DNA from: Patescibacteria group bacterium
Lineage (GTDB): Bacteria; Patescibacteriota; Minisyncoccia; Phycocordibacterales; PALSA-1337
NCBI GenBank assembly: GCA_038065395.1
Contig: JBBTRB010000004.1
Location: 70,042 to 134,041 of the forward strand
Direction: 5' to 3'
DNA: 64,000 nucleotides
Made by a program: the position numbers and the translations under genes
In this document: positions 1 through 64,000 of the stretch, piece after piece
How the letters are laid out: every line of letters starts with the position of its first letter
Numbering within the stretch: position 1 is the first letter of the stretch
Notes under the pieces: model-generated
Database searches by the model: none
The model's input: only the letters and a program-made list of their open reading frames with translations
What the model was told of the DNA's origin: nothing

Positions 1-1911
1 CGATCCAAGGTCAAAGTTTCTGCACCTCATACTCCGAAATACGCTCGCTTCGAAGGTAAGCTATTCGAAACTACTGTTGGTCGTATTCTCCTCAACAACA
101 TCCTTCCTGAAGATTATCCATTCATCAATGAAGAAGTCGGTCGCAAGCGTCTCGGTATCGTGATCGACGATATGATCAACCTCCACGGTTCAGAGAAAGT
201 TGCTCCGATCCTCGACCGCGTCAAGAAGTTCGGTTTCGGCTACGCTACCTACTCGGGTACCACATGGGGCATCGATGATATCAAGATCCCTGAAGCCAAA
301 GGCGAGATCGTCGCTCGTGGCAAAGAACAGGCACATCTCGTTACCAAGCAGTTCGAAGAAGGACTCCTCACCGAAGAAGAGCGCATTCGCAAGCACATCG
401 AAATCTGGCAGAAGTCCAAGGGAGAAGTCGAAAAGGCTATTCCTGCATCACTCGACAAGACTGGTTCTGTCTATGACATGATCACTTCAGGTGCTCGCGG
501 ATCGATGTCTCAGATCACTCAAATGGCCGGTATGAAAGGTCTTATCTCCTCAGTTTCAGGAGAGACGATCGAGTTCCCGATCCTTTCATGTGCAAAGGAA
601 GGTTTGACTCCGATCGAATACTTCATCACGACTCACGGATCACGTAAGGGTCTCACTGACACTGCGCTCAACACAGCGAAGGCGGGATACCTCACTCGTA
701 AGTTGTTCGTGGTCGCTCAGGATGTCGTCGTATCAGAAACAGATTGTGGTACCAAAGAGGGCATCGTCATCCACAAACAGAGTGCTTCAGGAATGAACAT
801 TCCATTGTCCAAGAACATCCGTGGCCGACTCCTCGCTGAAGATATCAAGGATGCAGCAGGAACAGTCATGTTCAAGAAGGGTCACCTCGTCTCCAAGGCC
901 GACGCAACTCATATCGAAGAGTCAGGTATCGAGCATGTAAACGTCCGCTCACCACTCTCATGCAAAACCGTTCGTGGTGTGTGTACAAAGTGTTATGGTC
1001 TCGATCTCGGTAAGAATGCACTGGTCAATCTCGGCGAAGCCGTAGGAACTGTCGCTGCTCAAGCGATCGGTGAACCAGGAACACAGCTGACCATGCGTAC
1101 CTTCCACGCCGGAGGAACCGCATCACAAGGTGGAGACATTACTGCAGGTCTGCCACGCGTCGAAGAAATCTTCGAAAAGCGTCGTCCTCGCAACCCGGCT
1201 GTTGTTGCATCTGTTGATGGTACCGTCATGTCAGTAGAAGATATGGGTAAAGAAAAGATCATCCGTGTATTGCCAGATCTCGAAGAGGCAGTAGGCAAGA
1301 AGCGCACAGAAGTCGAGTATGTTTTCCCATACCGCCGTACGACTCTCGTTCGTATCGGAGATAAGGTCAAGAAAGGCCAGCTCATCACCGACGGTTCTGC
1401 TGATATCGATGAAGTATATGAGTTTGGTGGCGAAGAGCGTGCCAAGGAATACGTCATCAGTGAAGTTGGTAAGATCTACGAACTCCAAGGCGAGACCGTG
1501 TCACGCAAGCACATCGAGCTCATCGTCAAGCAGATGTTCTCACGTCGCCGCGTCGTCAAGGCAGGGGATACGGATCTCACCGAAGGTATGATCGTCGATG
1601 ACACTTATCTCTTCGAAGAGAATGCAGAGACCAAGGATGCTGGTGGCATGCCTGCAGAGGCCAAGAAGTTGGTCATGGGTATCACCGAAACATCTCTGTC
1701 TCGCAAGAGTTTCCTCTCGGCCGCGTCGTTCCAACACACTACTCGTGTGCTCATCGCCAACTCCGTTCGTGGTGCACAGGACGACCTCACTGGTCTCATG
1801 GAGAACGTCATCATCGGACGTCTGGTCCCTGCTGGTTCTGGATTTGCTGGATCACCGAAGAAAGAGATGGTAGATAGTCTCAAAGCCAACCGAAAGGCGA
1901 TAGAGGAGTAG
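1..1911 (+). CDS. rpoC: DNA-directed RNA polymerase subunit beta' (C-terminal part; 5' end lies outside the window)
   Basis: Frame 1 is open from position 1 (RSKVKVSAPHTPKYARFEGKLFETTVGRILLNN...). Conserved beta' C-terminal regions are present (NADFDGDQM-downstream segments, trigger loop/bridge-like GEPGTQLTMRTFHAGG). Confidence 0.95.
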   Translation, partial: RSKVKVSAPHTPKYARFEGKLFETTVGRILLNNILPEDYPFINEEVGRKRLGIVIDDMINLHGSEKVAPILDRVKKFGFGYATYSGTTWGIDDIKIPEAKGEIVARGKEQAHLVTKQFEEGLLTEEERIRKHIEIWQKSKGEVEKAIPASLDKTGSVYDMITSGARGSMSQITQMAGMKGLISSVSGETIEFPILSCAKEGLTPIEYFITTHGSRKGLTDTALNTAKAGYLTRKLFVVAQDVVVSETDCGTKEGIVIHKQSASGMNIPLSKNIRGRLLAEDIKDAAGTVMFKKGHLVSKADATHIEESGIEHVNVRSPLSCKTVRGVCTKCYGLDLGKNALVNLGEAVGTVAAQAIGEPGTQLTMRTFHAGGTASQGGDITAGLPRVEEIFEKRRPRNPAVVASVDGTVMSVEDMGKEKIIRVLPDLEEAVGKKRTEVEYVFPYRRTTLVRIGDKVKKGQLITDGSADIDEVYEFGGEERAKEYVISEVGKIYELQGETVSRKHIELIVKQMFSRRRVVKAGDTDLTEGMIVDDTYLFEENAETKDAGGMPAEAKKLVMGITETSLSRKSFLSAASFQHTTRVLIANSVRGAQDDLTGLMENVIIGRLVPAGSGFAGSPKKEMVDSLKANRKAIEE

Positions 1912-1988
1912 AATTCAGCTATTCAACTATTGGACAATTAAAAGATTACACAAAAAAGCCTCGACATCCGATCGGGACTTTTTTGTTT

Positions 1989-2029
1989 TTATTGTTTCTT
2001 GAGACTAAATTCATACGGATTTTATCTCG
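1989..2029 (+). promoter_or_regulatory. Conserved ~42-bp upstream motif, copy A (ttattgtttcttgagactaaattcatacggattttatctcg); putative promoter of the mazF-like gene
   Basis: Near-identical copies occur at 19746, 23779 and 55497 (+) and at 4593, 16162 and 50345 (-). Each is oriented toward the downstream gene, 20-60 nt before its start. A possible -35 TTGAGA, 17-nt spacer, TTATCT arrangement is present. Confidence 0.55.
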
Positions 2030-2047
2030 GGCTGTTACTGTGGGTAC

Positions 2048-2437
2048 ATGAAGAAAGATTACTCCAAATGGAGTGTGCAGAAAGAGGGTATTAATTCGAT
2101 CGAAACCCGGCCGTTATTTCAGCAACGAGATATATGGTTTTGTGCAATTGGTTGCAATATTGGCTATGAAGAAGATGGTGCTGGTGATGATTTCATACGT
2201 CCAATTGTGGTTGTGTGCAAAATTAATTCGAATATGTGCTGGGTAGTGCCTCTTACAAGAACGAGTAAAGCCAATCAATTCTACTTCAAACTATCGGTAT
2301 TTTCTGAAGGATTCTCAATGGCTATACTATCACAATTACGAATTGTGGATGCAAAAAGACTTTCTCGGAAGATTGGATTTGTACCACAGGACGTTTTTCT
2401 TGAAATGCAAGAAAGGCTCAAAAGATTTCTCTCTTGA
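2048..2437 (+). CDS. MazF/PemK-family endoribonuclease toxin-like protein with no adjacent antitoxin
   Basis: RDIWFCAIG...GDDFIRPIVVV...CWVVPLTRTS...LSQLRIVDAKRLSRKIGFVPQDVFLEMQERL aligns block by block with Kid/PemK (RGEIWLV...GTRPVLIV...LPVVVPVTS...RTIDMKARGGKRLERVPETIMNEVLGRL). Confidence 0.6.
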   Translation: MKKDYSKWSVQKEGINSIETRPLFQQRDIWFCAIGCNIGYEEDGAGDDFIRPIVVVCKINSNMCWVVPLTRTSKANQFYFKLSVFSEGFSMAILSQLRIVDAKRLSRKIGFVPQDVFLEMQERLKRFLS

Positions 2438-2603
2438 GCCTTTCTTAAATTTTGTGACCTATCTCTAAGGTGGATAGATGTATACGGATTATTTGTGGGA
2501 ACACCTGCCATTTGCAGGTAGCATTAATCTTAACAGGATTATTTTTGCTGTCAATCTTCTATCGATACTTCATACTTCACACTCCATACGCTATACTTCC
2601 CCC

Positions 2604-4352
2604 ATGAACCGCTCTAACGTCGAAGAGATCAAGAAACGCATCCCCATAGAGGAGCTTTTGGCTTCGTATGTGAAGCTGGAGAAGTCTGGCAAGTCATTCA
2701 AGGCTCGATGTCCGTTTCATAATGAGAAATCAGCATCTTTTTTCGTTTCACCGGAACGGGGAGGATACTATTGTTTTGGCTGTGGTGCTAAGGGTGACAT
2801 ATTCTCTTTCGTCGAGCAGTTCGAGGGGCTCGACTTTCGCGGAGCACTCAAAGTCCTGGCAGAGCGTGCAGGGGTGTCACTTGTCTATGACCAGAAAGCC
2901 GACGGCGAGCGCGACAAGCTCTACGACATCACCGACCAAGCCGCGCGCTACTTTGAAGCATGTTATGCAAAGTCAAAAGAAGCGCAAGACTATGTCACGA
3001 GCCGAGGCATCACCGAGAAGACTCGTGCAGAGTTCCGCATGGGTTGGGCACCGGAAGGGTGGAGTAATCTGTATACATATCTCAAAGGCAAGGGTTGGCA
3101 GGATGCATTGATAGAGAAGGCAGGTCTTGCCAAGAAGGGCGACAAAGGCGACTTCTATGACCGTTTCCGTGGCAGAGTGATGTTCCCGATCTCAGACTCG
3201 AGTGGTAGAGTCATCGCGTTCTCGGGACGCATCCTGAAACCAGATGACAAGTCGGCCAAGTATATCAATAGTCCTGACAGTCCTCTCTATGACAAGTCCT
3301 CTGTCCTCTATGGGCTCGACAAAGCCAAGTCCGAGATACGCCGTCTCAACTACACCATCCTCGTCGAAGGTCAGATGGACCTCGTCATGTCGCATCAGGC
3401 AGATATCAAGAACACCGTGGCTGTCTCGGGTACAGCCATGGCAGAAGACGTCGTCAACAAGGAGGGCATCGTCAACAATCTTGGTCTGATCCGTCGTCTA
3501 TCACCCAACGTGATCATCGCTTTTGATTCTGATGCTGCTGGCAAAAAGGCGGCATTGCGTGCATCGGCTATAGCACTCAGTATCGGCATGGATGTGAAGA
3601 TCGCCGATATCGTCGGTGGCAAAGACCCTGCGGATCTGGTCAAAGAAGATCCAGTGCAGTGGCGTGAGATCCTCCGTAATACAAAACCTGTGATCGAGTT
3701 TGAGCTGACAAATGTTCTCCACGAAGTCACCGACCAACGCAAGCTCCCTCGTGCACTCCAAGATAGAGTCTTTCCTCTAGTTGCCCGTATTGAGAAACAA
3801 ACTGACAAGGATTATTTTGTACAGATGATCGCTGACCGTTCGCATATCAGTGCCAGTGCCATCTGGGACGATATCAGGGTCCTGACGCAACGCTTCTCTG
3901 CAGATGCTTCTGCCACACCGACAGCACAGCCAGTAGCACGCAAGAGTGCGACCGATGTCTCAAAACGTATCGACCTCGTCGAACGTCGCATGTTCGGACT
4001 ACTCGGACTCATGGAGTCAGCCGGAGTTTCTGGTGACTACCGCGAGCGTATCCGTACGATCGCTGGTGCCACCTATGATGACCGTGTGGCACGTATACAA
4101 CCCCTGATGAGTGACGTACTATTCGAGGCTGAGTCTTTCTTCGGTGCTACCCAAGACCGTTGGGGTCTTCATATGCAAGAATTGCTCACTAACTTCGAGG
4201 AAGACATCCTGAGCGAACAGCTCATGTCTGCCATGCAAGACCTCCGTACCGCCGAGAAAGCAGGGGATCATGCTCGTGTCGCAGAGCTTGCCACTGAATG
4301 CCAGCGTTTGTCCCTCCGTAAGGCTGAGGTGCTCAAAAAGAAGAGGGGGTAG
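2604..4352 (+). CDS. dnaG: DNA primase
   Basis: CHC2 zinc finger CPFHNEKSASFFVSPERGGYYCFGCGAKGD. TOPRIM region ILVEGQMDLV...IIAFDSDAAGKKA. The start is placed at ATG 2604 (MNRSNVEEIKK) rather than the track start 2478, whose hydrophobic 42-aa extension is atypical for DnaG. Confidence 0.9.
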   Translation: MNRSNVEEIKKRIPIEELLASYVKLEKSGKSFKARCPFHNEKSASFFVSPERGGYYCFGCGAKGDIFSFVEQFEGLDFRGALKVLAERAGVSLVYDQKADGERDKLYDITDQAARYFEACYAKSKEAQDYVTSRGITEKTRAEFRMGWAPEGWSNLYTYLKGKGWQDALIEKAGLAKKGDKGDFYDRFRGRVMFPISDSSGRVIAFSGRILKPDDKSAKYINSPDSPLYDKSSVLYGLDKAKSEIRRLNYTILVEGQMDLVMSHQADIKNTVAVSGTAMAEDVVNKEGIVNNLGLIRRLSPNVIIAFDSDAAGKKAALRASAIALSIGMDVKIADIVGGKDPADLVKEDPVQWREILRNTKPVIEFELTNVLHEVTDQRKLPRALQDRVFPLVARIEKQTDKDYFVQMIADRSHISASAIWDDIRVLTQRFSADASATPTAQPVARKSATDVSKRIDLVERRMFGLLGLMESAGVSGDYRERIRTIAGATYDDRVARIQPLMSDVLFEAESFFGATQDRWGLHMQELLTNFEEDILSEQLMSAMQDLRTAEKAGDHARVAELATECQRLSLRKAEVLKKKRG

Positions 4353-4375
4353 TGAACTTTATAGAGAAAAGCTAA

Positions 4376-4405
4376 ACAAAAAACCGCGATAAGCGGATTT
4401 TTTGA
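4376..4405. terminator. Bidirectional rho-independent terminator (aaaaaaccgcgataagcggattttttg)
   Basis: GC hairpin ccgcg-ataa-gcgg flanked by an A-run and a T-run. It sits downstream of dnaG (+) and of the minus-strand tRNA-like RNA. Confidence 0.7.
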
Positions 4406-4479
4406 AACATACCCTCGGCAGGACCTCCTTCGACAAGATTAATACAATGGTATTCTTGTTGAAATAAAAAGTCAAGTGA

Positions 4480-4550
4480 TGGTGGAGGTGAGGGGAATCG
4501 AACCCCTATGTTTATCTTGTCGAAGGATAACATCCGGCCTTGGCACCCCC
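4480..4550 (-). ncRNA. tRNA-like small RNA, copy 1 (71 nt)
   Basis: 7-bp acceptor stem GGGGGUG/CACCUCC. T-arm AGGGG-UUCGAUU-CCCCU. Discriminator A and encoded CCA. The body is 67 nt before the discriminator, about 5 nt too short for a cloverleaf. It is preceded by a conserved leader hairpin and by motif copy E. Confidence 0.6.
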
Positions 4551-4592
4551 ACGCGGGAAGATATCTATCCTCCGCAGGGTAACCATATCAGG

Positions 4593-4634
4593 TCGAGATG
4601 AAGAAACGATGAATTTAGGTTAAATTCTTGATAA
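4593..4634 (-). promoter_or_regulatory. Conserved upstream motif, copy E (transcription orientation: ttatcaagaatttaacctaaattcatcgtttcttcatctcgacc)
   Basis: Shares the core TTT(A/T)AC/GAGAC-TAAATTCAT-CGTTTCTT-CATCTC with the other copies. It sits about 45 nt upstream of the tRNA-like RNA 5' end. Confidence 0.55.
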
Positions 4635-4668
4635 AAAACAAAAAAACACACGTATCGAGCCATACCCC

Positions 4669-4698
4669 TTGCATATCTTGACCCCTTCGTTGTATAAT
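4669..4698 (+). promoter_or_regulatory. Sigma70-type promoter of rpoD (TTGCAT, 18-nt spacer, TATAAT)
   Basis: A canonical -35/-10 pair lies 29 nt upstream of the rpoD ATG. Classical sigma70 promoters therefore exist alongside the distinct 42-bp motif. Confidence 0.6.
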
Positions 4699-4726
4699 CG
4701 TCAGAACAACTTAGCTTTCTTTTCTC

Positions 4727-5941
4727 ATGGCAAAATCAAAAAAGACGACCAAATCAAAGCCGGCACGTGCTCGCAAGCCTGTGGCAAAATCCGCATCCAA
4801 GCCCAAGAAAAAGACAAAAGGCGTCTCGTCTCGCAAAGCTGCACCCAAGGTCAAAGCCGACCAGAAGAGTTTCGAATACAAGGCGACCAAACTCATCCAA
4901 AAGGGGCGTGATCGTGGTTTCGTCACGTATGACGAGATCCTCAAAGAGTTCCCACAGATCGAGAATGACATCGTCTTCCTCGATGAGCTCTATTCCAAAC
5001 TTTCTACTGCCAACGTCGACGTCCTCGAAGGGGGGGGCCTCCTCGAAGTCGAAGACCTGACCGTCAAGAAACCTTCGGCATATGGAACACGCCACAGTGC
5101 TGACTCTGCCTACGACTCTATCCAGATGTATCTCAAAGAGATCGGTCAATATCCGCTCATTACCGCCGCCAATGAAAAGGAGCTCGCTCGTCGTATCCAA
5201 GCAGGGGATCTCGAAGCCAAGAACCTCCTTGCAAAGGCCAACCTGCGTCTCGTGGTGTCTATCGCCAAGAAATACGTCGGTCGTAGTCCGGATCTGACAC
5301 TCCTCGACCTGATCCAAGAAGGTAACTTGGGACTTTTCCGTGCGGTAGACAAGTTCGACTGGACCAAAGGCTACAAGTTCTCGACTTATGCTACCTGGTG
5401 GATCCGTCAGGCCATCACCCGCGCATTGGCTGACCAGTCTCGCACTATCCGTGTACCGGTACACATGGTAGAGACCATCGCAAAATACAAACAGATGGTA
5501 CGACGTCTCACCCAAGACCTCGGTCGCGAGCCTTTGCCCGACGAGATCGCTACTGAGATGGGTATGGATGTTAGCAAGATCTACCAGATCGAAAAGATCG
5601 AGCAAGACGTCGTGTCGCTCGAAAGTCCTGTTGGAGACGACAGTGAAGATGGCAAGTCCACTCTCCAAGATTTCGTGGCAGATGACAAGATCCTTTCCCC
5701 TGATCAGGAGTCATCACATCGTATCCTCCGCGACCACGTCAACACGATCCTCGACGATCTCTCAGAGAAAGAACGCAAGATCCTCGAGATGCGTCATGGT
5801 CTCAATGACGGTATCACACATACCCTGGAAGAAGTCGGTCGTGAATTTGGAGTCACTCGCGAACGTATCCGTCAGATCGAAGCCAAGGCTCATGAAAAGA
5901 TCCGTCAGCACGACAATATCGATAGGCTCAAGAACTACTAA
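4727..5941 (+). CDS. rpoD: RNA polymerase sigma factor RpoD (sigma-70)
   Basis: Region 2 ([40 protein letters not shown]), region 3 and region 4 ([22 protein letters not shown]). Lys-rich N-terminus. Confidence 0.95.
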
Positions 5942-6376
5942 GTTGGATTTCAAATAATACACAATAGAAAAAACCCCTCGCTATACTACGCGTGGGGTTT
6001 TGAGTCTGCAGACTTGGGTCACTGGGTCCTGTCGATGCATTCAGGGAGGGCACTTTCTCCGTCTGCATAGACAAGTGCCTGGATACAACTTCCAGTAGAG
6101 TGCTCTTCATTCTGAGTGTGTTCGTTGAGCATGAATCTCGCAATACCGACGCTGTCGGGGAGCAGGGAGTCAGGAGATGTTGGTGATCCGACCGTGGTTA
6201 TACCCAGGAGAACGAATACATTCCCTGGTTTAGTCGTGCGTGGCAATCTGTTTCTCATGCGAATCCTTTCCTTGGTTGGACTTGAAATGAGCGATGTTTT
6301 CTGGAATAGTATCCCTCTTTTTATATATCAAGTCAACCGTTATTGTGTATTGTCTCGGAGTCCTTATAATGAACTC

Positions 6377-9370
6377 ATGTCACTCCCTTCCTCAACTTCT
6401 CCCGTATTCGACCGGGCATATCGAACCCTCAATGCTGCCCAAAAGAAGGCTGTAGATACGATCGAGGGTCCGGTAGTCGTGATCGCAGGTCCAGGTACTG
6501 GTAAGACGACGCTATTGACGCTACGTATCGCAAACATCTTGCGTCTGACCGATACTGCTCCTGACAGTATCCTGGCATTGACCTTCACCGAGTCGGGAGC
6601 TTTTGCGATGCGTCGCAAGCTGCTCGAGACGATAGGTCCTGCGGCGTATCGAGTGGCGATCCATACATTCCACGGGTTTGCCTCGCAGGTGATCGAACAT
6701 CACCAGGATTATTTCCCCCGTATCATCGGTTCGAAGCTCATTACCGAACCAGAACAGATACGGATCATCCAAAAGATCATCGAATCTCGAGACATAGAGA
6801 TGCTCAGACCATTCGGAGATCCAGAGTATTACGTGTCCCCAGTGCTCCGAGAGATACATATTCTCAAGAGAGAGAACATCACTCCGGCAGAGTTAGCACA
6901 GAGTATCGAGGCGGAAGCCTCTCAGGAGGTCAAGCGCTCCGCCACCGAACAGGAGAAATACGAAAAGCGAACTCTCAAAAACAAGGAGCTGGCTCTAGTG
7001 TACGCACGATACGAAAAGGCATTGGCCAAAGAGAAATATTATGACTTCGACGACATGTTGCTCGAGGTCATCCGTATCATGGAGTCACAGCCAGAATTCA
7101 AACTTATCCTACAAGAACAGTACCAGTATATCTTGGCTGATGAACATCAGGATGCCAATGCGGCTCAGAATCGCATATTAGAGCTCCTGTCGGACTTCCA
7201 TGATTCACCCAACCTTTTCATTGTTGGAGATGACAAGCAGGCGATCTATCGATTCCAAGGAGCGTCTCTCGAGAACTTCCTCTATTTTTCTCACAAATAT
7301 CCTGATGCAGTAGTCATCGATCTTGAGCACAACTATCGTTCTCACCAGGTCATACTCGATGCGTCTCATAGTGTGATCACCAACAACCCTGGTATGCCAG
7401 GTAGAACACATGCGAAGCTCATATCTCTCCAAGTCGGTGGGGGACCAGTGCATGTTTCGGAATATATGACAGCAGATGACGAACGTATCGGTGTGATGCA
7501 TGCGATCAAGAAGTTGATCGATGGTGGAGAGAAACATTCCGAAATAGCGATCCTGTATCGCGACAACAAACATTCAGGACCTCTTTCGGACATGCTCCGT
7601 TCGGAAGGTATACCTCATCGAGTCGAATCCGAAACAGATATCATGCACGAAGTCGACGTCGTCAAGATTGTTACATTATGCAAAGCGATCTTCGACCCTT
7701 CGGATGATGCGGTGTTGGCACAAGCGCTCCTCTTGCCAGAACTTGCAGTCGACCCGGCGCATGTCATGGAGATCAGTGAACGTGCCTATCGTGACAAGAA
7801 GCCTCTACATCAGTGTATCAAGTCCTCATCGCGGACAACCTATGCAGACATACACCGTGCCTACGACAAGATCGTCCGCTGGTCACGAGACGCTAACACG
7901 CTCTCATTTACCGTATTTTTGCAGAAGATTATCCAGGAAACAGGCTTCTATACATCGATAGTCGAAGCACCAGACTCACTCGACAGGATGCATGCACTCA
8001 ATGCTTTCTATGAATATATTACTGACGCCTCTCGGTCAATGAAGACCTTCCGTCTCAAAGAGTTTATTGCATATATCACCGTCATCGAGGAACACGGACT
8101 CTCTCGACGCAAAACTCATGGCGAACACACCGTAGGAGTCAGGCTGATGACGGCACATCGGGCCAAAGGTCAAGAATTCAACCATGTATTCATCGTGCAT
8201 GCAGTCGATGGTGTATGGGGGAGTCGTTCTTCTCGTAACCTCTTCCATATACCGGTGATCGAGCATGCTCGTGCCACGGGTCGTATCGATGATGAAAGGA
8301 GACTCTTCTACGTTGCGCTCACTCGTGCACGCGAGACGGTGACTATCAGTTGGGCGCAAGGAGATGGCTCAGAAGGTGCGGTCGCGAGTAGGTTCATCAC
8401 TGAGATAGACCCGAGATGTATGGTCATAGAAAAGAAAGACAAAGGCGTCGCGCATGCAACGCTTCATCGGGTTTTGGGCTCTACTCTCCATCCCTATGCA
8501 GACAAGAACACTCTCCTCAACCCAGAGTTCGTACGTTCGAAATTCCTAGCACAACCACTGTCGGTGACACATCTCAACAACTACATCGAATGTCCCTGGA
8601 GATACTTCTTCGTGAACCTGATCCGCATCCCTCAGGCCGAGAGTAAGCATCAGCTCTATGGAACAGCGATCCATGCAGTATTGCGAACATTCTTTGCGTC
8701 GTATGCACAAGGAGAAGACATGGTCCTCAAACGCATGATCGAGATCTTTCGTGGACAGATAGACATGTTGCCCTTCATGGCTGATGACCGAGAAGACTCC
8801 TTCAAAAAGGGTAAGAAGGCTCTCGAAGGCTATTACAAGACCTATTATCCACACTGGAACCGCGCGGTATTGCTCGAATATGCAGTGCGCGGCACAGAAG
8901 TCTCAGTGGACAAGGATACAGTAGTAACACTGTCGGGTAAGCTCGATAAGATCGAGATCAATACTGATGATTCGGTGACTGTCGTAGACTACAAAACCGG
9001 AAAACCCAAATCCCGTAACCATATCCAGGGTAATGTGTCCTCGGACGCTGGTGGAGAAGGGAACTATTTCCGACAACTGGCTTTCTACAAACTACTGCTC
9101 GATGGTGATACAAAATTCAGGATGAAGTATGGCGAGATCGACTTTGTGGAGCCGAATGATCGCGGTATATACAAAAAAGAAAGATTCGAGATCACGGATA
9201 CAGATATCGAGAAGGTGACCGGAGAGATCGTCTCTATGTCTCGTGCTCTGCTCAGTCTCTCTTTTGTGGGAACAACATGCGATAATAAGAAGTGTGAGTA
9301 TTGCATGCTCGGCAAGATCATATCGCGAGTCAATACAGCCCGTAATTCAACCGAATGGAAACACTTATAA
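6377..9370 (+). CDS. UvrD/PcrA-family SF1 helicase fused to a C-terminal PD-(D/E)xK (RecB/Cas4-like) nuclease with a Cys cluster
   Basis: Helicase motif I VVVIAGPGTGKTT and motif II ILADEHQD. C-terminal GKLDKIEI...VVDYKTGKP...QLAFYKLLL nuclease motifs, plus Cys residues ECPWRY...CDNKKCEYC. The start is placed at ATG 6377 (MSLPSS...) rather than 6116. Confidence 0.85.
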   Translation: MSLPSSTSPVFDRAYRTLNAAQKKAVDTIEGPVVVIAGPGTGKTTLLTLRIANILRLTDTAPDSILALTFTESGAFAMRRKLLETIGPAAYRVAIHTFHGFASQVIEHHQDYFPRIIGSKLITEPEQIRIIQKIIESRDIEMLRPFGDPEYYVSPVLREIHILKRENITPAELAQSIEAEASQEVKRSATEQEKYEKRTLKNKELALVYARYEKALAKEKYYDFDDMLLEVIRIMESQPEFKLILQEQYQYILADEHQDANAAQNRILELLSDFHDSPNLFIVGDDKQAIYRFQGASLENFLYFSHKYPDAVVIDLEHNYRSHQVILDASHSVITNNPGMPGRTHAKLISLQVGGGPVHVSEYMTADDERIGVMHAIKKLIDGGEKHSEIAILYRDNKHSGPLSDMLRSEGIPHRVESETDIMHEVDVVKIVTLCKAIFDPSDDAVLAQALLLPELAVDPAHVMEISERAYRDKKPLHQCIKSSSRTTYADIHRAYDKIVRWSRDANTLSFTVFLQKIIQETGFYTSIVEAPDSLDRMHALNAFYEYITDASRSMKTFRLKEFIAYITVIEEHGLSRRKTHGEHTVGVRLMTAHRAKGQEFNHVFIVHAVDGVWGSRSSRNLFHIPVIEHARATGRIDDERRLFYVALTRARETVTISWAQGDGSEGAVASRFITEIDPRCMVIEKKDKGVAHATLHRVLGSTLHPYADKNTLLNPEFVRSKFLAQPLSVTHLNNYIECPWRYFFVNLIRIPQAESKHQLYGTAIHAVLRTFFASYAQGEDMVLKRMIEIFRGQIDMLPFMADDREDSFKKGKKALEGYYKTYYPHWNRAVLLEYAVRGTEVSVDKDTVVTLSGKLDKIEINTDDSVTVVDYKTGKPKSRNHIQGNVSSDAGGEGNYFRQLAFYKLLLDGDTKFRMKYGEIDFVEPNDRGIYKKERFEITDTDIEKVTGEIVSMSRALLSLSFVGTTCDNKKCEYCMLGKIISRVNTARNSTEWKHL

Positions 9371-9452
9371 TCATTATTATTGTCGCTGCGGTCCTATTCA
9401 AGGCGACACCTAAACCAGAAAAGAAAGGGAAGGGCTAGTTCAGAAGTTGGAA

Positions 9453-10202
9453 CTATCTGATCTCGGCTATCAATCCATCGATGCTCGTCTTGAGGGTACT
9501 GTAGGGTACTGCACCTGTCAGTGGGATCTTGGATCCGGAAGGGGTGATGATGATCGAGTACGGAGTGCCAGTGACACCTGCACCAAGTCCGTCTTGGTAC
9601 TGACTCTCGATCTTGTCGGTGAAGCGTTTGCTGGTGAGACATTCGTTGAATGAAATGACGTCGAGACCGATAGACTGAGCGATCTCAGGGAGTTTGCTCG
9701 GATCGAGACCGTTCGGAGCTTGAGAGGTGACTGCCGGAGTTACGTCGTAGAGCGTGTTCGTGTATTTCCAGAACGCGTCGTTGCCACCGAGTGCCGCGGC
9801 ACATTCCATGGCTTGAGCCTCAGTCCCAGCGTTGGGATGGAGGATACCGCCGTCAGGACGCGTACCTGGCTTGTCGAGAGGAAAATGTCGGTAGACCCAG
9901 GCGACTTTGCCACTATCACCATATTCTGCCATGACCTTGACCATGGTTGGATGAAACATTTTGCAGAACGGACATGAAGAGTCAGAGTATTCTACGATCT
10001 TGATCGGAGCGTTCGGGTTACCGAGGATATGGTCGTTGGCAGTTATATCTGCCATGACAACAGTTGCGACTTGTGTGTCTGACGTGGTGCGAGCAACTTG
10101 ATTCATCGGCTTTTGGGTCCAGATGATAGCCATCGCGATGATAGCTCCAGCGACGATGATGGCTCCCGGGATCGTGACCAATGAATTCTGTTTTTGTTCC
10201 AT
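9453..10202 (-). CDS. DsbA-like thiol:disulfide oxidoreductase (thioredoxin fold, N-terminal TM anchor)
   Basis: CPFC active-site motif (YSDSSCPFCKMFHP). N-terminal hydrophobic helix. Confidence 0.7.
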   Translation of the reverse strand: MEQKQNSLVTIPGAIIVAGAIIAMAIIWTQKPMNQVARTTSDTQVATVVMADITANDHILGNPNAPIKIVEYSDSSCPFCKMFHPTMVKVMAEYGDSGKVAWVYRHFPLDKPGTRPDGGILHPNAGTEAQAMECAAALGGNDAFWKYTNTLYDVTPAVTSQAPNGLDPSKLPEIAQSIGLDVISFNECLTSKRFTDKIESQYQDGLGAGVTGTPYSIIITPSGSKIPLTGAVPYSTLKTSIDGLIAEIR

Positions 10203-10285
10203 GTGGATAATGAGATGTTATGGCCTTAGTAAATGTCGACGTAGTGAGGTATTATTGTATCAGTAAATATACATATTTGCCTACC

Positions 10286-11869
10286 ATGAGTTTTTCGCTC
10301 ATATTCCACAATATTCTCTTTTTGTTGGGTGCACTGATCAGTATCGGCACCGCTTTCTTCGTCTTCTTTTCTACACAGCGCAGTCGTAGTGTTACCACGC
10401 TGACGTTCGCCTTGTCGTGCGTGGCGGTGTCCATATTCCAAGTATCACACCTTCTTGGTATCAACGCATCAGACGCCGAGACGTCTCGCATGCTCCTGAT
10501 GTTCAATCTCGCAGACATATTCATTGGTATGTTTATGACTCACTGGTTCCTCGGGTTTATAGGTAAGATCCATCAGCAACGATACGCACTCTATGCGGTA
10601 TATGCGAGTGGTCTCTCGATCTTCACGTTTTTCATGTTCTATCCTCGGATGTTTCTGATCGAGTCAGTACCCAAGCTGTATCTGCCATTTTATTATGAAC
10701 CAGGACCACTCTATGTTCTGATGCTCGGATGGTTCATGGCAGTCTCGGTGTATCATTTTTACCAACTCATTCAGGCGTATCGTCTCGAGAAAGATTCAAT
10801 ACAAAAAAACAGATACAAATACGTACTTCTGGCGATGTCATATGCGTATGCGTTCGGAACTACAGCATTCATGCTTGTATTTGATCTCCCCCTCAACCCT
10901 GCATTGTCAGCGTTATTCGGACTCTACCCGCTTCTTATTGTGTACGCGATACTGCAGTTCGAAGTGTTTGATATCCGTATTTTTGCCAAGCGCGCCTTCG
11001 TCTATGGGGTGACTATCATGATGGTGGGAGCAGCGATCACACTTACCGATTTCTTGAGTGCGTATTTCGTGACGATTCAACCAGCCGTCCCTCGAAGCTT
11101 CATTCCGATCATAGCCTCTGTGCTGTTCGGCAGTGCAGGTCTCTATGTCTGGCGCAAGACTCAAGATGCAGATTTGGCAAAATACGAGTTTATTACCATC
11201 GTGACGCACAAGTTCCGTACGCCGCTCACACGTATCAAATGGGCAACAGAAGAGATGGTTCGCACATTGCCTGATGACAAAAAAGAGATGTCGAGCATCG
11301 TAGAACAGTCGACCAGTCAGCTCTTCGAACTGACCAATATCCTGGTCAGACTTTCTGATTCTGATGCCAATACTCTCGATCAGACACGCATATCGAGCAG
11401 CGTGTCGGACCTCCTCCAGCAGCTCCAGTCAGAATATGCATCGCCGATGTTGCAGAAGCAGTTGAATTTCAATGTAAAGTATCCGGAGGGTGTGGCTTAT
11501 GCACTGATCAACCAGCAGCAGGTTCGTCTAGTCTTACAGATCTTGCTCGACAATGCGATCAGTTATTCTCCTAAGAATGGAACGATCACTCTCTCAGCCC
11601 AAGTAGTACGTGAAGATATGCAATGTATCCTCTCTGTTCAAGATCAGGGTATCGGTATCTCAAAATCAACAGCAAGACATATTTTCAACCGTTTCTATCG
11701 TGGAGATCGTGCACGTCTGGCTGATACCGAAGGTATGGGTATTGGTCTCTATATGGCACGAAAACTGATCGCAAGACAAGAAGGCAAGATCTGGGTCAAA
11801 TCTCCCGGAGAAGATCTCGGCAGTACCTTTTATGTTTCTATACCTCTCGACGGTTCAAAATATGTCTAA
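10286..11869 (+). CDS. Sensor histidine kinase with N-terminal multi-TM (7TM-like) sensor, paralog 1
   Basis: H-box HKFRTPLTRIKWATEEM. HATPase_c N/G boxes (LLDNAISYSP...DQGIGIS...GMGIGLYMARKL). Six to seven N-terminal TM helices. No adjacent response regulator. The start is placed at ATG 10286. Confidence 0.8.
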   Translation: MSFSLIFHNILFLLGALISIGTAFFVFFSTQRSRSVTTLTFALSCVAVSIFQVSHLLGINASDAETSRMLLMFNLADIFIGMFMTHWFLGFIGKIHQQRYALYAVYASGLSIFTFFMFYPRMFLIESVPKLYLPFYYEPGPLYVLMLGWFMAVSVYHFYQLIQAYRLEKDSIQKNRYKYVLLAMSYAYAFGTTAFMLVFDLPLNPALSALFGLYPLLIVYAILQFEVFDIRIFAKRAFVYGVTIMMVGAAITLTDFLSAYFVTIQPAVPRSFIPIIASVLFGSAGLYVWRKTQDADLAKYEFITIVTHKFRTPLTRIKWATEEMVRTLPDDKKEMSSIVEQSTSQLFELTNILVRLSDSDANTLDQTRISSSVSDLLQQLQSEYASPMLQKQLNFNVKYPEGVAYALINQQQVRLVLQILLDNAISYSPKNGTITLSAQVVREDMQCILSVQDQGIGISKSTARHIFNRFYRGDRARLADTEGMGIGLYMARKLIARQEGKIWVKSPGEDLGSTFYVSIPLDGSKYV

Positions 11870-12441
11870 AAAGGTAATGTATACGTCATCACACTCTCAA
11901 CAGGAACTTCCCATTCGGAGGTGTTGAGCTTGATCTCTTTGAGATTGCCGGCGTCTTTGTATTTGAGATGTTTGTTGGCGAATGCGTAGTCATAGAGTTC
12001 TCTGGTGAGCTTCACATCTTCCTTGCAGTAACGAATGATCTTGTCGATCTCGCCGTTGTTCCACCACTCGATAGCCTCGAGTCCGTGGCCAGATTTGTTC
12101 TTGCCGAGTGTTGCCTCGGCGACTGAGTCGAGCTTGAGACGTCGTCCGAGCGAGAGTTGTACTTCGCGCATCAGGTCGAGACTTTTGATCTTGGAGAGAT
12201 CGCCTGAGTAGTATTTGTTGAGGAGGGGGATGTCAAAATGGTCACCGTTCCAGGTGATGAGCATGTCTGCTTGCTCGATGATCGGCCAGAGGTTCTTGAG
12301 GTCTTCTTGGAGGAAGCTCGCCAGGGTGTCTGTCTCGCTATCGTGTATACAGACTACTGATATATCGAGTGCAGTCGGGTCGTTGGAGCCTACATCAGAG
12401 AATAGATTCCTTGTTTCAATGTCAAACGTAATTTTTCGCAT
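11866..12441 (-). CDS. DEDDy-type 3'-5' exonuclease (RNase H-like, PolB-exonuclease-related/YprB-like)
   Basis: Exo I FDIET, Exo II WNGDHFDIPLL and Exo III YCKEDVKLTRELYDY motifs. Confidence 0.6.
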   Translation of the reverse strand: MRKITFDIETRNLFSDVGSNDPTALDISVVCIHDSETDTLASFLQEDLKNLWPIIEQADMLITWNGDHFDIPLLNKYYSGDLSKIKSLDLMREVQLSLGRRLKLDSVAEATLGKNKSGHGLEAIEWWNNGEIDKIIRYCKEDVKLTRELYDYAFANKHLKYKDAGNLKEIKLNTSEWEVPVESVMTYTLPF

Positions 12442-12532
12442 CGAAATATTGTAGCACAGGAAGGAGATTGGAGACTAGTAATTAGAGATTAGAAAATCAC
12501 ATACGGACCTATGTTTTTCCAATCTCCAATCT
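12442..12532. repeat. Intergenic inverted-repeat element (ggagattggagactagtaattagagattag ... ccaatctccaatctctaattaccaatctcc)
   Basis: Imperfect IR built from TAATTAG/ATTGGAGA units. The 13-mer CTAATTACCAATC is shared with the element at 46426-46571. Confidence 0.5.
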
Positions 12533-13813
12533 CTAATTACCAATCTCCCGCTCCTCTCCTGTAGATAAATTCTTGGTTTTATATACACCCGTCTTGACCT
12601 CTTCGTCACCGATAACGATGATCTTTGGGATGGAGCGCTTGCTGGCATTGGAGATCTGGTCACCGACTTTCTTGCCACCGAGGTCGATCGCAACAGAGGT
12701 GCCTTGTTCGCGGAGTTTCTGGGCAACTTCGAGTGCGTAGGGAGTGTTGTGTTCACCGACCACACAGATCATGATCTCTGCCGAAGGGGTTGCACCAGGG
12801 AGTGCACCGTATGTCTCCATGAGGTCTCGCGCAGTGACGTCTCCAGCACCAAAGCCGACGGCAGTGACTTTGTCATTACCAAAGAGTGAGAGGAGCTCGT
12901 CATAGCGTCCGCCACCCAGCACCGCACGACGGTTGATCGGGTTGAGGTCAAAGACTTCGAAGACAACACCCGTGTAATAGTCGAAACCACGCATCAGTGT
13001 CTGGTCGAAGCGGACATTGGTGATACCGAGACGTTCGAGTCCAGTGATGACCTGTCGGATCTCACGAAGTCCTACGTGTTCCTCGGTTGTCTGGCGTAGA
13101 TGAGTAGTGAACTCTTCGAAGTTCTTGGAGTTGAGGAGAGTGATGAACTTGGCCGTGTTGTCTCCGAGAAGTTCGGTTGCGGCAGCTTCGAACCATTCTG
13201 CTTTGACTTTGTCTTTCTTGTCGATGAGCTTGGAGATCTTGTGAGCTGCGTCGTCAGTGAGAGAAAAGACGTCTTTGGTGACGTAGTTCATGAGTTTGCG
13301 ACTGTTGAGGCGGATCTCAAAGTCTGTAGAGGAGAGTCCGTATGCACGTGTGATGTCGTATGCCATAGAGATGACCTCGACTTCTGCTGACAGTGACTCC
13401 ACGCCAAAGAGGTCGACATTGAGCTGCCAGTGCTCGCGTACTCGGCCGCGCTGAGGTTGTTCGTAACGGAACAGGTTAGGGATTGAATACCAACGTAGAG
13501 GGAAGGTAAGCTCGCGTTTGCGTGCAGCGACCATGCGCGCGAGAGTTGGCGTCATCTCAGGACGGAGGGTGACTTCGCGGTCACCACGGTCAGTGAAGGT
13601 GTAGGTTTGTTCGCTGACAATCTCCTCACCAGTTTTGGCGCGATAGAGGTCGGCAGGTTCGAGAACGGATGCGGCGTATTCTTCGTAGCCGTATTTCCGA
13701 GAAATATTCTCCCAGATGCCGAAAATCTTCTTTTGGACTGCCATATCTTCAGGGAAGAAGTCGCGTACGCCTTTGTATGCATCAGTTGAGAGTTTCTTGG
13801 GTTTGCCGAACAT
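12533..13813 (-). CDS. hisS: Histidyl-tRNA synthetase
   Basis: Class II aaRS motifs (RDFFPEDM, TLRPEMT, YEQPQRGRVREHWQLNVDLFG), full length. Confidence 0.9.
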   Translation of the reverse strand: MFGKPKKLSTDAYKGVRDFFPEDMAVQKKIFGIWENISRKYGYEEYAASVLEPADLYRAKTGEEIVSEQTYTFTDRGDREVTLRPEMTPTLARMVAARKRELTFPLRWYSIPNLFRYEQPQRGRVREHWQLNVDLFGVESLSAEVEVISMAYDITRAYGLSSTDFEIRLNSRKLMNYVTKDVFSLTDDAAHKISKLIDKKDKVKAEWFEAAATELLGDNTAKFITLLNSKNFEEFTTHLRQTTEEHVGLREIRQVITGLERLGITNVRFDQTLMRGFDYYTGVVFEVFDLNPINRRAVLGGGRYDELLSLFGNDKVTAVGFGAGDVTARDLMETYGALPGATPSAEIMICVVGEHNTPYALEVAQKLREQGTSVAIDLGGKKVGDQISNASKRSIPKIIVIGDEEVKTGVYKTKNLSTGEEREIGN

Positions 13814-14169
13814 GATGGGGCTATTGTAGCAGATAAAAAAAGCCTCAGAAAGTGCTCAGGATACTATGTGCACCGTTTTTTAGAACATGTACACCAATCT
13901 CCCAAAGAAAACCCCAGTGGTTAGCTGGGGTATAGGGGAGTGTACAAAAGGACATGTGCTCTGTTCGGGGAGAACAGAACTAAAGTTTCATTTCAAAAAT
14001 AGTGGCTTATACTATCAAAATTATGATTATCCACTATGAAGATAGACAATCTGAGTCCAACCGGTTGGCGGGACCACTATTTTTTGTATTTGAAAGGACT
14101 TAAGAACTCTCGTACATGTATAATCGTATGCTTATTTGAAGCAGTGGTCAATCGTGGTATAAACAAGTT

Positions 14170-14910
14170 GTGAATAAGTGGGCAGTCACTATAAATAAGA
14201 ACCTTGGCGAAACACCTCTCGAAGCCCTCGAGCGTTTTCGTGCTGAGCAGATTGCTCTCGGACGAGTCGAATTGGCCGATGTGCCTATGACGTATGCAGG
14301 TCGACTTGACCCGATGGCAGAAGGGAAGCTCTTGATCCTTATTGGAGAAGAATGCAAACAGAAAGAAAAGTATTTGGGGCTAGATAAAACCTATGAGGTT
14401 GAGGTCTTGTTTGGGATTGAAACAGATACCTATGACATATTAGGGTTGGCCAAAATACACCTCCAAGGCCAAAGTGACAAGAAAGTTGTCACTTCGACCT
14501 ATATAGGCACTTTCACTCAAACCTACCCGCCGTATTCTTCCAAGACTGTTGATGGCAAACAGCTACACACTTTGGCTCGTGCCGATGAACTTCCAGAAGA
14601 ATTACCAACCAAAGAAGTTGAGATTTACTCTATTGAAAAGCTGGAAGATAAGAAAATTTCCGCGCCAGACTTATTAAACCTGATTCAACAGAGAATTGCT
14701 CTGGTAAAAGGCGACTTCAGGCAAAAAGAAATCTTTGAGAAGTGGAATGAGGTATTGGCTCATTCAGTGCAGACCTTCCCGGTCATCAAGTTAAAAGTAA
14801 CCTGTTCAAGCGGCACTTATATGCGTTCATTGGCACAGAGGATTGGCAAAGAAATGGGAATGGGAGCCTGCGCACTATCGATAAAAAGGACGGAAATCGT
14901 GGGGATATAG
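14170..14910 (+). CDS. truB: tRNA pseudouridine synthase (TruB family)
   Basis: AGRLDPMAEGKLLILIGE resembles the TruB GTLDPxAxGvL motif. KTYEVEVLFGIETDTYDILG matches the K-Y...G.eTdT.D motif. Confidence 0.75.
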   Translation: MNKWAVTINKNLGETPLEALERFRAEQIALGRVELADVPMTYAGRLDPMAEGKLLILIGEECKQKEKYLGLDKTYEVEVLFGIETDTYDILGLAKIHLQGQSDKKVVTSTYIGTFTQTYPPYSSKTVDGKQLHTLARADELPEELPTKEVEIYSIEKLEDKKISAPDLLNLIQQRIALVKGDFRQKEIFEKWNEVLAHSVQTFPVIKLKVTCSSGTYMRSLAQRIGKEMGMGACALSIKRTEIVGI

Positions 14911-14914
14911 AGCG

Positions 14915-14940
14915 CAGATCCCCGTCTTCACGGGGATGAC
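14915..14940. repeat. REP-like GC hairpin (gatccccgtcttcacggggatgac), member of a dispersed family
   Basis: Stem ATCCCCG/CGGGGAT. Related copies lie at 45856-45879 and form the termini of the 53179-53364 element. It sits right after the truB stop. Confidence 0.55.
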
Positions 14941-14964
14941 AACAACCTGTGATATGATGAGTTC

Positions 14965-15939
14965 ATGCGACGTATCATCGTCAAAGAAGGCCCCTTGGTA
15001 TTCCTCCGTGATGTTCTGGTCATGGAAATCATTGCTATTATCTTCTTTTTCACCCTGTCATTCTTGGGCAACTATGAGATGATTTTTAAAGGATGGGGCC
15101 TCAACCAGTTCATCCGCTACGACCTCTTTTTGGCGGGAGGTTTCTCCTTGTTCCAACTTGGATATATTATCCTCCTTTTCTTGAACTGGTACTTTTCTCG
15201 CTATGAGATCACCGAGAAAGAGATCATCCGAAGGTCAGGTATCATCTTCAGTCGTCGCAAATCCGTCAACATGCAAGATGTGGCATCCGTCGAGATATAT
15301 CAGTCACCTCTGGGGCGCATGATCCATCATGCAACGATCATACTTGAACATCAGGCAGGTAGAGTCACCAAGATCAAGAACATCTCCAACTTCGAAGAAT
15401 ACGTCCATATCATCAAACAAATGGCACGAGCTTCTTCGGGTCGTATGCCTACGGGAACGATCGAGGATCTGATCCAAGAAGGGGAAAATGCGACGGTTGA
15501 ATTCAAGGAAACATTCCGCTACGACGTACGCAAGAACGAAGTGAGCAAAGATGTCGAACATGCTGTAGCCAAGGCAATCGTCGGCTTTATGAATGCCGAT
15601 GGAGGAACACTTCTCATCGGGGTTGATGATGGTGGGGAAGTGAAGGGACTAGAAAGTGACTACAAGGCCCTCCCCAAGAAGAATCGCGATGGTCTCGAGA
15701 ATCATTTCAATATGCTGGTAAAGACGATGATAGGTCTACCATTTGCAAAATATGTTTCTGTGAAGTTCGAGAAAGTCACGGGCAAAGACGTCTGTATGGT
15801 CATGGTCCGCGAAAGTCACAAACCTGCCTATGTCCGCAACGGCGACAAGAAAGAAGAATTCTTCGTCCGTGTAGGGAACTCCACTCAGCCGTTCTCGATG
15901 AGTGAAGCCGAGGAGTATATCAAGACGCATTGGAAGTAG
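14965..15939 (+). CDS. Membrane protein fusing an N-terminal 2TM + bacterial PH (bPH_2/YdbT-like) domain to a C-terminal AlbA_2 (Schlafen-core-like) domain
   Basis: Two N-terminal TM helices. YEITEKEIIRRSGIIFSRRKSVNMQDVASVEIYQSPLGRMIHHATIIL matches bPH_2. E.ENATVEFKE...VAKAIVGFMNADGGTLLIGVDDGGEVKGL matches the AlbA_2/Schlafen box. Confidence 0.55.
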   Translation: MRRIIVKEGPLVFLRDVLVMEIIAIIFFFTLSFLGNYEMIFKGWGLNQFIRYDLFLAGGFSLFQLGYIILLFLNWYFSRYEITEKEIIRRSGIIFSRRKSVNMQDVASVEIYQSPLGRMIHHATIILEHQAGRVTKIKNISNFEEYVHIIKQMARASSGRMPTGTIEDLIQEGENATVEFKETFRYDVRKNEVSKDVEHAVAKAIVGFMNADGGTLLIGVDDGGEVKGLESDYKALPKKNRDGLENHFNMLVKTMIGLPFAKYVSVKFEKVTGKDVCMVMVRESHKPAYVRNGDKKEEFFVRVGNSTQPFSMSEAEEYIKTHWK

Positions 15940-15947
15940 GGGTTAAA

Positions 15948-15977
15948 CAAAAAACCGCCAATGTGGCGGTTTTTTTG
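15948..15977. terminator. Bidirectional rho-independent terminator (aaaaaaccgccaatgtggcggttttttt)
   Basis: Stem ccgcca/tggcgg flanked by A and T runs. It lies downstream of the 14965-15939 gene and of tRNA-like RNA copy 2. Confidence 0.75.
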
Positions 15978-16046
15978 TTGGGACTTACCTTTTAGAATCC
16001 TCCCTCAGCAATGCAATAAGTGTATTCTAAAGTTAGTAAGAAGTCA

Positions 16047-16116
16047 AGGTGGAGGTGAGGGGAATCGAACTCCCTAAGTCCTTCTTGCTGAGGGAAGACT
16101 TCCTCCAAGGCACCCC
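16047..16116 (-). ncRNA. tRNA-like small RNA, copy 2 (70 nt; CC encoded, terminal A not encoded)
   Basis: Acceptor GGGGGUG/CACCUCC. T-arm AGGGAG-UUCGAUU-CCCCU, with one mismatch. Conserved leader with hairpin GGAAAGUGAAAACUUUCC. Preceded by motif copy F. Confidence 0.5.
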
Positions 16117-16161
16117 CACGCAGGAAAGTTTTCACTTTCCGCAAAGTAACCATAACAGGGT

Positions 16162-16204
16162 GGTATGAAGAAATGATGAATTTAGTCTCAAGAAACGATA
16201 AAAT
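16162..16204 (-). promoter_or_regulatory. Conserved upstream motif, copy F (tttatcgtttcttgagactaaattcatcatttcttcatacc)
   Basis: Near-identical to copies A-C over its first 27 nt. Confidence 0.55.
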
Positions 16205-16314
16205 ATCAAGGATATTGACAGATATGTCACTAACATGGTATAATTGATATGGATTTGAAAGGCTAGAGTTATTAAATACATTGCCCACACGGGTAAATGG
16301 CTCTAGATTGAGAT

Positions 16315-16701
16315 ATGAACAAAGAACAACTCATTGAAAAGAACAAACAGTTGGTTGAAGTATTGGAAGGTCGAGATGCTCTTCGGCATGATCCTCTATT
16401 TTGTCAGGACATGGTGAGCAAACTCACCGACATGATCGCTGAAATGAAAAGACTTGATAATGAAGAACTTTCCGCATTCATTTCCGGTCCATACTTCATC
16501 CTTATCCGGACCTTTGGTTCAGTTGAGCTCAAAGGAGTTAAGGATTCATGTCAGAGCCTCTCTCAGGTTAATGAGGCGCTTGATAATGTTCTGCGTGTAG
16601 TGTGTGATGTACCGGCGACGTTCGGACTGATCTCGAAGATATGCGAAGTTTTGTCTGAGAAGGAAGCACTTCTTCGTCGCTATCTTTCCAGGGATTTGTA
16701 A
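16315..16701 (+). CDS. Hypothetical protein
   Basis: 128-aa ORF with ordinary codon usage and no recognisable motif, followed by a terminator. Confidence 0.45.
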   Translation: MNKEQLIEKNKQLVEVLEGRDALRHDPLFCQDMVSKLTDMIAEMKRLDNEELSAFISGPYFILIRTFGSVELKGVKDSCQSLSQVNEALDNVLRVVCDVPATFGLISKICEVLSEKEALLRRYLSRDL

Positions 16702-16715
16702 TCAATGCTACTGAA

Positions 16716-16756
16716 AACAAAAAACGCTATCCTTGCCGATAGCGTTTTCTTTTTTA
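16716..16756. terminator. Bidirectional rho-independent terminator (aaaacgctatccttgccgatagcgtttt + T-run)
   Basis: Stem aacgctatc/gatagcgtt. Shared by the convergent typA (-) and 16315-16701 (+) genes. Confidence 0.7.
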
Positions 16757-16763
16757 TATTCCC

Positions 16764-18551
16764 CTACTTCAAATCCTTTCTACTGGCCTTCGCTCTATCG
16801 AGTGCGGTCAAGAACTTTTGACGGAGACGGATGTTCTTCGGAGTGATCTCGAGATATTGGTCGTCACGGATGAGTTCGAGGCCGCGTTCGATCGAGAGTT
16901 CGAAGTGGGGTACGAGTGCCAGAGCCTCGTCTTTGCCGGATGAGCGCATGTTACTGAGCTGCTTGCCTTTGCACGGGTTGACCTCCATGTCGTCACCTTT
17001 GGATGTGTCACCGACGACCATACCTTCGTAGACTTCGATAGCAGGAGGGATATACAGACGTCCGCGATCCTGAAGATTCCAGAGAGAGAAGCCGAGAGAC
17101 TTGCCAGAGACCATGGAGGTCATGGCACCCGTCTCGCGACGTTCGATCTCGCCGGCATATGGCTTGAATCCAGTGACACGACTCGACATGATGCCTTCGC
17201 CCTTTGTGTCGATGATGAAAACGTTACGATAGCCGAGCAGTCCACGAGTAGGGATATCGAATGTCATACGGCACTGGTTGCCATGAGTCTTCATGTCACT
17301 CATGATGCCTTTGCGCTTGCCGAGCTTTTCAATGATGGCACCAGAATATTCCTGAGGACAGTCGATGATGAGTTCCTCGAATGGTTCGAGTTTGACACCA
17401 CCCTCTTCTTTGATGATGACTTGTGGTTGAGAGACCTGGACTTCATAGCCTTCGTTACGCATGTTCTCGAGGAGAATAGCGATATGGAGCTCGCCACGAC
17501 CAGAGACGGTGAAATATTCACTCGTAGAAAAGTCGACTTTGAGACCGACGTTGATCTCGAGTTCTTGCTCGAGACGTTCGCGGATCTGGCGTCCAGTCAC
17601 GAAGGTGCCTTCACGTCCAGCGAAAGGTGAATTGTTAACCAAGAATTGCAGGGAAATGGTCGGCTCATCGACAGTGATGGCAGGCATAGCAGGAGTAGTC
17701 TCTGTGTCAGTCAGAGTTTCTCCGATGTAGATGTCGGGTAGACCAGCGACAGTGACGATATCTCCTGACTCTGCTTCGGGGATCTCTACGCGCTTCTTGC
17801 CACTGAAGGTGAAGAGTTTGGTGACGCGACCTTGGACAGACTTGCCTTGCATGTCTTTGACCCATACGGTCTGGCCGTCTTTGATCTTGCCATCATAGAT
17901 ACGGGCGATCGCGAGACGTCCGAGGAAGTTGTCATAGCCAAGGTTGAAAACCTGGGCAGCGAGTGGGGCGTCTACACTCTTGTTGGCAGGGGGGACATGT
18001 TCGAGGACGACGTCAAGAAGTGGCGAGAGGTCCTTGAATTCATCGGTGAGCTTGCGCTTGGCGACACCTTGGCGACCGATGGCGTAGAGTGTAGGGAAGT
18101 CGAGCTGAGCATCGTTGGCACCGAGTTCCATGAAGAGTTCGAGGACTTGGTCATGGGTACGTGCAGGATCTGCGGCCTGCTTGTCGATCTTGTTGATGAT
18201 GACGATAGGCTTGAGACCGAGCTCCAATGACTTTTTGAGCACGAAACGTGTTTGTGGCATCGGGCCTTCCTGAGCGTCAACAACCAGGAGAACTGTGTCG
18301 ATCGAACGGAGTACGCGCTCTACCTCTGAGCCGAAGTCAGCGTGACCAGGAGTGTCGACGATGTTGATCTTAGTGTCTTTGTAGAGGATGGAGGTGTTCT
18401 TGGCATATATAGTAATACCACGCTTTTGTTCGAGCGCGTTGGAGTCCATAGACCCTTCGTCGGCATGACCTGACTGAGTCATCAAAGCATCGGTAAGAGT
18501 AGTCTTGCCGTGGTCTACGTGAGCGATAATGGCGATATTACGAATTTGCAT
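16764..18551 (-). CDS. typA: Translational GTPase TypA/BipA
   Basis: MQIRNIAIIAHVDHGKTTLTDALM G1 motif, DTPGHADF, NKIDK. EF-G-like domain order and length (595 aa). Confidence 0.95.
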   Translation of the reverse strand: MQIRNIAIIAHVDHGKTTLTDALMTQSGHADEGSMDSNALEQKRGITIYAKNTSILYKDTKINIVDTPGHADFGSEVERVLRSIDTVLLVVDAQEGPMPQTRFVLKKSLELGLKPIVIINKIDKQAADPARTHDQVLELFMELGANDAQLDFPTLYAIGRQGVAKRKLTDEFKDLSPLLDVVLEHVPPANKSVDAPLAAQVFNLGYDNFLGRLAIARIYDGKIKDGQTVWVKDMQGKSVQGRVTKLFTFSGKKRVEIPEAESGDIVTVAGLPDIYIGETLTDTETTPAMPAITVDEPTISLQFLVNNSPFAGREGTFVTGRQIRERLEQELEINVGLKVDFSTSEYFTVSGRGELHIAILLENMRNEGYEVQVSQPQVIIKEEGGVKLEPFEELIIDCPQEYSGAIIEKLGKRKGIMSDMKTHGNQCRMTFDIPTRGLLGYRNVFIIDTKGEGIMSSRVTGFKPYAGEIERRETGAMTSMVSGKSLGFSLWNLQDRGRLYIPPAIEVYEGMVVGDTSKGDDMEVNPCKGKQLSNMRSSGKDEALALVPHFELSIERGLELIRDDQYLEITPKNIRLRQKFLTALDRAKASRKDLK

Positions 18552-18697
18552 GAAAATATAAGGTAAAAATCTTGAGGATAATAAAAAGAGCCAAGGGCTC
18601 TGATGCCTCTAGTAAAGCATAAAAACAGGGAATTAGTCAAATATAAAAATCCCCGCCGAAACGACTGGGCGGGGATGTGTGGGGTGAATGGATCGGA

Positions 18698-19567
18698 CTA
18701 GCGGTTGGAAGCCAGCATTGAATCGCCAACAGGTCTCCTGCTTGTATCGAAGTGATACCTGCGAACGACAGGCGGGTCGTCTTGAGTTACGACATTCATA
18801 GGATCATCCGGATGGAGAATCTTATGAATCTCCCGATGGATGGGATGCGTAGGTGTCCTGAGTCTGTTGAGGGCAGTCTGGAAAATGTCCTTCCAGGGTG
18901 ACCCTTGAGCTCTTTTGAGCAATTCTACCAGGAACATATCCAGCCTTTCGGTGAGTTCGACTTCACGAGACAGGTGGATACACTGGGTTCCCATCTGCTT
19001 GAGCATCGGGAATGTGCCAGTGACGCACTGATCCCAGCGTCGGTTGAGTATCTCTGGAGTCAACTCCTTTTCGACTCGTACTTCACTGGTTGCGCCTTGC
19101 ACCATCAACTGCTTCTGTCGTTCTTTGTGACGTTTGAACATCGAGTCGTCAGATTGTTGCCGACTCGCGTCAATGTTCACGGGGTAGGCACGACTGAAGA
19201 TGGTGAGCACTTCTTCCCATTGTGGCCATGTCCGAGGGACACCACCGAGCAGAAATATTCTCGCTGTCGGAATACTCTGTCGGATTTCTGCCAGCCATAC
19301 CCTCAATGTTTCCATTGTTACGTCATCGGGCGCGTAATAACCGAGCGCTGAGGGAGGAAGGCATTTCCTGATGCGAGCCCCGAGAGGCGACTTCAGGTTC
19401 ACTCCCCATTTGAAGAGTATCTGGCTCATGTCGAAACGTATGACGACTCGAGGACTAGCTTTGAATTTCGGCTTCAGGAGTAGTTCGAATAAATCGAGCA
19501 AAGTCGACTTTCCGTTCCCTCCTACTCCTGTTGCTACAACTGCTTCAATCGTATCGTGTACGGGCAT
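18698..19567 (-). CDS. P-loop NTPase of unknown function (Walker A ATGVGGNGKST)
   Basis: GxxGxGKST Walker A near the N-terminus. No further family-specific motifs recognised. Confidence 0.4.
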   Translation of the reverse strand: MPVHDTIEAVVATGVGGNGKSTLLDLFELLLKPKFKASPRVVIRFDMSQILFKWGVNLKSPLGARIRKCLPPSALGYYAPDDVTMETLRVWLAEIRQSIPTARIFLLGGVPRTWPQWEEVLTIFSRAYPVNIDASRQQSDDSMFKRHKERQKQLMVQGATSEVRVEKELTPEILNRRWDQCVTGTFPMLKQMGTQCIHLSREVELTERLDMFLVELLKRAQGSPWKDIFQTALNRLRTPTHPIHREIHKILHPDDPMNVVTQDDPPVVRRYHFDTSRRPVGDSMLASNR

Positions 19568-19745
19568 GCATTAAGTGTGGTTGAGTGTTTTTGTTTGTTT
19601 TTTGAAAAACTGCAAGCTGAACACCAGTCCGTTTCCGGATCCATATTCTGAAGAACAGCCGGCGAAAATCATATCATACTTTTGGAGAAAAGCAACAGGG
19701 TTGGGGAGAACGTGGGGATAGATGCCAGGACAGACTCTGACAGAT

Positions 19746-19787
19746 TTTATCGTTTCTTGAGACTAAATTCATACGGATTTTATCTCG
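19746..19787 (+). promoter_or_regulatory. Conserved upstream motif, copy B (tttatcgtttcttgagactaaattcatacggattttatctcg), upstream of pilB
   Basis: 41/42 identical to copy C and 39/42 identical to copy A. Confidence 0.55.
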
Positions 19788-19805
19788 CTCCTTTATCATA
19801 GCTCC

Positions 19806-20906
19806 ATGGATCATACTGTACTCAATTCACTTTCGGTCATAGAGCTTGTTGATGCACTCCTTCTGCATGCAGTGGGAGTCGGTGCATCAGACATACATTG
19901 CGACCCATGTGAGACGGGTATCTCGGTGCGCATGCGAGTCGATGGTATCGTCGAACATATAGGTGTGTTGTCGCGAGTATCACGTGAGGCGTTCATCGCG
20001 CGGCTCAAGATCCTTTCGGGAGCACGTACTGACATCCATCTCATACCACAAGATGGTAGATGGGCCGCGAACCTCGGTGCGCCGTATACTGTCCGCATTT
20101 CTTTTATGCCGACGTACCATGGAGAGAATGCCGTGATGCGACTCTTGCCCGTGCATACAGTCAGAGATATATCTCTACTCAAACTCGGATTCACTTATAG
20201 TCATATACAGGCACTCTCTACGGCCATATCCAAGACCAGTGGTCTCATATTGGTGACGGGACCGACTGGATCTGGCAAGACGACCACGCTCCATGCATGT
20301 TTGGCACACAAGGCCTCCAGAGACATCTCGATGATCACTCTCGAAGACCCGATCGAGTATGAGATACCAGGGATCCGACAGGTACATGTCAGATACGACC
20401 AGGGTATGAACTTTGCCCAGGGGTTGCGAGCGGCGCTCCGACAGGATCCGGACGTGATCATGGTCGGAGAGATCCGTGATGCAGAGACTGCCCAGGTGGC
20501 TATTCATACGGCGCTGACAGGGCATCTGGTGTTGTCGACACTACATACTAACTCCGCGCTCGAGACTATCCCGCGTCTTGTTGATATGGGAGTAGATCCA
20601 TATCTTCTAGCGGCGACATTGGTAGCTGTTGTGGGGCAACGACTGGTACGTACGCTGTGTTCTGGGTGCAATGGAGAGTTGTGTGTGCAGTGTCGTCAGA
20701 CAGGGTATATGGGAAGGAGTGTGATCGCAGAAGTGTGCGTCATCGATGCCGAACTCAAGAAGCTCATCGCACGGAAGGCGTCTTCAACAGAATACATAGA
20801 GCACGCTTTGGTGCAGGATTTTTGTACCATGGCATATGATGCCGCCGAAAAGGTCGAATGGGGTATTACTACCGAACAAGAAGTTCGTCGCGTTCTCCAT
20901 ATATAA
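19806..20906 (+). CDS. pilB: Type IV pilus/T2SS assembly ATPase (GspE/PilB family, core-only)
   Basis: Walker A LVTGPTGSGKTTTL. Asp box. Walker B VGEIRD. His box LVLSTLHTNSA. Tetracysteine CSGCNGELCVQCRQTGY. Confidence 0.85.
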   Translation: MDHTVLNSLSVIELVDALLLHAVGVGASDIHCDPCETGISVRMRVDGIVEHIGVLSRVSREAFIARLKILSGARTDIHLIPQDGRWAANLGAPYTVRISFMPTYHGENAVMRLLPVHTVRDISLLKLGFTYSHIQALSTAISKTSGLILVTGPTGSGKTTTLHACLAHKASRDISMITLEDPIEYEIPGIRQVHVRYDQGMNFAQGLRAALRQDPDVIMVGEIRDAETAQVAIHTALTGHLVLSTLHTNSALETIPRLVDMGVDPYLLAATLVAVVGQRLVRTLCSGCNGELCVQCRQTGYMGRSVIAEVCVIDAELKKLIARKASSTEYIEHALVQDFCTMAYDAAEKVEWGITTEQEVRRVLHI

Positions 20907-20910
20907 CCTC

Positions 20911-21972
20911 ATGCCTCTACCCTTACCCTCATACAAACAGAAATGGAGTCGTCGTAAGGTGACCCTGTTGCTCGAAAAGATCGAACTCTATCTCTCTGCA
21001 GGACTGAGCCTCGACCGAGCGTGTGATGTTGTATCACAGGGGATAGCAAAGAAAGATGCTCTTCGTATCCAGTCGCTCCGCCAAGATATCGAAAGGGGCG
21101 TTTCGTTGTCTGTCAGTCTGACTGAACACATCGGCATATCGTCGACGACCGCCACACTCATCCGTCATGGTGAGATGTCGGGTCAGCTGCCCAGAGCCTT
21201 GAGAACTTCACGGATATTGATAGAAAAGTCCGACGACATCATCCAGACATGTATATCAGCTCTTGCATACCCGAGTCTGATCGGTCTCTGTACTGCAGGG
21301 ATTACTCTCGGCTTGTTACGTGGAGTGATGCCACAGATCATACCGATGCTCAACAATCTCCATGTCGAACTGCCACTGCTCACCAAGATCGTGATCGCCC
21401 TTTCCGAAGGGATAGTCTTGTATGGCGGGTATGTCGTCTTGATGTTCATGGTGTTCGCGGTTCTGGGCACATATCTCTATCGTCGATATCGAGGTGTTCG
21501 TAGCATATGTCACCGTGTACTGACCTCTCTACCTATTTCAGGGAAGATATTGAACTCCTATCACGTCTCGCTTTTCTTGCGTTCACTGGGGTCACTCGTG
21601 GACTCAGGGTTGTCTATCTCGTATGTGTATCCGCATGTTGCACGAGGAGTGTCACTCGTGCCGCTTCAAGACATGTTGTCGGCTCGAGGGGATGATATCG
21701 AAAGGGGTACAGCGCTCGGTACCATCCTCACACATAGCCGGATCGCAGACTATGTCCCACCACTAGTATCTGCAGGAGAGAAGTCAGGGACACTAGGTCC
21801 GTCACTTATCCGAGCCGCAGATATTCTCGATCGAGATATAGAACGCTCTCTGAAACGTATGACATCGCTCATCGAGCCGCTGATGATGGTCTGTATGGGA
21901 TGCGTGGTCGGGGCGATCGCTTTATCCATCATGTTGCCTATATATGATATATCCAAAGTCTTACAACACTAG
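20911..21972 (+). CDS. pilC: Type IV pilus/T2SS platform protein (GspF/PilC family)
   Basis: Two GspF repeats with three TM segments. The start is placed at ATG 20911, directly after the pilB stop. Confidence 0.8.
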   Translation: MPLPLPSYKQKWSRRKVTLLLEKIELYLSAGLSLDRACDVVSQGIAKKDALRIQSLRQDIERGVSLSVSLTEHIGISSTTATLIRHGEMSGQLPRALRTSRILIEKSDDIIQTCISALAYPSLIGLCTAGITLGLLRGVMPQIIPMLNNLHVELPLLTKIVIALSEGIVLYGGYVVLMFMVFAVLGTYLYRRYRGVRSICHRVLTSLPISGKILNSYHVSLFLRSLGSLVDSGLSISYVYPHVARGVSLVPLQDMLSARGDDIERGTALGTILTHSRIADYVPPLVSAGEKSGTLGPSLIRAADILDRDIERSLKRMTSLIEPLMMVCMGCVVGAIALSIMLPIYDISKVLQH

Positions 21973-23323
21973 AGGTATGATCCTGATCGATATCATGATC
22001 GCCCTTTCGGTAGGGGTGCTTTTCGTTGCGGTTCTTTTTGAATCCTCGAGTACGGCACGGAGCCTCTTCGTTTGGAGTCGTGATCGCAGTAGATTCATGG
22101 ATATATATGAAGCGCATGCAGATGAATTCGAAGGTATGGTTCCTTCGGAGGTACGTACGCTCTCTGTAGTACATGACGCTACTCCTGTCGATCTTGTGGC
22201 CAGGGCACGATGGTATGGCAATGACCGGATCGAAACTGAGGTGACCGTCGGTGGTACGGTGACATTTTCTGCAGTGCGGGCGTATCCGTTTGCTGAGAGG
22301 GATGAGTCAGTATATACACCGATATGCTCCGTTGATCTCTATCGTACAGGAGTCATCAGGGTTGTACCCATTCTTATCCCTGGAATATCCGGCGAACTCA
22401 CTGATATCGAGGTACGCAATACGACAGCCTATATATCAGTTGATTCTGCTCGGGTCTCTGATCCGGATTTTGTAGTCGTGGATATTGCCAGCTCCTCGGA
22501 TCCTCGTATCATCTCGTCTATCCATACTGGTCCCGGCATGAGCTCGTTCTCATTGGTCGGTAGACGTATCTTTGCAGTTACGCAGAGTACGGTGGCACAG
22601 GTGCAGATCCTCGGTCTCGATGATGCGCAAGGTCTGCATCTAGAACAGAGTTACGTCTTGGTACGTCCGAGCACGACGACTCCTCCGACGGTCGGTAGTG
22701 CGACATTTGTGGCAGATGGGATGATGTTCGTCGGTACCGAGAAATGGCAAGGAAATGAGTTTATCGTGCTCGACGTGTCTGACCCTCTCCGCATAGTTCC
22801 GAGAGGGATGTTGGAGATAGGTGGCAAAGTCACCGACATCATCTCGCATCACGGTACGGCATATGTCACGGATGCCGCCGCATACCAGATGATCGCTGTA
22901 GATGTTACGGACCCTAGTGATCCGGTAGTACAGAACTCCTTCGAGCCTCCCGGTTGGAGTAGGCAAGAAGGCAAGACGCTATCGTATTTCGAAGAAGGAC
23001 TGACTCTCGGGCGTACCTCTGGCGGGTTCGACATCAGGTCGGAACATGAGCTGTTCTCCTGGGCTTCGACGTCGCCCCCGTCAGGTATATCTTCTTGGAA
23101 TATGCCCGGTGGAGCATATGGGATAGTGACAGATCGTATGCATACGTTCGTTGCAAGTCGGCAGAGAGATGCGGAGCTCCAGGTATTCGGACGAGACATG
23201 TCGACTGGTCCGATAGCGACATACCCCCTACCCGCATTGGCTCGAGGGCTCGTCTGTGACGGAGACCGTATGTATATGGTAGACAGCTCAACACCCACTC
23301 TGTATGAAATATCATTCAACTAA
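21944..23323 (+). CDS. Large pseudopilin-like protein: prepilin-type N-terminus fused to an LVIVD-repeat beta-propeller
   Basis: Leader MIYPKSYNTRG, then MILIDIMIALSVGVLFVAV (class III signal-like, Asp at +5). Repeated v.DvSdP..P..v units (VVDIASSSDPRII, IVLDVSDPLRIVP, IAVDVTDPSDPVV), i.e. LVIVD repeats. It overlaps the pilC 3' end by 29 nt. Confidence 0.55.
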   Translation: MIYPKSYNTRGMILIDIMIALSVGVLFVAVLFESSSTARSLFVWSRDRSRFMDIYEAHADEFEGMVPSEVRTLSVVHDATPVDLVARARWYGNDRIETEVTVGGTVTFSAVRAYPFAERDESVYTPICSVDLYRTGVIRVVPILIPGISGELTDIEVRNTTAYISVDSARVSDPDFVVVDIASSSDPRIISSIHTGPGMSSFSLVGRRIFAVTQSTVAQVQILGLDDAQGLHLEQSYVLVRPSTTTPPTVGSATFVADGMMFVGTEKWQGNEFIVLDVSDPLRIVPRGMLEIGGKVTDIISHHGTAYVTDAAAYQMIAVDVTDPSDPVVQNSFEPPGWSRQEGKTLSYFEEGLTLGRTSGGFDIRSEHELFSWASTSPPSGISSWNMPGGAYGIVTDRMHTFVASRQRDAELQVFGRDMSTGPIATYPLPALARGLVCDGDRMYMVDSSTPTLYEISFN

Positions 23324-23480
23324 TCACACTCAGTCACAGGGGATGACGTTGATAGAGATCGTCATATACACGTCTCTATTATCGCTCCTCGTGGCCAGTC
23401 ATATTGCCTATACCTATGAGATACAGCTCCATAATATCAACCTATCCCATGAGATCACTGATGCCGAGAACAACCAGTAA
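23304..23480 (+). CDS. Small type IV pilin-like protein (58 aa; below the ORF-track cutoff)
   Basis: Translation MKYHSTNHTQSQG|MTLIEIVIYTSLLSLLVASHIAY... shows the classical prepilin signature: G at -1, Met at +1, Glu at +5 and a hydrophobic helix. It overlaps its neighbours by 20 nt on each side. Confidence 0.5.
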   Translation: MKYHSTNHTQSQGMTLIEIVIYTSLLSLLVASHIAYTYEIQLHNINLSHEITDAENNQ

Positions 23481-23748
23481 AGGCTTCATCGCATTGATAG
23501 CGGTGTGTATGCTTGTCACGGGAACATTGGCAGGGACAGTCGCGATCCTGGTCAGAGCCGATGCCTATGCAGACACAGTCAGGCGACGCGAGATGAGGAT
23601 ACAGAGGAGGCTCGATGTCCATGCATGTCTCGATACGGTCAATCTCATGATCACTCGAGATGTGTTTTTGCGGGGAGCTGTATATATTCGAGATTTTGAT
23701 TGTAGGGTATACGTGGATAGTGATGGTCGTGTGACAGTGATCGAGTAG
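23461..23748 (+). CDS. Pilin-like (minor pilin/pseudopilin) protein
   Basis: MPRTTSKG|FIALIAVCMLVTGTLAGTVAIL is a prepilin-like leader plus hydrophobic helix, with no Glu at +5. The ATG lies inside the 3' end of the preceding small pilin gene. Confidence 0.45.
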   Translation: MPRTTSKGFIALIAVCMLVTGTLAGTVAILVRADAYADTVRRREMRIQRRLDVHACLDTVNLMITRDVFLRGAVYIRDFDCRVYVDSDGRVTVIE

Positions 23749-23778
23749 CAGACTCCCCCTAGGGTAGACCTAGGAAAA

Positions 23779-23821
23779 TTTTATCGTTTCTTGAGACTAA
23801 ATTCATACGGATTTTATCTCG
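23779..23821 (+). promoter_or_regulatory. Conserved upstream motif, copy C, upstream of the major pilin gene
   Basis: tttatcgtttcttgagactaaattcatacggattttatctcg. Confidence 0.55.
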
Positions 23822-23861
23822 TGGTGTTACGGTAGATGTATTACTCATAAACAATACACAT

Positions 23862-24332
23862 ATGTATATACATCAACACAAGAAACAAGGTTTCACCCTT
23901 ATCGAAGTACTCGTAGTCATCGGCATCATCGCACTCTTATCAGCGGTCGTCATCGTTGCAGTCAACCCCGCTCGTCAATTCAAACTAGCTCGAGATTCGC
24001 AGAGAACCAGTAACGTCAATTCGATCGTCAACGCACTTCACCAAAACATGGCAGAGCATCGAGGGTCTCTGGTATGTGCCGGAGTCACTCGGACTATACC
24101 GCTCGTTGCTACCGTGATCAGGAGTGGTGCTGCAGGATATGAGGGCGACATTGCCTCATGCATAGTACCCGACTATATCGGTGCAGTACCATTCGATCCG
24201 GTTATTATGGGAGCACATTTTACAGATAGTACAGACTATATGACAGGCTACGAGATATTCCGTGACGCTCAGGGTAGGATCACTGCAAGCTCAACCGGGG
24301 AGCTTGTTCAGACGATATCGGTGACAAAGTAA
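23862..24332 (+). CDS. pilA: Type IV major pilin (PilA/ComGC-like)
   Basis: MYIHQHKKQG|FTLIEVLVVIGIIALLSAVVIVAV is a canonical class III signal (G-1, F+1, E+5). Confidence 0.75.
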   Translation: MYIHQHKKQGFTLIEVLVVIGIIALLSAVVIVAVNPARQFKLARDSQRTSNVNSIVNALHQNMAEHRGSLVCAGVTRTIPLVATVIRSGAAGYEGDIASCIVPDYIGAVPFDPVIMGAHFTDSTDYMTGYEIFRDAQGRITASSTGELVQTISVTK

Positions 24333-24392
24333 AAAACCACCTTTATACAAATGCCTACTTTAGTAATCAGTATGTTATAATATCGAACACAT

Positions 24393-25019
24393 ATGGCCAA
24401 TACGCTCTCATATCAATCTTCCCTCGAGCAACAGACATCTGTTCCTGTTATGTCTACACCTGTGATCCAGATCGGACACATGGAGGCATTCGTGGGTATT
24501 GTTGTATTTCTCGTAGGTTTGGTTATTTCTTGGGGAACCCTCAGAGCGAAACTTGATCATGTTGCAAGTACTCTCAAAGACAAGATAGAACCAGATCTCA
24601 TGGATGTTCGAGAGAAGTTCACTACGGTGAAGGATCGCGTCGAGACATTGTGGCAAGATAGATTTGCCCCTTCTCGATCACCGAGACAACTCAACGAACG
24701 AGGAGAGAATGTTCTCCGTGAAAGTGGCATTACACACATTCTTTCCAGGATACGACTACAGCTTCTTGATGAGATAAAGACCAAAAATCCTGCGAATGCA
24801 TATGATGCAGAACAAGTTGTATTAGAAGTAGTATCAGATATAACAAAACATCATCCAGAGGTTCTCGACGAACTCAAGAATGGAGCTTTCAGAGTTGGAG
24901 AAAATATAGATACTGTATTGCTCGTAGGAGGTATTCACTTGAGAAATGAGATATTTCCTGAACTCGGTTTCTCGTTGACTGATCTCGATATGCCAACACA
25001 TTCTGAAAGAGGAAAGTAA
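24393..25019 (+). CDS. Hypothetical single-TM protein, possibly a pilus-associated (PilN/PilO-like) component
   Basis: One TM helix followed by predicted coiled coil. Assigned by position after the pilin gene only. Confidence 0.35.
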   Translation: MANTLSYQSSLEQQTSVPVMSTPVIQIGHMEAFVGIVVFLVGLVISWGTLRAKLDHVASTLKDKIEPDLMDVREKFTTVKDRVETLWQDRFAPSRSPRQLNERGENVLRESGITHILSRIRLQLLDEIKTKNPANAYDAEQVVLEVVSDITKHHPEVLDELKNGAFRVGENIDTVLLVGGIHLRNEIFPELGFSLTDLDMPTHSERGK

Positions 25020-25042
25020 TTCACATTCCGATATGCCCATAA

Positions 25043-26056
25043 GTGCGGTACCATAGTAGTATGTCCGTTCCACAAAGGAATATTCTCGTCTTTCTCTTTT
25101 TCTGTATGGGCTTTGCTTCGTCTGCGGTAGGGTTGAGAGCCTATGAACTCCATCGACAGGATGTTGCGTTGGCTGCATTGACAGCTGTTCAAGATGCGCG
25201 ATTGCGTCAGGCGATCGAGATAGCGAAGTCTTCTTTGTCGATACCCGCAGATCCTTTGTCGACAGATACAACTCCGGAAAAAACAGGAGAGGCTCAGGTA
25301 CCAGCAAAACCAAGAGGCTTACCTGGCGTGACTGCCCAGGCCTATATCGTCGGTAACGTAGAGACAGGGGAGATCTATCTTTCGTACAACTCTCAACAAG
25401 CACTACCAGTCGCCTCGATGTCCAAGCTCGTCACAGCATTCGTGGCTACACGAGAGTTGCCGTTGGACAAAGTCATCGAGATCGACAAAGACGCCGCTGA
25501 TGCACCACCTGACAAGAGTTTGCTCAAAGTAGGTGAACTCTTTACTGTCTCAGAACTGATGAAGCCGCTTCTTCTGAGTTCTTCCAATGTGGCCGCCGAG
25601 GCACTCGTCTCCAAGATCGACCGCAACGGCTTCTTGGAACTCATGAGTAGTTATGCCTGGGAGATCGGTATGCCGTCGACATTCTTCGCAGATCCTTCGG
25701 GAGTAAGTCCGCTCAATGTAGCCTCGGCCAAAGATCTCTTTGCTCTCGCACAATATCTCCATGGTTCACGTCCAGATATTCTGGCTCTGACTCGTGATGC
25801 ATATGTTGCAATAGCCACAACCACAGAACATGGATCTCATGAGGTCACGAGCACTCATCCGTTCGTGAAAGATCCACGGTTCATCGGGGGCAAGACGGGC
25901 AGGACTCCTCAGGCTGGTGATACGATGCTGACTATCCTCGAGTTGGGGGGTCAACCGGTTGCTATTGTTGTTCTTGGTTCGCGCTACGAAGGTCGTGCAG
26001 AAGACACTCGACTGCTCGCAGTAAAAGCAGAGGAGTTGATGCAGAAAGAAAGGTAA
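25043..26056 (+). CDS. dacA: D-alanyl-D-alanine carboxypeptidase (S11 peptidase, PBP5/6-like)
   Basis: SxxK (ASMSKLV), SxN (LLLSSSNVA) and KTG (GGKTGRT) motifs. Signal peptide. Confidence 0.8.
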   Translation: MRYHSSMSVPQRNILVFLFFCMGFASSAVGLRAYELHRQDVALAALTAVQDARLRQAIEIAKSSLSIPADPLSTDTTPEKTGEAQVPAKPRGLPGVTAQAYIVGNVETGEIYLSYNSQQALPVASMSKLVTAFVATRELPLDKVIEIDKDAADAPPDKSLLKVGELFTVSELMKPLLLSSSNVAAEALVSKIDRNGFLELMSSYAWEIGMPSTFFADPSGVSPLNVASAKDLFALAQYLHGSRPDILALTRDAYVAIATTTEHGSHEVTSTHPFVKDPRFIGGKTGRTPQAGDTMLTILELGGQPVAIVVLGSRYEGRAEDTRLLAVKAEELMQKER

Positions 26057-26067
26057 AAACATAACTA

Positions 26068-26174
26068 CTTGTAAAAATCTGTGCGGACAGGACACGGATA
26101 TTTTTCTGCTGAAAAATTCCTAGTGCTCGCGCCAGTCGCGCTCGCAATGTCCTGTCCGCACAGATTTTTACAAG
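26068..26174. repeat. Perfect 26-bp inverted repeat (cttgtaaaaatctgtgcggacaggac) flanking a 55-nt spacer
   Basis: Positions 26068-26093 are the exact reverse complement of 26149-26174. The element lies between the convergent dacA and PMM genes. Confidence 0.7.
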
Positions 26175-26196
26175 CAGTTTCGCCTTGGGACAAGCT

Positions 26197-26952
26197 CTAA
26201 GAGATAAGCCAGGTGCGGATAAGTCGTTTCGTCTCTTCGGGACCGGCCACTTGGATACAGTCAACGCCGATGGCTTTGGCAGGGTAGTCGTTGCCTCCAT
26301 GGTAGAGCGCATCACCTACGAAGAGCATGCGATGAATGGGAGTTGCGAGGTGTGTTTCGAGTTTGCGTATGCCGTAGGCCTTGTTGACTCCGCGTCTGGT
26401 GATGTCGATAGATGTGGTGCCACCGAGACGAATATCGAATTCAGGGATCTTATCTTTGAGGATAGTTACGATCTTCTCACGTTTGCTACGGTCCGAGTCC
26501 CAAGCTTCTTTGGCCTCAAGTGGTGCTTCTTGGCCGAGTGCAGAGAAGGTCACTTGTGATCCGCGGTCTTCGATGATCTCACCATATGTTTTGGTAGGCT
26601 TCTGGTATCCACCACGGCGCAAAGCGTCTTGTAGTGCGCTATGGATCTTGTCTTTCTCTGGGGTCGAGAGTTGCTCGGAATATTCTTCATGCCAGGAACC
26701 TTTCCAGGTCAGCATACGTGTACCAGATGTTGGTAACAAGAAGAGATTATCGAAGCCTTCGGCTGTATGGGGCAAGGTGCGGAGAAGTTGTGTTTCGAAC
26801 TGAGGATATCCACCACCAGAGATGATCGCGACTTTCTTCTTCTGGATAAGGCGCACCAGAAGTTCGCTCATCTCGGTATCCATGGTTGACTTGCTCGGGG
26901 CAAGCGTGCCATCGAGGTCGAATATTACAAGAGTTTTGGTTGAGAAATCCAT
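26197..26952 (-). CDS. Eukaryotic-type phosphomannomutase (HAD superfamily, PMM family)
   Basis: LVIFDLDGTLAPSKSTMDTEMSELLVRLIQKKKVAIISGGGYPQFETQL aligns closely with human PMM2 ([49 protein letters not shown]). The C-terminal FVGDALYHGGND matches FFGDKTMPGGND. Confidence 0.8.
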   Translation of the reverse strand: MDFSTKTLVIFDLDGTLAPSKSTMDTEMSELLVRLIQKKKVAIISGGGYPQFETQLLRTLPHTAEGFDNLFLLPTSGTRMLTWKGSWHEEYSEQLSTPEKDKIHSALQDALRRGGYQKPTKTYGEIIEDRGSQVTFSALGQEAPLEAKEAWDSDRSKREKIVTILKDKIPEFDIRLGGTTSIDITRRGVNKAYGIRKLETHLATPIHRMLFVGDALYHGGNDYPAKAIGVDCIQVAGPEETKRLIRTWLIS

Positions 26953-26959
26953 GATGAAG

Positions 26960-28534
26960 TTACGCAGTGATTATCGGTAATGAGAATGAGAAGGTGCTAC
27001 CGGTGCCGAGTCCCGCGGACTCCACCCATATCTTGCCTTTGTGATGCTCGATGATCTCCTTGGACATGAAAAGTCCGATACCCATACCCTCAGTGTCGGT
27101 GACTTTGGCTTTGGTGCCGCGATAGAATTTGGAGAAAAGAAGAGGGACTTCTTCTGCAGGGATGCCAATGCCTGAATCAGTGACAGAACAGACGATATGA
27201 CCAGCTTCTTTTTTCAAGGAAATACGTACTGTTCCACCTGAGGCTGTGTAGTTGATAGCATTCTCTACGAGTGTCTGGATAACAAAGCGGATACGGTGCT
27301 CATCGAACACGCTGGTGATGTTCGGTTCGATGTTCTTGCTAAGCGTAATATGTTTGGCGATGGATTCTTGGATGAGTGACTGTGCAAGTGTCTCGGCGAT
27401 CTCAGATATGGAATTCGTCTTGAGCCTATAGTCCTCAGTTCCTTTTTCTTCCTCGGATACATTAACAAGCAAGTTGGTAAGCTCTACCAGTTTGCTGTTG
27501 GCGTTCTGAATATACTCGACTTGGGTTTTGTCTTCTGCGGGTAGATTTCGATTGGAGAGATTCTCCGAAGCCCATTTGATATGAGTGAGCGGTGTACGGA
27601 ATTTGTGAGTGACGGTCGTGATGAACTCGTATTTGAGGATGTCGGTTTTGCGGAGATTCCTCCAGGCGAGTACTCCGATCGTTACAACGAGTACTGATGA
27701 TATGAGCGCGATGATCCATCCAGGGAAGTTGGGTATGAGCAATCGGATCCATTGTTGTGACGAGTTCAGCAAGATGATGAATCCGCCAACTCCGACGATC
27801 GCGAGACTGTAGAAGAATGCTTGTTTTGCGATAACTTTGATATCGAAGAGCTCATAGCGGATAGCTCCATAGGTGAATACGGTCGCGAAGACCATTGAGA
27901 ACGCCATGCCCCAGAGAGGGTCGATAGCGATATCATATACCAAGAAGTTCGGAATAAAGCCGATCGCATAGCCGATGAGCATGGTCAAAAAGAGATATGT
28001 GTAACGCTTACTGTCGATCGGAGTCGAAGCGGTCTTACGGGCACCGTAAAGAATATAGAGACAATACGGAACGACGAGGCCGTAGAGAAATATGATGCGT
28101 GAAATATTGAGTATTCCTGGCTCATAGTAGTTGGGGAAATACATTTTCGGAACAGAATCAATCAAGAAAAGCTGAGGGAAGAATGAGAAAAATATCACTG
28201 CACCTGAGGCGATTGCGTAGCTTGTATATATCAACCATTTTTTCTTGTCGGCGAGTCCGCAGAATGCCAGTACTGAATGGAGGTTGAATGCGGCAATGAA
28301 GAACAGAGATACATTGAAGGTCAGTACGATCCGGGATATGGCTGGATTGTCTATGTTGACTCCGATGACATGAGATATGGTGAATACGGTGATCGCAAGC
28401 ATCATCAGACTCCACGCAACATTGGCTGTCTTGTGTCTGCCGTTGAGGAAGGTGAAGAACGCCATAGCGAACAGGGTGATGGTCGATATGATGCAAACGA
28501 TATTATGGATGATGAGATGAAGAGAAGAGTTCAT
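26960..28534 (-). CDS. Sensor histidine kinase with N-terminal multi-TM sensor, paralog 2
   Basis: H-box HKFRTPLTHIKWASENL and HATPase_c motifs. The architecture and TM region are similar to the kinase at 10286-11869. No adjacent response regulator. Confidence 0.8.
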   Translation of the reverse strand: MNSSLHLIIHNIVCIISTITLFAMAFFTFLNGRHKTANVAWSLMMLAITVFTISHVIGVNIDNPAISRIVLTFNVSLFFIAAFNLHSVLAFCGLADKKKWLIYTSYAIASGAVIFFSFFPQLFLIDSVPKMYFPNYYEPGILNISRIIFLYGLVVPYCLYILYGARKTASTPIDSKRYTYLFLTMLIGYAIGFIPNFLVYDIAIDPLWGMAFSMVFATVFTYGAIRYELFDIKVIAKQAFFYSLAIVGVGGFIILLNSSQQWIRLLIPNFPGWIIALISSVLVVTIGVLAWRNLRKTDILKYEFITTVTHKFRTPLTHIKWASENLSNRNLPAEDKTQVEYIQNANSKLVELTNLLVNVSEEEKGTEDYRLKTNSISEIAETLAQSLIQESIAKHITLSKNIEPNITSVFDEHRIRFVIQTLVENAINYTASGGTVRISLKKEAGHIVCSVTDSGIGIPAEEVPLLFSKFYRGTKAKVTDTEGMGIGLFMSKEIIEHHKGKIWVESAGLGTGSTFSFSLPIITA

Positions 28535-28543
28535 GGTGAGAGG

Positions 28544-30424
28544 TTATGTCTTGAGCATGTCGAGCAACGTGTCCATGCGGATAGTTGCAACACCGACGAC
28601 GCTGTCTCCGCCACCATAATATATGTAGGCAGTACCACCACGGACGACCATGCCGCAAGGGAAGACGACATTGGGTACGATGCCTTTGCGCTCGTATTCT
28701 TCTTTGGGTTCAAAGAGGGGGATAGCCGTACGTGCGATCACTACAGTGGGATCTTTGAGGTCGAGCAGCACAGCTCCTACGCGATAGGTCGTGCTCCAGG
28801 ATACACCATGATAGAGCAGGAGCCAGCCGGCCTTGGTCTTGATCGGAGGACTAGCGATACCGACCTTGCCGCCATCCCACATGCCTCTGCGAGGTGCGAT
28901 GATCTCGATGCATTGGTTGATGCGTTCTTTGATGAAGTCGAGCGAAGAGACAAAGTCAGCGCAAATACTTTCATTCACTCGATGGAAGATCAGATATTTG
29001 CCATTAATCGGTTCGGGAAGGATGGCTGAGTCCTTGTTGACGACACCCGGAGGAGTGATCACCTGAGGCATAGACCAGCCGCTCCATTTCCGGGCAAGAA
29101 AATCTTTCGTGGAGATCGAACTCACGGCTACTCGTGGGGTGGTGCCATCGTAGCCGGTGTAGGTTATGTAGACGTGGTCGCCGATAATGCCAAGACGTGG
29201 ATCTTCGCAGCCATGTTTTTCGAAATCTGCACGGGGGAAATAAACGGGCTTGTCGAGGCGTTCGTCGATCGAGAATCCGTCGCTACTCGTGGCATATCCT
29301 ATGGTCGATACATTGTCTTTGGAGCAAGCGCGATAGAGGATATGAGTTTTGTTGCCGAGGTCGATCGCCGCTGGGTTGATCGTGCCACCTTCTTCCCAGA
29401 GCATGCCAGGGCGCGGGGTGATGATCGGGTTGCCGGGAAACCGTTTGATATGAGCGTGAGGTTTGTCGATGATGCTCTCGAGAAGATTGTCGAGTGGGAT
29501 GGTCGCTATGGCACAATGGGTATCAGCGGCGCCATAGTGTATCTCGAGGTTCTCTCCGCGAATGAGTGCCCCTGACGGGAAGGTGATATGAGGTACGAGG
29601 CCGGTATGTTCGTAGTAGGTATCTGGCACCATGAAAGGTCCTTTGGTACGGCCGATGATCTTGCGAGGATTCTTGAGGTCAAGAAGGACAACTTCGATAC
29701 CAAAAGCCACATCAGGACGGTCGTAGCGTTGCATATGAGAGTATACCACCAGCCAACCTTTGTCGGTCTTGAGCGGTGGTGCACCGAGCTCGAGATGGTC
29801 ACTGTCGAGTCTGCGGATATGGAGCTTGTGACCGTCGATGTTCTTGTACCATTCATCCCAATATTCCTTGGACCAAAGCTGTTCTAGAGTATCGAACTCG
29901 GCATAACAGATCTCGGCAGGGCGATGGTCAGGGTTGACTGTCAGGAGTGCTGCGTATTTGCCTCCGATCTTGTTCGGAAAAAGCGCCATAGCTTTTGCAT
30001 TGAAAGGGGTGACAAGATGTTTCTCGTCGACCGTTTTGAGATCTTTGGAAAGAGCAACAGCTACTTTGACGTTGTCAGCAGAGAAAGGGAATCCGCCAAG
30101 TCCAGTATAGAAAATATAATATGTCCCCTCGATCTTGGTGATACGAGGATCTTCACATCCGTAGCGGTCATAGTCAGTGCTCGGTTCGATGAGCACTGCT
30201 CGGTCGGTAAAATTGATACCGTCAGTGGATACAGCGTGGCCGATGACTGACATGCGGATATGAGGCTCCTTGAGGAGTTGTGGTTCTGACATCGCACGAT
30301 AGACGAGATGGGTTTTCTTGCCCTGCACGATCGGGCACCCATTGAACGCCGCCGCCGCCTCCCATGGGTGACTTTTGAGAGGAGAGAGGATTGGGTTGTG
30401 TTCTGAACGGTTGAGAGTGAACAT
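28544..30424 (-). CDS. Tandem-duplicated GH130-family glycoside phosphorylase (two beta-mannoside phosphorylase-like domains)
   Basis: Two GH130/DUF377-like halves (HNPILSP...HLVYRAMS... and NPIITPRPG...HILYRACS...), each with repeated beta-propeller blades. The single-domain paralog 30435-31553 is conserved Asp-rich. Confidence 0.7.
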   Translation of the reverse strand: MFTLNRSEHNPILSPLKSHPWEAAAAFNGCPIVQGKKTHLVYRAMSEPQLLKEPHIRMSVIGHAVSTDGINFTDRAVLIEPSTDYDRYGCEDPRITKIEGTYYIFYTGLGGFPFSADNVKVAVALSKDLKTVDEKHLVTPFNAKAMALFPNKIGGKYAALLTVNPDHRPAEICYAEFDTLEQLWSKEYWDEWYKNIDGHKLHIRRLDSDHLELGAPPLKTDKGWLVVYSHMQRYDRPDVAFGIEVVLLDLKNPRKIIGRTKGPFMVPDTYYEHTGLVPHITFPSGALIRGENLEIHYGAADTHCAIATIPLDNLLESIIDKPHAHIKRFPGNPIITPRPGMLWEEGGTINPAAIDLGNKTHILYRACSKDNVSTIGYATSSDGFSIDERLDKPVYFPRADFEKHGCEDPRLGIIGDHVYITYTGYDGTTPRVAVSSISTKDFLARKWSGWSMPQVITPPGVVNKDSAILPEPINGKYLIFHRVNESICADFVSSLDFIKERINQCIEIIAPRRGMWDGGKVGIASPPIKTKAGWLLLYHGVSWSTTYRVGAVLLDLKDPTVVIARTAIPLFEPKEEYERKGIVPNVVFPCGMVVRGGTAYIYYGGGDSVVGVATIRMDTLLDMLKT

Positions 30425-30434
30425 GAAATTAAAG

Positions 30435-31553
30435 TTATACTTTGCCGTATTTCATCAACCACGTTAATAACGCATCGACATTCGTCTGGGCTACACAGGC
30501 ATGCTTGTCACCACCGCCATAGTAGACGGTCAGTGTGCCATCCTTGATCAGAGCTCCGCAGGCATAGACGACTCCTGGTTTCCAGTCATTCTCATAATGT
30601 GCGCATGGTGAGAGGATCGGTGCAGGAGAGCGATAGAGTATCTTGGTCGGATCTTCGAGATCGAGGATCATCGCACCGACGTTGTAGCCACCTTTGTATA
30701 TGGCATGATAGAGAACGAGCCAGCCTTTGTCGGTTCGCAGTGGTGCTGCACCGGCACCCTTCATGACTTTGTCCCAATGATCCTCTCGTCCAGGGTCATG
30801 CGCGCCGTATCCTCCATGATCGCGAGAACTCTGGATCGGCGGTACTGCATCGAGACTGTCGACATAGGCCACCAGCACTTTGGGTGCCACACTATGAAGG
30901 ATGGCGTATTTGCCACGGATCTTCTCGGGGAAGATCACCCAGTTTTTCGCACGAGCCTTCGCTGGGGAGATGAGTGCAGTGCGTCGCCAGTTCCAACGAC
31001 GCTTCTTGATATTCTCGAGAGAGATAGACGTCAGAGCGATACGCATATCATTCCAGCCTTCGAAAGCGGTGTATGTCATATAGACTTTGTCACCGATTCT
31101 TGTGGCGCGAGGATCTTCTGCGCCGCCCCAGCCACCACCAGACGGGTTGAGCGCACTATGTCTCCTGTGTTCGTCGGTCACCGAAGTCGGCTCCGGCATG
31201 CCGTATCCTGGTAGGGGTACATAGACAGGGTAAGGGGACAGTTCGTCGATGTGTGTGCCATCAGAAGAGAAGGCGTGACAAATGCGTGATATGCCATCAG
31301 ACCCGATAGCACGATAGAAGAGATGCACGCCCCCATCGTCATCCTCGATAGCTGTAGGGTTGAAGGTTCCTTGAGATTCCCATTCGCGATGGCCTTGTGG
31401 ACTGATGACAGGATTGGCATGATGACGTTCGAGCTCGTGCTTCCAGTACGTCGCTGATCCGCGCTTCCTCGAGCTCCACCAGGTATATATGATTGCACCA
31501 ATGATGGCGATGCTCGCAAATATGATGACAAATGTATTGAGGGAATAGTCCAT
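30435..31553 (-). CDS. GH130-family glycoside phosphorylase with N-terminal TM anchor
   Basis: N-terminal TM helix, then ANPVISP...GTFNPTAIEDDDGGVHLFYRAIG, typical of the GH130 beta-propeller. Confidence 0.7.
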   Translation of the reverse strand: MDYSLNTFVIIFASIAIIGAIIYTWWSSRKRGSATYWKHELERHHANPVISPQGHREWESQGTFNPTAIEDDDGGVHLFYRAIGSDGISRICHAFSSDGTHIDELSPYPVYVPLPGYGMPEPTSVTDEHRRHSALNPSGGGWGGAEDPRATRIGDKVYMTYTAFEGWNDMRIALTSISLENIKKRRWNWRRTALISPAKARAKNWVIFPEKIRGKYAILHSVAPKVLVAYVDSLDAVPPIQSSRDHGGYGAHDPGREDHWDKVMKGAGAAPLRTDKGWLVLYHAIYKGGYNVGAMILDLEDPTKILYRSPAPILSPCAHYENDWKPGVVYACGALIKDGTLTVYYGGGDKHACVAQTNVDALLTWLMKYGKV

Positions 31554-31571
31554 GGGTACGTTACATATATA

Positions 31572-31928
31572 TTATGACGATGCGGTTCGCCCATACCTGT
31601 CTTCGAGGCGAGTGATATCTTTTTCATCAAAGGTGCCAAATGATATTTCGAGAAATACGACTGGAGTATCACCAGCCTGGATGCGATGCGCTGTTTCTCG
31701 GGGTACGAAATAGTCACCAGTTACGATCGGACGTGATGTGTCGCCGATAATGACCGTGCCAGTACCAGAGAGAATGTGCCAGAATTCATCGCGGTTATGG
31801 TGAGTCTGAAGACTAAAAGCCTCACCTGGGTTTACAGTGATGATCTTGATAGTCGAAGGTACGTTACACGTATATTCTATGAAGTCTCCCCACGGTTTTT
31901 TTTCTTGAAATGGTTTCGGAGGTTGCAT
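31572..31928 (-). CDS. Cupin-type mannose-6-phosphate isomerase-like protein (COG0662-like)
   Basis: PWG.F.....IK.ITV.PG...SLQ.H..R.E.W.ILSG.G.V..GD......GDYF.VP....HRI.AGDTP..FLEI fits the small PMI cupin pattern. Confidence 0.6.
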   Translation of the reverse strand: MQPPKPFQEKKPWGDFIEYTCNVPSTIKIITVNPGEAFSLQTHHNRDEFWHILSGTGTVIIGDTSRPIVTGDYFVPRETAHRIQAGDTPVVFLEISFGTFDEKDITRLEDRYGRTASS

Positions 31929-32939
31929 GGAGGCAGTGCCTCAATTATATGATGGAAAGGGGTTCTTTTGCTTGTGCATAACTATTAAAGATGAATCTAA
32001 TATATAATTAGAGAAGGAATGATAATTTAGATAACTATCTTAGTGAGATAAATGAATCCTTAAAAGGGATCGTCACTTTTCTATTTTTGTTGGCGGCGGT
32101 CGTATTTGTAGCAGTACGGCATTTTTGGTAAAAATATAGCGTATTATTTAATATGAAGAATATGTACAATATTTCAAAAGGGCAATTAGTAACAGTGTGG
32201 GTTTTTGCGGTATTTATATTTTTCTGGGCAATGAATGAAAATGAATACTCTTCTAATTCATTCTACGCATTCTTTGGATTAACCATTCCTTTTGTGGTTA
32301 TTTTTTACACTGTTGGTTGGAGGAATAATAAAAACAAAAAATAGATAGAGGTGTTGCATTTTTTGTTGTAGTTAAATGGGCATTTCGGGCAGTTTTCAAA
32401 ACGCCCTTGAGATATTACATGGGTGTGTATATTTATGATTGACAATCAAGAAAATGCGCGCGACAATAGTCTTGTCATTAGGAAAGTTTACCATCGAAGT
32501 AGACGGACTTAATGAGCCCCGCAGGGGTTCTTTATAAGTATAAGTCATATTATTATGGCAAATATTTTGAAGACTCCTTCTCTTAATAACCAGATCATAT
32601 AGCGAGACAGTTGTATCAAAGCAAGGCAACTGGAAGAAGTGTGATCAAGTTTCAGGCTCAAGGGGTTAAGTGCACTTAGTGTACAAAATGTTATGTTTGG
32701 CATGAGTTAGTTATGGATATGTAAAGGACCTGCCAGGTCTTCCTACCTTGTGAACACTTTGATGTTTATGTATGGTGAGGACGATCCAATATTAAGGGAG
32801 CTGGACATAAAGGCTAAAACACACCATGGCTGGTGTGTTTTTGTTTGATGTTGGTTTTTATAAAAAGGGGTGTACAATCCCTGCTCGAGCAGTAATATTA
32901 TATCACGTAATTAATTTTGTTATCCACAGAAAAATATTT
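31929..32939. other. AT-rich, essentially ORF-free 1-kb region (only a 63-aa TM ORF at 32153-32344)
   Basis: Marked drop in GC relative to the flanks. No ORF above 76 aa. Contains the zupT terminator at 32819-32845. Confidence 0.5.
32819..32845 (-). terminator. Rho-independent terminator of the ZIP transporter gene (acacacca-loop-tggtgtgt + T-run)
   Basis: Read on the minus strand it is acacaccagccatggtgtgtTTTT, about 95 nt after the zupT stop. Confidence 0.6.
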
Positions 32940-33707
32940 CTAATGCGCCAGACTTACCAAATATCCGATAGAAACGAGTCCGAGGAGGAAGAAAAAGAGG
33001 ATAGAATAGAGTGCTTTGTGTCCGGCACGATGATGGATCTCGGGGATGAGATCTGATGCGGCGATGTAGAGGAATACACCCGCAGTACCTGCCAAGAGAT
33101 AGGGGAGAGAAGGTTGGAACAGTCCGACCGCGAGATAGCCGACCAATGCACCGACTATCGTCAGGAGTGATGACAATATGTTGATCAGGAAGATCTTGCC
33201 TTTTGACCAGCCTTGGTCGAGAAGGATCGCAAAGTCGCCGATCTCCTGGGGGATTTCGTGAGCGGCGATCGCAAGGGCAGTAGGGAGGCCGAGGAGCGGG
33301 TTCGCCACAAAGGCAAGACCGATCACGATACCATCGAGGAAGTTATGGAATGTATCGCCGATCACGACCAGTACAGGGAGCGACTCCGTATGGTCGTCGT
33401 GAGCCTTCTTTTCATGGGAATGCTTCATATAACGCATCAGTGTTCTCTCTAATGCAAAAAAGAGGAAGAATCCGACCACTGCCGCGATGAATACCGGATG
33501 AGGTTCCTCGACCATTTCGACCGCTTCGGGGAGGAGATCCAAGAAACTCACCCCTAGGAATGCTCCGGCACCGAAGGTGATCAAAGGGTTGATGAACTTC
33601 ATCACCTGAGCGCTCCGCCAGATGACGAGTGCACCGCCGAGCAGAGAGAACAGTCCAGCGAGGAGGCTATAGAGAATAAGAGAAAGCATTGCCGTATAAC
33701 ATACCAC
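32940..33707 (-). CDS. zupT: ZIP-family divalent metal (zinc) transporter, ZupT-like
   Basis: HEIPQEIGDFAILL signature, eight TM helices and a His-rich loop. Confidence 0.8.
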   Translation of the reverse strand: MVCYTAMLSLILYSLLAGLFSLLGGALVIWRSAQVMKFINPLITFGAGAFLGVSFLDLLPEAVEMVEEPHPVFIAAVVGFFLFFALERTLMRYMKHSHEKKAHDDHTESLPVLVVIGDTFHNFLDGIVIGLAFVANPLLGLPTALAIAAHEIPQEIGDFAILLDQGWSKGKIFLINILSSLLTIVGALVGYLAVGLFQPSLPYLLAGTAGVFLYIAASDLIPEIHHRAGHKALYSILFFFLLGLVSIGYLVSLAH

Positions 33708-33766
33708 AGATATTGGACTTATGGTAGGCCTAGGTCTACCCTAGGCTTACATGTTATAGTCAGCAG

Positions 33767-35815
33767 GTGAATCCAGAGCCTCAAACGATCATTGGTACCA
33801 TAACTACCACCCGCAAAGGTGCAGGATATGTCGATCTTGTAGCGCGCAAGAAGGGCAGATCTGTCGAACCGTCCATATATATAGAAGAAGGAACACTCAA
33901 TACCGCTCTCAATGGCGATAGTGTCGAAGTCTCCGTCAAAGAAAAAACTATCCGTGGGGTCAAACAAAAAGTCGGAGAGATCCTCCGTATCGTTACGCGT
34001 GCCAAAGATACATTTGTAGGTATCGTCACTTCTACACCCGAAGGACTTGTCGCTGTACCTGATGACAAGAAAATGTATACCAACATTGCTCTAGAACCGA
34101 GTGATATTCCGGGGATAGAAGTAGATGCAAAAGTTCAGGTCAAACTAGCTCCATGGGTAGATCCCAAGAAGTTGCCAACGGGGACAGTCTTGCGTGTACT
34201 GGGCAAAAAGGGTGATAACAATGTGGAGATGGAGTCGATCGTACTCGAAAGTGGCTTCGAGATAGACTTTCCTCATGCAGTCGAGGCTGAGGCGGATGAG
34301 ATTGGTCGTACCAAAGACGAGATCATGGCACATGAGCTGACTATCCGTCGTGATATCCGTTCGACTCCGACCTATACGATCGACCCCTACGATGCAAAAG
34401 ATTTTGACGATGCGATCTCTTTCCGGGTTTTGACCGAGGCAGAGTCGGCGAAGTTCGCAACCAAAGGCACTCTCTACGAGATCGGTGTACATATCGCCGA
34501 TGTGTCCCACTATGTCCAAGAAGGCACAGCGCTCGATGCAGAGGCACTGAAACGTGGTTGCTCAGTGTATCTCGTTGATCGTACGATACCGATGCTCCCA
34601 GAAGTTCTCTCCAATGATGTCTGTAGTCTCAATCCACATGAAGACAAGCTGACCTTCTCAGCGATATTTGTCATGGACGAGCAGGCTGCCATCCACGATC
34701 GTTGGTTCGGTCGCACCGTCATGAACTCTACACACAGATTCACCTATGAAACTGCCCAGGCAGCGATCGATGGTGATGCGCAGAATATCACGAAGTATTC
34801 CAAAGGCATTCAACCATTGGCGCTGGCCGAGTCTGGCATGCAATACCGTGAACCATTAGTCACTCTCAACCGCCTCGCCAAGATTTTGCAAAAAGAAAAG
34901 TTCGCCAAAGGCGCGATCGAGTTCGAACAAGAAGAGATCAAGTTCCGTCTCGATGCACAGGGCAAACCGGTCGGCGTGTATGTCTATGAGCGTCTCGATA
35001 CCCACAAGCTCGTAGAAGAATACATGCTCTTGGCGAACCGTGAGGTGGCCAAATATATCTTCGATGCGATCAAGAAAAAGGGTCCTCGCGATACCGGAGC
35101 GATATATCGTACTCACGAAGTCCCTGACAAAGATAAGATCAAGAACCTGGCCACATTCGTAAAAGCCCTCGGGTATGATCTGTGTGTTAACAAAGACGGC
35201 GAAGTCACGCCACGAGATATCAACCATCTCCTCGAACAGATCGAAGGTACACCGCACGAATCTCTCGTTCGCACTGCCGCGATACGCTCGATGCAAAAGG
35301 CGATTTATTCCACCAAGAATATTGGTCACTTTGGTTTGGCCTTCGAATTTTATACACATTTTACCTCGCCGATCCGTCGCTATCCGGACCTGCTCGTCCA
35401 TCGTGTGCTCGCAAAACATCTTGCGCATGAACCTTTTGGTGATCGCGACATCATACGCTTCCAGCATATCGCTGAGAGTTCGACTGCGCGTGAGATCGAT
35501 GCCGCTGATGCCGAACGTACGTCCAAGAAGCTCAAACAAGTCGAATACATGAGTACTCGTATCGGTCAGACGTTCAAGGGTACTATCTCGGGTGTTGCCA
35601 AGTGGGGTCTCTATGTCGAAGAAAAAGAGAGTAGATCAGAAGGTATGATACCGATCCGTAATATCGGCACGGATTTCTACGTGTTCGACGAAAAGACCTA
35701 TTCGATCTCAGGCGAACGAACTGGAGAGAAATTCACCCTCGGTGACACCATCACCTTCAAAGTAGTTTCTGCTGATCTCGACAAACGAGCTCTCGACTAT
35801 AGTTTGGTGAAGTAG
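33767..35815 (+). CDS. rnr: Ribonuclease R / RNase II family 3'-5' exoribonuclease
   Basis: RNB catalytic domain (DDAISF...HIADVSHYV, SPIRRYPDLLVHR). N-terminal cold-shock-like domain and C-terminal S1 domain. Confidence 0.9.
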   Translation: MNPEPQTIIGTITTTRKGAGYVDLVARKKGRSVEPSIYIEEGTLNTALNGDSVEVSVKEKTIRGVKQKVGEILRIVTRAKDTFVGIVTSTPEGLVAVPDDKKMYTNIALEPSDIPGIEVDAKVQVKLAPWVDPKKLPTGTVLRVLGKKGDNNVEMESIVLESGFEIDFPHAVEAEADEIGRTKDEIMAHELTIRRDIRSTPTYTIDPYDAKDFDDAISFRVLTEAESAKFATKGTLYEIGVHIADVSHYVQEGTALDAEALKRGCSVYLVDRTIPMLPEVLSNDVCSLNPHEDKLTFSAIFVMDEQAAIHDRWFGRTVMNSTHRFTYETAQAAIDGDAQNITKYSKGIQPLALAESGMQYREPLVTLNRLAKILQKEKFAKGAIEFEQEEIKFRLDAQGKPVGVYVYERLDTHKLVEEYMLLANREVAKYIFDAIKKKGPRDTGAIYRTHEVPDKDKIKNLATFVKALGYDLCVNKDGEVTPRDINHLLEQIEGTPHESLVRTAAIRSMQKAIYSTKNIGHFGLAFEFYTHFTSPIRRYPDLLVHRVLAKHLAHEPFGDRDIIRFQHIAESSTAREIDAADAERTSKKLKQVEYMSTRIGQTFKGTISGVAKWGLYVEEKESRSEGMIPIRNIGTDFYVFDEKTYSISGERTGEKFTLGDTITFKVVSADLDKRALDYSLVK

Positions 35816-35827
35816 GACTTTTTGAAA

Positions 35828-36175
35828 TTATTTCTTGCGAGTAGCCTTTTTCTTCTTGGCTGAGACTTTTTTCCATTGCTTCTTGAGATCTTGGGCGAGT
35901 GCCTTGATCTCGGTGGTGCCGGCTTTTTGGCCTGTTGCATACTCGGTAGCTATGGTGTCGATGAGTTGGTGATACATCGGCTCACTGAGCTCGCGAGCTT
36001 GCTCGAGCTTTTCGATAACGTCTGCCTTCATGCGTATTGACCAAGCTTTGGCATGTGCACGGTGTTGTTTACTCTTGGGGCTGAGGAAGAAGTATGCGGT
36101 CGCAGCAAGACCTGCAACAGCGGCACCGACGACGGTGGCAGTTACTACAGGAGAACCTTTGGAGGATTTTTTCAT
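35828..36175 (-). CDS. Hypothetical Lys-rich membrane-anchored protein
   Basis: N-terminal hydrophobic segment and a Lys-rich C-terminus. No family assigned. Confidence 0.4.
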   Translation of the reverse strand: MKKSSKGSPVVTATVVGAAVAGLAATAYFFLSPKSKQHRAHAKAWSIRMKADVIEKLEQARELSEPMYHQLIDTIATEYATGQKAGTTEIKALAQDLKKQWKKVSAKKKKATRKK

Positions 36176-36194
36176 ATGATGTATAGGTTAGATA

Positions 36195-36500
36195 TTAATC
36201 GGTCGTGGACTCGCGTGAACGGACGCGTCGACGACGTGCTGGAGGGAAGAAGAGCTGGAAGACCAGATTGTTCTCCAGACGTTCTTTGAGTTCAATAACG
36301 AATTCTTCTGAATCTTTGAATCCTTCTTTGAGAGCTTCTGACAACGCATGGAGATTGCGTGCAGCTCTGATGACGTAGAAGAGAAGGATGGAGATGAGAA
36401 TCGTTATGAGACCAGTAGCGATACTGGCGATAAAAAAGAAAATATCTGCTTTGATAAACGAGTCCATGTAGGTACTATAGCATAATAAAAAAGACCGCAA
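36195..36500 (-). CDS. Hypothetical small membrane protein (DUF948-like organisation)
   Basis: N-terminal TM helix followed by predicted coiled coil. Confidence 0.35.
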   Translation of the reverse strand: MRSFLLCYSTYMDSFIKADIFFFIASIATGLITILISILLFYVIRAARNLHALSEALKEGFKDSEEFVIELKERLENNLVFQLFFPPARRRRVRSRESTTD

Positions 36501-36542
36501 GGAGGTTGTCCTTGCGATCCTGAGGTGAAAGGGTGCACGCTA

Positions 36543-36938
36543 TTATTGACTGATTGTGCGTGTGGCGCGTTGCGGAGCGAATTCATACCACGTCTCCTGC
36601 GGAGAAGGAGATGTCTCGGTCTTACGATGTCCTCGTAGTGGTGTGTACGGAGGAATCAGTCCGTGTTCGATACCCGATCGAACCGCTAAGACTCGATTCA
36701 TGTAAGTCTGCCCAGTGAGTCTCTTAAGTTTACTGAATATATTGACGAGATGAGTGTTCGTTGTTCTGATGCTGATACCATGTCTACTTGCAATGTCTTT
36801 ATCACACAGTCCTTCTGAGAGTGACTCGAGAATTTCCGTTTCCCGAGGAGTCAACTGAGTAGTTGATGTTAATGCGAGGTTAATTTTTCCCGTTACGTTC
36901 ATAAGGTACAGATATCTAATCCCAAAAGCATTATACAT
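36543..36938 (-). CDS. LuxR/GerE-type helix-turn-helix transcriptional regulator (stand-alone)
   Basis: LTPRETEILESLSEGLCDKDIASRHGISIRTTNTHLVNIFSKL is a LuxR-type HTH. Confidence 0.6.
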   Translation of the reverse strand: MYNAFGIRYLYLMNVTGKINLALTSTTQLTPRETEILESLSEGLCDKDIASRHGISIRTTNTHLVNIFSKLKRLTGQTYMNRVLAVRSGIEHGLIPPYTPLRGHRKTETSPSPQETWYEFAPQRATRTISQ

Positions 36939-36988
36939 ATGTTATATGTATAAGTCAAACAACCTCTCCTTAGAATTAAAGAGCACTC

Positions 36989-37831
36989 CTACTTCTTGAA
37001 GAAGATCTTGCCTACATATATACCTACAACGAGAGCGAGGAGTACTGCGAGAATGAGGGTGCCATATCTGCGGGTAGGGTCAGTGCCATCGGCGGAGGCG
37101 AGGGTTTCTGGTTCGAAGACGATGAGAGTTGCCTCGTTCGGTACGAGTGGTGACTCGAAGTGTTTGTATTGATTCGACGGGGTAGGGTCGATGAGGGTCA
37201 CGTTGCTGACAACATGGAGACTCTCTCCGGTATAGCCACCTTCGAAACAATCACTCTTGGTCGAAGACAAGAGGACAATCTTCTTTTCGAATCCAGGGAT
37301 CATGTATCCAGCGAAGGTGAATGGTTGCTCGATGTTGCAGCCTTTGATAGAGAACTCGTCGATCTTGGAGCCGTTCTGGTATACGGTTGCAGTGAAGAGG
37401 GAATGAATGATCCATGTGGGGTCGGATTCCAAGGTCTCTGACTTGTTGAACGTTATATCGATGGCTATGTTATTCTTGAGAAGATTGAGCGGGGTAAGGT
37501 CCTTGTATTCTGAGATCATCTTGGAGATCTCCTCGAGCACCTTGGGTTGGATATCAGAGTAGTTGCCCGAGTACAGCGCCTCCCCTTGGTCGCATGAAAA
37601 GGCGGTGTCTATATTCCCTGAAACGAGAGAGATTTTCTGGAGTACTGGAGGACATCCTCTGCCACTCAGTGAGAGTTGGGTGAAATACACAGACTCGTCT
37701 GCTTTGTTGTATTTGAATGATCCGATATAGGTCGGTCCACCAACAGTTGCCTGTGCAGAGTGTATGGAAAGTATTCCGTATACTGATAATGCAAGGATGA
37801 ATATGCTGAGGTGTCGTAATGTGTTTTTCAT
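36989..37831 (-). CDS. Hypothetical exported protein with C-terminal TM anchor
   Basis: Signal peptide MKNTLRHLSIFILALSVYGILSIHSAQA and C-terminal hydrophobic anchor GTLILAVLLALVVGIYVGKIFFKK. Several Cys residues. The start is chosen at the internal Met (track start 37885). Confidence 0.45.
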   Translation of the reverse strand: MKNTLRHLSIFILALSVYGILSIHSAQATVGGPTYIGSFKYNKADESVYFTQLSLSGRGCPPVLQKISLVSGNIDTAFSCDQGEALYSGNYSDIQPKVLEEISKMISEYKDLTPLNLLKNNIAIDITFNKSETLESDPTWIIHSLFTATVYQNGSKIDEFSIKGCNIEQPFTFAGYMIPGFEKKIVLLSSTKSDCFEGGYTGESLHVVSNVTLIDPTPSNQYKHFESPLVPNEATLIVFEPETLASADGTDPTRRYGTLILAVLLALVVGIYVGKIFFKK

Positions 37832-37897
37832 AGAGTAAGTATAGTACATGAAAGGGTGAATGGGTATAAAAAACCGCAACCTCACTCGAGATTGCGA

Positions 37898-38404
37898 TTA
37901 GAGTTCCTTCGGAGGAGCTTTCAGGGCCGTTTCCAGGAAGATGCGGATACCACGCCTGAACCTTTCCCGAGTCATCGGCTCCTCACCTCGCAGCTCATCC
38001 GGTAGCATTGGTGGAGAGAATGTCGGGAACCGGGTCATAACATCAGGCTCAGGTGGCATCTGTGCATCTATCTTTTCCATCAAGGCTACAAGTTTCTCAT
38101 GTGGAAGAGGTTCATCTTGTGTGCTGGACGAAAGCATCAGCTGTACCAAAAGTATGTTTCTCCTCAAGTCTGCCTGTGATATCCAGACACTGTGCAGTTC
38201 CTCATGGAGCTCTTTTTGTTGGGCTCGGATAGGGAAGAGCGTGATGCAAAGCCGGATCTCGTCTCGCTCCAACCCTCCAGAGACTCTGCTAGGGCTGAAG
38301 AATTGCTGAAGTGCGTCGGCGTCTTTCTTGTTCGTGATATACCCATGTCGGATGTAGCGGCACATTTCTGTATCATGGGTATATCGTTGTAACAGATCGT
38401 GCAT
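37898..38404 (-). CDS. Hypothetical protein
   Basis: 168-aa ORF, no recognisable motif. Confidence 0.4.
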   Translation of the reverse strand: MHDLLQRYTHDTEMCRYIRHGYITNKKDADALQQFFSPSRVSGGLERDEIRLCITLFPIRAQQKELHEELHSVWISQADLRRNILLVQLMLSSSTQDEPLPHEKLVALMEKIDAQMPPEPDVMTRFPTFSPPMLPDELRGEEPMTRERFRRGIRIFLETALKAPPKEL

Positions 38405-38466
38405 ATGTCTCCTTTCTGTTGAGTTTTGGTGGCATTCTATAGAGGATCATAGTACACCTGGATATT

Positions 38467-39273
38467 TTGTACAGTCGCAGGCATAATACTTCCATGCATC
38501 GACGTATCATAGAACTCTGGTATTTCTTCCTGGCCAATCTACGCGCCAGCTATTTTGGTGTGTTCCTCCTCTCTATATTCCTGTTGACCGAAGTGTTCAC
38601 TATTCCGGTGATCAGCCGCTATGACTTCATTTTCTTTGCGGCGGTTTTATTCCAGATCTGTATGCTGGTATTCCGACTCGAAACTCCTCGAGAATTCTTC
38701 GTGATCATCCTCTTCCATATATTGGCGACAGGCATGGAATTATTCAAAACTCATCCCGCGATCGGCTCATGGACATACCCTGGTATCGGAGAGTCGATCT
38801 TTGTCTTGAGTACCGTGCCACTCTTCACCGGCTTTCTCTACTCGGCGATTGGTAGCTATATTTCGCGAGCTTTTAGGGAGCTCAACCTTTCGTATGAACA
38901 CTTTCCTTCGTACATCCATATGTGGGTGCTGGCGATCCTGATCTACATAAACTTCTTTGCGCATCATTTTGTCTACGACATCCGCTATCTACTTTTCGCC
39001 TACGCGATCATTATTTTCTATCGAACACGACTGCATTTCAGAGTTTACCAGAAAGTCCGCACTATGCCGTTCCTCGTCTCGGCACTCCTCACCGCGCTGT
39101 TCGTCTGGCTGGCAGAGAACATCGGCACTTTCACCAATATCTGGCTCTACCCGAGCCAGATCACTTCGTGGCATCTGGTCTCATTCAATAAGACGGGTTC
39201 ATGGTTCCTGTTGCTCATTCTGAGTTTTGCATTGGTGTCGATCATTTATCGGGAGAGGTTGATGAGGAAATAA
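38467..39273 (+). CDS. Integral membrane protein (DUF817-like; about 8 TM helices)
   Basis: Multiple hydrophobic helices. The family call is tentative. Confidence 0.45.
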   Translation: MYSRRHNTSMHRRIIELWYFFLANLRASYFGVFLLSIFLLTEVFTIPVISRYDFIFFAAVLFQICMLVFRLETPREFFVIILFHILATGMELFKTHPAIGSWTYPGIGESIFVLSTVPLFTGFLYSAIGSYISRAFRELNLSYEHFPSYIHMWVLAILIYINFFAHHFVYDIRYLLFAYAIIIFYRTRLHFRVYQKVRTMPFLVSALLTALFVWLAENIGTFTNIWLYPSQITSWHLVSFNKTGSWFLLLILSFALVSIIYRERLMRK

Positions 39274-39301
39274 AAAATCTCAGATTTGCTACTATACACG
39301 T

Positions 39302-39604
39302 ATGAAGAAAAAGATCTCCAACGGCATCGTACATACTCTGTCAGACGACCTACGCAAGGCACTCTCAACTTCTTCTAGAGCACTTACGGCCTGGGAAGAT
39401 ATTTCACCGCTCGCACGCAATGAGTGGATCTGTTGGGTGGAGTCCGTCAAGAAACCAGAGACACGCAGACAACATGTCGAGAGGACAGTCGAGGAGCTTG
39501 TAGAAGGCAAACGTCGCCCCTGCTGTTGGGTCGGATGTATTCATCGGAAAGATAAAAAGATGAGTGCTGCACAGAGGTGTGTGAGTAAGAGGGGTGGGAT
39601 ATAA
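39302..39604 (+). CDS. YdeI/OmpD-associated family protein
   Basis: DLRKAL....AW..ISPLARNEWICWVESVKKPETRRQHVERTV matches the YdeI/OmdA C-terminal domain pattern. Confidence 0.5.
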   Translation: MKKKISNGIVHTLSDDLRKALSTSSRALTAWEDISPLARNEWICWVESVKKPETRRQHVERTVEELVEGKRRPCCWVGCIHRKDKKMSAAQRCVSKRGGI

Positions 39605-39666
39605 AAAGAATAAAAAACACCCCGCTGTCGCGACGGGGTGCATGAATGGGAATCGAACGAGAGGTG

Positions 39667-40470
39667 TCACTTCACCAGCCTCAGAGCATGGATGAGGTAT
39701 TTTTCCGTATGCGCGAGGTCGAGAGGATCTCCCTGATGACCTCTGGTACTGAGTTTCCCTTCGGCATCAATGCTTATGTCCGGGAACTCAGCAAGAATCG
39801 GCTTGAGAATTTCGAGACCGTGTGGTCCCAAACCTCCCGCAACTCCGAGTCCCAGATCAGGAAGACTTTGGCTCAAGGCTCTGAGATAAGGGAGGAGCCT
39901 GTCTGGATTCATGGGCTCACCTTGACCCATGCTTTCGTCGAGGAGTACTCGATGGATCACTCCTTGGTAGGGTTTGAGTTTCTCTACGAGGTTCGCGGGG
40001 CTTTGTCCTGCTTCGTTGAGGATGTACTTGTCGATCTGCAAGATCACTTCGATCCGTCTTGTATCGTCGCGAAGAGCCTCGGCGATCCTCTCCGGACGTG
40101 GCCACCTGAGATCGAGTTGTATCGCGTCAAGGTTATAGCCGCCCAGGGCAACGGCCTTTCTGAGGTCTGCGGCCAAGGTCTTGCGATGTGCCATATCTGC
40201 ATAGTGCAGACAGTTGTATACCTGAACCTCGGGTGAGCAAAAGACACTCGCGATCCGGTCGTTGGCAATGAATGAACTCGCTGATTCGCCAGAAGTTTCA
40301 TTTACTCTGTGGTAGTGCGTCATCACGCCCACATGTAAGAGGCGTTCTGAGTGAAGTCTTCGATGTCTCATGAAGACTTGAAGCATTTCTGCGACTTCCT
40401 TGTACGTCCGGAAGCCGGTGATACCGATATAGGGTAGTTTTTTCATAGTGCATGTACTTTTTTTCTGCAC
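39667..40470 (-). CDS. Phosphoribosylanthranilate isomerase-like TIM-barrel protein (TrpF family, tentative)
   Basis: N-terminal IGITGF and C-terminal VLLDESMGQGEP...LGLGVAGGLGPHGLE...ISIDAEGKLSTRGHQGDPLDLAHTEKYL resemble TrpF (LlDs..GGtG...LAGGL.peNv...GVDvsSGvE..G.KD). The start could be the internal Met at 40446. Confidence 0.4.
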   Translation of the reverse strand: MQKKSTCTMKKLPYIGITGFRTYKEVAEMLQVFMRHRRLHSERLLHVGVMTHYHRVNETSGESASSFIANDRIASVFCSPEVQVYNCLHYADMAHRKTLAADLRKAVALGGYNLDAIQLDLRWPRPERIAEALRDDTRRIEVILQIDKYILNEAGQSPANLVEKLKPYQGVIHRVLLDESMGQGEPMNPDRLLPYLRALSQSLPDLGLGVAGGLGPHGLEILKPILAEFPDISIDAEGKLSTRGHQGDPLDLAHTEKYLIHALRLVK

Positions 40471-40517
40471 TGAATACTACACAAATAATGCTGAGGTGCA
40501 ATGTCGGTAAACCCCTT

Positions 40518-40847
40518 CTAACACCCTCTCCCACCCCAGAAGAAACAAGGCCACTGGTCGATGATGAGTGTCACCCATGCCCAGGCAAGGATTCCGGAGA
40601 GGATTATCTGGAGGGCGAGGAGGAGTGGCTTCCGGGAAGCGGTGCGGTTTTTGAATGTGTGCAGGATCGAGGTGAGGAGGTATGCGAGGAGGGTCATCTC
40701 GACCCATAACACTATGAAGAGATGGACAGGGAAGCCTGTACGCGGACCCGAGGTTTCACGAGTTATGAATTCTCCGATAGCAAAAGGCGCATTGATGAGG
40801 ATGCTGACGAGTACGGCAGTACGGATTTTGGAAAGTAATAAAGTCAT
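40518..40847 (-). CDS. Hypothetical small membrane protein
   Basis: Three or four hydrophobic helices. Confidence 0.35.
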   Translation of the reverse strand: MTLLLSKIRTAVLVSILINAPFAIGEFITRETSGPRTGFPVHLFIVLWVEMTLLAYLLTSILHTFKNRTASRKPLLLALQIILSGILAWAWVTLIIDQWPCFFWGGRGC

Positions 40848-40866
40848 AAAAGTTTGTTACGTTAGT

Positions 40867-41166
40867 TTAGCGTAGTTTCAGATAGAAGGTAACTGTTGAA
40901 TGATCAAAAATATCCTCCATCTTTCGTATCTTGGCTTTGAGAGGGAGCAGATATGTGCCTGATTTCTTGTCGGGGAATATAGAAGTATTCCACCGTGTCG
41001 TGCCGATGGTAACCGAGACAGGGAGAGATCCCCATCCTCGGGCATGCACACCGAATTTCTCTTTGATCTCTTGGGCTTGGGGTTTTGGGAGTGCGAGAAA
41101 TCTCCATGCACTCATGCCGGGATATACGAACACTTTCGAAGTCAGAGTATATGTGTTCGTCGACAT
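40867..41166 (-). CDS. DUF1905 domain protein
   Basis: VYPGMSAWRFLALPK...SLPVSVTIGTTRWNTSIFP...GTYLLPLKA fits DUF1905. Confidence 0.5.
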   Translation of the reverse strand: MSTNTYTLTSKVFVYPGMSAWRFLALPKPQAQEIKEKFGVHARGWGSLPVSVTIGTTRWNTSIFPDKKSGTYLLPLKAKIRKMEDIFDHSTVTFYLKLR

Positions 41167-41169
41167 ATG

Positions 41170-41388
41170 TTAGTCCGCGACTCGGGTATCGAACTCCTTT
41201 TGCATCCGTGCCATCCATTGATCTTGAGTCTCACCAGTACGCTTCTCCATATCCATGATACTCGCCTTATGTGCTTCGTCGGCCATCATATGAGGCATAG
41301 CTTGCTGTATGATCTCCATGAGGGAACCACCAGAAAATCTCTGATCGCACGTACCACCCAACTCTTTGCAGGTAAATGTTTTGTTCAT
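41170..41388 (-). CDS. DUF1059-like small metal-binding protein
   Basis: MNKTFTCKELGGTCDQ...H-rich helix pattern. Confidence 0.45.
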   Translation of the reverse strand: MNKTFTCKELGGTCDQRFSGGSLMEIIQQAMPHMMADEAHKASIMDMEKRTGETQDQWMARMQKEFDTRVAD

Positions 41389-41530
41389 GTCGGCATTATC
41401 TCAGGAAGTTTGGTGAAATGCCAGCAGTAGGTTTCTTTGGAATCGTGAAGTCGATTGAGGTCGAGATAAAGAAATATAAATGAAAAACCCGCTGCGACGA
41501 GTTTCCCAATGGAACTGTCGAGCGGGTAGC

Positions 41531-42289
41531 TTATTTGTGCGGAAGGTTATCGAGCAAACCATACACGCTCTCCAGGACTTCTTGCCAGGCGGGATGCCCA
41601 GTATCTCCATTCGATAGTTTCCAGGCAACGTAGAATCTATTCTGAATCTGGAACGTAGGGAGATTGTATAGCTCTACCAATGGAGTAATCGTGTGGCGGC
41701 AGGTTTCTGCCCATGCCCGAGATTCCTCTTCCTTTGTTACTGCTGCTGTAGCTGAGCGTCCATCATAGCCAGCATGTTCCATTTCATGCATGAGCATGAT
41801 GGTGAAATAAGTCTCAAACAATTTTCTCCAGTCCGCTCTTCCAGATCCTCGTACCTCTTTGAACGTGTCAAGAAGTGCGGGGACATGAAGGACGAATGTG
41901 ACTTGGTGTTCGTTGGTGTTAAAACCTGTGGTGGCGCTGATGGTCTTTCCTGCCCAGTGGTAATTGAAACTCGCGTGAGTACGAATACCTTTCTGAGTTC
42001 GTTCCAAGACTCTAGACTTAAGATGCGCACTACGCGCATTGATTTCTGGGTAAGGAAACTGCGCTCCTGCCCACTGATCAACGGCAATAGGTTTGAGCTC
42101 GCTACTCCAAAAAGATTTGAGCTCATCGGAGCTGTATGAAGAATTTCCCATATTTACCACTGGAGAAGTGGCTACGGGTACACTCTTTTTGTTGTGGAGT
42201 AGTGCGAATCCGGTAGCGAGAATAACGATAGTGATAATCGTCCATGTCACTGGGCGAAGATTGTTTCGCCGTTTCTTTTTTGTATTCAT
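41531..42289 (-). CDS. Membrane-anchored putative zinc metallopeptidase (HExxH)
   Basis: N-terminal TM helix. LMHEMEHAGY contains an HExxH motif. Confidence 0.4.
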   Translation of the reverse strand: MNTKKKRRNNLRPVTWTIITIVILATGFALLHNKKSVPVATSPVVNMGNSSYSSDELKSFWSSELKPIAVDQWAGAQFPYPEINARSAHLKSRVLERTQKGIRTHASFNYHWAGKTISATTGFNTNEHQVTFVLHVPALLDTFKEVRGSGRADWRKLFETYFTIMLMHEMEHAGYDGRSATAAVTKEEESRAWAETCRHTITPLVELYNLPTFQIQNRFYVAWKLSNGDTGHPAWQEVLESVYGLLDNLPHK

Positions 42290-42460
42290 TTAGATTCCTT
42301 GGGTTGATGTCAAAAACCAAAACTACTATTTTGAAGATAACATTAAATACTGAATATGTCAATTAAGGTGGGGTCTGCTTCAAAACTAATAAACAAAAAA
42401 CACCAAAGTTGTCGGTGTTTTTATTCAGTGCTCCAGATGTGTGGGGAAGTTAGAACTCAC

Positions 42461-43417
42461 TTAGGAAGTAACAAGTACGTCCTTTGTCTTTTCTAAATAG
42501 GTTTGCAGATCATTTATTCCTTGTTCTTTTCCTGTTTTGCTCCAAAGGGTAAAAAGTATATGACTTTGAATAATTATCGCGGCTTGAAGGACTTTTCGGT
42601 TTAACGCTGTTGTGTCCTCAGAATAACCTCTAATAAGTTGCTCAGCAACCTCACCATCTATTCCGCGTCCTATTGCTTTGCAGATGGCACTTGCCAAGTC
42701 CATATAAGGGTGATTAAGAGTTGGAATAGGATCAAAAATTGTTATAGGGTCAGTATCAAAGACATTCTGGTAGGCAAAATCGTTATGGCAGTAGCTACTT
42801 TCTGAGGAATTTCCAACGTATTCCACAAGGATTTTAATAGCAAGCGGGAAATTGTCACTTGTTTCATCCAGGTCAGGTCTTTTCTTATCAATTGCATCCT
42901 GGAGCCAGTTTCTAAACTGAGTATAATTACCTTTTCCATTTTTTATAGAACCAAAACCTTCTGATTTGGCAGTATGCATTGTACGTAATGCCCTGCCCAT
43001 TTTTACAAACATTTCTTTCTGTAGAACCTCACCTTTTTTGTATGCTTCGTGAAGTGTCTTGGCATCTATGAAGTCCATGAGCAAGTAATGGCTCCCATCG
43101 ATAGTACCTTCTTCGATAACATGAGGTACGTTGACACCAACTTTTTCCCAGGCCTTCAGGAACATGCCCTCATATTCATAAAAAGATTTAGCACTAAGAG
43201 GAATTTTCAAGACCTTTTTTGTGTCACCGGTATCAAGGATGCAAGTGAGGGAAGCGACTCCAGCCGAAGGAAAAAACACGTGTACGTCCTTGTCTTTAAA
43301 TAATATATGTTGATTCAGAAATGTTTCTATATGAGGTAGAAGACTCATGCGGCGCTTATTTGAATCTGAATAGTGGTCAAGCTCGGAAACTTTGGGTTGA
43401 TTGAGAAAAGTAATCAT
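42461..43417 (-). CDS. Aminoglycoside phosphotransferase/choline kinase-family protein kinase-like enzyme
   Basis: Brenner motif HNDFAYQNVFD (HxDxxxxN) and a downstream D-x-[DE] region. APH-like length. Confidence 0.6.
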   Translation of the reverse strand: MITFLNQPKVSELDHYSDSNKRRMSLLPHIETFLNQHILFKDKDVHVFFPSAGVASLTCILDTGDTKKVLKIPLSAKSFYEYEGMFLKAWEKVGVNVPHVIEEGTIDGSHYLLMDFIDAKTLHEAYKKGEVLQKEMFVKMGRALRTMHTAKSEGFGSIKNGKGNYTQFRNWLQDAIDKKRPDLDETSDNFPLAIKILVEYVGNSSESSYCHNDFAYQNVFDTDPITIFDPIPTLNHPYMDLASAICKAIGRGIDGEVAEQLIRGYSEDTTALNRKVLQAAIIIQSHILFTLWSKTGKEQGINDLQTYLEKTKDVLVTS

Positions 43418-43485
43418 ATAGAAAGTATAACAAAGACATTTAAAAGAAAAAACGCCCGTTAGGACGTTTTCTCATTTTTCATTTG

Positions 43486-43794
43486 CTCCGGAGACAGGAT
43501 TCGAACCTGTGACCAATCGCTTACGTATACTCCACTATTACTAATGGTACGGACTATATCATTCCCATATTCCACGGTCAGTGGAAGTTAGGGAAGAGGC
43601 GCTTCGTCCGATGCAACATCGGACTACTCCCCGAAGGGATAGTCTCTACACCTTCCCCGACATGATGTCGGGGCTTGGCTCGGTATTGCCCATGGGGATG
43701 GGTTTCACCGAATTCACCTCTTTTTCGATCCGTCTTTCAACGAAAAGCTGCAATAAGTTTACAGGCGACTGCTCTACCGCTGAGCTACTCCGGA
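43486..43794 (-). tRNA. tRNA-Asn(GUU) interrupted by a 237-nt group I intron between anticodon-loop positions 35 and 36
   Basis: 5' exon 43761-43794: UCCGGAG-UA-GCUC-AGCGGUA-GAGC-A-GUCGC-CUGU. 3' exon 43486-43523: UAA-GCGAU-UGGUC-ACAGG-UUCGAAU-CCUGU-CUCCGGA-G. The spliced product is close to E. coli tRNA-Asn, with the identical CUGUUAA loop and G73. The intron starts after U. Its internal guide GCAG pairs with exon CUGU (U.G at the splice site). It has AGACUA...UAGUC P7-like strands and ends in G. Confidence 0.75.
43524..43760 (-). other. Group I intron (no internal ORF)
   Basis: See the tRNA-Asn entry. The P1 helix, ~237-nt size and terminal G fit a tRNA-type group I intron. The track ORFs inside it are spurious. 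Confidence 0.65.
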
Positions 43795-44039
43795 ATGTAT
43801 TTTTTAAGGAACTCCTTTCCGTATCCACTCTTCAATCTTTTCTCTTCTTGCCTTGCCGCAGACCTATCCTTTCCTACTAACTTACAATATATCATTTTCC
43901 ACGGTCTGTATGGTCGAGTAGAAGTTACTTCACCGGCATTATGTTCGATAAGCCTTTTCTCTGGGTGATAACTCATGCCGACATATATCCTGTGGTCTAC
44001 TTCGCTGAGTAGTGCATATACGTAGTACATCTTCTCCAT
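43785..44039 (-). CDS. Small GIY-YIG nuclease-domain protein (84 aa); its stop codon overlaps the first 10 nt of the tRNA-Asn 5' exon
   Basis: MEKMYYVYALLSEVDHRIYVGMSYHPEKRLIEHNAGEVTSTRPYRPW... shows the GIY-(10-11 aa)-YVG pattern plus the conserved R and E/N. The start is placed at the internal Met; the upstream part of the track ORF overlaps the duplicated exon. Confidence 0.55.
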   Translation of the reverse strand: MEKMYYVYALLSEVDHRIYVGMSYHPEKRLIEHNAGEVTSTRPYRPWKMIYCKLVGKDRSAARQEEKRLKSGYGKEFLKKYIPE

Positions 44040-44050
44040 GAGATAGAGTT

Positions 44051-44112
44051 TATCACAGGCAACTGCTCCCTGCCTGCCGGCAGGCAGGTACCGCTGAGCT
44101 ATCCCGGAATAG
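44051..44112 (-). repeat. Degenerate duplicate of the tRNA-Asn 5' exon and exon-intron junction, carrying a 20-nt perfect palindrome insertion (cctgcctgccggcaggcagg)
   Basis: Minus-strand reading: UCCGGGAUAGCUCAGCGGUA[CCUGCCUGCCGGCAGGCAGG]GAGCAGUUGCCUGU-GAU-AAAC. The true gene reads UCCGGAGUAGCUCAGCGGUAGAGCAGUCGCCUGU|AAAC. Confidence 0.6.
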
Positions 44113-44171
44113 GTCTCTATCTCAATGCGAACATGAGAAAATGTACCACATATGGTACCGTAAATCAAAAC

Positions 44172-44396
44172 ATGTACATACACGTCAGAGTTATTGCCGA
44201 TGCACGGAAAGAAGAGGTTACGCATACCTCGAAGGATCATATGGTCATACGAGTGACAGAGAAGGCCGAACGCAATCAGGCCAACAAAAGAATTCTGGAA
44301 ATACTTCGAAGTTTATACCCGAATACCTTCATCCGTATTATCAATGGTCACCATTCACCATCGAAACTCATATCAGTCGATACGAAAGATGAGTAG
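44172..44396 (+). CDS. DUF167 (YggU-like) family protein
   Basis: IHVRVIADARKEEV.....MVIRVTEKAERNQANKRILEILRSLYPNTFIRIINGHHSPSKLISV matches v.v.a.P.A..n.....l.v.v.a.P..GkAN..l...La..l......i.iv.G..sr.K.i.i. Confidence 0.5.
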   Translation: MYIHVRVIADARKEEVTHTSKDHMVIRVTEKAERNQANKRILEILRSLYPNTFIRIINGHHSPSKLISVDTKDE

Positions 44397-44451
44397 TGGG
44401 CTGGTTCCCGATGCGATATAATAAGAGTATTAGTAATTAACCAATACTTCT

Positions 44452-44820
44452 ATGAACATCAACATCAAGACCACCGCCCTTACCATGACCGATGCGATAT
44501 CCGAGTATATAGCGAAACGACTCGAAAAGGTTACCAAGCTCATTGGAGAAGATCCTTCTGTTCAGTGTGATGTTGAACTTGCACGTACGACCAGCCATCA
44601 CAACAAGGGTGATATTTTCAAGGCTGAGATCCATATCGTCGGTGCAGGCAAGAATCTCTACGCCAGTAGCGAGAAGGAAGACCTGTACACTGCCATCGAT
44701 GATGTTCAGAATGAGATCGTACGAGAACTCACTACCGACAAAGAGAAGAAGCAGTCGATGATCCGCAAAGGAGGTGCTCGCATGAAGGCGATGATGAAGG
44801 GGCTCTGGCCTTGGAAGTAG
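44452..44820 (+). CDS. hpf: Ribosome hibernation-promoting factor / RaiA family protein
   Basis: MNINIKTTALTMTDAISEYIAKRLEKVTKL...FKAEIHIV...EDLYTAIDDVQNEIVREL is an S30EA-family pattern. Confidence 0.8.
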   Translation: MNINIKTTALTMTDAISEYIAKRLEKVTKLIGEDPSVQCDVELARTTSHHNKGDIFKAEIHIVGAGKNLYASSEKEDLYTAIDDVQNEIVRELTTDKEKKQSMIRKGGARMKAMMKGLWPWK

Positions 44821-44980
44821 ACATGTATGAGTGATCAACCCTTTTTCAATTTTTCAGGGAAACAGATCATCAACCAGTGGTTGGGAATATCACTGATATC
44901 GTTGATGTGTTTCTGGACGGTACTCTACTATGTCGTGAACAAAGCTCAAGATGTCGGACAGAGTCTCGTCGTTGGTACTA

Positions 44981-45850
44981 CTATCTCGACGAAGCATTGA
45001 GAGCTCCGTACCCACGGACGAAGTCTGCATAGGGCATAGCAGTGCCACCTTCAGGAATAACACGCTCAATTGCGAGTGTGTTATTCGTATATGAAGCCTC
45101 AGTGATCTTGACTCGGATCTGTGTGCCGTTGTGTGTGTGCATGACATAGGCAACTGGCCATGTATTGTAAGCTTGGATCTTACGGAAGTTCTTGTATGCG
45201 TCGTCAGTAAGATCGAGCAGTCCGTCTTCTTTGTGAATCTTTTTTGTAAAAGTCGCTGATGGGTGTTCTTGTTCTTGTTCAGTGATCTTGCCCTCTATCC
45301 AGAGTGGTAGGGTATCTGCCAAGAGATTGGCCCCCTCGGTTGCCATCAGAGTTTCGAATGCTTCATAGGTTGGCCAGGTGTCGATGGATATTCCTTTGTG
45401 AGCAAGGAGTGGTCCATGGTCCATCTTGTCATCGATGCGCATGATCGTGATGCCGGTATTTTTTGTATCTTCGAGCATCGCGGATTGAAGAGGAGATGCT
45501 CCGCGGTATTGAGGCAAGAGAGAAGGGTGAATATTGAGAGTCTTGTGAGGAGGGATGTCTATGACTGCAGAAGGGAGGATTTTGCCATATGAAGCAACAA
45601 TGAAGACGTCACTTGCTATACGCTTCAATAGTTCAATGGTTTCATTGTTGAATTGTTCAGGTATTTCTACAGGGATAGAATGTTCGACTGCCCAGGTCTT
45701 CACTACGTTAGGAGTCAGAACCATCTTCCTGCCTTGAGGCTTGTCTGGAGTAGTGACGATGAGGGTAGGGACGAGGCCTCTCTGTGTCAGTGTGTCGAGC
45801 ACGATGACTGAGAAGCGTGATGAACCGAAGTATGTAAATGGGATGTTCAT
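44981..45850 (-). CDS. fmt: Methionyl-tRNA formyltransferase
   Basis: HPSLLPQYRGASPLQSAML matches the Fmt HASLLPRWRGAAPIQ motif. N-terminal formyl-transferase fold plus C-terminal domain. Operon with def. Confidence 0.85.
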   Translation of the reverse strand: MNIPFTYFGSSRFSVIVLDTLTQRGLVPTLIVTTPDKPQGRKMVLTPNVVKTWAVEHSIPVEIPEQFNNETIELLKRIASDVFIVASYGKILPSAVIDIPPHKTLNIHPSLLPQYRGASPLQSAMLEDTKNTGITIMRIDDKMDHGPLLAHKGISIDTWPTYEAFETLMATEGANLLADTLPLWIEGKITEQEQEHPSATFTKKIHKEDGLLDLTDDAYKNFRKIQAYNTWPVAYVMHTHNGTQIRVKITEASYTNNTLAIERVIPEGGTAMPYADFVRGYGALNASSR

Positions 45851-45855
45851 AGTAT

Positions 45856-45879
45856 GTCATCCCCGCTCAGGCGGGGATC
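45856..45879. repeat. REP-like GC hairpin (gtcatccccgctcaggcggggatc)
   Basis: Same family as 14915-14940 and the termini of the element at 53179-53364. Confidence 0.55.
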
Positions 45880-45891
45880 TGCGGGTTAGTT

Positions 45892-46425
45892 TTATTTCTT
45901 TTTCTTCAGTTCCTCGACCTCCGCCTCCTCCATTTCCCATATGTCAGTTGCACGATCTATGAAAAGTATTCCTTCGAGATGGTCGACCTCGTGCTGGAAT
46001 ATCTGTGCCAGGAGGCCACTGGCACCACGTTCGATCTTCTCGCCTTTCTCATTGAGGGCACGGACAGTGGCACGGACAGAACGAGGGACTTTGCCATAGA
46101 GCCAACGAACAGAGAGACAACCTTCTTCGACGACGTTCTTCTCGCGAGACAGACGAGTGATAGTTGGGTTGATGAATACGAGATGTCCTGCTTCGCCCGT
46201 GTATTCAGGATCTGCTTGTCTGAGAAGAGTCCCAGAGACGATGAAGATGCGCAGCGGTACACCGATCTGAGGTGCGGCGATCGCGATGCCATCGTGTTGC
46301 GAGTCGAGGGCAGTGATCATGTTAGCGAGGATTTTCGCCAGTTTGGCTGTGCCAATATCTGAAGAGGCCACATCTTTGGCCTTGGCATGGAGTACCGGGT
46401 TGTCGCGTTGCACGATGTCGATCAT
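45892..46425 (-). CDS. def: Peptide deformylase
   Basis: GIAIAAPQIG, EGCLSV and QHEVDHLEG motifs. The start is placed at Met 46425 (MIDIVQRD...). Confidence 0.85.
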   Translation of the reverse strand: MIDIVQRDNPVLHAKAKDVASSDIGTAKLAKILANMITALDSQHDGIAIAAPQIGVPLRIFIVSGTLLRQADPEYTGEAGHLVFINPTITRLSREKNVVEEGCLSVRWLYGKVPRSVRATVRALNEKGEKIERGASGLLAQIFQHEVDHLEGILFIDRATDIWEMEEAEVEELKKKK

Positions 46426-46571
46426 GGAATAACTGTAACAGGAGAAACAAAAACAGTAAATAGTAACTAGAAAAATGTAACTTGTAACTAGAGATGTGTC
46501 TCTGCGATTTTCCAATTACTAATTACCAATCCCTAGTTACATTTTTCTAGTTACCAGTTACTAATCTCCTA
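46426..46571. repeat. Intergenic inverted-repeat element (gtaactagaaaaatgtaacttgtaactag ... ctagttacatttttctagttaccagttac)
   Basis: About 28-bp arms with a ~45-nt spacer, containing CTAATTACCAATC. It is related in motif content to 12442-12532, 51472-51515 and 53940-54012. Confidence 0.55.
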
Positions 46572-48482
46572 TTACAAAAGTGATTCCGGATTCACCTTGA
46601 CCTTGACCGAAGGAGGGAGAGAGCGGAGTTTTGCTACCAGAGTAGAGTTTGGCCAAGTGTGAGGTTCGATCTTGATCAGTCCATGGATGATCGAGTTGCC
46701 ACGAATGCTGGCAGTGAATGCAGGGAAGATGTCGATCGTGTAGGGGTCGAGCAGTTTTTGGATCTCGGCCATCTCGTGGGCGATCGGGTCTTTCTTGCCT
46801 TCGATACTGATCTTGATGAGTGTGCCACAGGGTGGATAGCGGAACTGCCGACGTTCTTCGAGAGTAGCACGGTAGAAGTCACTGAGGTTGCCCTTGAGAC
46901 CGTACTCGAATACTTTTTCTTCAGCACGACGCGTCTGTACCAATATCGAACGCGTGGCGATATTGCGCAGACGGATCAGCGTGTACATGATCTTTTCTTG
47001 TATACGGAAGTCTGGCAAGGCGAAGAGTGCATCCATCGATACGATCGCTACATGGTCGATCTTGTCAGGAAGATAGGCTAGTGCCATCTCGGTGCCGAGC
47101 AGGATGCTGCCCGGTCGCATGATGAAGTCGTTGTAGACGGCATGAGTTTTCTCACTGGTATCAGTTGTGTCACTGTCTATCTTGAAGATATCGATATCAG
47201 GGAACCGAGTACGGATCTCTTCTTCGACGCGTTGGATACCGATGCCGAGCGGGGTGAGTCTCCAGCCGCCACAGACACGACACATCTCGGCTGCACTGCG
47301 TCGTTCGCCACACGCATGACACATGAAGAAATTCCTGCCAGAATCTTTGGACGTATGGAGTACAACTGGTGCCGAACACTGCGTACAGGCGACGATAGTC
47401 TCGCAGTCGGCGCAGACGGTCGACGGTGAGATTCCTCGCCGAGTAGTAAGGATGAAGAGATGAGTGCTCTCTTGCTTACTTCTGGTGATCAGGGTTTCGA
47501 GCTCAGGAGACAAGACGCGGAAATTGTTCTCTGCCCCTTTGTACACCTTCATATCGACCAGAGTTTCTTGGGCAGTAGAGATCGAGCGCCACTTGAAAGG
47601 CGAGCCTTCATAGATGTCGTGTTCGGCGAGGCGATAGAGTGTCTCGGTGCGCAGGAGACTGTCAGATATATGTACGGTACGTTGCTCTGCTCGATGATAG
47701 ACTTCGAGTGCATGTCGTATGTCAATATATGGTGCTCGTTGGGTGACCCATCCTCGGCCATGCTCACGTTCGATGATGACTGTCTGTATGTCAGATCGAG
47801 GGAGGAGCAGGAATGATCCGGTGGCGATGATGACGACCGGATGAATACTCTCGGCGATTGCCTTCCATGTATCGAGCGTCTTCTTGGGAGACAAGTCTCC
47901 ATGAAGGACGAAGATATACCCCTCAATTCCTTTTTCGAGAGTAGTGAAGAGTCGCTCAGCATCTTCGATCGTCGATACATAGAGAGCAACCGACTGTGCC
48001 TGAGCGAACTTCTGGCGGATCAGACTACGCCAAGAACTATGTCTGTCGGCAGTGTCGCCCTGTACTGCATATGTGTCACCGGTACGCCGAGAAGATGTGG
48101 AAACAGTCTTGGTAGGTTGAGAGGAGAGCGGAGGGGGTATCTTGTGGGCGTTGGTCAGGAGCACCTCCGCAACGAGAGCGTCGATGACAGATCCGACGGT
48201 AGTAGCATAGTGGTCTGCCAAGAGGCTACATGAATCCAGGAATGAGACCGGGAAGAATGCTGTAGCCTTGACCTTGCCGAGTTTGCGGATCTCGAAGGGG
48301 GCGTTCTTGATCTCGCTCTTGATATCTTCGGCAGGACGTATCGCGATGATGATGGCATATATGGTCTTGGAGCGCAGTGGCACCGATACGACCGCTCCGA
48401 CGGGGAGTTCTGTCGAAGTGAAGTACGAGAGGGTCGGACTGAGCTTCGACCTGCTCAAAGGTATGACAGTGATGATATACAT
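46572..48482 (-). CDS. priA: Primosomal protein N' (PriA) homolog with degenerate Walker A and DExH motifs
   Basis: PriA N-terminal 3'-DNA-binding domain and Cys-rich zinc region (CADCETIVACTQCSAPVV...CHACGERRSAAEMCRVCGG) are intact. The motif I position reads YAVQGDTADRHS where GvTGSGKT is expected. Motif II reads VIIEREHG where viDEEHd is expected. Confidence 0.75.
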   Translation of the reverse strand: MYIITVIPLSRSKLSPTLSYFTSTELPVGAVVSVPLRSKTIYAIIIAIRPAEDIKSEIKNAPFEIRKLGKVKATAFFPVSFLDSCSLLADHYATTVGSVIDALVAEVLLTNAHKIPPPLSSQPTKTVSTSSRRTGDTYAVQGDTADRHSSWRSLIRQKFAQAQSVALYVSTIEDAERLFTTLEKGIEGYIFVLHGDLSPKKTLDTWKAIAESIHPVVIIATGSFLLLPRSDIQTVIIEREHGRGWVTQRAPYIDIRHALEVYHRAEQRTVHISDSLLRTETLYRLAEHDIYEGSPFKWRSISTAQETLVDMKVYKGAENNFRVLSPELETLITRSKQESTHLFILTTRRGISPSTVCADCETIVACTQCSAPVVLHTSKDSGRNFFMCHACGERRSAAEMCRVCGGWRLTPLGIGIQRVEEEIRTRFPDIDIFKIDSDTTDTSEKTHAVYNDFIMRPGSILLGTEMALAYLPDKIDHVAIVSMDALFALPDFRIQEKIMYTLIRLRNIATRSILVQTRRAEEKVFEYGLKGNLSDFYRATLEERRQFRYPPCGTLIKISIEGKKDPIAHEMAEIQKLLDPYTIDIFPAFTASIRGNSIIHGLIKIEPHTWPNSTLVAKLRSLPPSVKVKVNPESLL

Positions 48483-48539
48483 ATATATAGTTATACCGCC
48501 TCTGCTCGTATTTGTGAAATTGCCTTGTAACGATTAGAA

Positions 48540-48790
48540 TGGGAAAGGTAGGCAACTCAAGAAAAAATCATTTCTCTCAAATCCAAAGGTCAAGACAATT
48601 CCGTGATTCTTACACACCCTCTTGTTTTGATAGAAATGATTTTTTCTTGAGTTGCCTACCAGAAGGTCCAGAATGAGAAGCCTACAGGAATATTTCTGGA
48701 CTCAAAACAAGAGGGTGTGTAAAGTTTTCGAAGTCGCCTCAACCTTTGGATTTGAGGTAAGAAATATTCCTGTAGGGTTCTCATAGATTT
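48540..48790. repeat. Highly structured divergent-promoter region with four interleaved inverted-repeat pairs
   Basis: A ggtaggcaactcaagaaaaaatcatttct(c/a)tcaaa pairs with A' at 48624-48660. B tccaaaggt pairs with acctttgga. C cttacacaccctcttgttttga pairs with tcaaaacaagagggtgtgtaag. D agaagcctacaggaatatttct pairs with agaaatattcctgtaggg. The order is A B C A' D C' B' D'. Confidence 0.6.
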
Positions 48791-48795
48791 AGTAT

Positions 48796-50106
48796 ATGTC
48801 CAACAACACCAAAGAAACATTCGTCATACAGGGTCTCAATGGCAAGCAGACACTTTCTGGCTCGATCGCTGTGCATGGAGCAAAAAACGCCGCGCTCAAG
48901 GCTATGGCTGCGGCAGTGCTGTTCGATGGGCCAGTGACACTCGAGAATATTCCTGACAACGCTGACGTCGGTGTGATGGGCGAAGTACTATCCAAGCTCG
49001 GTGCCTCCGTACAAAGAACTTCAGAACACTCATTCATTATTGATCCTTCCTCTATCGCCACTACCGATATCGATGCCGAGCTCGCTCAGAATATGCGTTC
49101 GTCGGTCGTGCTTACCGGGCCGCTCCTCGCGCGCTTCGGTAAGGTCTCATTCCCTGCACCTGGTGGTTGTGTCATCGGTACTCGCCCGATCGATCTGTTC
49201 GTCGAAGGGTACAAGAAGATGGGTGCAACCGTGAACATCATCGATGATGCCACTTATGACATCTCAGTTGCCTCAGGTGTTGCTGCTACAGAAATCTTTT
49301 TTAATATTCAGTCAGTCGGTGGTACCGAGACGCTGATGATGGCTGCCGTGTTGGGCACAGGCACGACGATCCTTCGCAACTGTGCGATGGAGCCGGAGAT
49401 CGTCAATGTCGCCGAGTGGCTCAATGCCGCCGGTGCAGATATCCAGGGTGTTGGTACAACCACGATTATCATTACAGGGACCGGAGGGAAGTTGCTTGCC
49501 TCAAAGGTGTCTTATCGTGCGATCCCTGACCGTATCGAAGCTGCAAGTTTCCTGATCATGGGAGCATTGTCTGCACGCGAGATCACTATTGAAAACTGTG
49601 AACCACGACATATGGAGGCCGTCATTCATCTCTTGCAAGGATCTGGTGTCGAGATGAAGATCGGTAAGGATCGCGTCACTGTCAAAGGACTCTCCGGTCC
49701 ACGACCATTCAATGTACGCACTCACGAATATCCAGGTTTCCCGACAGACATCCAGGCACCGATCGTCACGTATCTGACTCAGGCAACGGGTGAGTCGACC
49801 ATTTTCGAAACTATTTTTGAGGGAAGATTCAAGTACGTCGAAGATCTTTCCCAGATGGGCGCATCTATCACGGTCATGAACCCTCGTGAGATCCTGATCA
49901 AAGGTGCAACGCCCCTGCGACAGTTACCCGAAAAAGACGAGCTCCGTGCCCATGATATCCGTGCTGGCTTTGCGGTCGTTCTCGCAGCTATTATCGGTAC
50001 AGGAACTTTCACTATCCATAACATCCATCTGATCGATAGGGGATATGAGAGGCTGGAGGAGAGACTTTCGAAGCTGGGGGTTGGTATTGTGAGGAAGGTG
50101 GTTTAA
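48796..50106 (+). CDS. murA: UDP-N-acetylglucosamine 1-carboxyvinyltransferase
   Basis: EPSP-synthase-like fold. KNAALK, catalytic-loop Cys region (PGGCVIGTRPID) and full length. Confidence 0.9.
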   Translation: MSNNTKETFVIQGLNGKQTLSGSIAVHGAKNAALKAMAAAVLFDGPVTLENIPDNADVGVMGEVLSKLGASVQRTSEHSFIIDPSSIATTDIDAELAQNMRSSVVLTGPLLARFGKVSFPAPGGCVIGTRPIDLFVEGYKKMGATVNIIDDATYDISVASGVAATEIFFNIQSVGGTETLMMAAVLGTGTTILRNCAMEPEIVNVAEWLNAAGADIQGVGTTTIIITGTGGKLLASKVSYRAIPDRIEAASFLIMGALSAREITIENCEPRHMEAVIHLLQGSGVEMKIGKDRVTVKGLSGPRPFNVRTHEYPGFPTDIQAPIVTYLTQATGESTIFETIFEGRFKYVEDLSQMGASITVMNPREILIKGATPLRQLPEKDELRAHDIRAGFAVVLAAIIGTGTFTIHNIHLIDRGYERLEERLSKLGVGIVRKVV

Positions 50107-50234
50107 GAGTTTGTACCAGAAACACAAAATCCGCCGAAGCGGATCTTGTAGAAATTTATTGTTCGATACCTCGCAACCTCTCCTCATCAGTGCTAACAAG
50201 TATACTCTTTCTAGATAGCAAGTCAAATTCAAAC

Positions 50235-50305
50235 TGGTGGACCGAACGGGAATCGAACCCGTACGCCTCAGCTGATGAGGAGAGGCTGGCACCATGCCTC
50301 GGCCC
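50235..50305 (-). ncRNA. tRNA-like small RNA, copy 3 (71 nt, CCA encoded)
   Basis: Acceptor GGGCCGA/UCGGUCC, compensatory relative to copies 1 and 2. T-arm ACGGG-UUCGAUU-CCCGU. Leader hairpin GCGGAAGAC-ucu-GUCUUCCCGC. Preceded by motif copy G. Confidence 0.6.
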
Positions 50306-50344
50306 ACGCGGGAAGACAGAGTCTTCCGCACATACACCGTAACA

Positions 50345-50390
50345 GGTTGAAATGAAGAAACGATGAATTTAGGTTAAAGAAACGATAAAG
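50345..50390 (-). promoter_or_regulatory. Conserved upstream motif, copy G (ctttatcgtttctttaacctaaattcatcgtttcttcatttcaacc)
   Basis: Same core as copies D and E. Confidence 0.55.
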
Positions 50391-50457
50391 ATTTTGAAGG
50401 AGAATGAAGCCAAAACCTCCTTTTCCTTGCGATTTTGTGATATAGTCGCCACTACGT

Positions 50458-51471
50458 ATGAAGTTTTTCTCACCGAAACTAGGGATAGATCTCGGTACCG
50501 CCAATACGCTTGTTTTCGCCCCTGGTAGAGGCATCATCCTCAATGAACCTTCGGTCGTGGCAGTGTCAGAAGTCGACAAGAAAGTCTTGGCTGTTGGCAA
50601 TGAAGCCAAGGAGATGGTAGGCCGAACGCCCGATAGTATCGTGGCATATCGTCCGATCAAAGACGGCGTGATCGCAGACTACCGTGTGACCGAAGCCATG
50701 CTCCGTTATTTCATCGACAAAGCTCTGGGACGTTTTTCTATATTCAAACCCGAGGTGATGGTTTCGGTACCTGCGGGTATAACCTCAACCGAACGTCGTG
50801 CAGTCGTAGAGGCAGCTCTTCGTGCTGGTGCGCGCAATGCCTACGTGGTGAAAGAGCCGATCCTTGCGGCGATTGGTGCCGGTATCCCGATCCAAGAACC
50901 GCGTGGTCATATGATCATCGACATTGGTGGCGGTACGACCGATGTGGCAGTGATCTCACTCGGTGGTATCGTTGCATCCAACTCGGTCAAATGTGCTGGC
51001 GACAAGATGGACAGCGCGATCGCCGACTATGTCAAGAAAACGTTCAACCTGGCGATCGGTGACCATATGGCCGAGCTCATCAAGATCACCATCGGCTCTG
51101 CTATCCCACTCGAACAAGAGCTCTCGATGATCGTCAAAGGCCGCGATTTCATTTCAGGGATGCCTCGTTCGACTGAGATCAAGACCAACGAGATCGTCAA
51201 AGCCCTTGCTACGCCTCTACGTGACATGATCAAAGCCATCAAGGACGTTCTCCAAGACACTCCGCCCGAGCTTGCAGCTGATATCATCGACCAAGGCATC
51301 ACCATGACTGGTGGCTCCTCGATGCTCCGCAACTTGCCAGAACTTGTCTTCCGTCGTACAGGTGTGAAGGCTCAACTTGCCGAAGATGCACTCCTCTGTG
51401 TCGTGAAGGGGACGGGTATAGCGCTCGAACATCTGGATGTATACAAGAAGAGTATTATTTCGAAGAGGTAG
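50458..51471 (+). CDS. mreB: Rod shape-determining actin homolog MreB (paralog 1, stand-alone)
   Basis: IGIDLGTANTLVF phosphate-1 motif and MIIDIGGGTTDVAVISLGG phosphate-2 motif. Full length. Confidence 0.9.
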   Translation: MKFFSPKLGIDLGTANTLVFAPGRGIILNEPSVVAVSEVDKKVLAVGNEAKEMVGRTPDSIVAYRPIKDGVIADYRVTEAMLRYFIDKALGRFSIFKPEVMVSVPAGITSTERRAVVEAALRAGARNAYVVKEPILAAIGAGIPIQEPRGHMIIDIGGGTTDVAVISLGGIVASNSVKCAGDKMDSAIADYVKKTFNLAIGDHMAELIKITIGSAIPLEQELSMIVKGRDFISGMPRSTEIKTNEIVKALATPLRDMIKAIKDVLQDTPPELAADIIDQGITMTGGSSMLRNLPELVFRRTGVKAQLAEDALLCVVKGTGIALEHLDVYKKSIISKR

Positions 51472-51562
51472 GGAGGTGTAATTGGAAAAAAGTAACTAGT
51501 AACTAGAAAAAGGCTTAGAATAAGGGTTGTTGTGATTCAGGCTAGAATTCACCGTTTTGGAC

Positions 51563-51590
51563 TTGACAAATAACATGGCTGTGCTATACT
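51563..51590 (+). promoter_or_regulatory. Sigma70-type promoter (TTGACA, 16-nt spacer, TATACT)
   Basis: Consensus -35 with a near-consensus -10. It heads a ~420-nt ORF-free transcribed region. Confidence 0.55.
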
Positions 51591-51597
51591 GTTACCA

Positions 51598-52017
51598 GTT
51601 AAGTTCATTACAGTATTTCCAGTTTTCGCTCGTTCCATAGTGTATTTATAAGCCTTGAATACAGTATGGAGCGAGCGTGAGCGAGAGAAGGGTAAATCTC
51701 CCTTCCCGCTAGACACGAAAGCGGCCGACCCCCATCAGGCGGGTCTCCAGTGCCTTCATCAAAATCTCAAGGCAATTGGCGCATCCGGAAGTGTGCAGGT
51801 TGGTGGCTTCACTAGTTGCCAAAAAACGAGTTCTCATCTTTGGCGCATCGAACGCTGACTAGGAGAGTAAGTTTTTAGGACTTGTGCACTGTGCCGACAA
51901 ACAGGAAAAAGACCTCTGCTTTGCAAACAGGGGTCACAGACTCCGATCGGGTTCGAGATTTCCCTGATCGTTTTTCCCGGCGCGGCCTCCCTTTGGAGAC
52001 CGCGCCATTTTCTTTTA
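51598..52017 (+). ncRNA. Candidate ~420-nt non-coding RNA or long regulatory leader, ending in a rho-independent terminator
   Basis: No credible ORF; only a 67-aa track ORF. The 3' hairpin ggcgcgg-cctccctttggaga-ccgcgcc followed by ttttcttttat lies at 51979-52017. Internal hairpins include gaccc-ccatcagg-cgggtc. The class of RNA is unidentified. Confidence 0.35.
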
Positions 52018-52045
52018 TATTCAAATATTTTGCTATACTGCTGAC

Positions 52046-52492
52046 ATGAAACCAGGCTTTGAATACATCGGTATTGCCACTCCTTTTTATTGTCATGACG
52101 GCAAGGGGAATTTACTTATGCACAAAAGAACCACGGCTTGTAGAGATGAGCATGAGAGATGGGATACGGGTTCCGGGCAGCTCGAGCACGGACTTTCGCT
52201 TGAAGAAAATGTTTTGAAAGAAGTATTGGAAGAATATGGGTGCAAAGGAGAGATCGAAGGAAGTGTTCCTGCACATGATATTTTCCGAGAACAACATGGG
52301 CAACATACTCATTGGGTAGTCGCGCCTTTTTTCGTAAGAGTCAATCCGGATGAGGTCAAAAACAATGAGCCTCACAAGATGGAAGAGATAAGCTGGTTCA
52401 CTCTAGATACATTGCCTCAGCCTCTTCATTCTGGCTTTGCATATACATTCAAAAAGTACACAGATCATTTCAGGAAACATATCAAAAAATGA
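52046..52492 (+). CDS. Nudix hydrolase
   Basis: Nudix box GSGQLEHGLSLEENVLKEVLEEYG (Gx5Ex7REuxEExGu). A TATACT -10 lies about 9 nt before the ATG, so the mRNA may be leaderless. Confidence 0.75.
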   Translation: MKPGFEYIGIATPFYCHDGKGNLLMHKRTTACRDEHERWDTGSGQLEHGLSLEENVLKEVLEEYGCKGEIEGSVPAHDIFREQHGQHTHWVVAPFFVRVNPDEVKNNEPHKMEEISWFTLDTLPQPLHSGFAYTFKKYTDHFRKHIKK

Positions 52493-53166
52493 AACCCTCA
52501 TTCTCTCTGCCACACCTTTCAAGTCACTCCCACTACCTCATCGGTTCAGATGAGTTGCGAGCACAATTGAAAACAATCCTTGAAGAAGTACACGGTATCT
52601 CTATTCATGGCAACCCAGACTTTTTTGAGTCTACACACGAAGTCTTCACGATAGACGACTCGCGCAAACTTATTGAGATGCACGGGATTCGCCCAGTTCA
52701 CATTTCAGGGAAAAAGATCGTGATCATCACCATGCAGGGTATCACTGGCGAAGCGCAAAATGCACTGTTGAAGTTGCTCGAAGAGCCGGCAGAGTTTGCG
52801 TACTTTTTCTTGATAGTTCCCTCGGCACATCTACTATTACCAACCGTGAAGTCGCGCCTTACATTGATCGAGACTTCTCGAGCTGAAGTAGAGACGGATA
52901 CGACTGAAGCCATAGCATTCATGAAGGCTTCACCTGCAAAACGTCTCGATATTATCAAAAAGTTACTTGATGATATTTCCAAAGAAAAAAAGACCAAACA
53001 AGACGCGATAAACTTCCTAGATCAAGTACAACGTGTCGTCTATGAAAAGAGGGGAGTGAAGGATGGGTTGAAGAGTCTCGAAACGATCGAGATGGCGCGA
53101 ACGTATATTCATGACCGTGCTCCGTCGCTCAAGATGTTGTTGGAGGGGGTGGCTCTCAGTATTTAA
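52489..53166 (+). CDS. holB: DNA polymerase III delta' subunit-like clamp-loader protein (short)
   Basis: QNALLKLLEEP and TVKSRL (sensor-2/SRC-like) motifs. It lacks a Walker A, as is typical of delta'. 4-nt overlap with the nudix gene. Confidence 0.65.
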   Translation: MKPSFSLPHLSSHSHYLIGSDELRAQLKTILEEVHGISIHGNPDFFESTHEVFTIDDSRKLIEMHGIRPVHISGKKIVIITMQGITGEAQNALLKLLEEPAEFAYFFLIVPSAHLLLPTVKSRLTLIETSRAEVETDTTEAIAFMKASPAKRLDIIKKLLDDISKEKKTKQDAINFLDQVQRVVYEKRGVKDGLKSLETIEMARTYIHDRAPSLKMLLEGVALSI

Positions 53167-53178
53167 GTATAGTAGTCT

Positions 53179-53364
53179 GTCATCCCCGCGAAGGCGGGGA
53201 TCCAGGAGCAAGGGCGTGACAACTTAATTAGATCTACACAACCACCAAATACTGAAGACTTGGCTCTGTAAGTAAATGCCGAACTCCCCAAGTTTATTAT
53301 TTATATAACCTAAGTGAATTATATACTGGAAGTGATTCTGGATCCCCGCCTTCGCGGGGATGAC
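53179..53364. mobile_element. MITE-like element: 27-bp terminal inverted repeats (gtcatccccgcgaaggcggggatccag / ctggatccccgccttcgcggggatgac) flanking ~130 bp of AT-rich non-coding DNA
   Basis: 53179-53205 is the reverse complement of 53338-53364, with a single internal difference. Each TIR is itself a GC hairpin of the REP-like family. Confidence 0.5.
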
Positions 53365-53387
53365 ACACTGTGCTATGATGTGCCCAT

Positions 53388-53939
53388 ATGGCATACGATT
53401 TTTCCCCATTCAAAAAAGAGCTTGTAGGCACCGAGGAGTGGTTCAAGCGTGAGGCAGGTACTATCCGGACTGGTCAGGCCAACCCAGCAGTCCTCGATGG
53501 TGTCAAGGTAGAGGTATATGGTGCGCCGATGAACCTCAAAGAAGTCGCGGCGGTCGTGATCGAAGGTGCTCGCACTCTCCGCGTTACTCCGTGGGATACT
53601 GCACAGACCAAGGAGATAGAGAAGGCTCTCACTGCGTCGAACCTTGGTCTTTCGATCGCATCGGATGATCAGGGTGTGCGCATTAGCTTCCCAGAGCTCA
53701 CTTCCGAGCGTCGAGCAGAGATCGCAAAGATTGCCAAAGAGAAGCTCGAAGGTGCACGTACTCAGGTGCGTCATCATCGCGACGCCATCATTAAGGACCT
53801 CCAGGCTCGTGAGAAGGCTGGTGGCATGGGCAAAGACGAGATCTTCCGTCTCAAGAACGAAACTCAGAAGCTCGTCGATGATGCCAACAAGAAGCTCGAG
53901 GCTCTGTACGAAAAGAAAGAGAAGGAGATATTAGGCTAA
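53388..53939 (+). CDS. frr: Ribosome recycling factor
   Basis: Full-length RRF (183 aa) with the conserved VEVYG and RVTPWD regions. Confidence 0.9.
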   Translation: MAYDFSPFKKELVGTEEWFKREAGTIRTGQANPAVLDGVKVEVYGAPMNLKEVAAVVIEGARTLRVTPWDTAQTKEIEKALTASNLGLSIASDDQGVRISFPELTSERRAEIAKIAKEKLEGARTQVRHHRDAIIKDLQAREKAGGMGKDEIFRLKNETQKLVDDANKKLEALYEKKEKEILG

Positions 53940-54012
53940 TTCCTAAGGACTAATTTCTAATTGACCTAAAGAGGTTTTTTAGAAATTAGGTAATTAGAAT
54001 AATTAGAAATTC
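53940..54012. repeat. Intergenic inverted-repeat element (aatttctaatt ... ttagaaattaggtaattagaataattagaaatt)
   Basis: TAATTAG/AATTAGAAAT units arranged as an imperfect palindrome between frr and rseP. Confidence 0.45.
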
Positions 54013-55086
54013 ATGACTGTAATTATATTCCTCATAGTACTCGCCGTCCTCATCTTCGTCCATGAGTTAGGGCATTTTCTGGCTGCCCGATCGTGCGGCA
54101 TACGAGTAGATACATTTGCGCTGGGGTTTGGTCCACGGCTTTTCTCCTGGAAAGTCAAAGAGACCGAATACGCCCTCAACGCTATCCCGTTCGGTGGATA
54201 CGTGAAGATCTTCGGAGAGAATCCTGACGAAGAATCTCTACGTGGTCCTGATGCGCATCGCAGTTTCGTCAACAAACCACGCTGGCAACAGGCGATCGTA
54301 CTCGTAGCCGGAGTCTTTTTCAATTTTGTATTTGCGTGGTTCCTCTACTCAATCATTTTTGCTGTAGGGATCACCGCAACGACGAGCGGGTTCGAACATT
54401 ATGCCGATCGTTTTGAGAATCCGCGGATTATGGTGACCTATGTTACCCCTGCTTCTCCAGCAGAAGTCGCTGGTCTCAAGATGGGAGATATTCTTGTTGG
54501 CTCACCAACGGTTGAAGCCATCCAAGAATCGATCAACCAGAGCAAGGGCGCGCCGATCTCACTTCAGTATGTGCGTGACGAGGAGACTCGAACCCTCAAC
54601 ATCATTTCCAAAGAGGGAATAGTTGAAGGGAGATTTGCAATCGGTATTTCTATGGATACGGTCGGAGATCTGAAGCTGCCTTTCTTCGCCTCCATCAAGG
54701 AAGGTTTTGTATATACCAAAGGAATGATCGCGATGACAGCGATCGGCCTCAAGGACTTTTTCTTGAATCTGTTCCGTGGTACTGCTGACTTTGCTTCTGT
54801 TGCTGGACCTATCGGTATTGCTGGTATCGTAGGGGATGCGGCAGGTCTTGGCTTCACGTATCTTCTGATGATCACTGCGCTGATCTCGATCAACCTCGGT
54901 GTCATCAACCTGATCCCATTCCCGGCACTCGATGGAGGTAGACTCCTTTTTGTCATTATCGAATCGATCGTTCGTAGACGCATCCCTGCGAATTTCGCCA
55001 ATATCGTCAATATGATCGGCTTCGCACTCCTCATGCTCCTGATGGTCGTTGTTACCTACAAGGATATTGCGAAGATGTTCGTGTAG
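54013..55086 (+). CDS. rseP: RseP-like site-2 protease (M50 zinc metalloprotease with PDZ domain)
   Basis: HELGHFLAAR HExxH in TM1, a PDZ domain and the LIPFPALDGGRLL LDG motif. Confidence 0.85.
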   Translation: MTVIIFLIVLAVLIFVHELGHFLAARSCGIRVDTFALGFGPRLFSWKVKETEYALNAIPFGGYVKIFGENPDEESLRGPDAHRSFVNKPRWQQAIVLVAGVFFNFVFAWFLYSIIFAVGITATTSGFEHYADRFENPRIMVTYVTPASPAEVAGLKMGDILVGSPTVEAIQESINQSKGAPISLQYVRDEETRTLNIISKEGIVEGRFAIGISMDTVGDLKLPFFASIKEGFVYTKGMIAMTAIGLKDFFLNLFRGTADFASVAGPIGIAGIVGDAAGLGFTYLLMITALISINLGVINLIPFPALDGGRLLFVIIESIVRRRIPANFANIVNMIGFALLMLLMVVVTYKDIAKMFV

Positions 55087-55496
55087 CCCGTGTCTATTTA
55101 GTGATGTTTGTTTCGTCGAATATCTCGTGTGATCCATATACCCATAAGAGTAAGAGCGATAAGTATGAGCACTCCTATCGCGTGAACAAGGAGCAAATTA
55201 GTATTGAGTGTTTCCATGTAAAGATTTGATTAGGCGGATACTTAGATACCAAAAAGAAAGTGATAAAAATATTCCGAGGCTAATAATGAACAGGTTTCCT
55301 TTTTCTATATATGAACCGACAACCATTGTGCCAAAGAATATCTGAGCAATATCCCGGCTGATCTCCGAATAAGTGACAATGGTTATGTTAACAGATTCTC
55401 GATTCATCCGCTAATTATAGCAATCCTATATATCCGTCAATCGAAAAATAAAATCGACCCACGAAAGTAAGCCATACTCAGTAAAAATTTAATCTG

Positions 55497-55540
55497 TTTT
55501 TATCGTTTCTTTAACCTAAATTTATACGGATTTCATCTCA
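55497..55540 (+). promoter_or_regulatory. Conserved upstream motif, copy D (tttttatcgtttctttaacctaaatttatacggatttcatctca), upstream of proS
   Basis: TTTAAC-variant of the motif, otherwise as copies A-C. Confidence 0.5.
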
Positions 55541-55577
55541 GTAGAGAAAAAATCGCTTTTACGGTATCATTTTACCC

Positions 55578-56813
55578 ATGAAACAATCCCACCTATTCAC
55601 TCGTACTCGTCGTGAAGCGCCAAAAGACGAAGTGGCCAAGAATGCAGAGCTCTTGATCCGTGCAGGGTATATATCAAAAGACATGGCAGGAGTGTATTCT
55701 TTTTTGCCGTTGGGGGTACGGACTCTCAACAAGATCGTACAGATCATCCGTGAAGAGATGGATGCCATCGGCGGCCAAGAGATCCATCTGACATCACTCC
55801 AAGACAAGAAGACCTGGGAGACCACGGGGCGCTGGAGTGACGAAGTTGTCGACAACTGGTTCAAAACAAAACTCAAGAATGATACCGAGGTAGGTCTGGC
55901 CTTCACTCACGAAGAACCGTTGACGCTCCTCATGAAAGATCATATTCGTTCATTCCGTGACTTGCCTGCACTGCCGTACCAGTTCCAGACCAAGTTCCGC
56001 AACGAAGCACGCGCCAAGTCGGGTATCTTGCGTGGTCGTGAATTCTTGATGAAAGATCTCTATACATTCTCTCGTGACACTGCTCAACATGAAGGTCTCT
56101 ACGAACAAGCAAAACAAGCCTATCGACGTATCTTCGACCGACTCGGTATTGGAGGTGATACGTATGTGACATTCGCCAGTGGTGGGTCTTTCGCAAAATA
56201 CTCCCATGAATTTCAGACGGTCTGTGAAGCCGGTGAAGATATGATCTATGTCCATGAAGGCAAGAAGATCGCGGTGAACAAAGAAGTCTTGAATGATGAA
56301 GTGTTGGCTGATCTCGGGGTAAAGAGAGAAGAATTGGTAGAGAAAAAGGCCATAGAAGTCGGAAATATCTTCAGTCTCGGTACCAAGTTCTCCGATGCGT
56401 TCGAGCTCTCATACCAAGACGAAGATGGCACCTCCAAGTCAGTAGTGATGGGTAGTTATGGTATCGGTCCATCTCGTGTGATGGGAACGATCGCTGAGTT
56501 GTGGTCCGACGACAAGGGCCTCGTCTGGCCAGAAGCCGTGGCACCATTCAAAGTTCACCTCATCGCTCTCTACGACAAAGCCGGCAAGGTCAAACCAGTT
56601 GTCGAAGAGCTCTATACGCGTTTGACCAGTGCGGGTGTCGAGGTCTTATATGATGACCGTGAAGTCGGTGCAGGCGAAAAATTCAGCGACTCTGACCTCA
56701 TCGGTATTCCTCGAAGGATCATCGTCAGCGAAAAGACCCTAGCTACAGACTCTGCTGAGGTCAAAGACAGACAGACGGGGAAAGTGGAGATGATGAAGTT
56801 GGAAAAATTATAA
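55578..56813 (+). CDS. proS: Prolyl-tRNA synthetase (short form without the INS editing domain)
   Basis: Class II motifs (FRDLPALPYQFQTKFRNE, RGREFLMKDLYTF) and an anticodon-binding C-terminal domain. 411 aa. Confidence 0.9.
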   Translation: MKQSHLFTRTRREAPKDEVAKNAELLIRAGYISKDMAGVYSFLPLGVRTLNKIVQIIREEMDAIGGQEIHLTSLQDKKTWETTGRWSDEVVDNWFKTKLKNDTEVGLAFTHEEPLTLLMKDHIRSFRDLPALPYQFQTKFRNEARAKSGILRGREFLMKDLYTFSRDTAQHEGLYEQAKQAYRRIFDRLGIGGDTYVTFASGGSFAKYSHEFQTVCEAGEDMIYVHEGKKIAVNKEVLNDEVLADLGVKREELVEKKAIEVGNIFSLGTKFSDAFELSYQDEDGTSKSVVMGSYGIGPSRVMGTIAELWSDDKGLVWPEAVAPFKVHLIALYDKAGKVKPVVEELYTRLTSAGVEVLYDDREVGAGEKFSDSDLIGIPRRIIVSEKTLATDSAEVKDRQTGKVEMMKLEKL

Positions 56814-56828
56814 TTATATTTAAATAAC

Positions 56829-57131
56829 ATGACACCACAACAAATAATCTTTCTTATAGTTTTAGCTACAACAATTTACATAATGATTAAAGAGAAGAAG
56901 TCTGTCTCCTCAGGTCAGACTTCCCAGGAGCCTCTTACGAAAAATTTAAAAATAATAATTTGGGTTTTGTGCATACTTAATCCTCTTATTGCCGGAACAA
57001 TTCTTTACTATGGTTGGAAAAAGAAACTCCCTATAAAGGCTCATAAGGCAAATCAGATTTCTCTCTGGGCATTTTTCATCCTTCTAGTCATTGGAATTGG
57101 ACTATTCTTTGTTCTTCCTCCGAGTTTGTAG
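56829..57131 (+). CDS. Hypothetical small 2-TM membrane protein (AT-rich gene)
   Basis: Two hydrophobic helices. GC lower than the flanks. Confidence 0.4.
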   Translation: MTPQQIIFLIVLATTIYIMIKEKKSVSSGQTSQEPLTKNLKIIIWVLCILNPLIAGTILYYGWKKKLPIKAHKANQISLWAFFILLVIGIGLFFVLPPSL

Positions 57132-57323
57132 AATAAGAAAAAGCCCACCTTACTGTTTATTGCAGATAAGGCGGGCGGAACCTTTGAACCGCGAGACTGT
57201 TAGACCAAGATACCGATAAACCATAAGACAGCTAAACCGTCGAACTGTTCCAAGGAACAATCTAACAAAGCAATCGCGAAGTGTCAATTCCTGGGATACA
57301 GTCATATATGATAGTGTTGTCCT

Positions 57324-58388
57324 ATGGATTTCAAAGAGCGTATTCAACACTTTCTCAATCGTTTCTCCAATGAGATCGGTATCGATCTCGGTACTGCCAA
57401 CACGCTCGTCTATGTGCGTGGCAAGGGTATCGTCGTTGACGAACCTTCGGTAGTAGCAGTGAACCAGAAGACCGGACAGGTAGTGGCGATCGGCAAAGCC
57501 GCAAAAGAGATGCTCGGTCGCACCCCGCAACATATCGTAGCTATTCGTCCGCTCGTTGACGGTGTGATATCTGACTTCGAAGTCACCGAAGAAATGCTCG
57601 CCTATCTCATGAAGCGCGCAGGGGAGTTCATGCCTCGCAAACTCCTCGGCCCACGAGTGGTCGTCGGTATTCCGTCGGGTGTCACCAATGTCGAGGCGCG
57701 TGCTGTCCGTGATGCAACCAAGAACGCAGGTGCACGCGAAGTACATATCGTAGAACAGCCGATGGCAGGAGCGATCGGTATTCGTCTGCCGATCCACGAA
57801 CCAGTCGGAAGTCTGATCATCGACATTGGTGGTGGTACGACTGATATTGCGGTGATATCACTCGGCGGCATCGTCCGCTCCAAGAGTCTGCGTATCGCTG
57901 GCGACAAACTCAACAACGACATCATTTCTTATATTCGCAATGAATTCAAAATCCTGATCGGTGAGACGACTGCAGAACAGGTCAAGCTTGCCGTCGGTGC
58001 AGTCATCCCTGGAGATCCACTCGAGACAACGATCCGTGGTCGAGATCTCATCACCGGTCTCCCTCGTGAAGTTGTGATCACTGACTCTGACATCCGTGAG
58101 GCGATGAATCATTCCATTTCTATACTTCTCGATGCTACGCGCGAAGTCCTCGAGACAACACCACCAGAGATCTTGGCAGACATCATGCGTCGGGGTCTCT
58201 ACATGGTCGGTGGAGGAGCGTTGATCAAAGGCTTGGCAGAACTCATACATGATACCTTCAGGCTCCCTGTGACAGTGGCAGATGAACCATTGACCGCTAT
58301 TGCACGTGGTGCCGGTATCATCCTCGAAGATCTGGAGAAATATCGCAGTGTCCTTATCCACGAAGATGATGTATCTCATACCTCATAA
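57324..58388 (+). CDS. mreB: Rod shape-determining protein MreB (paralog 2, heading mreCD-pbp2)
   Basis: IGIDLGTANTLVYV and LIIDIGGGTTDIAVISLGG motifs. Confidence 0.85.
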   Translation: MDFKERIQHFLNRFSNEIGIDLGTANTLVYVRGKGIVVDEPSVVAVNQKTGQVVAIGKAAKEMLGRTPQHIVAIRPLVDGVISDFEVTEEMLAYLMKRAGEFMPRKLLGPRVVVGIPSGVTNVEARAVRDATKNAGAREVHIVEQPMAGAIGIRLPIHEPVGSLIIDIGGGTTDIAVISLGGIVRSKSLRIAGDKLNNDIISYIRNEFKILIGETTAEQVKLAVGAVIPGDPLETTIRGRDLITGLPREVVITDSDIREAMNHSISILLDATREVLETTPPEILADIMRRGLYMVGGGALIKGLAELIHDTFRLPVTVADEPLTAIARGAGIILEDLEKYRSVLIHEDDVSHTS

Positions 58389-59178
58389 TGCATCACGAAG
58401 GGGTAGACGTGTCCTCATCCTGGTCGTCGGGGTATGTGTGCTCGTCGTAGGCTTCACCTATCTCGTCATACCGCATGTTTTTGCAGGTATGGTCACGGCT
58501 CTAGCAACACCTTTTTGGCGAGCATCATTCTCGATAGAGAGTGGGGCACTGCGATCTACTCCACAGCTCCTCGAAGAGCTCGAGTCATTGCGTAGGGAAC
58601 ATGCAGACTACGAGGTTCGTCTCGAGACGATCCGTGCAGTCGAACGAGAGAACAGTGAACTCAAGAAGATCCTCGGTCGAGATATGATCATCTCAACGAC
58701 GTCAGCGCAGATAGAAGATCAGGGACTCCTGGCCGCAGTGCTCAAGCGCCCACCGATACAAGTCTATGATGAGTTGATAGTCGATGTCGGGAGTGACGAC
58801 GGAGTGACCTCGGGGGATCTCGTCTATGCACCTGGCAGGGTACTCGTCGGCAAGGTGAGCTCGGTGCTCGGCTCCAGTGCGCATGTACTCCTCTTCTCGT
58901 CTCCGGGGCAGCAGTACGAGGTCATGATCGGTTCGCATCATATCCCTGCCACGGCGGTCGGTCGAGGTGGAGGTCAATACGAAGCCCAGGTCGCTCGTGA
59001 TATATCCGTGACAGAAGGAGACTTTGTCGAAGTACCGTCTCTGGATGATCGACCATTCGCTACGGTGACTACGGTCATATCTGATCCGACACAACCGTTC
59101 AAGACGATCCTCTTTGCTCCGACGGTCAATATGTATGAGCTACGCTGGGTGATGGTAAAGAAAAAGACACATGACTAG
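58366..59178 (+). CDS. mreC: Rod shape-determining protein MreC
   Basis: N-terminal TM, coiled coil (LLEELESLRREHADYEVRLETIRAVERENSELKKIL) and beta-rich C-terminal domain. The position after mreB supports the call. The start is uncertain (ATG 58366/58369). Confidence 0.6.
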   Translation: MMYLIPHNASRRGRRVLILVVGVCVLVVGFTYLVIPHVFAGMVTALATPFWRASFSIESGALRSTPQLLEELESLRREHADYEVRLETIRAVERENSELKKILGRDMIISTTSAQIEDQGLLAAVLKRPPIQVYDELIVDVGSDDGVTSGDLVYAPGRVLVGKVSSVLGSSAHVLLFSSPGQQYEVMIGSHHIPATAVGRGGGQYEAQVARDISVTEGDFVEVPSLDDRPFATVTTVISDPTQPFKTILFAPTVNMYELRWVMVKKKTHD

Positions 59179-59431
59179 TACATTCGTTCGTATTATATTC
59201 GGCCTCCTGCTCGGTGTCAGTGTTCTCAATGGCTGGTGGCTCGTCGCTCTGCCTCTGTGTGCACTCGGTGTATGGTTCTTTCCTTTGTATATAGAATGTA
59301 TCATTGCGGGAATTGTATTTGATGCGTTGTTCGGACTCACGCCGGGTATCGGTCTCTGGGCGTATGTTGGTACGATCGGGTCAGTTGTCGTATTTGGTGT
59401 TGTCGGATTTTTCAAGAACAAGATGAGGTAG
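59171..59431 (+). CDS. mreD: MreD-like small membrane protein
   Basis: 86 aa, three hydrophobic helices. Assigned by position between mreC and pbp2 only. Confidence 0.35.
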   Translation: MTSTFVRIIFGLLLGVSVLNGWWLVALPLCALGVWFFPLYIECIIAGIVFDALFGLTPGIGLWAYVGTIGSVVVFGVVGFFKNKMR

Positions 59432-59457
59432 AGGATTATCCATGATACGATACCCGT

Positions 59458-61197
59458 ATGCCTCATTCTTGGAAAAAGTTTTTCATACGTCGCAGGCGCA
59501 GAAGTCATGAGATCGACCCAGACCAGGTAATGCTCGACTCGAGCAATCTGCCCAACTTCGACACGTCACAGTTCGAGGGTCGTATCACCAAACCGATCTC
59601 GCTCGTAGCACTCTACGGTGTGGGGGTATTTTTCCTGTTGTGTCTGGGAGTATTCATATTCCAGGCGGGGACACTGCAGATAGTCCAAGGTCAAGAATAT
59701 CGAGAGAGGAGTGAGCGCAACACGTTGCGACCGATACCACTCTTTGCGGGGAGAGGAGTGTTGTACGACCGCAACGGTGTCACGCTGGCATGGAACGCGC
59801 CACATGATGTGAGCACTCCAGATGCTCAGGCCACCTCGTCTCTCTTTTCGAGTGACCTGGTACCACAACGCGAATACGCAACTTCTTCTGGTCTCTCGCA
59901 TGTACTCGGATATGTAAAATATCCTTCCAAAGACAACAATGGTTTTTATTACCAAGGTGATTTCGAAGGAGTCGATGGAACAGAGGAATATTTTGATGAA
60001 CGGCTCAAAGGGGAAAATGGTTCGCGACTGGTTGAAGTCGATGCGCGTGGCAATGCGCTCTCGCATAATACGATCCGTCCACCACAACAAGGAGAGAGTG
60101 TAACACTCTCGATCGACTCGAAAGTTCAGTCGGCCCTCTATCGCAACATCAAAGACATCGCCGAGCGAGTCGGATTTACCGGTGGCGCTGGGGTGATCAT
60201 GGATATTCACACCGGAGAGCTGATCGCCCTGACCAGTTATCCAGAATACGATTCGCAGGTTATGTCCGACAAGACGGACTCTACGGCAGTACGTGCGATG
60301 CTCAATGATTCACGGCTTCCATTCCTGGATAGGGCGGTCGACGGTCTCTACACCCCTGGATCGATCATCAAGCCCTACATGGCACTGGCCGCGCTCAATG
60401 AAAAGGTCATCGAACCTACTACCGTCATCACTTCTAGTGGCTCGATCTCGATACCCAACCCATATGACAAGACAAAGTCGACGATATTCCGTGACTGGAA
60501 ATCTCATGGACCAGTCGATATGAGGAAGGCTCTGGCGGTGTCGTCTGACGTATATTTCTATATTGTCGGCGGAGGATACAATGATCAGAAAGGTCTCGGG
60601 GTTGCACGTATCGATGCGTATCTGATGAAGTTCGGATTCGGTGCACCCATAGGCGAGTCATTCGTCAGTGGCAAGACAGGTGTCATCCCGACTCCACAAT
60701 GGAAAAAGGAGACCTTCGATGAAGATTGGTACCTCGGAGATACGTACAACACCTCTATCGGTCAATATGGCTTCTTGGTGACACCGGTACAGATGGTACG
60801 AGCAGTTGCCTCGGTCGCCAATGGTGGCAGAATACTGACTCCTCATATAGAAAAGACCAATACTCCAGAAGTAGAGAGTACGGTCGATATCCCTGAAAAT
60901 TATTTCAAGATTGTACGCGAAGGTATGCGCATGAGTGTGTTGCCCGGAGGCACGGGAGTAGCGCTCAGTGTGCCGTATGTAGAGATTGCTGCCAAGTCGG
61001 GTACCGCAGAGCTCGGTGTAGCAAAAGACAAGGTCAACTCATGGATCACCGGCTTCTGGCCATATGAGAATCCACGCTACGCCTTTGCGGTGATGCTCGA
61101 GAAGGGCTCAGTCCACAACCTGATCGGTGCAGCCGCAGCGACCCGTCAACAGCTCGACTGGATGCATCTCAATACGCCAGAGTATTTCGAGGAGTAA
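59458..61197 (+). CDS. mrdA: Penicillin-binding protein 2 (elongasome transpeptidase)
   Basis: SxxK (GSIIKPY), SxN (SSDVYF) and K[ST]G (KSGTAE) motifs. N-terminal TM plus dimerisation domain. Confidence 0.85.
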   Translation: MPHSWKKFFIRRRRRSHEIDPDQVMLDSSNLPNFDTSQFEGRITKPISLVALYGVGVFFLLCLGVFIFQAGTLQIVQGQEYRERSERNTLRPIPLFAGRGVLYDRNGVTLAWNAPHDVSTPDAQATSSLFSSDLVPQREYATSSGLSHVLGYVKYPSKDNNGFYYQGDFEGVDGTEEYFDERLKGENGSRLVEVDARGNALSHNTIRPPQQGESVTLSIDSKVQSALYRNIKDIAERVGFTGGAGVIMDIHTGELIALTSYPEYDSQVMSDKTDSTAVRAMLNDSRLPFLDRAVDGLYTPGSIIKPYMALAALNEKVIEPTTVITSSGSISIPNPYDKTKSTIFRDWKSHGPVDMRKALAVSSDVYFYIVGGGYNDQKGLGVARIDAYLMKFGFGAPIGESFVSGKTGVIPTPQWKKETFDEDWYLGDTYNTSIGQYGFLVTPVQMVRAVASVANGGRILTPHIEKTNTPEVESTVDIPENYFKIVREGMRMSVLPGGTGVALSVPYVEIAAKSGTAELGVAKDKVNSWITGFWPYENPRYAFAVMLEKGSVHNLIGAAAATRQQLDWMHLNTPEYFEE

Positions 61198-61283
61198 AAA
61201 GCCTATTCTTCTATTCTTTTACATGATATACTAGAGTCCTTACTGTTTTAATGCACATCTTAGACCCCTAAGAGCTTTTTATT

Positions 61284-61751
61284 ATGTCCAACGAAGCACA
61301 ATATCTGACCCAAGAGAAACACACAGAACTTACCAAAGAACTCACCGTCCTCAAGACAGAGCGTCGCAAAGAAGTCGCCGAGCAGCTCGAATATGCCAAG
61401 AGACTCGGAGATCTCTCTGAGAATGCCGAGTACCACCAGGCTCGCGAAGAACAGGCTGAGGTCGAAGACCGTATCGGACGTCTTGAGAATCTCCTCAAGA
61501 ACGCAACCATCACCAGCGTCCACAGCAAAGACGTCGTCACTATTGGTTCTACCGTCAAAGTCGAGAAACAAGGTGAAGGCAAGACAAGCCTCTTCACCAT
61601 CGTTGGTTCCGAAGAAGCAGACACTATGCAAGGCAAGATATCCAATGTATCGCCACTGGGCTCTGCACTTCTCGGTCACAAAAAGGGCGATCAGGTCACC
61701 GTCGCTACTCCAAAAGGCAAGATGATCTACGTCATTTCGGCTATTCAATAA
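61284..61751 (+). CDS. greA: Transcription elongation factor GreA
   Basis: N-terminal coiled coil carrying the acidic DxxE tip (RLGDLSENAEYHQARE) and a C-terminal FKBP-like domain. Confidence 0.9.
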   Translation: MSNEAQYLTQEKHTELTKELTVLKTERRKEVAEQLEYAKRLGDLSENAEYHQAREEQAEVEDRIGRLENLLKNATITSVHSKDVVTIGSTVKVEKQGEGKTSLFTIVGSEEADTMQGKISNVSPLGSALLGHKKGDQVTVATPKGKMIYVISAIQ

Positions 61752-61760
61752 TATACTCAT

Positions 61761-63203
61761 ATGGCTTCACTCGAAGAACTTCGTGCAATTCGCCTAGCAA
61801 AACTTGAGATTTTGAAGAAAAATGGCATGGAAGCCTATCCCGTTTTTGTCCCACGTAGTTTGAGTCTTGCTGATGCGCAGAATAATTTCGATGAACATGA
61901 AACCTCCGCAAAGGAAATTTCTCTTACGGGTCGCATCAAAGCAATTCGTGGGCAAGGTGCTATTTTCTTCCTTGTATTAGATGACGGGTCGGCAACATTT
62001 CAGGCTGTTATCAAAAAAGATGTTCTCGACCCTCGTCTATTCGAATTGTTTAATCAAACAGTCGATATCGGAGATATTATCGGTGTTACTGGTACATTCT
62101 TCAAAACTCAAAGAGGGGAGAAGAGTCTGCAGGTTGCATCGTGGGTCATGGCCTCAAAATCACTTCTTCCATTACCAGAAAAGTGGCACGGCCTTCAGGA
62201 TCTTGATGAAAAGTTTCGTAAACGATATTTGGATTTCATCATGGATAGTGATGTACGAGATCTTTTCAAGAAAAAAGCTCTGTTCTGGACGGCTACGCGT
62301 CGTATTTTAAATCAGGCTGATTTTCTTGAAGTAGAAACTCCTACACTGGAAACTACGACGGGAGGTGCAGAAGCAAACCCATTCGAGACATATCACAACG
62401 ATTATGATATGGAAGTCTTTTTGCGTATTTCTGTAGGTGAATTGTGGCAGAAACGTTTGATGGCGGGAGGTTTTCCTCGAACATTTGAGATCGGGAGAGT
62501 ATACCGTAATGAAGGTTCTAGTCCTGAACATACGCAGGAATTCACTAATATTGAATTTTATGCTTCTTACATGTCTTTTGATGAAGGGGTAATGTTTACT
62601 GAGAAATTGATAAAAGATGTAGTTCAAGAATCTTTCGACACTCTCTCTTTTGAAAAGTTTGATTTATCGGGCACATGGAAACGTATTGATTATGTTGAGA
62701 CGGTGAAAAAAGAGACGGGTATTGATATTCTTTCTGCATCAGAAAAGGATTTGGAAAAGAAAGTGAAAGAACTTGGCATATCATTTGATGGTACAAATCG
62801 AGAACGACTGACGGATACGCTTTGGAAATATTGTCGCAAACAAATTTCTGGACCTGTCTGGTTAATGGGTCATCCAAAACTTGTTTCACCGCTCGCAAAA
62901 TCAGATCCATCTAATCCAGAAAAGACATTGCGCGCACAACTTATTCTCAACGGTGCTGAAATGGCAAATGGATACGCGGAACTTAACGATCCTATTGAAC
63001 AGCGAGAACGTTTCGAACAGCAGCGAAAACTTATTGATAAAGGAGATAAGGAGGCAATGATGCCTGATTATGAGTATGTAGAAATGCTCGAACATGCCAT
63101 GCCCCCTGTATGTAGTTTTGGTTGGGGAGAAAGGCTATTCGCAGCACTTGCTGGACGGCCACTGCGCGAGACTCAAATGTTTCCTTTGATGCGCCCGAAG
63201 TAA
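61761..63203 (+). CDS. lysS: Lysyl-tRNA synthetase, class II
   Basis: N-terminal OB anticodon-binding domain and class II motifs (FLEVETP, RNEGSSPEHTQEFT, GWGERL). Confidence 0.9.
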   Translation: MASLEELRAIRLAKLEILKKNGMEAYPVFVPRSLSLADAQNNFDEHETSAKEISLTGRIKAIRGQGAIFFLVLDDGSATFQAVIKKDVLDPRLFELFNQTVDIGDIIGVTGTFFKTQRGEKSLQVASWVMASKSLLPLPEKWHGLQDLDEKFRKRYLDFIMDSDVRDLFKKKALFWTATRRILNQADFLEVETPTLETTTGGAEANPFETYHNDYDMEVFLRISVGELWQKRLMAGGFPRTFEIGRVYRNEGSSPEHTQEFTNIEFYASYMSFDEGVMFTEKLIKDVVQESFDTLSFEKFDLSGTWKRIDYVETVKKETGIDILSASEKDLEKKVKELGISFDGTNRERLTDTLWKYCRKQISGPVWLMGHPKLVSPLAKSDPSNPEKTLRAQLILNGAEMANGYAELNDPIEQRERFEQQRKLIDKGDKEAMMPDYEYVEMLEHAMPPVCSFGWGERLFAALAGRPLRETQMFPLMRPK

Positions 63204-63258
63204 GTGATCTGTGAATATTCAAATTGTTATTTGGGGTGTACTGTACTAAAATGGTGGG

Positions 63259-63999
63259 ATGATTGGTCGACATATTCTGAATTTCTTGCGCGTCGCTGGT
63301 ACAAGCCTCTTCGCTCTGGCGCTGCTCTATAGTTTCGTCGCTATACCGAATGCTCATGCGGTCTACCCACTCGGTACCGAAGTCATCTTGTATCACTTCG
63401 AAGATACTGCCACAGGAACAACGACTGATGCTATAACAGCAACAACCACTAACAGTGGTTCGGGTGGCACTGCGTACGACGGACTACTCGTCAACAACGC
63501 GAGTACCACTGCAGCTTCGAAACTCTTCGGCTCTCGGAGTGCGATCTTCTCGGAAACACTCGATTTCATGAGGACATATTTTGGTAGTGGTGTTGACCCG
63601 ACCACACAGTCGGTCTCGGTGAGTTTCTGGGTGAATAAAAACAACAATACCTGTAACAGTGGTGATGACGATCACCTGTTCGGAGTTAGCGGCTCACCGA
63701 CTGCCAACCGTTTCTATATCCGTTGTCGTACATCTACTACCAACAAATGGGGATATCGTATCCAGGGCAATGCCGAAGTCTTCTCAACCAATACGATCGA
63801 TCCTGCTGCATGGACGCACATTACGCTTGTACTCAATGCATCGACAGACACGGCAACTTTTTATATAAATAACGTTGCTATCGGTAGTCCGGTCGCATAT
63901 ACAACATATACATTACCTGGCATGTTCTATGTGGGGAACTTCAATGATATGGCACTAGATCTGTCACAAGGTTCGGGTGCATATATCGATGAAGTGGCG
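63259..63999 (+). CDS. Secreted LamG/concanavalin-like domain protein (3' end beyond the window)
   Basis: Signal peptide MIGRHILNFLRVAGTSLFALALLYSFVAIPNAHA. LamG-like pattern (SVSFWVNKNNN...HLFGVSGSP...FYIRCRTSTTNKWGYRIQGN...WTHITLVLN...ATFYINNVAIG). The frame is open to the end of the window and is not in the ORF track because no stop is reached. Confidence 0.55.
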   Translation, partial: MIGRHILNFLRVAGTSLFALALLYSFVAIPNAHAVYPLGTEVILYHFEDTATGTTTDAITATTTNSGSGGTAYDGLLVNNASTTAASKLFGSRSAIFSETLDFMRTYFGSGVDPTTQSVSVSFWVNKNNNTCNSGDDDHLFGVSGSPTANRFYIRCRTSTTNKWGYRIQGNAEVFSTNTIDPAAWTHITLVLNASTDTATFYINNVAIGSPVAYTTYTLPGMFYVGNFNDMALDLSQGSGAYIDEVA

Positions 64000-64000
64000 A

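Follow-up and report, generated by a model that had tools for sequence, protein, structure and literature searches.

A conserved GH130 gene cassette of Paceibacteria and its candidate role in beta-1,2-mannoside metabolism

Which mannoside do the GH130 proteins of a Patescibacteria (Paceibacteria) genome act on, and does the cell import that sugar or make it? We address this question for a locus in a 64-kb stretch of DNA (the window), whose five adjacent minus-strand genes a first-pass annotation had read as a complete, ATP-sparing route from beta-mannosides to fructose-6-phosphate (Fru-6-P). All five are present as tightly packed ORFs spanning positions 26197-31928 exactly as annotated, with intergenic gaps of only 18, 10, 9 and 7 bp, and their family matches hold (Table 1). 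On the evidence of residue patterns, family membership, predicted fold and synteny, from which we read enzymatic activities, membrane topology, flux direction and the mutase's sugar specificity, we lean, with moderate confidence, towards a cytoplasmic module that would interconvert beta-1,2-mannose oligomers and Fru-6-P without ATP, with endogenous oligomannan a more likely substrate than an imported glycan.

A cassette conserved across ultra-small groundwater bacteria

Table 1 Features of the GH130 locus (positions in the window)
Feature	Positions	Strand	Basis
Type-II PMI cupin, stand-alone, 118 aa	31572-31928	-	PF01050
Membrane-tethered GH130, 372 aa	30435-31553	-	PF04041
N-terminal TM anchor of the 372-aa GH130, residues ~4-24	31482-31544	-	Hydrophobic segment
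Tandem GH130-GH130, 626 aa	28544-30424	-	PF04041, two stretches
D1, N-terminal module of tandem GH130, residues 1-~318	29471-30424	-	Residue pattern
D2, C-terminal module of tandem GH130, residues ~326-626	28544-29449	-	Residue pattern
Multi-pass sensor histidine kinase, 524 aa	26960-28534	-	HisKA + HATPase_c
HAD-IIB hexose-phosphate mutase, PMM family, PgmH/APGM-like, 251 aa	26197-26952	-	PF03332, TIGR01484
Intergenic region upstream of cupin, likely operon promoter	31929-32150	-	TATAAT + GAGG

Four of the five genes make up a cassette that is conserved in a large group of ultra-small bacteria from groundwater. The cupin, membrane-anchored GH130, tandem GH130 and HAD mutase recur in most related genomes, and all four occur in 15 of the 26 comparison loci that have the tandem gene. 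The two GH130 genes stay together in nearly all of these 26 loci and the mutase adjoins the tandem gene in 17; in a more distant clade (L022-L033), the cupin and mutase do not adjoin the GH130 pair. The fusion retains 69-81% identity across 120 cluster representatives, which fits a core function. Both the fusion and the eukaryotic-type phosphomannomutase (PMM), initially singled out as unusual, are very common in Patescibacteria. In other genomes, envelope genes lie beside the cassette: several loci have a DD-carboxypeptidase and a pilin, and some have BacA or PAP2. An HldC-like sugar-phosphate nucleotidyltransferase is encoded directly upstream in five distant loci.

The fifth gene encodes the histidine kinase and is an insertion specific to this lineage: of the syntenic loci, only those of the two closest relatives (L007 and L008, 64% identity) carry it here. 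It is missing from the others and has a paralogue (36% identity) at 10220-11869. Its description as a 7TM sensor kinase without a response regulator stands for the kinase itself (HisKA and HATPase_c domains) and for the missing partner, with no receiver-domain protein among the ~55 window ORFs checked, but not for the membrane segments, of which a crude hydropathy count gives ~8-9 in the first 290 residues. The insertion is recent, and in this lineage alone it may make the operon responsive to a signal. The intergenic region upstream of the cupin is a likely, if weak, promoter candidate; in the sequence, the cupin ATG is closely preceded by a TATAAT hexamer and a GAGG ribosome-binding site, and a promoter consensus scan of the region returned sites no more numerous than in shuffled sequence.

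Residue patterns of the three GH130 modules

All three GH130 modules match PF04041 (341 bits in two stretches for the 626-aa fusion, 121 bits for the 372-aa protein) and keep the catalytic Asp, the -1 subsite and a Glu/Lys pair, the Glu beside the catalytic Asp and the Lys being invariant in 26-29 orthologues of each. This pair is the determinant of beta-1,2 linkage (PMC7660257, PMC4599007), whereas a Tyr/Arg pair marks beta-1,4 enzymes (PMC7660257). Among solved GH130 structures, beta-1,2 enzymes match the fusion at 227-231 bits, and the beta-1,4 enzymes 3WAS, 5AY9, 5AYD and 4UDG are the most distant, at 43-84 bits. The NF052550 model for beta-1,2-mannobiose phosphorylase scores 441 bits against the whole fusion, just below its equivalog cut-off of 450. 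Because every module carries the Glu/Lys pair and the best solved relatives are beta-1,2-mannobiose/oligomannan phosphorylases, plant mannan or N-glycan is not the predicted substrate.

The closest of these relatives in both sequence and fold, for all three modules, are Teth514_1788 and Teth514_1789 of Thermoanaerobacter sp. X-514 (GH130_6; 9FJ8, 7FIP), which share the catalytic Asp, -1 subsite and Glu/Lys pair with them. An AlphaFold2 model of the fusion (pLDDT 90.2) forms two beta-propellers, and D2 reaches Foldseek TM-scores of 0.86-0.90 to 7FIP, 9FJ8 and 9GPH. D2 also has the complete phosphate site of the Thermoanaerobacter enzymes: all 29 orthologues keep N350, R365, E407, D408, K464, R482, K/R520, H539 and D607, a pattern that reads as the canonical signature of a beta-1,2-mannoside phosphorylase.

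D1 departs from this pattern. N28, R43, E91, D92, K144 and D301 are invariant in the 29 orthologues and also in a set of 31 sequences, but T/S162 stands in place of the Arg (found in none of 29), H/Q210 in place of the second basic residue and S/A229 in place of the His, which is absent from its canonical position. Next to the lost Arg, D/E209 is conserved, and E212 never varies. With all three basic residues lost and an invariant Glu gained, D1 looks hydrolase-like, its catalytic Asp and sugar subsites intact and its phosphate site lost. GH130 enzymes without these basic residues are hydrolases, and the Bacteroides GH130_3 beta-1,2-mannosidases BT3780 and BACOVA_03624 likewise keep the Asp, Glu and Lys, lack the basic phosphate residues and have a Glu (PMC4599007); D1 E212 falls on the BT3780 base E268 by alignment coordinates rather than by residue-by-residue alignment. 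Those mannosidases are secreted and carry a Glu pair (E227/E268), whereas D1, whose protein has no signal peptide, lacks a conserved counterpart of E227, is fused to the phosphorylase-type D2 and is closer in sequence to phosphorylases than to the Bacteroides enzymes. D1 is not a decaying copy, because D1-type enzymes also exist alone (L035-L038), and D1, D2 and the anchored enzyme are three old, separately conserved paralogue clades.

The anchored enzyme, for which 9FJ8 and 7FIP are the best PDB matches, shows a third pattern. N65, R81, E146, D147, K203 and D349 do not vary among 26 orthologues and R/K265 and H283 are retained, but position 221, corresponding to Teth514_1788 R160 and UhgbMP R168, is S/G/N/T and Arg in 0 of 26, and the L2 loop is short. 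In Uhgb_MS, R202A lowers phosphorylase activity 16-fold, and an enzyme whose L2 loop is short and makes just three phosphate contacts is predicted to be a transferase with phosphorylase activity weak or absent (PMC12814180). In GT108, changing the equivalent Arg to His abolishes phosphorylase activity (PMC10913872). Its short L2 loop and missing switch Arg make the anchored protein look non-canonical, and we predict a transferase-like enzyme or weak phosphorylase. Absence of the Arg does not disprove phosphorolysis, nor does its presence guarantee it (PMC10913872), and PMC12814180 itself warns that GH130 transferase activity may lack a physiological role. In the 372-aa protein and close orthologues, the single N-terminal hydrophobic helix leads into a basic stretch (SSRKRGS), and in a more distant clade a 50-80-residue Lys/Arg-rich tail replaces the helix; by the positive-inside rule, the basic C-flank of the anchor, or the polybasic tail, suggests that the catalytic domain faces the cytoplasm.

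In aggregate, the earlier claim of three phosphorylase domains survives for the family and the catalytic Asp in all three modules, whereas the full set of phosphate-binding Arg and His residues is kept in D2 only, the one module that still looks like a phosphorylase.

The mutase and the cupin

The mutase belongs, as first proposed, to the eukaryotic PMM family (PF03332, 47.3 bits, cut-off 22.4; TIGR01484 HAD-IIB, 72.7 bits), but human PMM2 is not its closest relative. Its best PDB match is the Lactococcus lactis alpha-phosphoglucomutase 4BND (1.2e-40, 143 bits, 36.7% identity over 240 residues), against 42-65 bits for PMMs in the PDB and 47 bits for human PMM2. The DxDGT motif is conserved across 17 orthologues, as is GDxxxxGGND. 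The lactococcal enzyme (PgmH/APGM), which also belongs to the eukaryotic-type PMM family although bacterial, shares the HAD-IIB cap, the GGND motif and Gln/Lys where PMM2 has R134/R141; it acts on glucose phosphates, whereas the gene here sits in a mannose-phosphate cassette. Because the nearest characterised relative is a glucose-phosphate mutase, it is from gene context only that we predict interconversion of mannose-1-phosphate (Man-1-P) and mannose-6-phosphate (Man-6-P).

The small cupin is indeed of the mannose-6-phosphate isomerase (PMI) type, scoring 64.3 bits against PF01050 MannoseP_isomer (cut-off 23.6) and 41.9 against Cupin_2. It aligns to positions 361-467, the last 107, of TIGR01479 GMP_PMI, matching end to end the C-terminal PMI domain of bifunctional type-II PMI/GMP enzymes (AlgA, XanB, ManC type); these also contain a nucleotidyltransferase domain, whereas the 118-aa cupin stands alone. 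The metal-ligand positions conserved with that domain (Q41, H43, E48 and H81) and a C-terminal D-I...D-Y-R motif are invariant in 18 orthologues, and a search for a close solved structure returned none. The cupin is predicted to interconvert Fru-6-P and Man-6-P, although PF01050 domains are not all isomerases and E. coli ManC/CpsB is reportedly without isomerase activity.

Endogenous oligomannan or imported glycan

In the reading we favour, D2 would reversibly convert beta-1,2-mannosides and Pi into alpha-mannose-1-phosphate, the PgmH-like mutase would turn Man-1-P into Man-6-P and the type-II PMI cupin would pass this on to Fru-6-P. D1 and the tethered enzyme would bind the same beta-1,2-mannoside, most likely in a role other than phosphorolysis, because part or all of the phosphate site is lost. 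Of the complete route originally proposed, the ATP-independent logic and the co-location of cupin, GH130 pair and mutase are borne out; its three phosphorylase modules are reduced to D2.

A purely catabolic pathway appears unlikely, although the family and residue evidence fits it equally. Here, imported beta-1,2-mannosides, such as fungal or host-cell surface glycans, would be trimmed or debranched by D1 and the anchored enzyme and phosphorolysed by D2, with mutase and cupin feeding glycolysis. A life on other cells is assumed for these bacteria, and the Thermoanaerobacter and Bacteroides relatives have been read as salvage or catabolic enzymes (PMC4264767, PMC4599007). Similar to the Paceibacteria locus, Thermoanaerobacter has two GH130 genes side by side in a mannose-phosphate context. 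Its enzymes, however, are separate, single-domain and both canonical, in contrast to a D1-D2 fusion, two of three sites lacking phosphate residues and one tethered enzyme, and its cluster encodes an ABC importer, a GH5, a Man-1-P guanylyltransferase and a GT4 (PMC4264767) where the partners here are the PMI cupin and HAD mutase. Neither the window nor the conserved cassette flanks yielded an importer, a binding protein or a secreted glycosidase, which speaks against scavenging of any such glycan. Three differentiated, apparently cytoplasmic active sites, one of them tethered, also exceed the needs of simple disaccharide catabolism. Beta-1,2-mannosides are rare in nature, which ill fits so conserved a core gene in groundwater bacteria.

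More doubtful still is envelope glycan biosynthesis, in which the tethered GH130 would transfer mannose in beta-1,2 linkage to a lipid-linked or membrane acceptor, cupin and mutase would supply Man-1-P from Fru-6-P and the tandem enzyme would edit chain length. An anchor or polybasic tail would place the GH130 at the inner membrane face, its missing switch Arg and short L2 loop match the transferase-type prediction (PMC12814180), and envelope genes and the HldC-like gene flank the cassette in the loci noted above. Those flanking envelope genes may, however, reflect just conserved gene order; no flippase, polyprenol-phosphate glycosyltransferase or GDP-mannose pyrophosphorylase is encoded in the cassette, and D2, a phosphorylase module with a wholly canonical signature, is hard to fit into a purely biosynthetic role. 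No GDP-mannose pyrophosphorylase was found in the window either, which leaves a transferase short of an evident nucleotide-sugar donor. The first-pass reading, ATP-sparing scavenging of host or plant beta-1,4-mannan, Man-Glc or N-glycan Man-GlcNAc, is highly improbable: such enzymes occur in GH130 and the logic below Man-1-P would be identical, but Glu/Lys rather than Tyr/Arg in all three modules (PMC7660257), the remoteness of the solved beta-1,4 enzymes and the lack of an epimerase, mannanase or transporter near the locus argue against it.

Beta-1,2-mannan has not been reported from these bacteria, and the nearest parallel to an endogenous oligomannan cycle is that of Leishmania mannogen. 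There, strict transferases and dual transferase/phosphorylases (GT108 MTP1-7), paralogous five-bladed propellers that differ at the phosphate-binding Arg, work on beta-1,2-mannan, some synthesising and others phosphorolysing it (PMC10913872, PMC12814180). The modules here are not GT108 members (no phmmer match; Foldseek E ~4e-9 to 4e-8 to 6Q50 and 6Q4X, at 15-16% identity), no GDP-mannose supply was identified here and mannogen itself has not been shown in bacteria. By analogy, we propose that the three modules follow the working logic of the mannogen cycle, so that these cells would both make and recycle an endogenous oligomannan as a mannogen-like buffer.

The GH130 cassette and its conservation

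The five-gene run reported in the first-pass annotation was confirmed as consecutive minus-strand open reading frames (ORFs) separated by gaps of 18, 10, 9 and 7 bp, with HMM matches and an AlphaFold2 model in agreement. These ORFs encode a 118-aa cupin matching PF01050 (phosphomannose isomerase (PMI) type II, C-terminal cupin; 64.3 bits, cut-off 23.6), a 372-aa GH130 protein with a single N-terminal hydrophobic helix (PF04041, 121 bits; the anchored GH130), a 626-aa fusion with two GH130 matches (341 bits), a 524-aa histidine kinase (HisKA and HATPase_c preceded by ~8–9 hydrophobic segments) and a 251-aa HAD protein matching HAD-IIB and the eukaryotic-type phosphomannomutase (PMM) family PF03332 (47.3 bits, cut-off 22.4). 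All protein families in the cassette are already known. The 626-aa protein lies on a groundwater contig from Hainich and is identical to one from a Patescibacteria metagenome-assembled genome. No tRNA or Rfam family was matched across the window, and promoter and terminator consensus scans of 25900–32500 returned no more sites than shuffled sequence.

The window otherwise carries Patescibacteria-type housekeeping genes: rpoC, dnaG, rpoD, aminoacyl-tRNA synthetases, a type IV pilus set, MreB/MreC/PBP2 and RNase R. The rod-shape genes of this ultra-small bacterium form a complete set, comprising two MreB paralogues, MreC and a PBP2-type transpeptidase. The stretch separating the rpoC end from dnaG contains a gene for a MazF/PemK-type toxin, and a protein with the unusual pairing of a bacterial PH domain and Schlafen AlbA_2 might be linked to defence. 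Cumulative GC skew rises near-monotonically throughout, which probably places the whole window in a single replichore.

Patescibacteria (candidate phyla radiation) have tiny genomes and a largely obscure physiology, and Paceibacteria are among the smallest known bacteria. The best 120 cluster representatives of the fusion, mostly from Parcubacteria/Paceibacteria, are all 626–672 aa long and 69–81% identical, and about a dozen representatives of the full-length type appear at 50% clustering; the family is thus abundant yet tightly conserved. The fusion, initially deemed unusual, is therefore not rare in this lineage, and that such identity is kept across a group with tiny genomes suggests that the four-gene sugar cassette is probably important to Patescibacteria. 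GH130–GH130 proteins numbered just four in a 2018 CAZy count (PMC7660257), and two GH130 genes without signal peptides receive passing mention in a Microgenomates genome (PMC7143001). Our literature search found no account of the conserved four-gene cassette, of the division of labour implied by its three GH130 active-site types or of the anchor-to-polybasic-tail swap described below.

The comparison set comprised 34 non-redundant related loci, of which species-representative genomes supplied 32 and encoding-contig look-ups the other 2. Of the 26 loci with a tandem gene, 15 show the arrangement cupin, anchored GH130, tandem GH130, HAD mutase; the two GH130 genes stood side by side in nearly all 26, and the mutase followed the fusion in 17 loci. 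The histidine kinase is shared at this point of the locus with L007 and L008, the two closest relatives, and is absent from the other compared loci, making it a lineage-specific insertion outside the cassette proper. The likeness of the kinase core to PhoR/PnpS-type kinases does not go beyond generic HisKA similarity (160 bits; cut-off 400). No receiver-domain protein that could serve as cognate response regulator was found among the ORFs scanned in the window, which is only part of the genome. The window also encodes a second multi-pass histidine kinase, 36% identical to the first over its full length, and a small GerE-only protein.

Several loci depart from this layout. In five loci of a distant clade, the GH130 pair is immediately preceded, on its own strand, by a gene for a HldC/RfaE-domain-II-like sugar-phosphate nucleotidyltransferase of 145–172 aa (TIGR02199, 74.8 bits, under the cut-off), with the cupin and mutase non-adjacent in most such loci; this enzyme, of which the window has no copy, could be a source of nucleotide-sugar donor. 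Genes that recur as neighbours in the distant clade code for efflux functions and a ribosome hibernation factor; none of these recurrent neighbours is a sugar importer. One locus replaces the anchored GH130 with a longer protein whose C-terminal half is a canonical GH130 (HR, YH) preceded by ~270 extra residues, and many proteins of ~600–650 aa in the 50% library match the fusion through the half bearing its C-terminal module only. The split cupin and fusion genes of three loci either stem from frameshifts or decay in certain genomes or are artefacts of assembly.

Coordinates of features in the window and in comparison loci from related genomes
Feature	Location	Coordinates	Strand	Length
Five-ORF run	Window	26197–31928	−	
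Tandem GH130 fusion	Window	28544–30424	−	626 aa
D1-specific helical insertion (W184, W189, W192)	Fusion	residues 180–199		
Anchored GH130	Window	30435–31553	−	372 aa
Second histidine kinase	Window	10220–11869	+	549 aa
GerE-only protein	Window	36543–36938		131 aa
MazF/PemK-type toxin	Window	2048–2437		
bPH_2 + AlbA_2 protein	Window	14965–15939		
MreB paralogues	Window	50458–51471; 57324–58388		
MreC	Window	58300–59178		
PBP2-type transpeptidase	Window	59458–61197		
GC skew rise	Window	1–64000		
HldC-like protein	L022 (also L023, L024, L025, L031)	2882–3319		
Protein replacing anchored GH130	L032	1164–3011		615 aa
Cupin split into two ORFs	L005 (also L006)	6464–6827		
Split fusion; 3-kb insertion between it and anchored GH130	L018	6001–7936		
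Lys/Arg-tailed GH130	L023 (clade L022–L033)	4778–5995		
Stand-alone D1-type GH130	L035 (also L036–L038)	5992–7029		
Stand-alone D1-type beside canonical Arg/His GH130	L036	5986–7026; 7048–8109		

Linkage signature and phosphate sites of the three GH130 modules

The AlphaFold2 model of the fusion (pLDDT 90.2) contains two propellers of the five-bladed GH130 fold, with Foldseek TM-scores of 0.86–0.90 to 7FIP, 9FJ8 and 9GPH. We refer to its N- and C-terminal modules as D1 and D2. The catalytic proton-donor Asp (UhgbMP D104/Teth514_1788 D92) is present as D92 in D1, D408 in D2 and D147 in the anchored GH130; like the −1 subsite Asn (N28, N350 and N65, respectively) and Asp (D301, D607 and D349), it is invariant in 26–29 orthologues. 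The +1 Arg, too, does not vary in any module across 29 tandem and 26 anchored orthologues.

Linkage specificity in GH130 tracks two residues, the one preceding the catalytic Asp and that at UhgbMP position 150, with Tyr/Arg for beta-1,4, Glu/Lys for beta-1,2 (GH130_3/4/6 type) and Glu/Arg for beta-1,3 (PMC7660257, PMC4599007). Because Glu/Lys is invariant in all three modules (E91/K144, E407/K464 and E146/K203 in D1, D2 and the anchored enzyme), the predicted linkage for each is beta-1,2; the Tyr/Arg of beta-1,4-specific GH130_1/2 occurs in none. The best solved relatives of every module are the Thermoanaerobacter beta-1,2-mannobiose and 1,2-beta-oligomannan phosphorylases (7FIP, 9FJ8), followed by Listeria Lin0857 and Uhgb_MS, with beta-1,4 enzymes the weakest matches. 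We rebuilt the two Thermoanaerobacter sequences from printed alignments and aligned them with the three modules, reproducing the published numbering of N28, E97 and D98. JGI automated annotation names some orthologues ‘beta-1,2-mannobiose phosphorylase / 1,2-beta-oligomannan phosphorylase’. The linkage residues and the ranking of relatives leave the plant mannan or N-glycan substrate suggested by the first-pass annotation unsupported. By sequence the modules do not belong to GT108: searches with phmmer gave no match to 6Q4X or 6Q50 of that family, and Foldseek related GT108 structures to the fusion model (E 4e-9 to 4e-8) at 15–16% identity.

The Arg168/His231 pair marks phosphorolysis in GH130 (PMC7660257, PMC4599007). 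We placed the phosphate residues, referenced to UhgbMP R168/H231 and a second basic residue, Uhgb_MS R242, by the 18-residue Lys-to-Arg spacing common to UhgbMP, Uhgb_MS, Teth514_1788 and all three modules, aided by the Uhgb_MS alignment, in which R242 immediately precedes V243. The catalytic Asp thus stands in all three modules, but the Arg/His pair is complete in D2 only, and the assumption that every GH130 domain keeps its full catalytic and phosphate-binding set holds for one module of three. In the anchored GH130, no conserved basic residue lies near position 221 in 26 orthologues. An ‘HRP’ in the window’s D1, aligned by HMMER with the HRP of Lin0857 and Uhgb_MS, was considered as a displaced phosphate Arg and rejected, being unconserved in orthologues.

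Phosphate-site residues across orthologues of each module
Module	Switch Arg	Second basic residue	His	Other
D2	R482 (29/29)	K/R520 (29/29)	H539 (29/29)	Canonical
Anchored GH130	S/G/N/T221 (Arg 0/26)	R/K265, kept	H283, kept	Short loop after 221
D1	T/S162 (Arg 0/29)	H/Q210	S/A229	Invariant E212; conserved D/E209 beside lost second Arg

By alignment coordinates, E212 of D1 coincides with E268 of the beta-1,2-mannosidase BT3780 (5A7V), one of two candidate bases in that enzyme (PMC4599007). BT3780-type GH130_3 proteins carry a carboxylate pair (E227/E268) and a signal peptide, whereas D1 has neither a conserved E227 equivalent nor a signal peptide. A D1-specific helical insertion with three invariant Trp residues occurs where GH130 enzymes have loop L2, which controls donor access.

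Neighbour-joining placed D1, D2 and the anchored enzyme in three old clades, each conserved separately. Stand-alone D1-type enzymes with Thr for Arg, Ser for His and Glu in an ELG motif occur in other Patescibacteria (L035–L038), where the adjoining genes are unrelated housekeeping genes; one of them stands beside a canonical Arg/His GH130 as an unfused counterpart of the D1–D2 fusion. The separate clade and the stand-alone enzymes mark D1, as judged from sequence, as a functional enzyme type and no decaying duplicate.

Hydrolysis is the activity of GH130 enzymes without the basic phosphate residues (PMC4599007). The R202A substitution in Uhgb_MS reduces its phosphorylase activity 16-fold. A published decision scheme assigns a short L2 loop with only three phosphate contacts to transferases with weak or no phosphorylase activity (PMC12814180). 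All tested beta-1,2 GH130 phosphorylases have weak GDP-mannose transferase activity, whose physiological meaning the authors of that scheme doubt (PMC12814180). In GT108, swapping the equivalent Arg abolishes phosphorylase activity, and its presence is insufficient for activity (PMC10913872). From the phosphate-site patterns and these published effects, we infer that D2 is a phosphorylase, that D1 resembles a hydrolase and that the anchored GH130 is either transferase-like or weakly active as a phosphorylase.

Mutase, cupin and cellular location

Every PDB match of the 251-aa HAD protein is a mutase of the PMM family. The strongest, at 143 bits and 36.7% identity, is 4BND, a HAD-type alpha-phosphoglucomutase from Lactococcus lactis; PMMs including human PMM2 score 42–65 bits. 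At the positions of PMM2 R134 and R141, both the 251-aa protein and the lactococcal enzyme have Gln and Lys. The DxDGT nucleophile and GDxxxxGGND motifs are conserved in 17 orthologues, identifying the protein by sequence as a PMM-family mutase. Gene context favours mannose-phosphate specificity; the nearest characterised relative acts on glucose phosphates. An N-terminal likeness to PMM2 previously described as striking reflects the general HAD motif, and a eukaryotic-type PMM is common rather than unusual in Patescibacteria (7997 of 8000 scored candidates at E ≤ 1e-5).

The cupin also aligns with the C-terminal 107 positions of TIGR01479, the model for bifunctional GMP/PMI enzymes, and in 18 orthologues there is no variation at its metal-ligand positions (Q41, H43, E48 and H81). 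It thus groups with isomerase-type cupins, as first proposed, and as a type-II PMI cupin by family is predicted to interconvert Man-6-P and Fru-6-P; no close stand-alone relative, characterised or solved, was found in the PDB.

No hydrophobic segment is present in the fusion, whose homology to cytoplasmic Thermoanaerobacter enzymes starts at residue 1. In the window and close orthologues, the anchored GH130 begins with a neutral or acidic stretch, one helix and then a basic stretch, which by the positive-inside rule predicts a cytoplasmic catalytic domain. Proteins of the distant clade have a Lys/Arg-rich tail of 50–80 residues instead of the helix, suggesting that membrane (or polyanion) association is retained by another device. 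Either form is predicted to be cytoplasmic and is probably membrane-held.

A proposed beta-1,2-mannoside pathway

We consider it somewhat better than an even chance that the cassette provides a two-way, ATP-independent route between cytoplasmic beta-1,2-mannosides and Fru-6-P by way of Man-1-P and Man-6-P. D2 would phosphorolyse beta-1,2-mannosides to recover Man-1-P; D1 and the anchored enzyme would act on the same glycan by chemistry other than phosphorolysis.

Beta-1,2-mannosides are rare in nature. This rarity, the strong conservation in minimal genomes, the failure to find an importer and the resemblance of three differentiated paralogues, one membrane-held, to the enzyme logic of Leishmania mannogen lead us to favour an endogenous over an imported oligomannan, a sub-claim weaker than the core pathway and held tentatively. 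Equally speculative is the fuller proposal that three specialised GH130 paralogues synthesise and recycle a beta-1,2-oligomannan in Paceibacteria, as a bacterial equivalent of mannogen. Namely, the membrane-tethered, Arg-less enzyme would build or prime the chain, the Glu-bearing D1 without a phosphate site would trim it, and the cupin isomerase and HAD mutase would couple the GH130 set directly to Fru-6-P.

Catabolic scavenging of beta-1,2-mannosides, which would likewise employ D2 as a phosphorylase, is rather unlikely; the window ORFs scanned include no sugar transporter or secreted glycosidase. A role in envelope glycan synthesis appears improbable; no GDP-mannose pyrophosphorylase was found among the same ORFs. 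Given the Glu/Lys pairs, a beta-1,4-mannoside or N-glycan pathway is very unlikely indeed.

Were the cassette to serve mannoside catabolism only, it would be an ordinary pathway in an unusual host. The three paralogues nonetheless form a natural series, from a full phosphate site through loss of the Arg to loss of all basic residues with gain of a Glu, that could reveal how GH130 enzymes switch among phosphorylase, transferase and hydrolase chemistry. If true, a beta-1,2-mannan cycle would give Patescibacteria their first proposed storage or buffer polymer and would parallel, in bacteria, a pathway of virulence in a parasite, letting the cell buffer carbon, energy and phosphate at no ATP cost.

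Follow-up and report, generated by a model that had tools for sequence, protein, structure and literature searches.

The 64-kb stretch of Patescibacteria DNA analysed here (the window) holds on its minus strand a tRNA-Asn(GUU) gene that is broken in the anticodon loop by 237 nt, which raises the question of what kind of insertion this is, whether the gene can yield a tRNA and whether such an arrangement is new. We found that the split tRNA-Asn is genuine and is not new, since introns of this kind, with splicing demonstrated, are on record from the same group of ultra-small groundwater bacteria, the Patescibacteria; it belongs to a described, experimentally validated class of the same phylum. 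By analogy with that class, we consider it very probable (about 93%) that the gene is functional and that two-step group I self-splicing would restore the CUGUUAA loop.

Exon 1 reads UCCGGAGUAGCUCAGCGGUAGAGCAGUCGCCUGU and exon 2 reads UAAGCGAUUGGUCACAGGUUCGAAUCCUGUCUCCGGAG, and the 237-nt insertion between them runs from AAACUUAUUGCAGC to GUGGAGUAUACG (Table 1). Joined, the exons give a canonical 72-nt tRNA-Asn(gtt) with a regular cloverleaf and U1-A72 and, as in bacterial tRNA-Asn, a GUU anticodon and a G73 discriminator (ARAGORN, spliced sequence). We take U1-A72 and G73 to fit tRNA-Asn identity in bacteria. The acceptor, D, anticodon and T stems are all perfect, and CCA is absent from the encoded 3′ end. 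The anticodon stem pairs across the intron, and all four tRNA stems show compensatory changes in relatives. ARAGORN in intron mode placed tRNA-Asn(gtt) at c[43485,43794] with a 237-nt intron at position 35; in default mode it called zero tRNAs across the 64-kb window. An Rfam gathering scan of the whole window reported nothing, and a local scan detected RF00028 (Intron_gpI) at 43531..43770(-) with 61.6 bits (E = 3.7e-15) over model positions 1-253, the full model, against a gathering score of 50 bits; the whole-window miss is thus a filter effect. The coordinates, the boundaries and the reconstruction of the 72-nt tRNA-Asn(GUU) given in the earlier note proved exact to the base (sequence, ARAGORN), and its view that a 237-nt group I intron interrupts the gene after U35 agrees with ARAGORN's intron mode and the Rfam score. 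The covariance-model check that it had proposed was passed in the local scan, above the gathering score and with the core modelled. Folded alone, the intron reached -84.6 kcal/mol (MFE fold), with z = -3.85 vs. 200 shuffles. Together, these results lie well outside what chance would yield. The locus is reproduced in independent assemblies (L001 and L002 at 100%, L287 at 99.4%), one of them from Hainich groundwater.

Table 1. Features of the split tRNA-Asn gene, its intron and the neighbouring GIY-YIG region, listed in the direction of the tRNA (window coordinates).
Feature	Coordinates	Strand	Basis and remarks
Exon 1 copy upstream of the GIY-YIG ORF	44108..44055	-	Interrupted after GGUA by the palindrome
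Perfect 20-nt palindrome CCTGCCTGCCGGCAGGCAGG	44069-44088	-	Breaks the exon 1 copy in the D loop
84-aa GIY-YIG ORF	44039..43785	-	Pfam PF01541, E 1e-11; ends within the first 10 nt of the tRNA
tRNA-Asn exon 1 (tRNA positions 1-35)	43761..43794	-	34 nt, ends CCUGU; ARAGORN and sequence
Group I intron, no ORF	43524..43760	-	237 nt, AAACUU...AUACG; Rfam RF00028, MFE fold, homologues
P1: exon CUGU and intron AA with internal guide UUGCAG	43748..43764	-	Rfam alignment
P10 guide CUUA (putative), complementary to UAAG (43523..43520) opening exon 2	43754..43757	-	Read from sequence
P2 hairpin, 6 bp, GAAA loop	43729..43744	-	6/6 pairs with compensatory changes; 98.8% of cells paired
P3 5′ strand, partner 43601..43594	43715..43722	-	Rfam; 3 compensatory pairs, 87.5% paired
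P4-P5 with J4/5 AAA and J5/4 CAA	43680..43711	-	P4 100% paired, 2 covarying pairs; MFE fold
P6/P6a	43650..43679	-	P6 invariant; 7/7 P6a pairs compensatory, 90% paired
P7 5′ strand, G-AGACUA with bulged A; predicted guanosine-binding helix	43640..43646	-	Invariant in 42/42; partner 43556..43551
P7.1 (UCCC-UUCG-GGGA) and P7.2 hairpins, IA-type extension between P7 and P3 3′ strand	43606..43639	-	Rfam, MFE fold
P3 3′ strand	43594..43601	-	Rfam alignment and comparative pairing
P8	43564..43593	-	Basal 3 pairs 99% paired, 2 covarying; MFE fold
J8/7 (AAUGAUA) and P7 3′ strand (UAGUCC, 43556..43551)	43551..43563	-	GAUAUAGUCC / GAGAUAGUCC invariant or nearly so in all relatives
P9 hairpin, 6 bp, GUAA loop	43532..43547	-	Compensatory changes in 5/6 pairs
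Terminal guanosine (omega-G) before the 3′ splice site	43524	-	Sequence; G in 63/63 short-intron relatives
tRNA-Asn exon 2 (U36 to discriminator G73)	43486..43523	-	38 nt, starts UAAGCG
Terminator-like hairpin and T run	43446..43473	-	13 nt past the tRNA 3′ end; consensus scan, putative function

As expected of a group I intron, the insertion scores above the gathering threshold, places a U.G pair at the 5′ splice site, ends in G and has a covarying P3-P8 core that includes the P3/P7 pseudoknot; every core position that is invariant in the family is present in it. The splice-site U.G pair is formed by U 43761 and G 43751 and is UG in 42/42 relatives; the CG, UA, GC and UG pairs of P1 are all invariant in the same set. 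Pairing of the guide GCAG with exon CUGU, with U.G at the splice site and a G at the intron end, had been pointed out before and holds in the Rfam alignment, the sequence and the relatives. The P1 loop has only 5 nt and no ORF. Since P10 is weakly conserved, with 35-40% of cells paired in relatives, and has only 4 bp, we treat it as a putative helix. Covariation was seen in P2, P3, P4, P6a, the base of P8 and P9; P7 is present and, being invariant, is uninformative in this respect. The distal parts of P5, P7.2 and P8 are variable and poorly aligned in relatives, and their pairing is accordingly taken mainly from the single-sequence fold.

This helix model, from P1 to P10, was tested on an alignment of 42 sequences (A1). 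In total 81.2% of cells were paired, compared with 66.5% in column shuffles (0/500 reached the observed value) and 33-44% when helix partners were slid by 1-3 columns, and 526 cells carried changes on both sides of a pair. RNAalifold, run without the helix model, recovered the four tRNA stems together with P1, P2, P3, P4, P5, P6, P8 and P9, with compensatory changes in 43 of its 68 predicted pairs. A species-level scan (one genome per species, core motif TGCAGCTT...GGTGAATTCNGNGAANCC) found members of the intron family in the genomes of at least 119 species; going by the record titles, these belong to well over ten different major bacterial lineages. ARAGORN called tRNA-Asn(gtt) with the same site in 100 of the 119 listed stretches, and most of the remainder were cut by contig ends or were known Thr/Tyr mis-calls. 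All members with introns of up to 300 nt (63/63) have CTGT/intron...G/TAA junctions. Host labels among the listed matches included about 21 Patescibacteria and about 25 Nitrospirota, the others being Acidobacteriota/Aminicenantes, Binatia, Desulfobacterota-like, Clostridia, Bacteroidota/Ignavibacteriota, Elusimicrobia, Bipolaricaulota and others.

Among the matches listed, the closest to the window were from Ca. Nomurabacteria (L057) and Ca. Paceibacterota (L100), with 77% identity over the whole split gene, near-identical exons and the same helices. Their introns have 233 and 220 nt, respectively, vs. 237 nt in the window, and the sequences of P2, P6a, P8 and P9 differ, with compensatory changes; L057 also carries a GIY-YIG ORF directly upstream, as the window does. 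Introns from Nitrospirota and other phyla (e.g., GCF_900169565.1, classed IA1) share the 35/36 site and the core at 64% identity, and in the alignment their region from P7 to the P3 3′ strand follows a different sequence pattern. Family members with an ORF have introns of about 540-660 nt with the same core and site, the extra DNA lying in the P1 loop, between the 5′ splice site and the guide; such long introns were found in about 30% of the family loci fetched, and the ORFs are HNH genes according to PMC13011429.

The earlier note had regarded tRNA-Asn 35/36 as a site not commonly described, which does not hold, as it is reported both in a 2020 preprint and in PMC13011429. In the preprint (Williams 2020, 10.1101/2020.01.27.920355) the four classical classes of tRNA introns were extended to 21, and its class Asn.4Ug, as cited in PMC13011429, is the tRNA-Asn 35/36 type. 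Among 95 complete Patescibacteria genomes, Nakagawa et al. (mSystems 2026, PMC13011429) counted 15 tRNA-Asn(GUU) genes split by an intron at 35/36. Introns at this site are enriched in the phylum (19 of 28) and nearly all of IA type. For the tRNA-Asn intron of GCA_016700035.1 these authors showed precise GTP-dependent self-splicing at 35/36 in vitro, and a change of the terminal G to C blocked exon ligation. The window intron has the host tRNA and the site of this family and is homologous in its core to the published members (alignments A1 and A2; Tables S3 and S5 of PMC13011429). With the intron of GCA_016700035.1 it shares the phylum, the U.G pair, the terminal G and the lack of an ORF, as well as the core motifs GCAGC (guide), GGUGAAUU, GAGCCAAGC, AGAGACUA and GAUAGUCC. 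The two align through all core elements, yet identity over the aligned columns is only 61%, and the peripheral P5, P6 and P7.x elements differ in length and sequence. Unlike that of GCA_016700035.1, the tRNA of the window has no encoded CCA, and a GIY-YIG cassette lies directly upstream of it.

Given the sequence, structure and family membership observed here, we infer splicing of the window intron from the homologue tested in vitro. In the proposed pathway, the internal guide UUGCAG would pair with exon CUGU and the adjoining AA to form P1, which would set the U.G wobble at the 5′ splice site; P7 would bind a free guanosine, and this would attack after U35. The terminal G (43524) would next take over its binding site, with P10, between the CUUA of the P1 loop and the UAAG that opens exon 2, keeping exon 2 in place. 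The freed 3′-OH of U35 would then join U36, restoring the CUGUUAA loop and leaving a 72-nt spliced tRNA still in need of 5′ processing and CCA addition.

The window and five Patescibacteria loci have the gene order priA-def-fmt-tRNA-Asn(intron) in common (protein identity 39-55%), with murA in one locus. This synteny, together with the similarity of intron and exons, would place the window in a Parcubacteria/Paceibacteria-like genome of Patescibacteria, probably from groundwater. When metagenomes were scanned for the anticodon arm of this tRNA in its uninterrupted form, at least 120 contigs matched. Among the intronless contigs listed, the best protein-level matches to the window (L147, L188, L143 and L207) agree with it in gene order as far as the tRNA, with identities of 50-62% for priA (the L207 contig stops short of this gene), 60-66% for def and 48-56% for fmt. 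In all four the tRNA-Asn is uninterrupted and the GIY-YIG ORF is also absent. This implies that the intron is sporadic among close relatives at one locus, through gain or precise loss. As the closest syntenic relatives among the matches listed are intronless, the intron appears to have been gained or lost on short evolutionary timescales, and this despite carrying no endonuclease gene.

The GIY-YIG ORF of the window is preceded by a copy of exon 1 that is broken by a palindrome (Table 1), and about 10 bases after this copy may match the start of the intron. An Rfam scan of the cassette region (43780..44450) found nothing. Small GIY-YIG ORFs homologous to this one were found immediately 5′ of complete tRNA genes and in the same orientation, often with an overlap; 18 of the 28 GIY-YIG ORFs at the tRNA-Asn loci examined have this layout, most of them beside intronless alleles. 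When contexts were fetched by protein similarity alone, 8 of the 10 with DNA had the layout, at tRNA-Lys, tRNA-Leu(UAA), tRNA-Leu(CAG) and tRNA-Asn genes. In the ninth (L251) the 5′ end of a tRNA follows the ORF and is then cut by the contig end, and in the tenth (L243) the ORF follows tRNA-Arg(CCU). In most contexts a copy of the 5′ half of the local tRNA precedes the ORF and carries an identical or one-mismatch palindrome, usually in the D loop. The layout with the identical palindrome was seen at tRNA-Asn genes with and without the intron and at tRNA-Lys, tRNA-Leu(UAA) and tRNA-Leu(CAG) genes, and NCBI records with the layout that were named by their depositors come from Patescibacteria and Bacteroidota.

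We found no description of this GIY-YIG and palindrome layout in the searchable literature, and the cassette is the part of the locus that may be new. The nearest analogue that we can name is SegB of phage T4, a homing endonuclease of the GIY-YIG type encoded within a cluster of tRNA genes (PMC2330249). It is conceivable, as a tentative proposal, that the intron-bearing tRNA-Asn is half of a composite selfish locus, with an apparently undescribed element that targets tRNA genes directly 5′ of it. Such an element may consist of the palindrome-broken copy of the tRNA 5′ half, the 84-aa GIY-YIG gene and the intact tRNA, in whose opening bases the last codons of the nuclease lie. Should it indeed act as a homing cassette and restore the tRNA that it targets, this would represent a new route for an endonuclease gene into essential RNA genes without an intron; interplay with the intron of this gene is also conceivable.

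Three further observations concern the cassette and its palindrome. In IMG/VR, 35 stretches contain the palindrome, 42 times in all; its contexts vary, and short direct repeats often flank it. One of these copies belongs to a tRNA and GIY-YIG layout like that described above, and two lie inside the variable region of a tRNA-Met. Two one-mismatch copies of the palindrome were found inside a tRNA-Lys pseudogene. A tandem duplication of the whole split gene upstream was suggested by 17 nt that match between P8 and the GIY-YIG ORF; this idea was set aside, as the alignment of the upstream copy extends no further than exon 1 and about 10 bases beyond it.

Alternatively, the free-standing GIY-YIG nuclease might mobilise the ORF-less intron in trans (collaborative homing), which would be compatible with the self-splicing account. 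The ORF abuts the 5′ end of the tRNA, a degenerate copy of exon 1, possibly with the first intron bases, lies upstream of it, and the closest syntenic relatives among the matches listed lack both intron and ORF, all of which would suit such a role. Yet the same GIY-YIG family stands beside intronless tRNA-Asn, tRNA-Lys and tRNA-Leu genes and is not commoner at intron-bearing alleles (about 9 of 119 listed loci vs. about 17 of 120 listed intronless ones). Because the nuclease family occurs equally at intronless tRNAs of several isotypes, collaborative homing is not supported and we regard it as unlikely.

A functional, self-splicing gene also has to be weighed against a decaying pseudogene, in which the intron is inactive and the cell relies on an intronless tRNA-Asn encoded at another locus. 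With only 64 kb of the genome in view there is room for a second copy, and metagenomes contain many alleles of this tRNA that have no intron. Decay is nevertheless hard to reconcile with the intact state of all core positions that are invariant in the family, of the U.G pair and of the terminal G, and with perfect acceptor, D, anticodon and T stems. Moreover, the rows of Table S2 of PMC13011429 considered here, which are for Saccharimonadia genomes, list 0 or 1 tRNA-Asn gene, and according to the same paper a genome seldom has copies of one anticodon both with and without an intron. We therefore consider a pseudogene very unlikely. If the gene is the only tRNA-Asn gene in the genome, its splicing would be essential.

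As to its subgroup, the intron is assigned from its sequence to the IA type, not to the IC3 type of tRNA-Leu/fMet/Arg introns, because P7.1 and P7.2, a hallmark of IA, sit between P7 and the P3 3′ strand. At this place the intron has a 36-nt insertion relative to the Rfam consensus, in which the MFE fold forms two hairpins, and P7.1 covaries in relatives. Homologues from Nitrospirota and Patescibacteria are classed as IA1 in Table S5 of PMC13011429, and the IA1 label of the window intron is taken from this classification of homologues. The earlier note had instead read the UAGUC beside the UUCG hairpin as a P7-like strand, the hairpin as P8-like and the whole as the tRNA-Leu/fMet/Arg (classical IC3) type, an alternative that concerns classification and not function. 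AGACUA and GAUAUAGUC do resemble the IC3 consensus strands of Rfam, and UAGUC does come after the UUCG hairpin. However, group I topology needs the P3 3′ strand between the two P7 strands, whereas here it (43601..43594) comes after the proximal UAGUC, and this UAGUC varies in relatives (UACAU, UAGCU, UACUU), unlike the invariant distal AUAGUCC. The UUCG hairpin is for these reasons P7.1, and the P7 3′ strand is the UAGUCC located 70 nt further on. With two extra hairpins between P7 and P3′, where in IC3 introns P3′ follows P7 directly, with homologues classed IA1 and without the classical homology, an IC3 assignment is highly improbable, and the earlier reading of P7 and P8 is rejected.

Classical IC3 introns are those of tRNA-Leu(UAA) at 34/35 (Nostoc/Anabaena), tRNA-fMet at 33/34, tRNA-Arg(CCU) at 36/37 and tRNA-Ile(CAU) (Azoarcus). 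Like them, the window intron is small, sits in the anticodon loop, forms P1 with anticodon-loop bases and is predicted to react by group I chemistry. They differ from it in their insertion position and in having no P7.1/P7.2, and homology to them is limited to the universal core.

Scarcely credible, finally, is a two-base shift of the splice sites that would give a tRNA-Thr product, a common ARAGORN/tFind mis-call for this intron family: mis-calling of Asn(GUU) 35/36 as Thr(UGU) 33/34 is documented (PMC13011429) and ARAGORN makes Thr calls for four relatives in our set, but the shifted intron would end in A, not G (window ...AUACG/UAAGCG), a Watson-Crick U-A would replace U.G at the 5′ splice site, and ARAGORN calls Asn, not Thr, for the window gene. 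An exon assignment with another anticodon, which the earlier note had named as a way to refute its reading, was thus tried and fell on the terminal base, the U.G pair and the ARAGORN call.

The split tRNA-Asn is invisible to default tRNA finders and to the whole-window Rfam scan, so that a genome like this one would be scored as lacking an essential tRNA. The annotation problem is the one described in PMC13011429, according to which standard tools miss or mis-call tRNA genes with such introns. One further call made by ARAGORN in intron mode, a tRNA-Thr at c[4480,5522] with a 948-nt intron, was rejected: its 5′ half lies inside a 404-aa ORF on the opposite strand (4727..5941), and it gave no group I signal.

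As shown by the comparison of gene order (murA / priA-def-fmt-ORF-tRNA-Asn) with the window at 43486..50106, the nearest syntenic relatives at the protein level among the matches listed (comparison sequences L147, L188, L143, and L207) carry an uninterrupted tRNA-Asn gene and are devoid of the GIY-YIG cassette, whereas the intron is present in more distant Patescibacteria (L066, L018, L088, L052, and L062). This distribution argues that the tRNA-Asn intron is sporadic at a single locus. Within the intron family, approximately 30% of the members among the matches listed have introns of 540-660 nt (L009, L013, L019, L021, L022, L027, L035, L036, L045, L084, L120, and others), with the added DNA located in the P1 loop, downstream of the 5′ splice site and ahead of the guide sequence. 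HNH endonuclease genes have been described in such long introns of Patescibacteria (Nakagawa et al. 2026, PMC13011429). A family intron was also found in the tRNA-Asn gene of a contig from a MAG labeled Klebsiella pneumoniae (L030, CAMBFS010000088.1). As its intron junctions are almost identical to those of a Deltaproteobacteria-labeled contig (L105), the former contig was probably mis-binned.

The cassette adjacent to the tRNA-Asn gene, composed as listed in the table, was reproduced in an independent assembly of the same locus (L287). The same order of a tRNA 5′-half copy, palindrome, GIY-YIG ORF, and intact tRNA recurs at tRNA-Asn, tRNA-Lys, tRNA-Leu(UAA), and tRNA-Leu(CAG) genes (loci L114, L165, L205, L242, L244-L246, L248-L251, and L283), and at tRNA-Asn it was observed both with and without the intron. 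The palindrome itself is widely dispersed: 42 copies could be seen in 35 stretches of IMG/VR viral contigs (L252-L286), often with direct repeats of 7-14 nt on both sides, and in two of these (L253, L276) it lies within the variable region of tRNA-Met. Two further copies, each with one mismatch, are contained in a tRNA-Lys pseudogene (L249:420-510). The palindrome appears to behave like a tiny insertion element.

Features of the cassette and of the tRNA-like element (window coordinates)
Feature	Position	Strand	Remark
tRNA-like element, 71 nt	4480..4550	-	
Whole cassette region	43785..44108	-	5′ of tRNA-Asn
GIY-YIG ORF, 84 aa	44039..43785	-	final codons and stop supplied by the tRNA-Asn 5′ end
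Exon 1 copy, D loop split by palindrome	44108..44055	-	upstream of GIY-YIG ORF
Perfect 20-nt palindrome CCTGCCTGCCGGCAGGCAGG	44069-44088		within D loop of exon 1 copy

When the entire 64-kb window was scanned with Rfam at gathering thresholds, the intron of the 43486..43794 gene was overlooked; in a local Rfam scan it scored 11 bits over its threshold. The tRNA-Asn gene was likewise overlooked by ARAGORN in default mode. Both misses represent blind spots that bear on estimates of genome completeness.

A "tRNA-Thr" with a 948-nt intron (4480..5522), called by ARAGORN in intron mode, was rejected as a false positive, because its supposed 5′ half falls within a 404-aa ORF (4727..5941, plus strand) and no group I signal was present in the called region. 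The 71-nt tRNA-like element has a perfect acceptor stem (GGGGGUG/CACCUCC) including a G3.U70 pair, a 3′ ACCA end, a UUCGAC motif, and a T arm; its D arm is just vestigial, and it contains no mRNA-like domain. The Rfam tmRNA model gave 35.5 bits, below the gathering score of 47, and ARAGORN under relaxed settings read the element as tRNA-Ser(cga) in a shifted register. Approximately 75 nt downstream (4426..4439) lies a 14-nt exact complement, ATCTTGTCGAAGGA, to its anticodon-arm region.

Follow-up and report, generated by a model that had tools for sequence, protein, structure and literature searches.

The minus strand of the window, by which we mean the whole 64,000-nt stretch of a Patescibacteria group contig analyzed here, raises the question of why the gene for a very small nuclease should end inside a tRNA gene and be preceded by a partial copy of the 5' end of that tRNA. 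An earlier note on this DNA had listed such a copy (hereafter the relic), a palindrome within it, a GIY-YIG open reading frame (ORF), and an intron-bearing tRNA, and every one of these elements was recovered in our analysis (Table 1). The relic reads, in order, part A, the palindrome, and part B', spanning 44110-44048 with its tRNA-like nt 1 at 44108; the note was right about its existence but, with 44112-44051, 2 to 4 nt off in its position. It was also right that the ORF terminates within the tRNA, an overlap that proved to be a trait of the family and leaves a few C-terminal residues of the protein encoded by tRNA sequence. Comparative sequence analysis indicates that a minimal SLX1/UPF0213-type nuclease gene sits here in the 5' side of a tRNA gene and that the cassette of which this locus is one example is widespread.

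Table 1. Features of the tRNA-Asn locus, with positions counted in the window
Feature	Position	Strand	Description
Inverted repeat, upstream arm	44115..44124	-	TGAGATAGAG; 10 nt
Relic part A	44089..44110	-	ATTCCGGGATAGCTCAGCGGTA; 2 leader nt and tRNA-Asn nt 1-20 (acceptor 5' strand and D-arm up to the D-loop)
Palindrome	44069..44088	strandless	CCTGCCTGCCGGCAGGCAGG; perfect, 20 nt, between D-loop GGTA and D-stem GAGC
Relic part B'	44048..44068	-	GAGCAGTTGCCTGT (tRNA nt 21-34), then GATAAAC
Inverted repeat, other arm	44049-44040	-	CTCTATCTCA; abuts the ORF ATG; the two arms flank the relic
GIY-YIG ORF	43785..44039	-	84 aa, catalytic domain only, SLX1/UPF0213 type
ORF stop codon TAG	43787-43785	-	nt 8-10 of the real tRNA (start 43794)
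tRNA-Asn(GUU) 5' exon	43761..43794	-	nt 1-34; acceptor strand UCCGGAG
Group I intron	43524..43760	-	237 nt, anticodon-loop position 35/36, no ORF inside
tRNA-Asn 3' exon	43486..43523	-	Anticodon U36 to discriminator G; CCA not encoded
Intrinsic-terminator-like hairpin and T-run	43446..43473	-	13 nt past the tRNA

The ORF product matches the GIY-YIG profile of Pfam (PF01541; E = 3e-12) over residues 4 to 75, with Y8, Y19, R29, H33, N34, and E66 invariant among 19 sequences, and its AlphaFold2 model (pLDDT 96) shows the order of strands and helices expected for this fold; motifs, catalytic residues, and predicted core fold thus all place it in the GIY-YIG superfamily. Profile comparisons against the PDB retrieved the UPF0213 structures 1ywl (2e-9) and 1zg2 (2e-6), SLX1 (3e-5 to 4e-4), and I-TevI (1.3e-3), while the best fold matches found by Foldseek were SLX1 proteins (6sei, 6seh, and 7cq3; TM 0.67 to 0.72 at 28 to 33% identity), with I-TevI and UvrC at an E of ~1 or above. 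In both sequence and fold, this stand-alone domain is therefore nearer to the SLX1/UPF0213 branch than to UvrC or I-TevI, and its 84 residues leave no room for the C-terminal DNA-binding domain of the I-TevI/Seg-type architecture. The earlier note had weighed kinship with I-TevI/Seg enzymes against kinship with UPF0213 proteins, and these comparisons come down on the latter side; the exon-like segment, whose absence from close relatives it had also contemplated, is present in them. The family comprises 4,242 representative clusters at E <= 1e-10, and searches with the nuclease against PHROGs, NCBIfam, and PADLOC returned no match. The dN/dS values of 0.06 to 0.19, which come from relatives because indels excluded pairs with the window protein, indicate that the nuclease is under purifying selection.

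Once the palindrome is removed, 31 of 34 relic nt agree with the real 5' exon, including 13 of 14 in the tRNA-derived stretch of part B'. MAFFT did not open the 20-nt gap, and the alignment was made by hand together with a repeat search, which detected 22 nt of the relic as a direct repeat of 43775-43796 with 91% identity. The insertion of the palindrome is clean, without duplication of its target. Part A is shared without differences by the relic of the syntenic locus L003 and by the intact tRNA of L205, where the site is empty, and the window and L205 also have in common the element GC-TTGAGA-N9 in the upstream flank. The relic acceptor strand UCCGGGA likewise corresponds to that of L205 and L003; the working tRNA of the window is a different allele, internally compensated as UCCGGAG/CUCCGGA, and comparable differences between relic and tRNA alleles are seen at L127, L129, L190, and L198. 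The GATAAAC that follows CCTGT in the relic aligns without gaps to the first 7 intron nt of the related tRNA-Asn L181 (CTGT followed by GATAAACGCAGC) and agrees with an intronless junction at merely 1 of 7 positions. On the strength of this match, the relic probably holds an exon-intron junction derived from an intron variant other than the one now in the gene. The earlier note's view that the copy runs into the intron therefore probably stands, whereas a parsing as a 3-nt insertion plus 4 intron nt gives way to a 7-nt match to the L181 intron. Two further candidate features of the relic were rejected: the inverted repeat that brackets it reaches 7 nt at most at every other locus among 50 tested and is no family feature, and the RNA fold of the relic leader is unexceptional (z = -1.65).

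We collected 74 non-redundant relatives of the ORF, 68 of which could be evaluated for their flanks. In 56 of these 68, the start of a tRNA on the same strand lies -45 to +30 nt relative to the stop codon; the tRNAs concerned have five identities (Asn, Lys, Arg, Leu, and Phe). An exact copy of the palindrome lies upstream of 42 of the 68, and one with up to three mismatches occurs within 150 nt upstream of 54. The same layout is also seen in WWE3 (L041), in Chitinophagales (L122), in a metagenome-assembled genome labelled Gammaproteobacteria (L110), and on a viral contig (L243). These loci have a common order of parts, namely, native upstream DNA, a relic with the palindrome in its D-loop, the ORF, and a complete tRNA whose isoacceptor is that of the relic. 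The relic consists of the first 20 to 45 nt of the tRNA, the ORF starts ~30 nt later and ends inside or just before the tRNA, and the ATG lies ~11 to 45 nt from the palindrome, whatever position the latter has in the tRNA. Where the palindrome could be mapped, it follows tRNA nt 20-23 in 46 of 55 cases, and the relic that hosts it is 90 to 100% identical to the downstream tRNA.

The intron of the window tRNA matches the Rfam group I model RF00028 with 61.6 bits, compared with a gathering score of 50; a P1 pairing CUGU/GCAG and a terminal G can be read from the sequence, and the spliced exons fold as tRNA-Asn(gtt) (ARAGORN -i). Score, splice-site pair, terminal G, and valid spliced tRNA together identify a group I intron at position 35/36 of tRNA-Asn. 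Introns of this kind are frequent in Patescibacteria, and nuclease genes are present in some of them (PMC13011429). Those published introns share the insertion site, the size of ~240 nt, and the fact of being missed by default tRNA finders with the intron of the window, and the paper mentions no GIY-YIG genes, relics, or palindromes. One alternative is a purely local explanation, in which an ex-intronic nuclease, a break-repair duplication, or a decayed intron copy left its footprint at one tRNA-Asn and the palindrome is incidental. Such an account could draw on the apparent exon-intron junction CCTGT-GATAAAC in the relic and on a 17-nt stretch of the ORF (43893-43909) with 88% identity to part of the intron (43566-43582), a kind of match for which we estimate an expected number of ~0.02. 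However, the ORF side of that match encodes the family-wide YRPW motif, and it is hence best read as chance. The nuclease genes reported in tRNA-Asn introns are HNH rather than GIY-YIG (PMC13011429), whereas the present protein is SLX1/UPF0213-like and not I-TevI-like, and the palindrome, as shown below, is conserved. Moreover, most relatives have relic, palindrome, and ORF at intronless tRNAs: the downstream tRNA carries an intron in 8 of 56 cases and none in 48, at L003 this relic, palindrome, and ORF precede an intronless tRNA-Asn, and L206 has the intron without the ORF. The nuclease gene thus is not consistently associated with an intron, as intron-partnered homing would have it, and the link to intron mobility drawn in the earlier note is not supported. 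We consider a local intron footprint highly improbable, and these comparisons indicate that this tRNA-Asn allele carries the group I intron independently of the cassette, to which it does not belong. The recurrence of relic and palindrome upstream of 54 of 68 relatives, with five tRNA identities and in several phyla, contradicts the note's other candidates, namely, a single illegitimate repair event and a second copy of the intron in decay.

The occupancy of the site varies even among close relatives. The window, the near-identical contig L001 from groundwater samples, and L003 are occupied, while the syntenic L205 and L210/L211 are empty, having a tRNA-Asn without ORF, relic, or palindrome; this is the presence/absence polymorphism typical of free-standing homing endonuclease genes, and the note's suggestion of a free-standing nuclease gene that behaves selfishly is borne out to that extent. 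The D-arm of the downstream tRNA is unaltered and identical to that of the empty sites, and it is the relic D-loop that is split by the palindrome. Tandem arrays of the cassette occur (L142; 242 of 243 nt identical), as do decay products, with only the first 6 codons left at L087 and relic and palindrome without an ORF at L034, L008, and L005. Conversely, L197 and L200 have an intact ORF without relic or palindrome, so that an ORF can do without these parts for at least some time. Empty sites, chimeric alleles, tandem arrays, decay products, and five tRNA identities are the features that, in our reading, speak for mobility.

The explanation that we place first, and to which we give about an even chance of being correct, is a selfish nuclease cassette that resides in tRNA genes, shares their transcripts, and spreads through recombination stimulated by its nuclease, whose cognate site would be the palindrome. 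Such a cassette would have no promoter of its own and would be transcribed from the tRNA promoter as a single transcript extending to a terminator past the tRNA. The sole strong terminator-like site in fact lies past the tRNA, and its hairpin is likely to mark the end of a relic-ORF-tRNA transcription unit. RNase P cleavage at tRNA nt 1 would release the tRNA and sever the ORF message upstream of its stop codon, which may keep the output of nuclease low. Having no DNA-binding domain and being nearest to the structure-selective SLX1, the nuclease probably recognizes hairpin or cruciform DNA, for which the palindrome would be the cognate site. A break or nick made by it could then lead to recombinational copying of the cassette into a naive tRNA gene. 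The homology arms travelling with the cassette would be its tRNA-derived ends, the relic on the left and the tRNA on the right, and the 5' end of the resident tRNA would be left behind as the relic.

Several observations sit uneasily with homing of this kind. The catalytic domain stands alone, whereas known GIY-YIG homing enzymes owe their specificity to a DNA-binding domain, and the intact D-arm of the downstream tRNA implies no obvious self-immunity for a nuclease aimed there. The relic and tRNA acceptor strands are identical at 24 of 33 loci, which agrees with in-situ duplication or gene conversion no less than with homing. The part of the relic past the palindrome fits the local tRNA type (Lys, Arg, Leu, or Gly), which the movement of a ready-made cassette between tRNA types does not explain. 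Integration from a circle by crossover in the D-arm was also considered and found to be a misfit for the window, in which the two acceptor strands of the working tRNA match each other and not the relic.

The 24 identical acceptor strands would equally suit a host-serving, vertically inherited operon, in which a housekeeping nuclease (acting, for example, in repair or processing at highly transcribed tRNA genes) is co-expressed with the tRNA, and relic and hairpin form a structured 5' leader, born by local duplication and kept tRNA-like by gene conversion, that stabilizes or throttles the message. The strong purifying selection on the protein, the conservation of relic and palindrome, and the narrow range of palindrome-ATG distances are in line with such a role, as is the inverted repeat of the window, which could sequester the start codon. 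The nearest sequence relatives of the protein are UPF0213 proteins, and a fusion of an Slx1-like domain to TrmH, given as a tRNA D-loop methylase, is on record (PMC1564403). Nevertheless, the start-codon repeat is not family-wide, the leader fold has an unexceptional z score, and an operon inherited vertically accords poorly with patchy occupancy in syntenic close relatives, various tRNA identities, tandem arrays, decayed copies, chimeric relic/tRNA alleles at at least five loci, and one copy on a viral contig. We therefore regard host service as quite improbable.

The palindrome deserves attention in its own right. It consists of two abutting 10-bp inverted repeats, as a comparison with the features of miniature inverted-repeat transposable elements brought out, with both 10-nt arms perfect; in the 64 kb of the window it has a single copy, even with up to three mismatches allowed, and it did not occur in any of 100 shuffled sequences. 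At six Arg(CCU) loci, the palindrome is identical, the proteins are 59 to 89% identical, and the flanks cannot be aligned; over five close pairs measured, two of them from this Arg(CCU) group, pS is 0.38 to 0.69. Conservation of the palindrome while synonymous sites saturate contradicts the notion, implied by the earlier note, of a random disruption of the D-loop and indicates that the palindrome is under purifying selection as a conserved component of the cassette. At the same time, exact copies occur elsewhere, at >120 genome loci and 35 viral loci in many phyla (~0.5 expected by our own estimate), and ~100 of the 120 genome copies have no tRNA and no detectable ORF relative nearby, implying that the palindrome has an existence beyond the cassette.

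This wider distribution is at the center of a REP/RAYT-like alternative, in which the 20-bp palindrome is itself mobile, inserts in single-stranded loops of folded DNA through SLX1-like nucleases acting in trans, treats tRNA relics as tolerated landing pads, and has the nuclease gene beside it as RAYT stands beside REPs. The excess of copies over expectation, most of them away from tRNAs, speaks for it, as does the spread of positions: besides its usual D-loop position, the palindrome occupies several other places in tRNAs (after nt 7, 9, 12, and 15; the anticodon stem-loop at L110; the variable loop of the phage tRNA-Met L236), and it is found nested within other hairpins, just as a second hairpin type is nested within it. 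Its flanks have direct and inverted repeats of at least 7 nt enriched 3- to 4-fold over controls from the same locus, and exact 5- to 7-nt flanking duplications occur at 5 of 123 genome copies. On the other hand, flanking repeats of any kind are absent from 70 of the 123 copies, and the tRNA relics show clean insertion with none of these duplications. A constant target-site duplication is thus ruled out, being confined to a minority of copies. With one copy in the 64-kb window, no REP-like abundance is apparent, and random colonization would account neither for 46 of 55 insertions at one D-loop position nor for the constant fusion of ORF and tRNA. We regard this palindrome-centered alternative as unlikely.

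A related idea, which we hold to be distinctly unlikely, joins palindrome and cassette in a killer-rescue drive. The 20-bp palindrome would then be the smallest known mobile unit, inserted by the nuclease in DNA loops, either those of the tRNA-gene cloverleaf or those of other hairpins, and disabling the tRNA, for which the cassette would supply a replacement. Since the tRNA contains the end of the ORF, this replacement would be inseparable from the nuclease gene.

The selfish cassette that we favor has partial counterparts in several known systems. Among free-standing homing genes, F-CphI lies beside the intron-containing psbA of cyanophages. Like the cassette, free-standing GIY-YIG homing genes stand beside or between conserved genes rather than in introns, are polymorphic for presence and absence, and likely spread by recombination that carries flanking sequence along; they also occur near tRNA genes, as reported for SegB, a free-standing GIY-YIG homing endonuclease gene in the tRNA gene cluster of phage T4 (PMC2330249). 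Unlike the cassette protein, which is a catalytic domain alone of the SLX1/UPF0213 branch, enzymes of the Seg/I-TevI type have 200 to 250 aa and a DNA-binding domain. We know of no free-standing homing gene with a target relic and a conserved palindrome or with an ORF that ends inside a tRNA.

Genomic islands and prophages at tRNA genes possess an integrase, and the part of the tRNA that they duplicate is the 3' one. They resemble the cassette in targeting a tRNA gene, regenerating a working tRNA, and leaving a partial copy as a direct repeat, but the cassette has no integrase, measures ~0.33 kb, and duplicates the 5' end with a few leader nt. Consistent with this, we found no recombinase between the repeats, which represent the 5' part of the tRNA, as opposed to what integrase-mediated elements display. 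Serine recombinases were noted near L004 and L211, outside the cassette.

Mobile palindromes of other kinds include REP/RAYT in proteobacteria and the Rickettsia palindromic elements. Similar to the present palindrome, mobile GC-rich palindromes are short hairpins in AT-richer genomes that occur nested within each other and also enter structured RNA genes. GC clusters and palindromic repeats of fungal and algal organelles are further examples (PMC7218506, PMC2670323). The present palindrome differs in being merely 20 bp long and of the same sequence across phyla. The REP system also resembles it in having a dedicated nuclease gene associated, but that enzyme is a HUH (Y1) transposase as against GIY-YIG here, and the 64 kb of the window have a single palindrome copy, where REP palindromes are abundant in the genome.

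Within the SLX1/UPF0213 branch, SLX1 requires SLX4 and has a RING domain. UPF0213/YhbQ proteins and the SLX1 nuclease domain have the same minimal domain and catalytic residues as the cassette protein, from which the solved UPF0213 proteins differ in having no reported link to tRNA genes, none being mentioned in PMC1564403. The cassette subfamily is set apart from UPF0213 by its fusion to a tRNA gene and its companion palindrome. The UPF0213 structures 1ywl and 1zg2 have been solved since 2005, judging by release date. Stand-alone bacterial Slx1-like GIY-YIG proteins were flagged as unexplained in 2006 (PMC1564403). A literature search, with the palindrome sequence itself among the queries, found no description of the three-part unit, and this combination of nuclease gene, palindrome-split relic, and intact tRNA at tRNA genes in many phyla is apparently undescribed. 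With it, a subfamily of thousands of clusters gains a genomic partner in tRNA genes, a candidate substrate in the 20-bp palindrome, and an activity that can be tested. Should the cassette be mobile, it would illustrate a way for selfish DNA to reside in essential, universally conserved genes of very small genomes without lethality, and it would probably provide a path for gene exchange between phyla.

The locus also has consequences for annotation. ARAGORN with default settings and an Rfam scan of the whole window at gathering thresholds found nothing in the 64 kb, and the intron-bearing tRNA is thus wholly missed by default scans of both kinds; intron and tRNA were recovered solely by a local Rfam scan by E value and by ARAGORN -i. 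The latter also proposed a tRNA-Thr with a 948-nt intron at 4480-5522, which we rejected as it overlaps a sigma-70 gene. Gene callers run the ORF through the relic, adding spurious N-terminal tails such as 'LPAGRQ' and 'PACRQA': among the 149 best family representatives, 28 have a translated palindrome within the called ORF, and the database entry of the window nuclease is itself such an over-called version, of 146 aa.

The GIY-YIG locus consists of a broken 5' copy of a tRNA gene (the relic) interrupted by a palindrome, followed by a nuclease ORF that runs into the complete tRNA. All the elements described in the earlier note were borne out by the window sequence, a repeat search and RNA scans, with coordinates shifted by 2 to 4 nt. 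The repeat search independently recovered both the 22-nt direct repeat and the 10+10 inverted repeat; the palindrome is a single copy in the window even at 3 mismatches and never appeared in shuffled sequence. ARAGORN calls the tRNA-Asn only with introns allowed, its spliced exons folding as tRNA-Asn(GUU), and the intron, missed by the Rfam gathering scan of the whole window, was detected by a local scan (RF00028, 61.6 bits). Neither ARAGORN at default settings nor the Rfam gathering scan reported any RNA gene in the 64 kb, and the sole tRNA found there is this intron-bearing one, which needs non-default settings. A tRNA-Thr with a 948-nt intron at 4480-5522 (ARAGORN -i) was rejected as a miscall in the region of a sigma-70 gene (4727-5941, plus strand), which a partial tmRNA-like match adjoins (4480-4550, minus strand; 35.5 bits, below the gathering score). 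A 10-nt inverted repeat, TGAGATAGAG (44115-44124) and CTCTATCTCA (44040-44049), brackets the relic, its downstream arm abutting the ORF ATG; as RNA it could hide the ORF start region, and it is not conserved in the 49 other loci examined.

Parts and neighbors of the tRNA-Asn/GIY-YIG locus (window coordinates)
Feature	Position	Strand	Remarks
DUF167 gene (neighbor)	44133-44396	plus	divergently transcribed
Relic A, ATTCCGGGATAGCTCAGCGGTA	44110-44089	minus	2 leader nt + tRNA-Asn nt 1-20
Perfect palindrome, CCTGCCTGCCGGCAGGCAGG	44088-44069		
Relic after palindrome, GAGCAGTTGCCTGT then GATAAAC	44068-44048	minus	
Nuclease ORF	ATG at 44039	minus	84 codons; starts 8 nt past relic
ORF stop TAG	43787-43785	minus	nt 8-10 of second tRNA-Asn
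Second tRNA-Asn, 5' exon	start 43794	minus	34 nt
Group I intron	43760-43524	minus	237 nt
tRNA-Asn 3' exon	to 43486	minus	38 nt
Terminator-like hairpin + T-run	43473-43446	minus	
APH-family kinase gene (neighbor)	42461-43417	minus	

The layout of relic, palindrome, ORF and tRNA is a trait of the ORF's family and no local accident. The same order of parts is seen in all three relatives first inspected at contig level (L002, L003 and L004; L numbers denote other contig stretches compared with the window). L003, syntenic with the window (PriA-Def-Fmt-HPF-DUF167), shares an identical 46-nt block (relic A, palindrome and GAGC), and its ORF, 65% identical to that of the window, extends into a tRNA-Asn that lacks an intron. 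The arrangement occurs on tRNA-Lys(UUU) in L002 and on tRNA-Asn in L004, where the hairpins are variants (CCTACC...GGTAGG) with the pairing preserved. A metagenome contig scan gave 462 confirmed relatives, the best 80 of which yielded 74 ORFs once duplicates were removed. Of these 74, 68 have downstream sequence long enough to judge, and in 56 of them a same-strand tRNA starts -45 to +30 nt from the ORF stop; 68 have sufficient sequence on the upstream side, and in 54 of them the palindrome (at most 3 mismatches) lies within 150 nt upstream, being exact in 42 of those 54. ARAGORN assigned the 56 downstream tRNAs to Asn (32), Arg (11), Lys (6), Leu (3), "Thr" (3) and Phe (1); in the "Thr" group, L169 and L176 at least are tRNA-Asn genes with an intron, judging by sequence. 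With the palindrome removed, the relic aligns with the downstream tRNA, from leader position -9 to -1 through nt 20 to 45, at ~90-100% identity; the palindrome follows nt 20-23 in 46 of 55 mapped cases and nt 7, 9, 12 or 15 in the remainder. Three triplets in the tRNA 5' half often supply the ORF stop: U8-A9-G10, GGUAGAGC in the D-loop and UAA in the anticodon loop. The last of these is used in the tRNA-Arg(CCU) lineage (L185, L195, L198, L199, L202 and L177), whose ORF enters the tRNA for 12 codons and so has a conserved tail, APVAHKDRAAVS, coded wholly by tRNA sequence. A search with the palindrome only also recovers the cassette: on tRNA-Lys in L041 (curated WWE3 genome), on tRNA-Leu in L122 (Chitinophagales MAG), on tRNA-Gly in L110 (MAG with a Gammaproteobacteria label) and in L243 (viral contig).

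Domain extent, profile ranking and modeled fold identify the ORF product as a minimal Slx1-like nuclease, not as a homing enzyme of the two-domain I-TevI/Seg type. The Pfam GIY-YIG match spans residues 4-75 and thus leaves no space for a second domain. Alignment of the window protein with 18 relatives shows no variation in the catalytic Tyr, Tyr, Arg, His, Asn and Glu or in the C-terminal motif LKSG.G.E.L. Among PDB sequences, a profile search placed the UPF0213 proteins EF2693 and BH0048 at the top and SLX1 next, with I-TevI reaching 1.3e-3 at best. The AlphaFold2 model (pLDDT 96) superposes best on SLX1 nuclease domains (TM 0.67-0.72, 28-33% identity), with E values of ~1 or above for I-TevI and UvrC. 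The 84-aa protein had zero matches in NCBIfam, PHROGs and PADLOC. The family comprises 4,242 representative clusters at E <= 1e-10, and 28 of its 149 best representatives contain the translated palindrome inside an over-extended ORF call. A 2006 survey of the GIY-YIG superfamily described prokaryotic Slx1-like proteins as minimal stand-alone domains, with one fused to the tRNA D-loop methylase TrmH (PMC1564403). In the open-access literature, we found no account of a minimal GIY-YIG gene linked to a tRNA gene together with a tRNA relic that carries a palindrome; an earlier description elsewhere is possible.

The group I intron is incidental to the cassette. The earlier note had taken the duplicated exon-intron junction for a footprint of intron or homing-endonuclease mobility. 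Past CCTGT, the window relic indeed reads GATAAAC, the first 7 intron nt of L181 (CTGT followed by GATAAACGCAGC), against a 1/7 match for an intronless junction, and thus seems, from this comparison, to preserve an exon-intron junction. This match implies only that the source allele of that relic had an intron of another variant. As introns occur in only 8 of the 56 tRNAs downstream of the relatives' ORFs and most relatives, syntenic L003 included, precede intronless tRNAs, the proposed link to intron mobility is not supported, and we consider the footprint reading highly improbable. Group I introns were confirmed 3' of the ORF in L146, L165, L169, L176, L181 and L161 and, with no ORF, in L206; tRNA-Asn 35/36 introns are a known feature of Patescibacteria, and any nuclease genes reported within such introns are of the HNH type (PMC13011429). 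A 17-nt intron stretch (43566-43582) is 88% identical to the ORF stretch encoding the conserved YRPW motif (43893-43909); with ~0.02 such matches expected in the region by our own estimate, the likeness is probably due to chance.

Syntenic loci, recovered with the neighboring DUF167 protein as an anchor, are polymorphic for the cassette. The comparison proposed in the earlier note for an allele lacking the endonuclease gene uncovered empty sites, with L205 (DUF167 74% identical) and L210/L211 having a plain tRNA-Asn without ORF, relic or palindrome. In L206-L208, which likewise lack the ORF, the tRNA-Asn contains an intron, and ~60 nt upstream of it lies a 12-nt tRNA-like remnant that may be the scar of a lost cassette; this remnant, ATTCCCTGTAGC, follows a promoter-like GATATACT and is separated from the real tRNA by a hairpin-like segment of unrelated sequence. 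The window relic looks like resident sequence: its acceptor strand, UCCGGGA, is that of the intact tRNAs in L205 and L003, and its upstream flank shares GC-TTGAGA-N9 with L205. The working tRNA is a different, internally compensated allele (UCCGGAG...CUCCGGA, with a different T-stem). Relic and working tRNA are likewise two bona fide alleles of one isoacceptor in L127, L129, L190 and L198; their acceptor strands are identical in 24 of 33 loci. L142 has two units in an array, identical at 242 of 243 nt, and L171 is similar. Decay is seen in L087, where relic and palindrome persist and the ORF ahead of the tRNA is cut down to its first 6 codons; L034, L008 and L005 keep relic and palindrome with no ORF, and L197 and L200 have intact ORFs without relic or palindrome amid relic-bearing relatives of the same synteny. 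The tRNA-Asn has a large serine recombinase gene as its immediate neighbor both in occupied L004 (3301-4884) and in empty L211 (790-2343), which suggests that other integrating elements use the same tRNA-Asn too.

The family's ORFs are under purifying selection, with dN/dS of 0.06-0.19 in 5 close pairs of relatives and 38-69% of synonymous sites changed. This selection favors, and the empty sites oppose, a reading of the locus as an operon that serves the host, which we keep as a rival but consider unlikely. In the Arg(CCU) group, the proteins are 59-89% identical and the upstream flanks unalignable, and the relic, palindrome and next 14 nt are nearly invariant. Gene conversion from the adjacent tRNA could explain the constancy of the tRNA-like parts, but that of the palindrome is beyond its reach; the palindrome is therefore selected at the sequence level or repeatedly renewed. 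Because the nuclease is the unit's sole encoded protein, we infer that it is the simplest candidate reader of the palindrome.

Of the accounts considered, a homing-type model, with a selfish cassette living on tRNA genes, is the best supported. The cassette would borrow the tRNA's promoter and terminator, and the overlap would lock the ORF to the tRNA, so that RNase P processing would also cut the message ahead of its stop codon. The comparisons show the anatomy of the unit, its recurrence, the polymorphic sites, the allelic chimeras and the selection; cleavage, its target, the direction of transfer and a role for the palindrome belong to the model. Spread might occur via recombination stimulated by a structure-selective nuclease, with the tRNA-derived sequence on both flanks acting as homology that travels with the cassette. 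Three observations stand against a simple homing model and hold it, in our judgment, to an even chance: the downstream tRNA lacks evident immunity, the relic past the palindrome always matches the local tRNA type, and most palindrome copies among the matches listed are unrelated to tRNAs.

The last point also favors a rival model centered on the palindrome itself, which we regard as possible but doubtful. The exact 20-nt sequence occurs in at least 120 genome stretches from species representatives and in 35 viral ones; we estimate that ~0.5 copies would be expected by chance in 596 Gb of uniform base composition. Among the matches listed, the hosts include Patescibacteria, Bacteroidota, Omnitrophota, Planctomycetota, several proteobacterial classes, Thermodesulfovibrionales and Chloroflexota, some of them cultured isolates, and a tRNA lies within 500 nt at only 16 of the 120 genome loci and a detectable ORF relative at ~7. 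Elsewhere, the palindrome sits in short intergenic tandem 7-8-mer stretches or is nested in other GC-rich hairpins. Compared with same-locus controls, its flanks are ~3-4 fold richer in repeats of at least 7 nt, both direct and inverted; exact flanking duplications, found at 5 of 123 listed copies, are absent around the palindrome in the tRNA relics examined. In a viral contig (L236, 2239-2330), a phage tRNA-Met has the palindrome in its variable loop and is still called by ARAGORN (92 nt), and L213 is similar; in L236, the palindrome may be a tolerated insertion mimicking a long extra arm. A second hairpin, CCTGTCTACCGACAGGTAGA, recurs in tRNA relics at the acceptor-stem/D-arm junction (L132, L139, L146, L177 and L180) and nested in the first palindrome (L141 and L143), and L131, L143 and L145 have whole runs of related hairpins (GGCAGGCCTGGCCCTTCGGGAGGCAGG).
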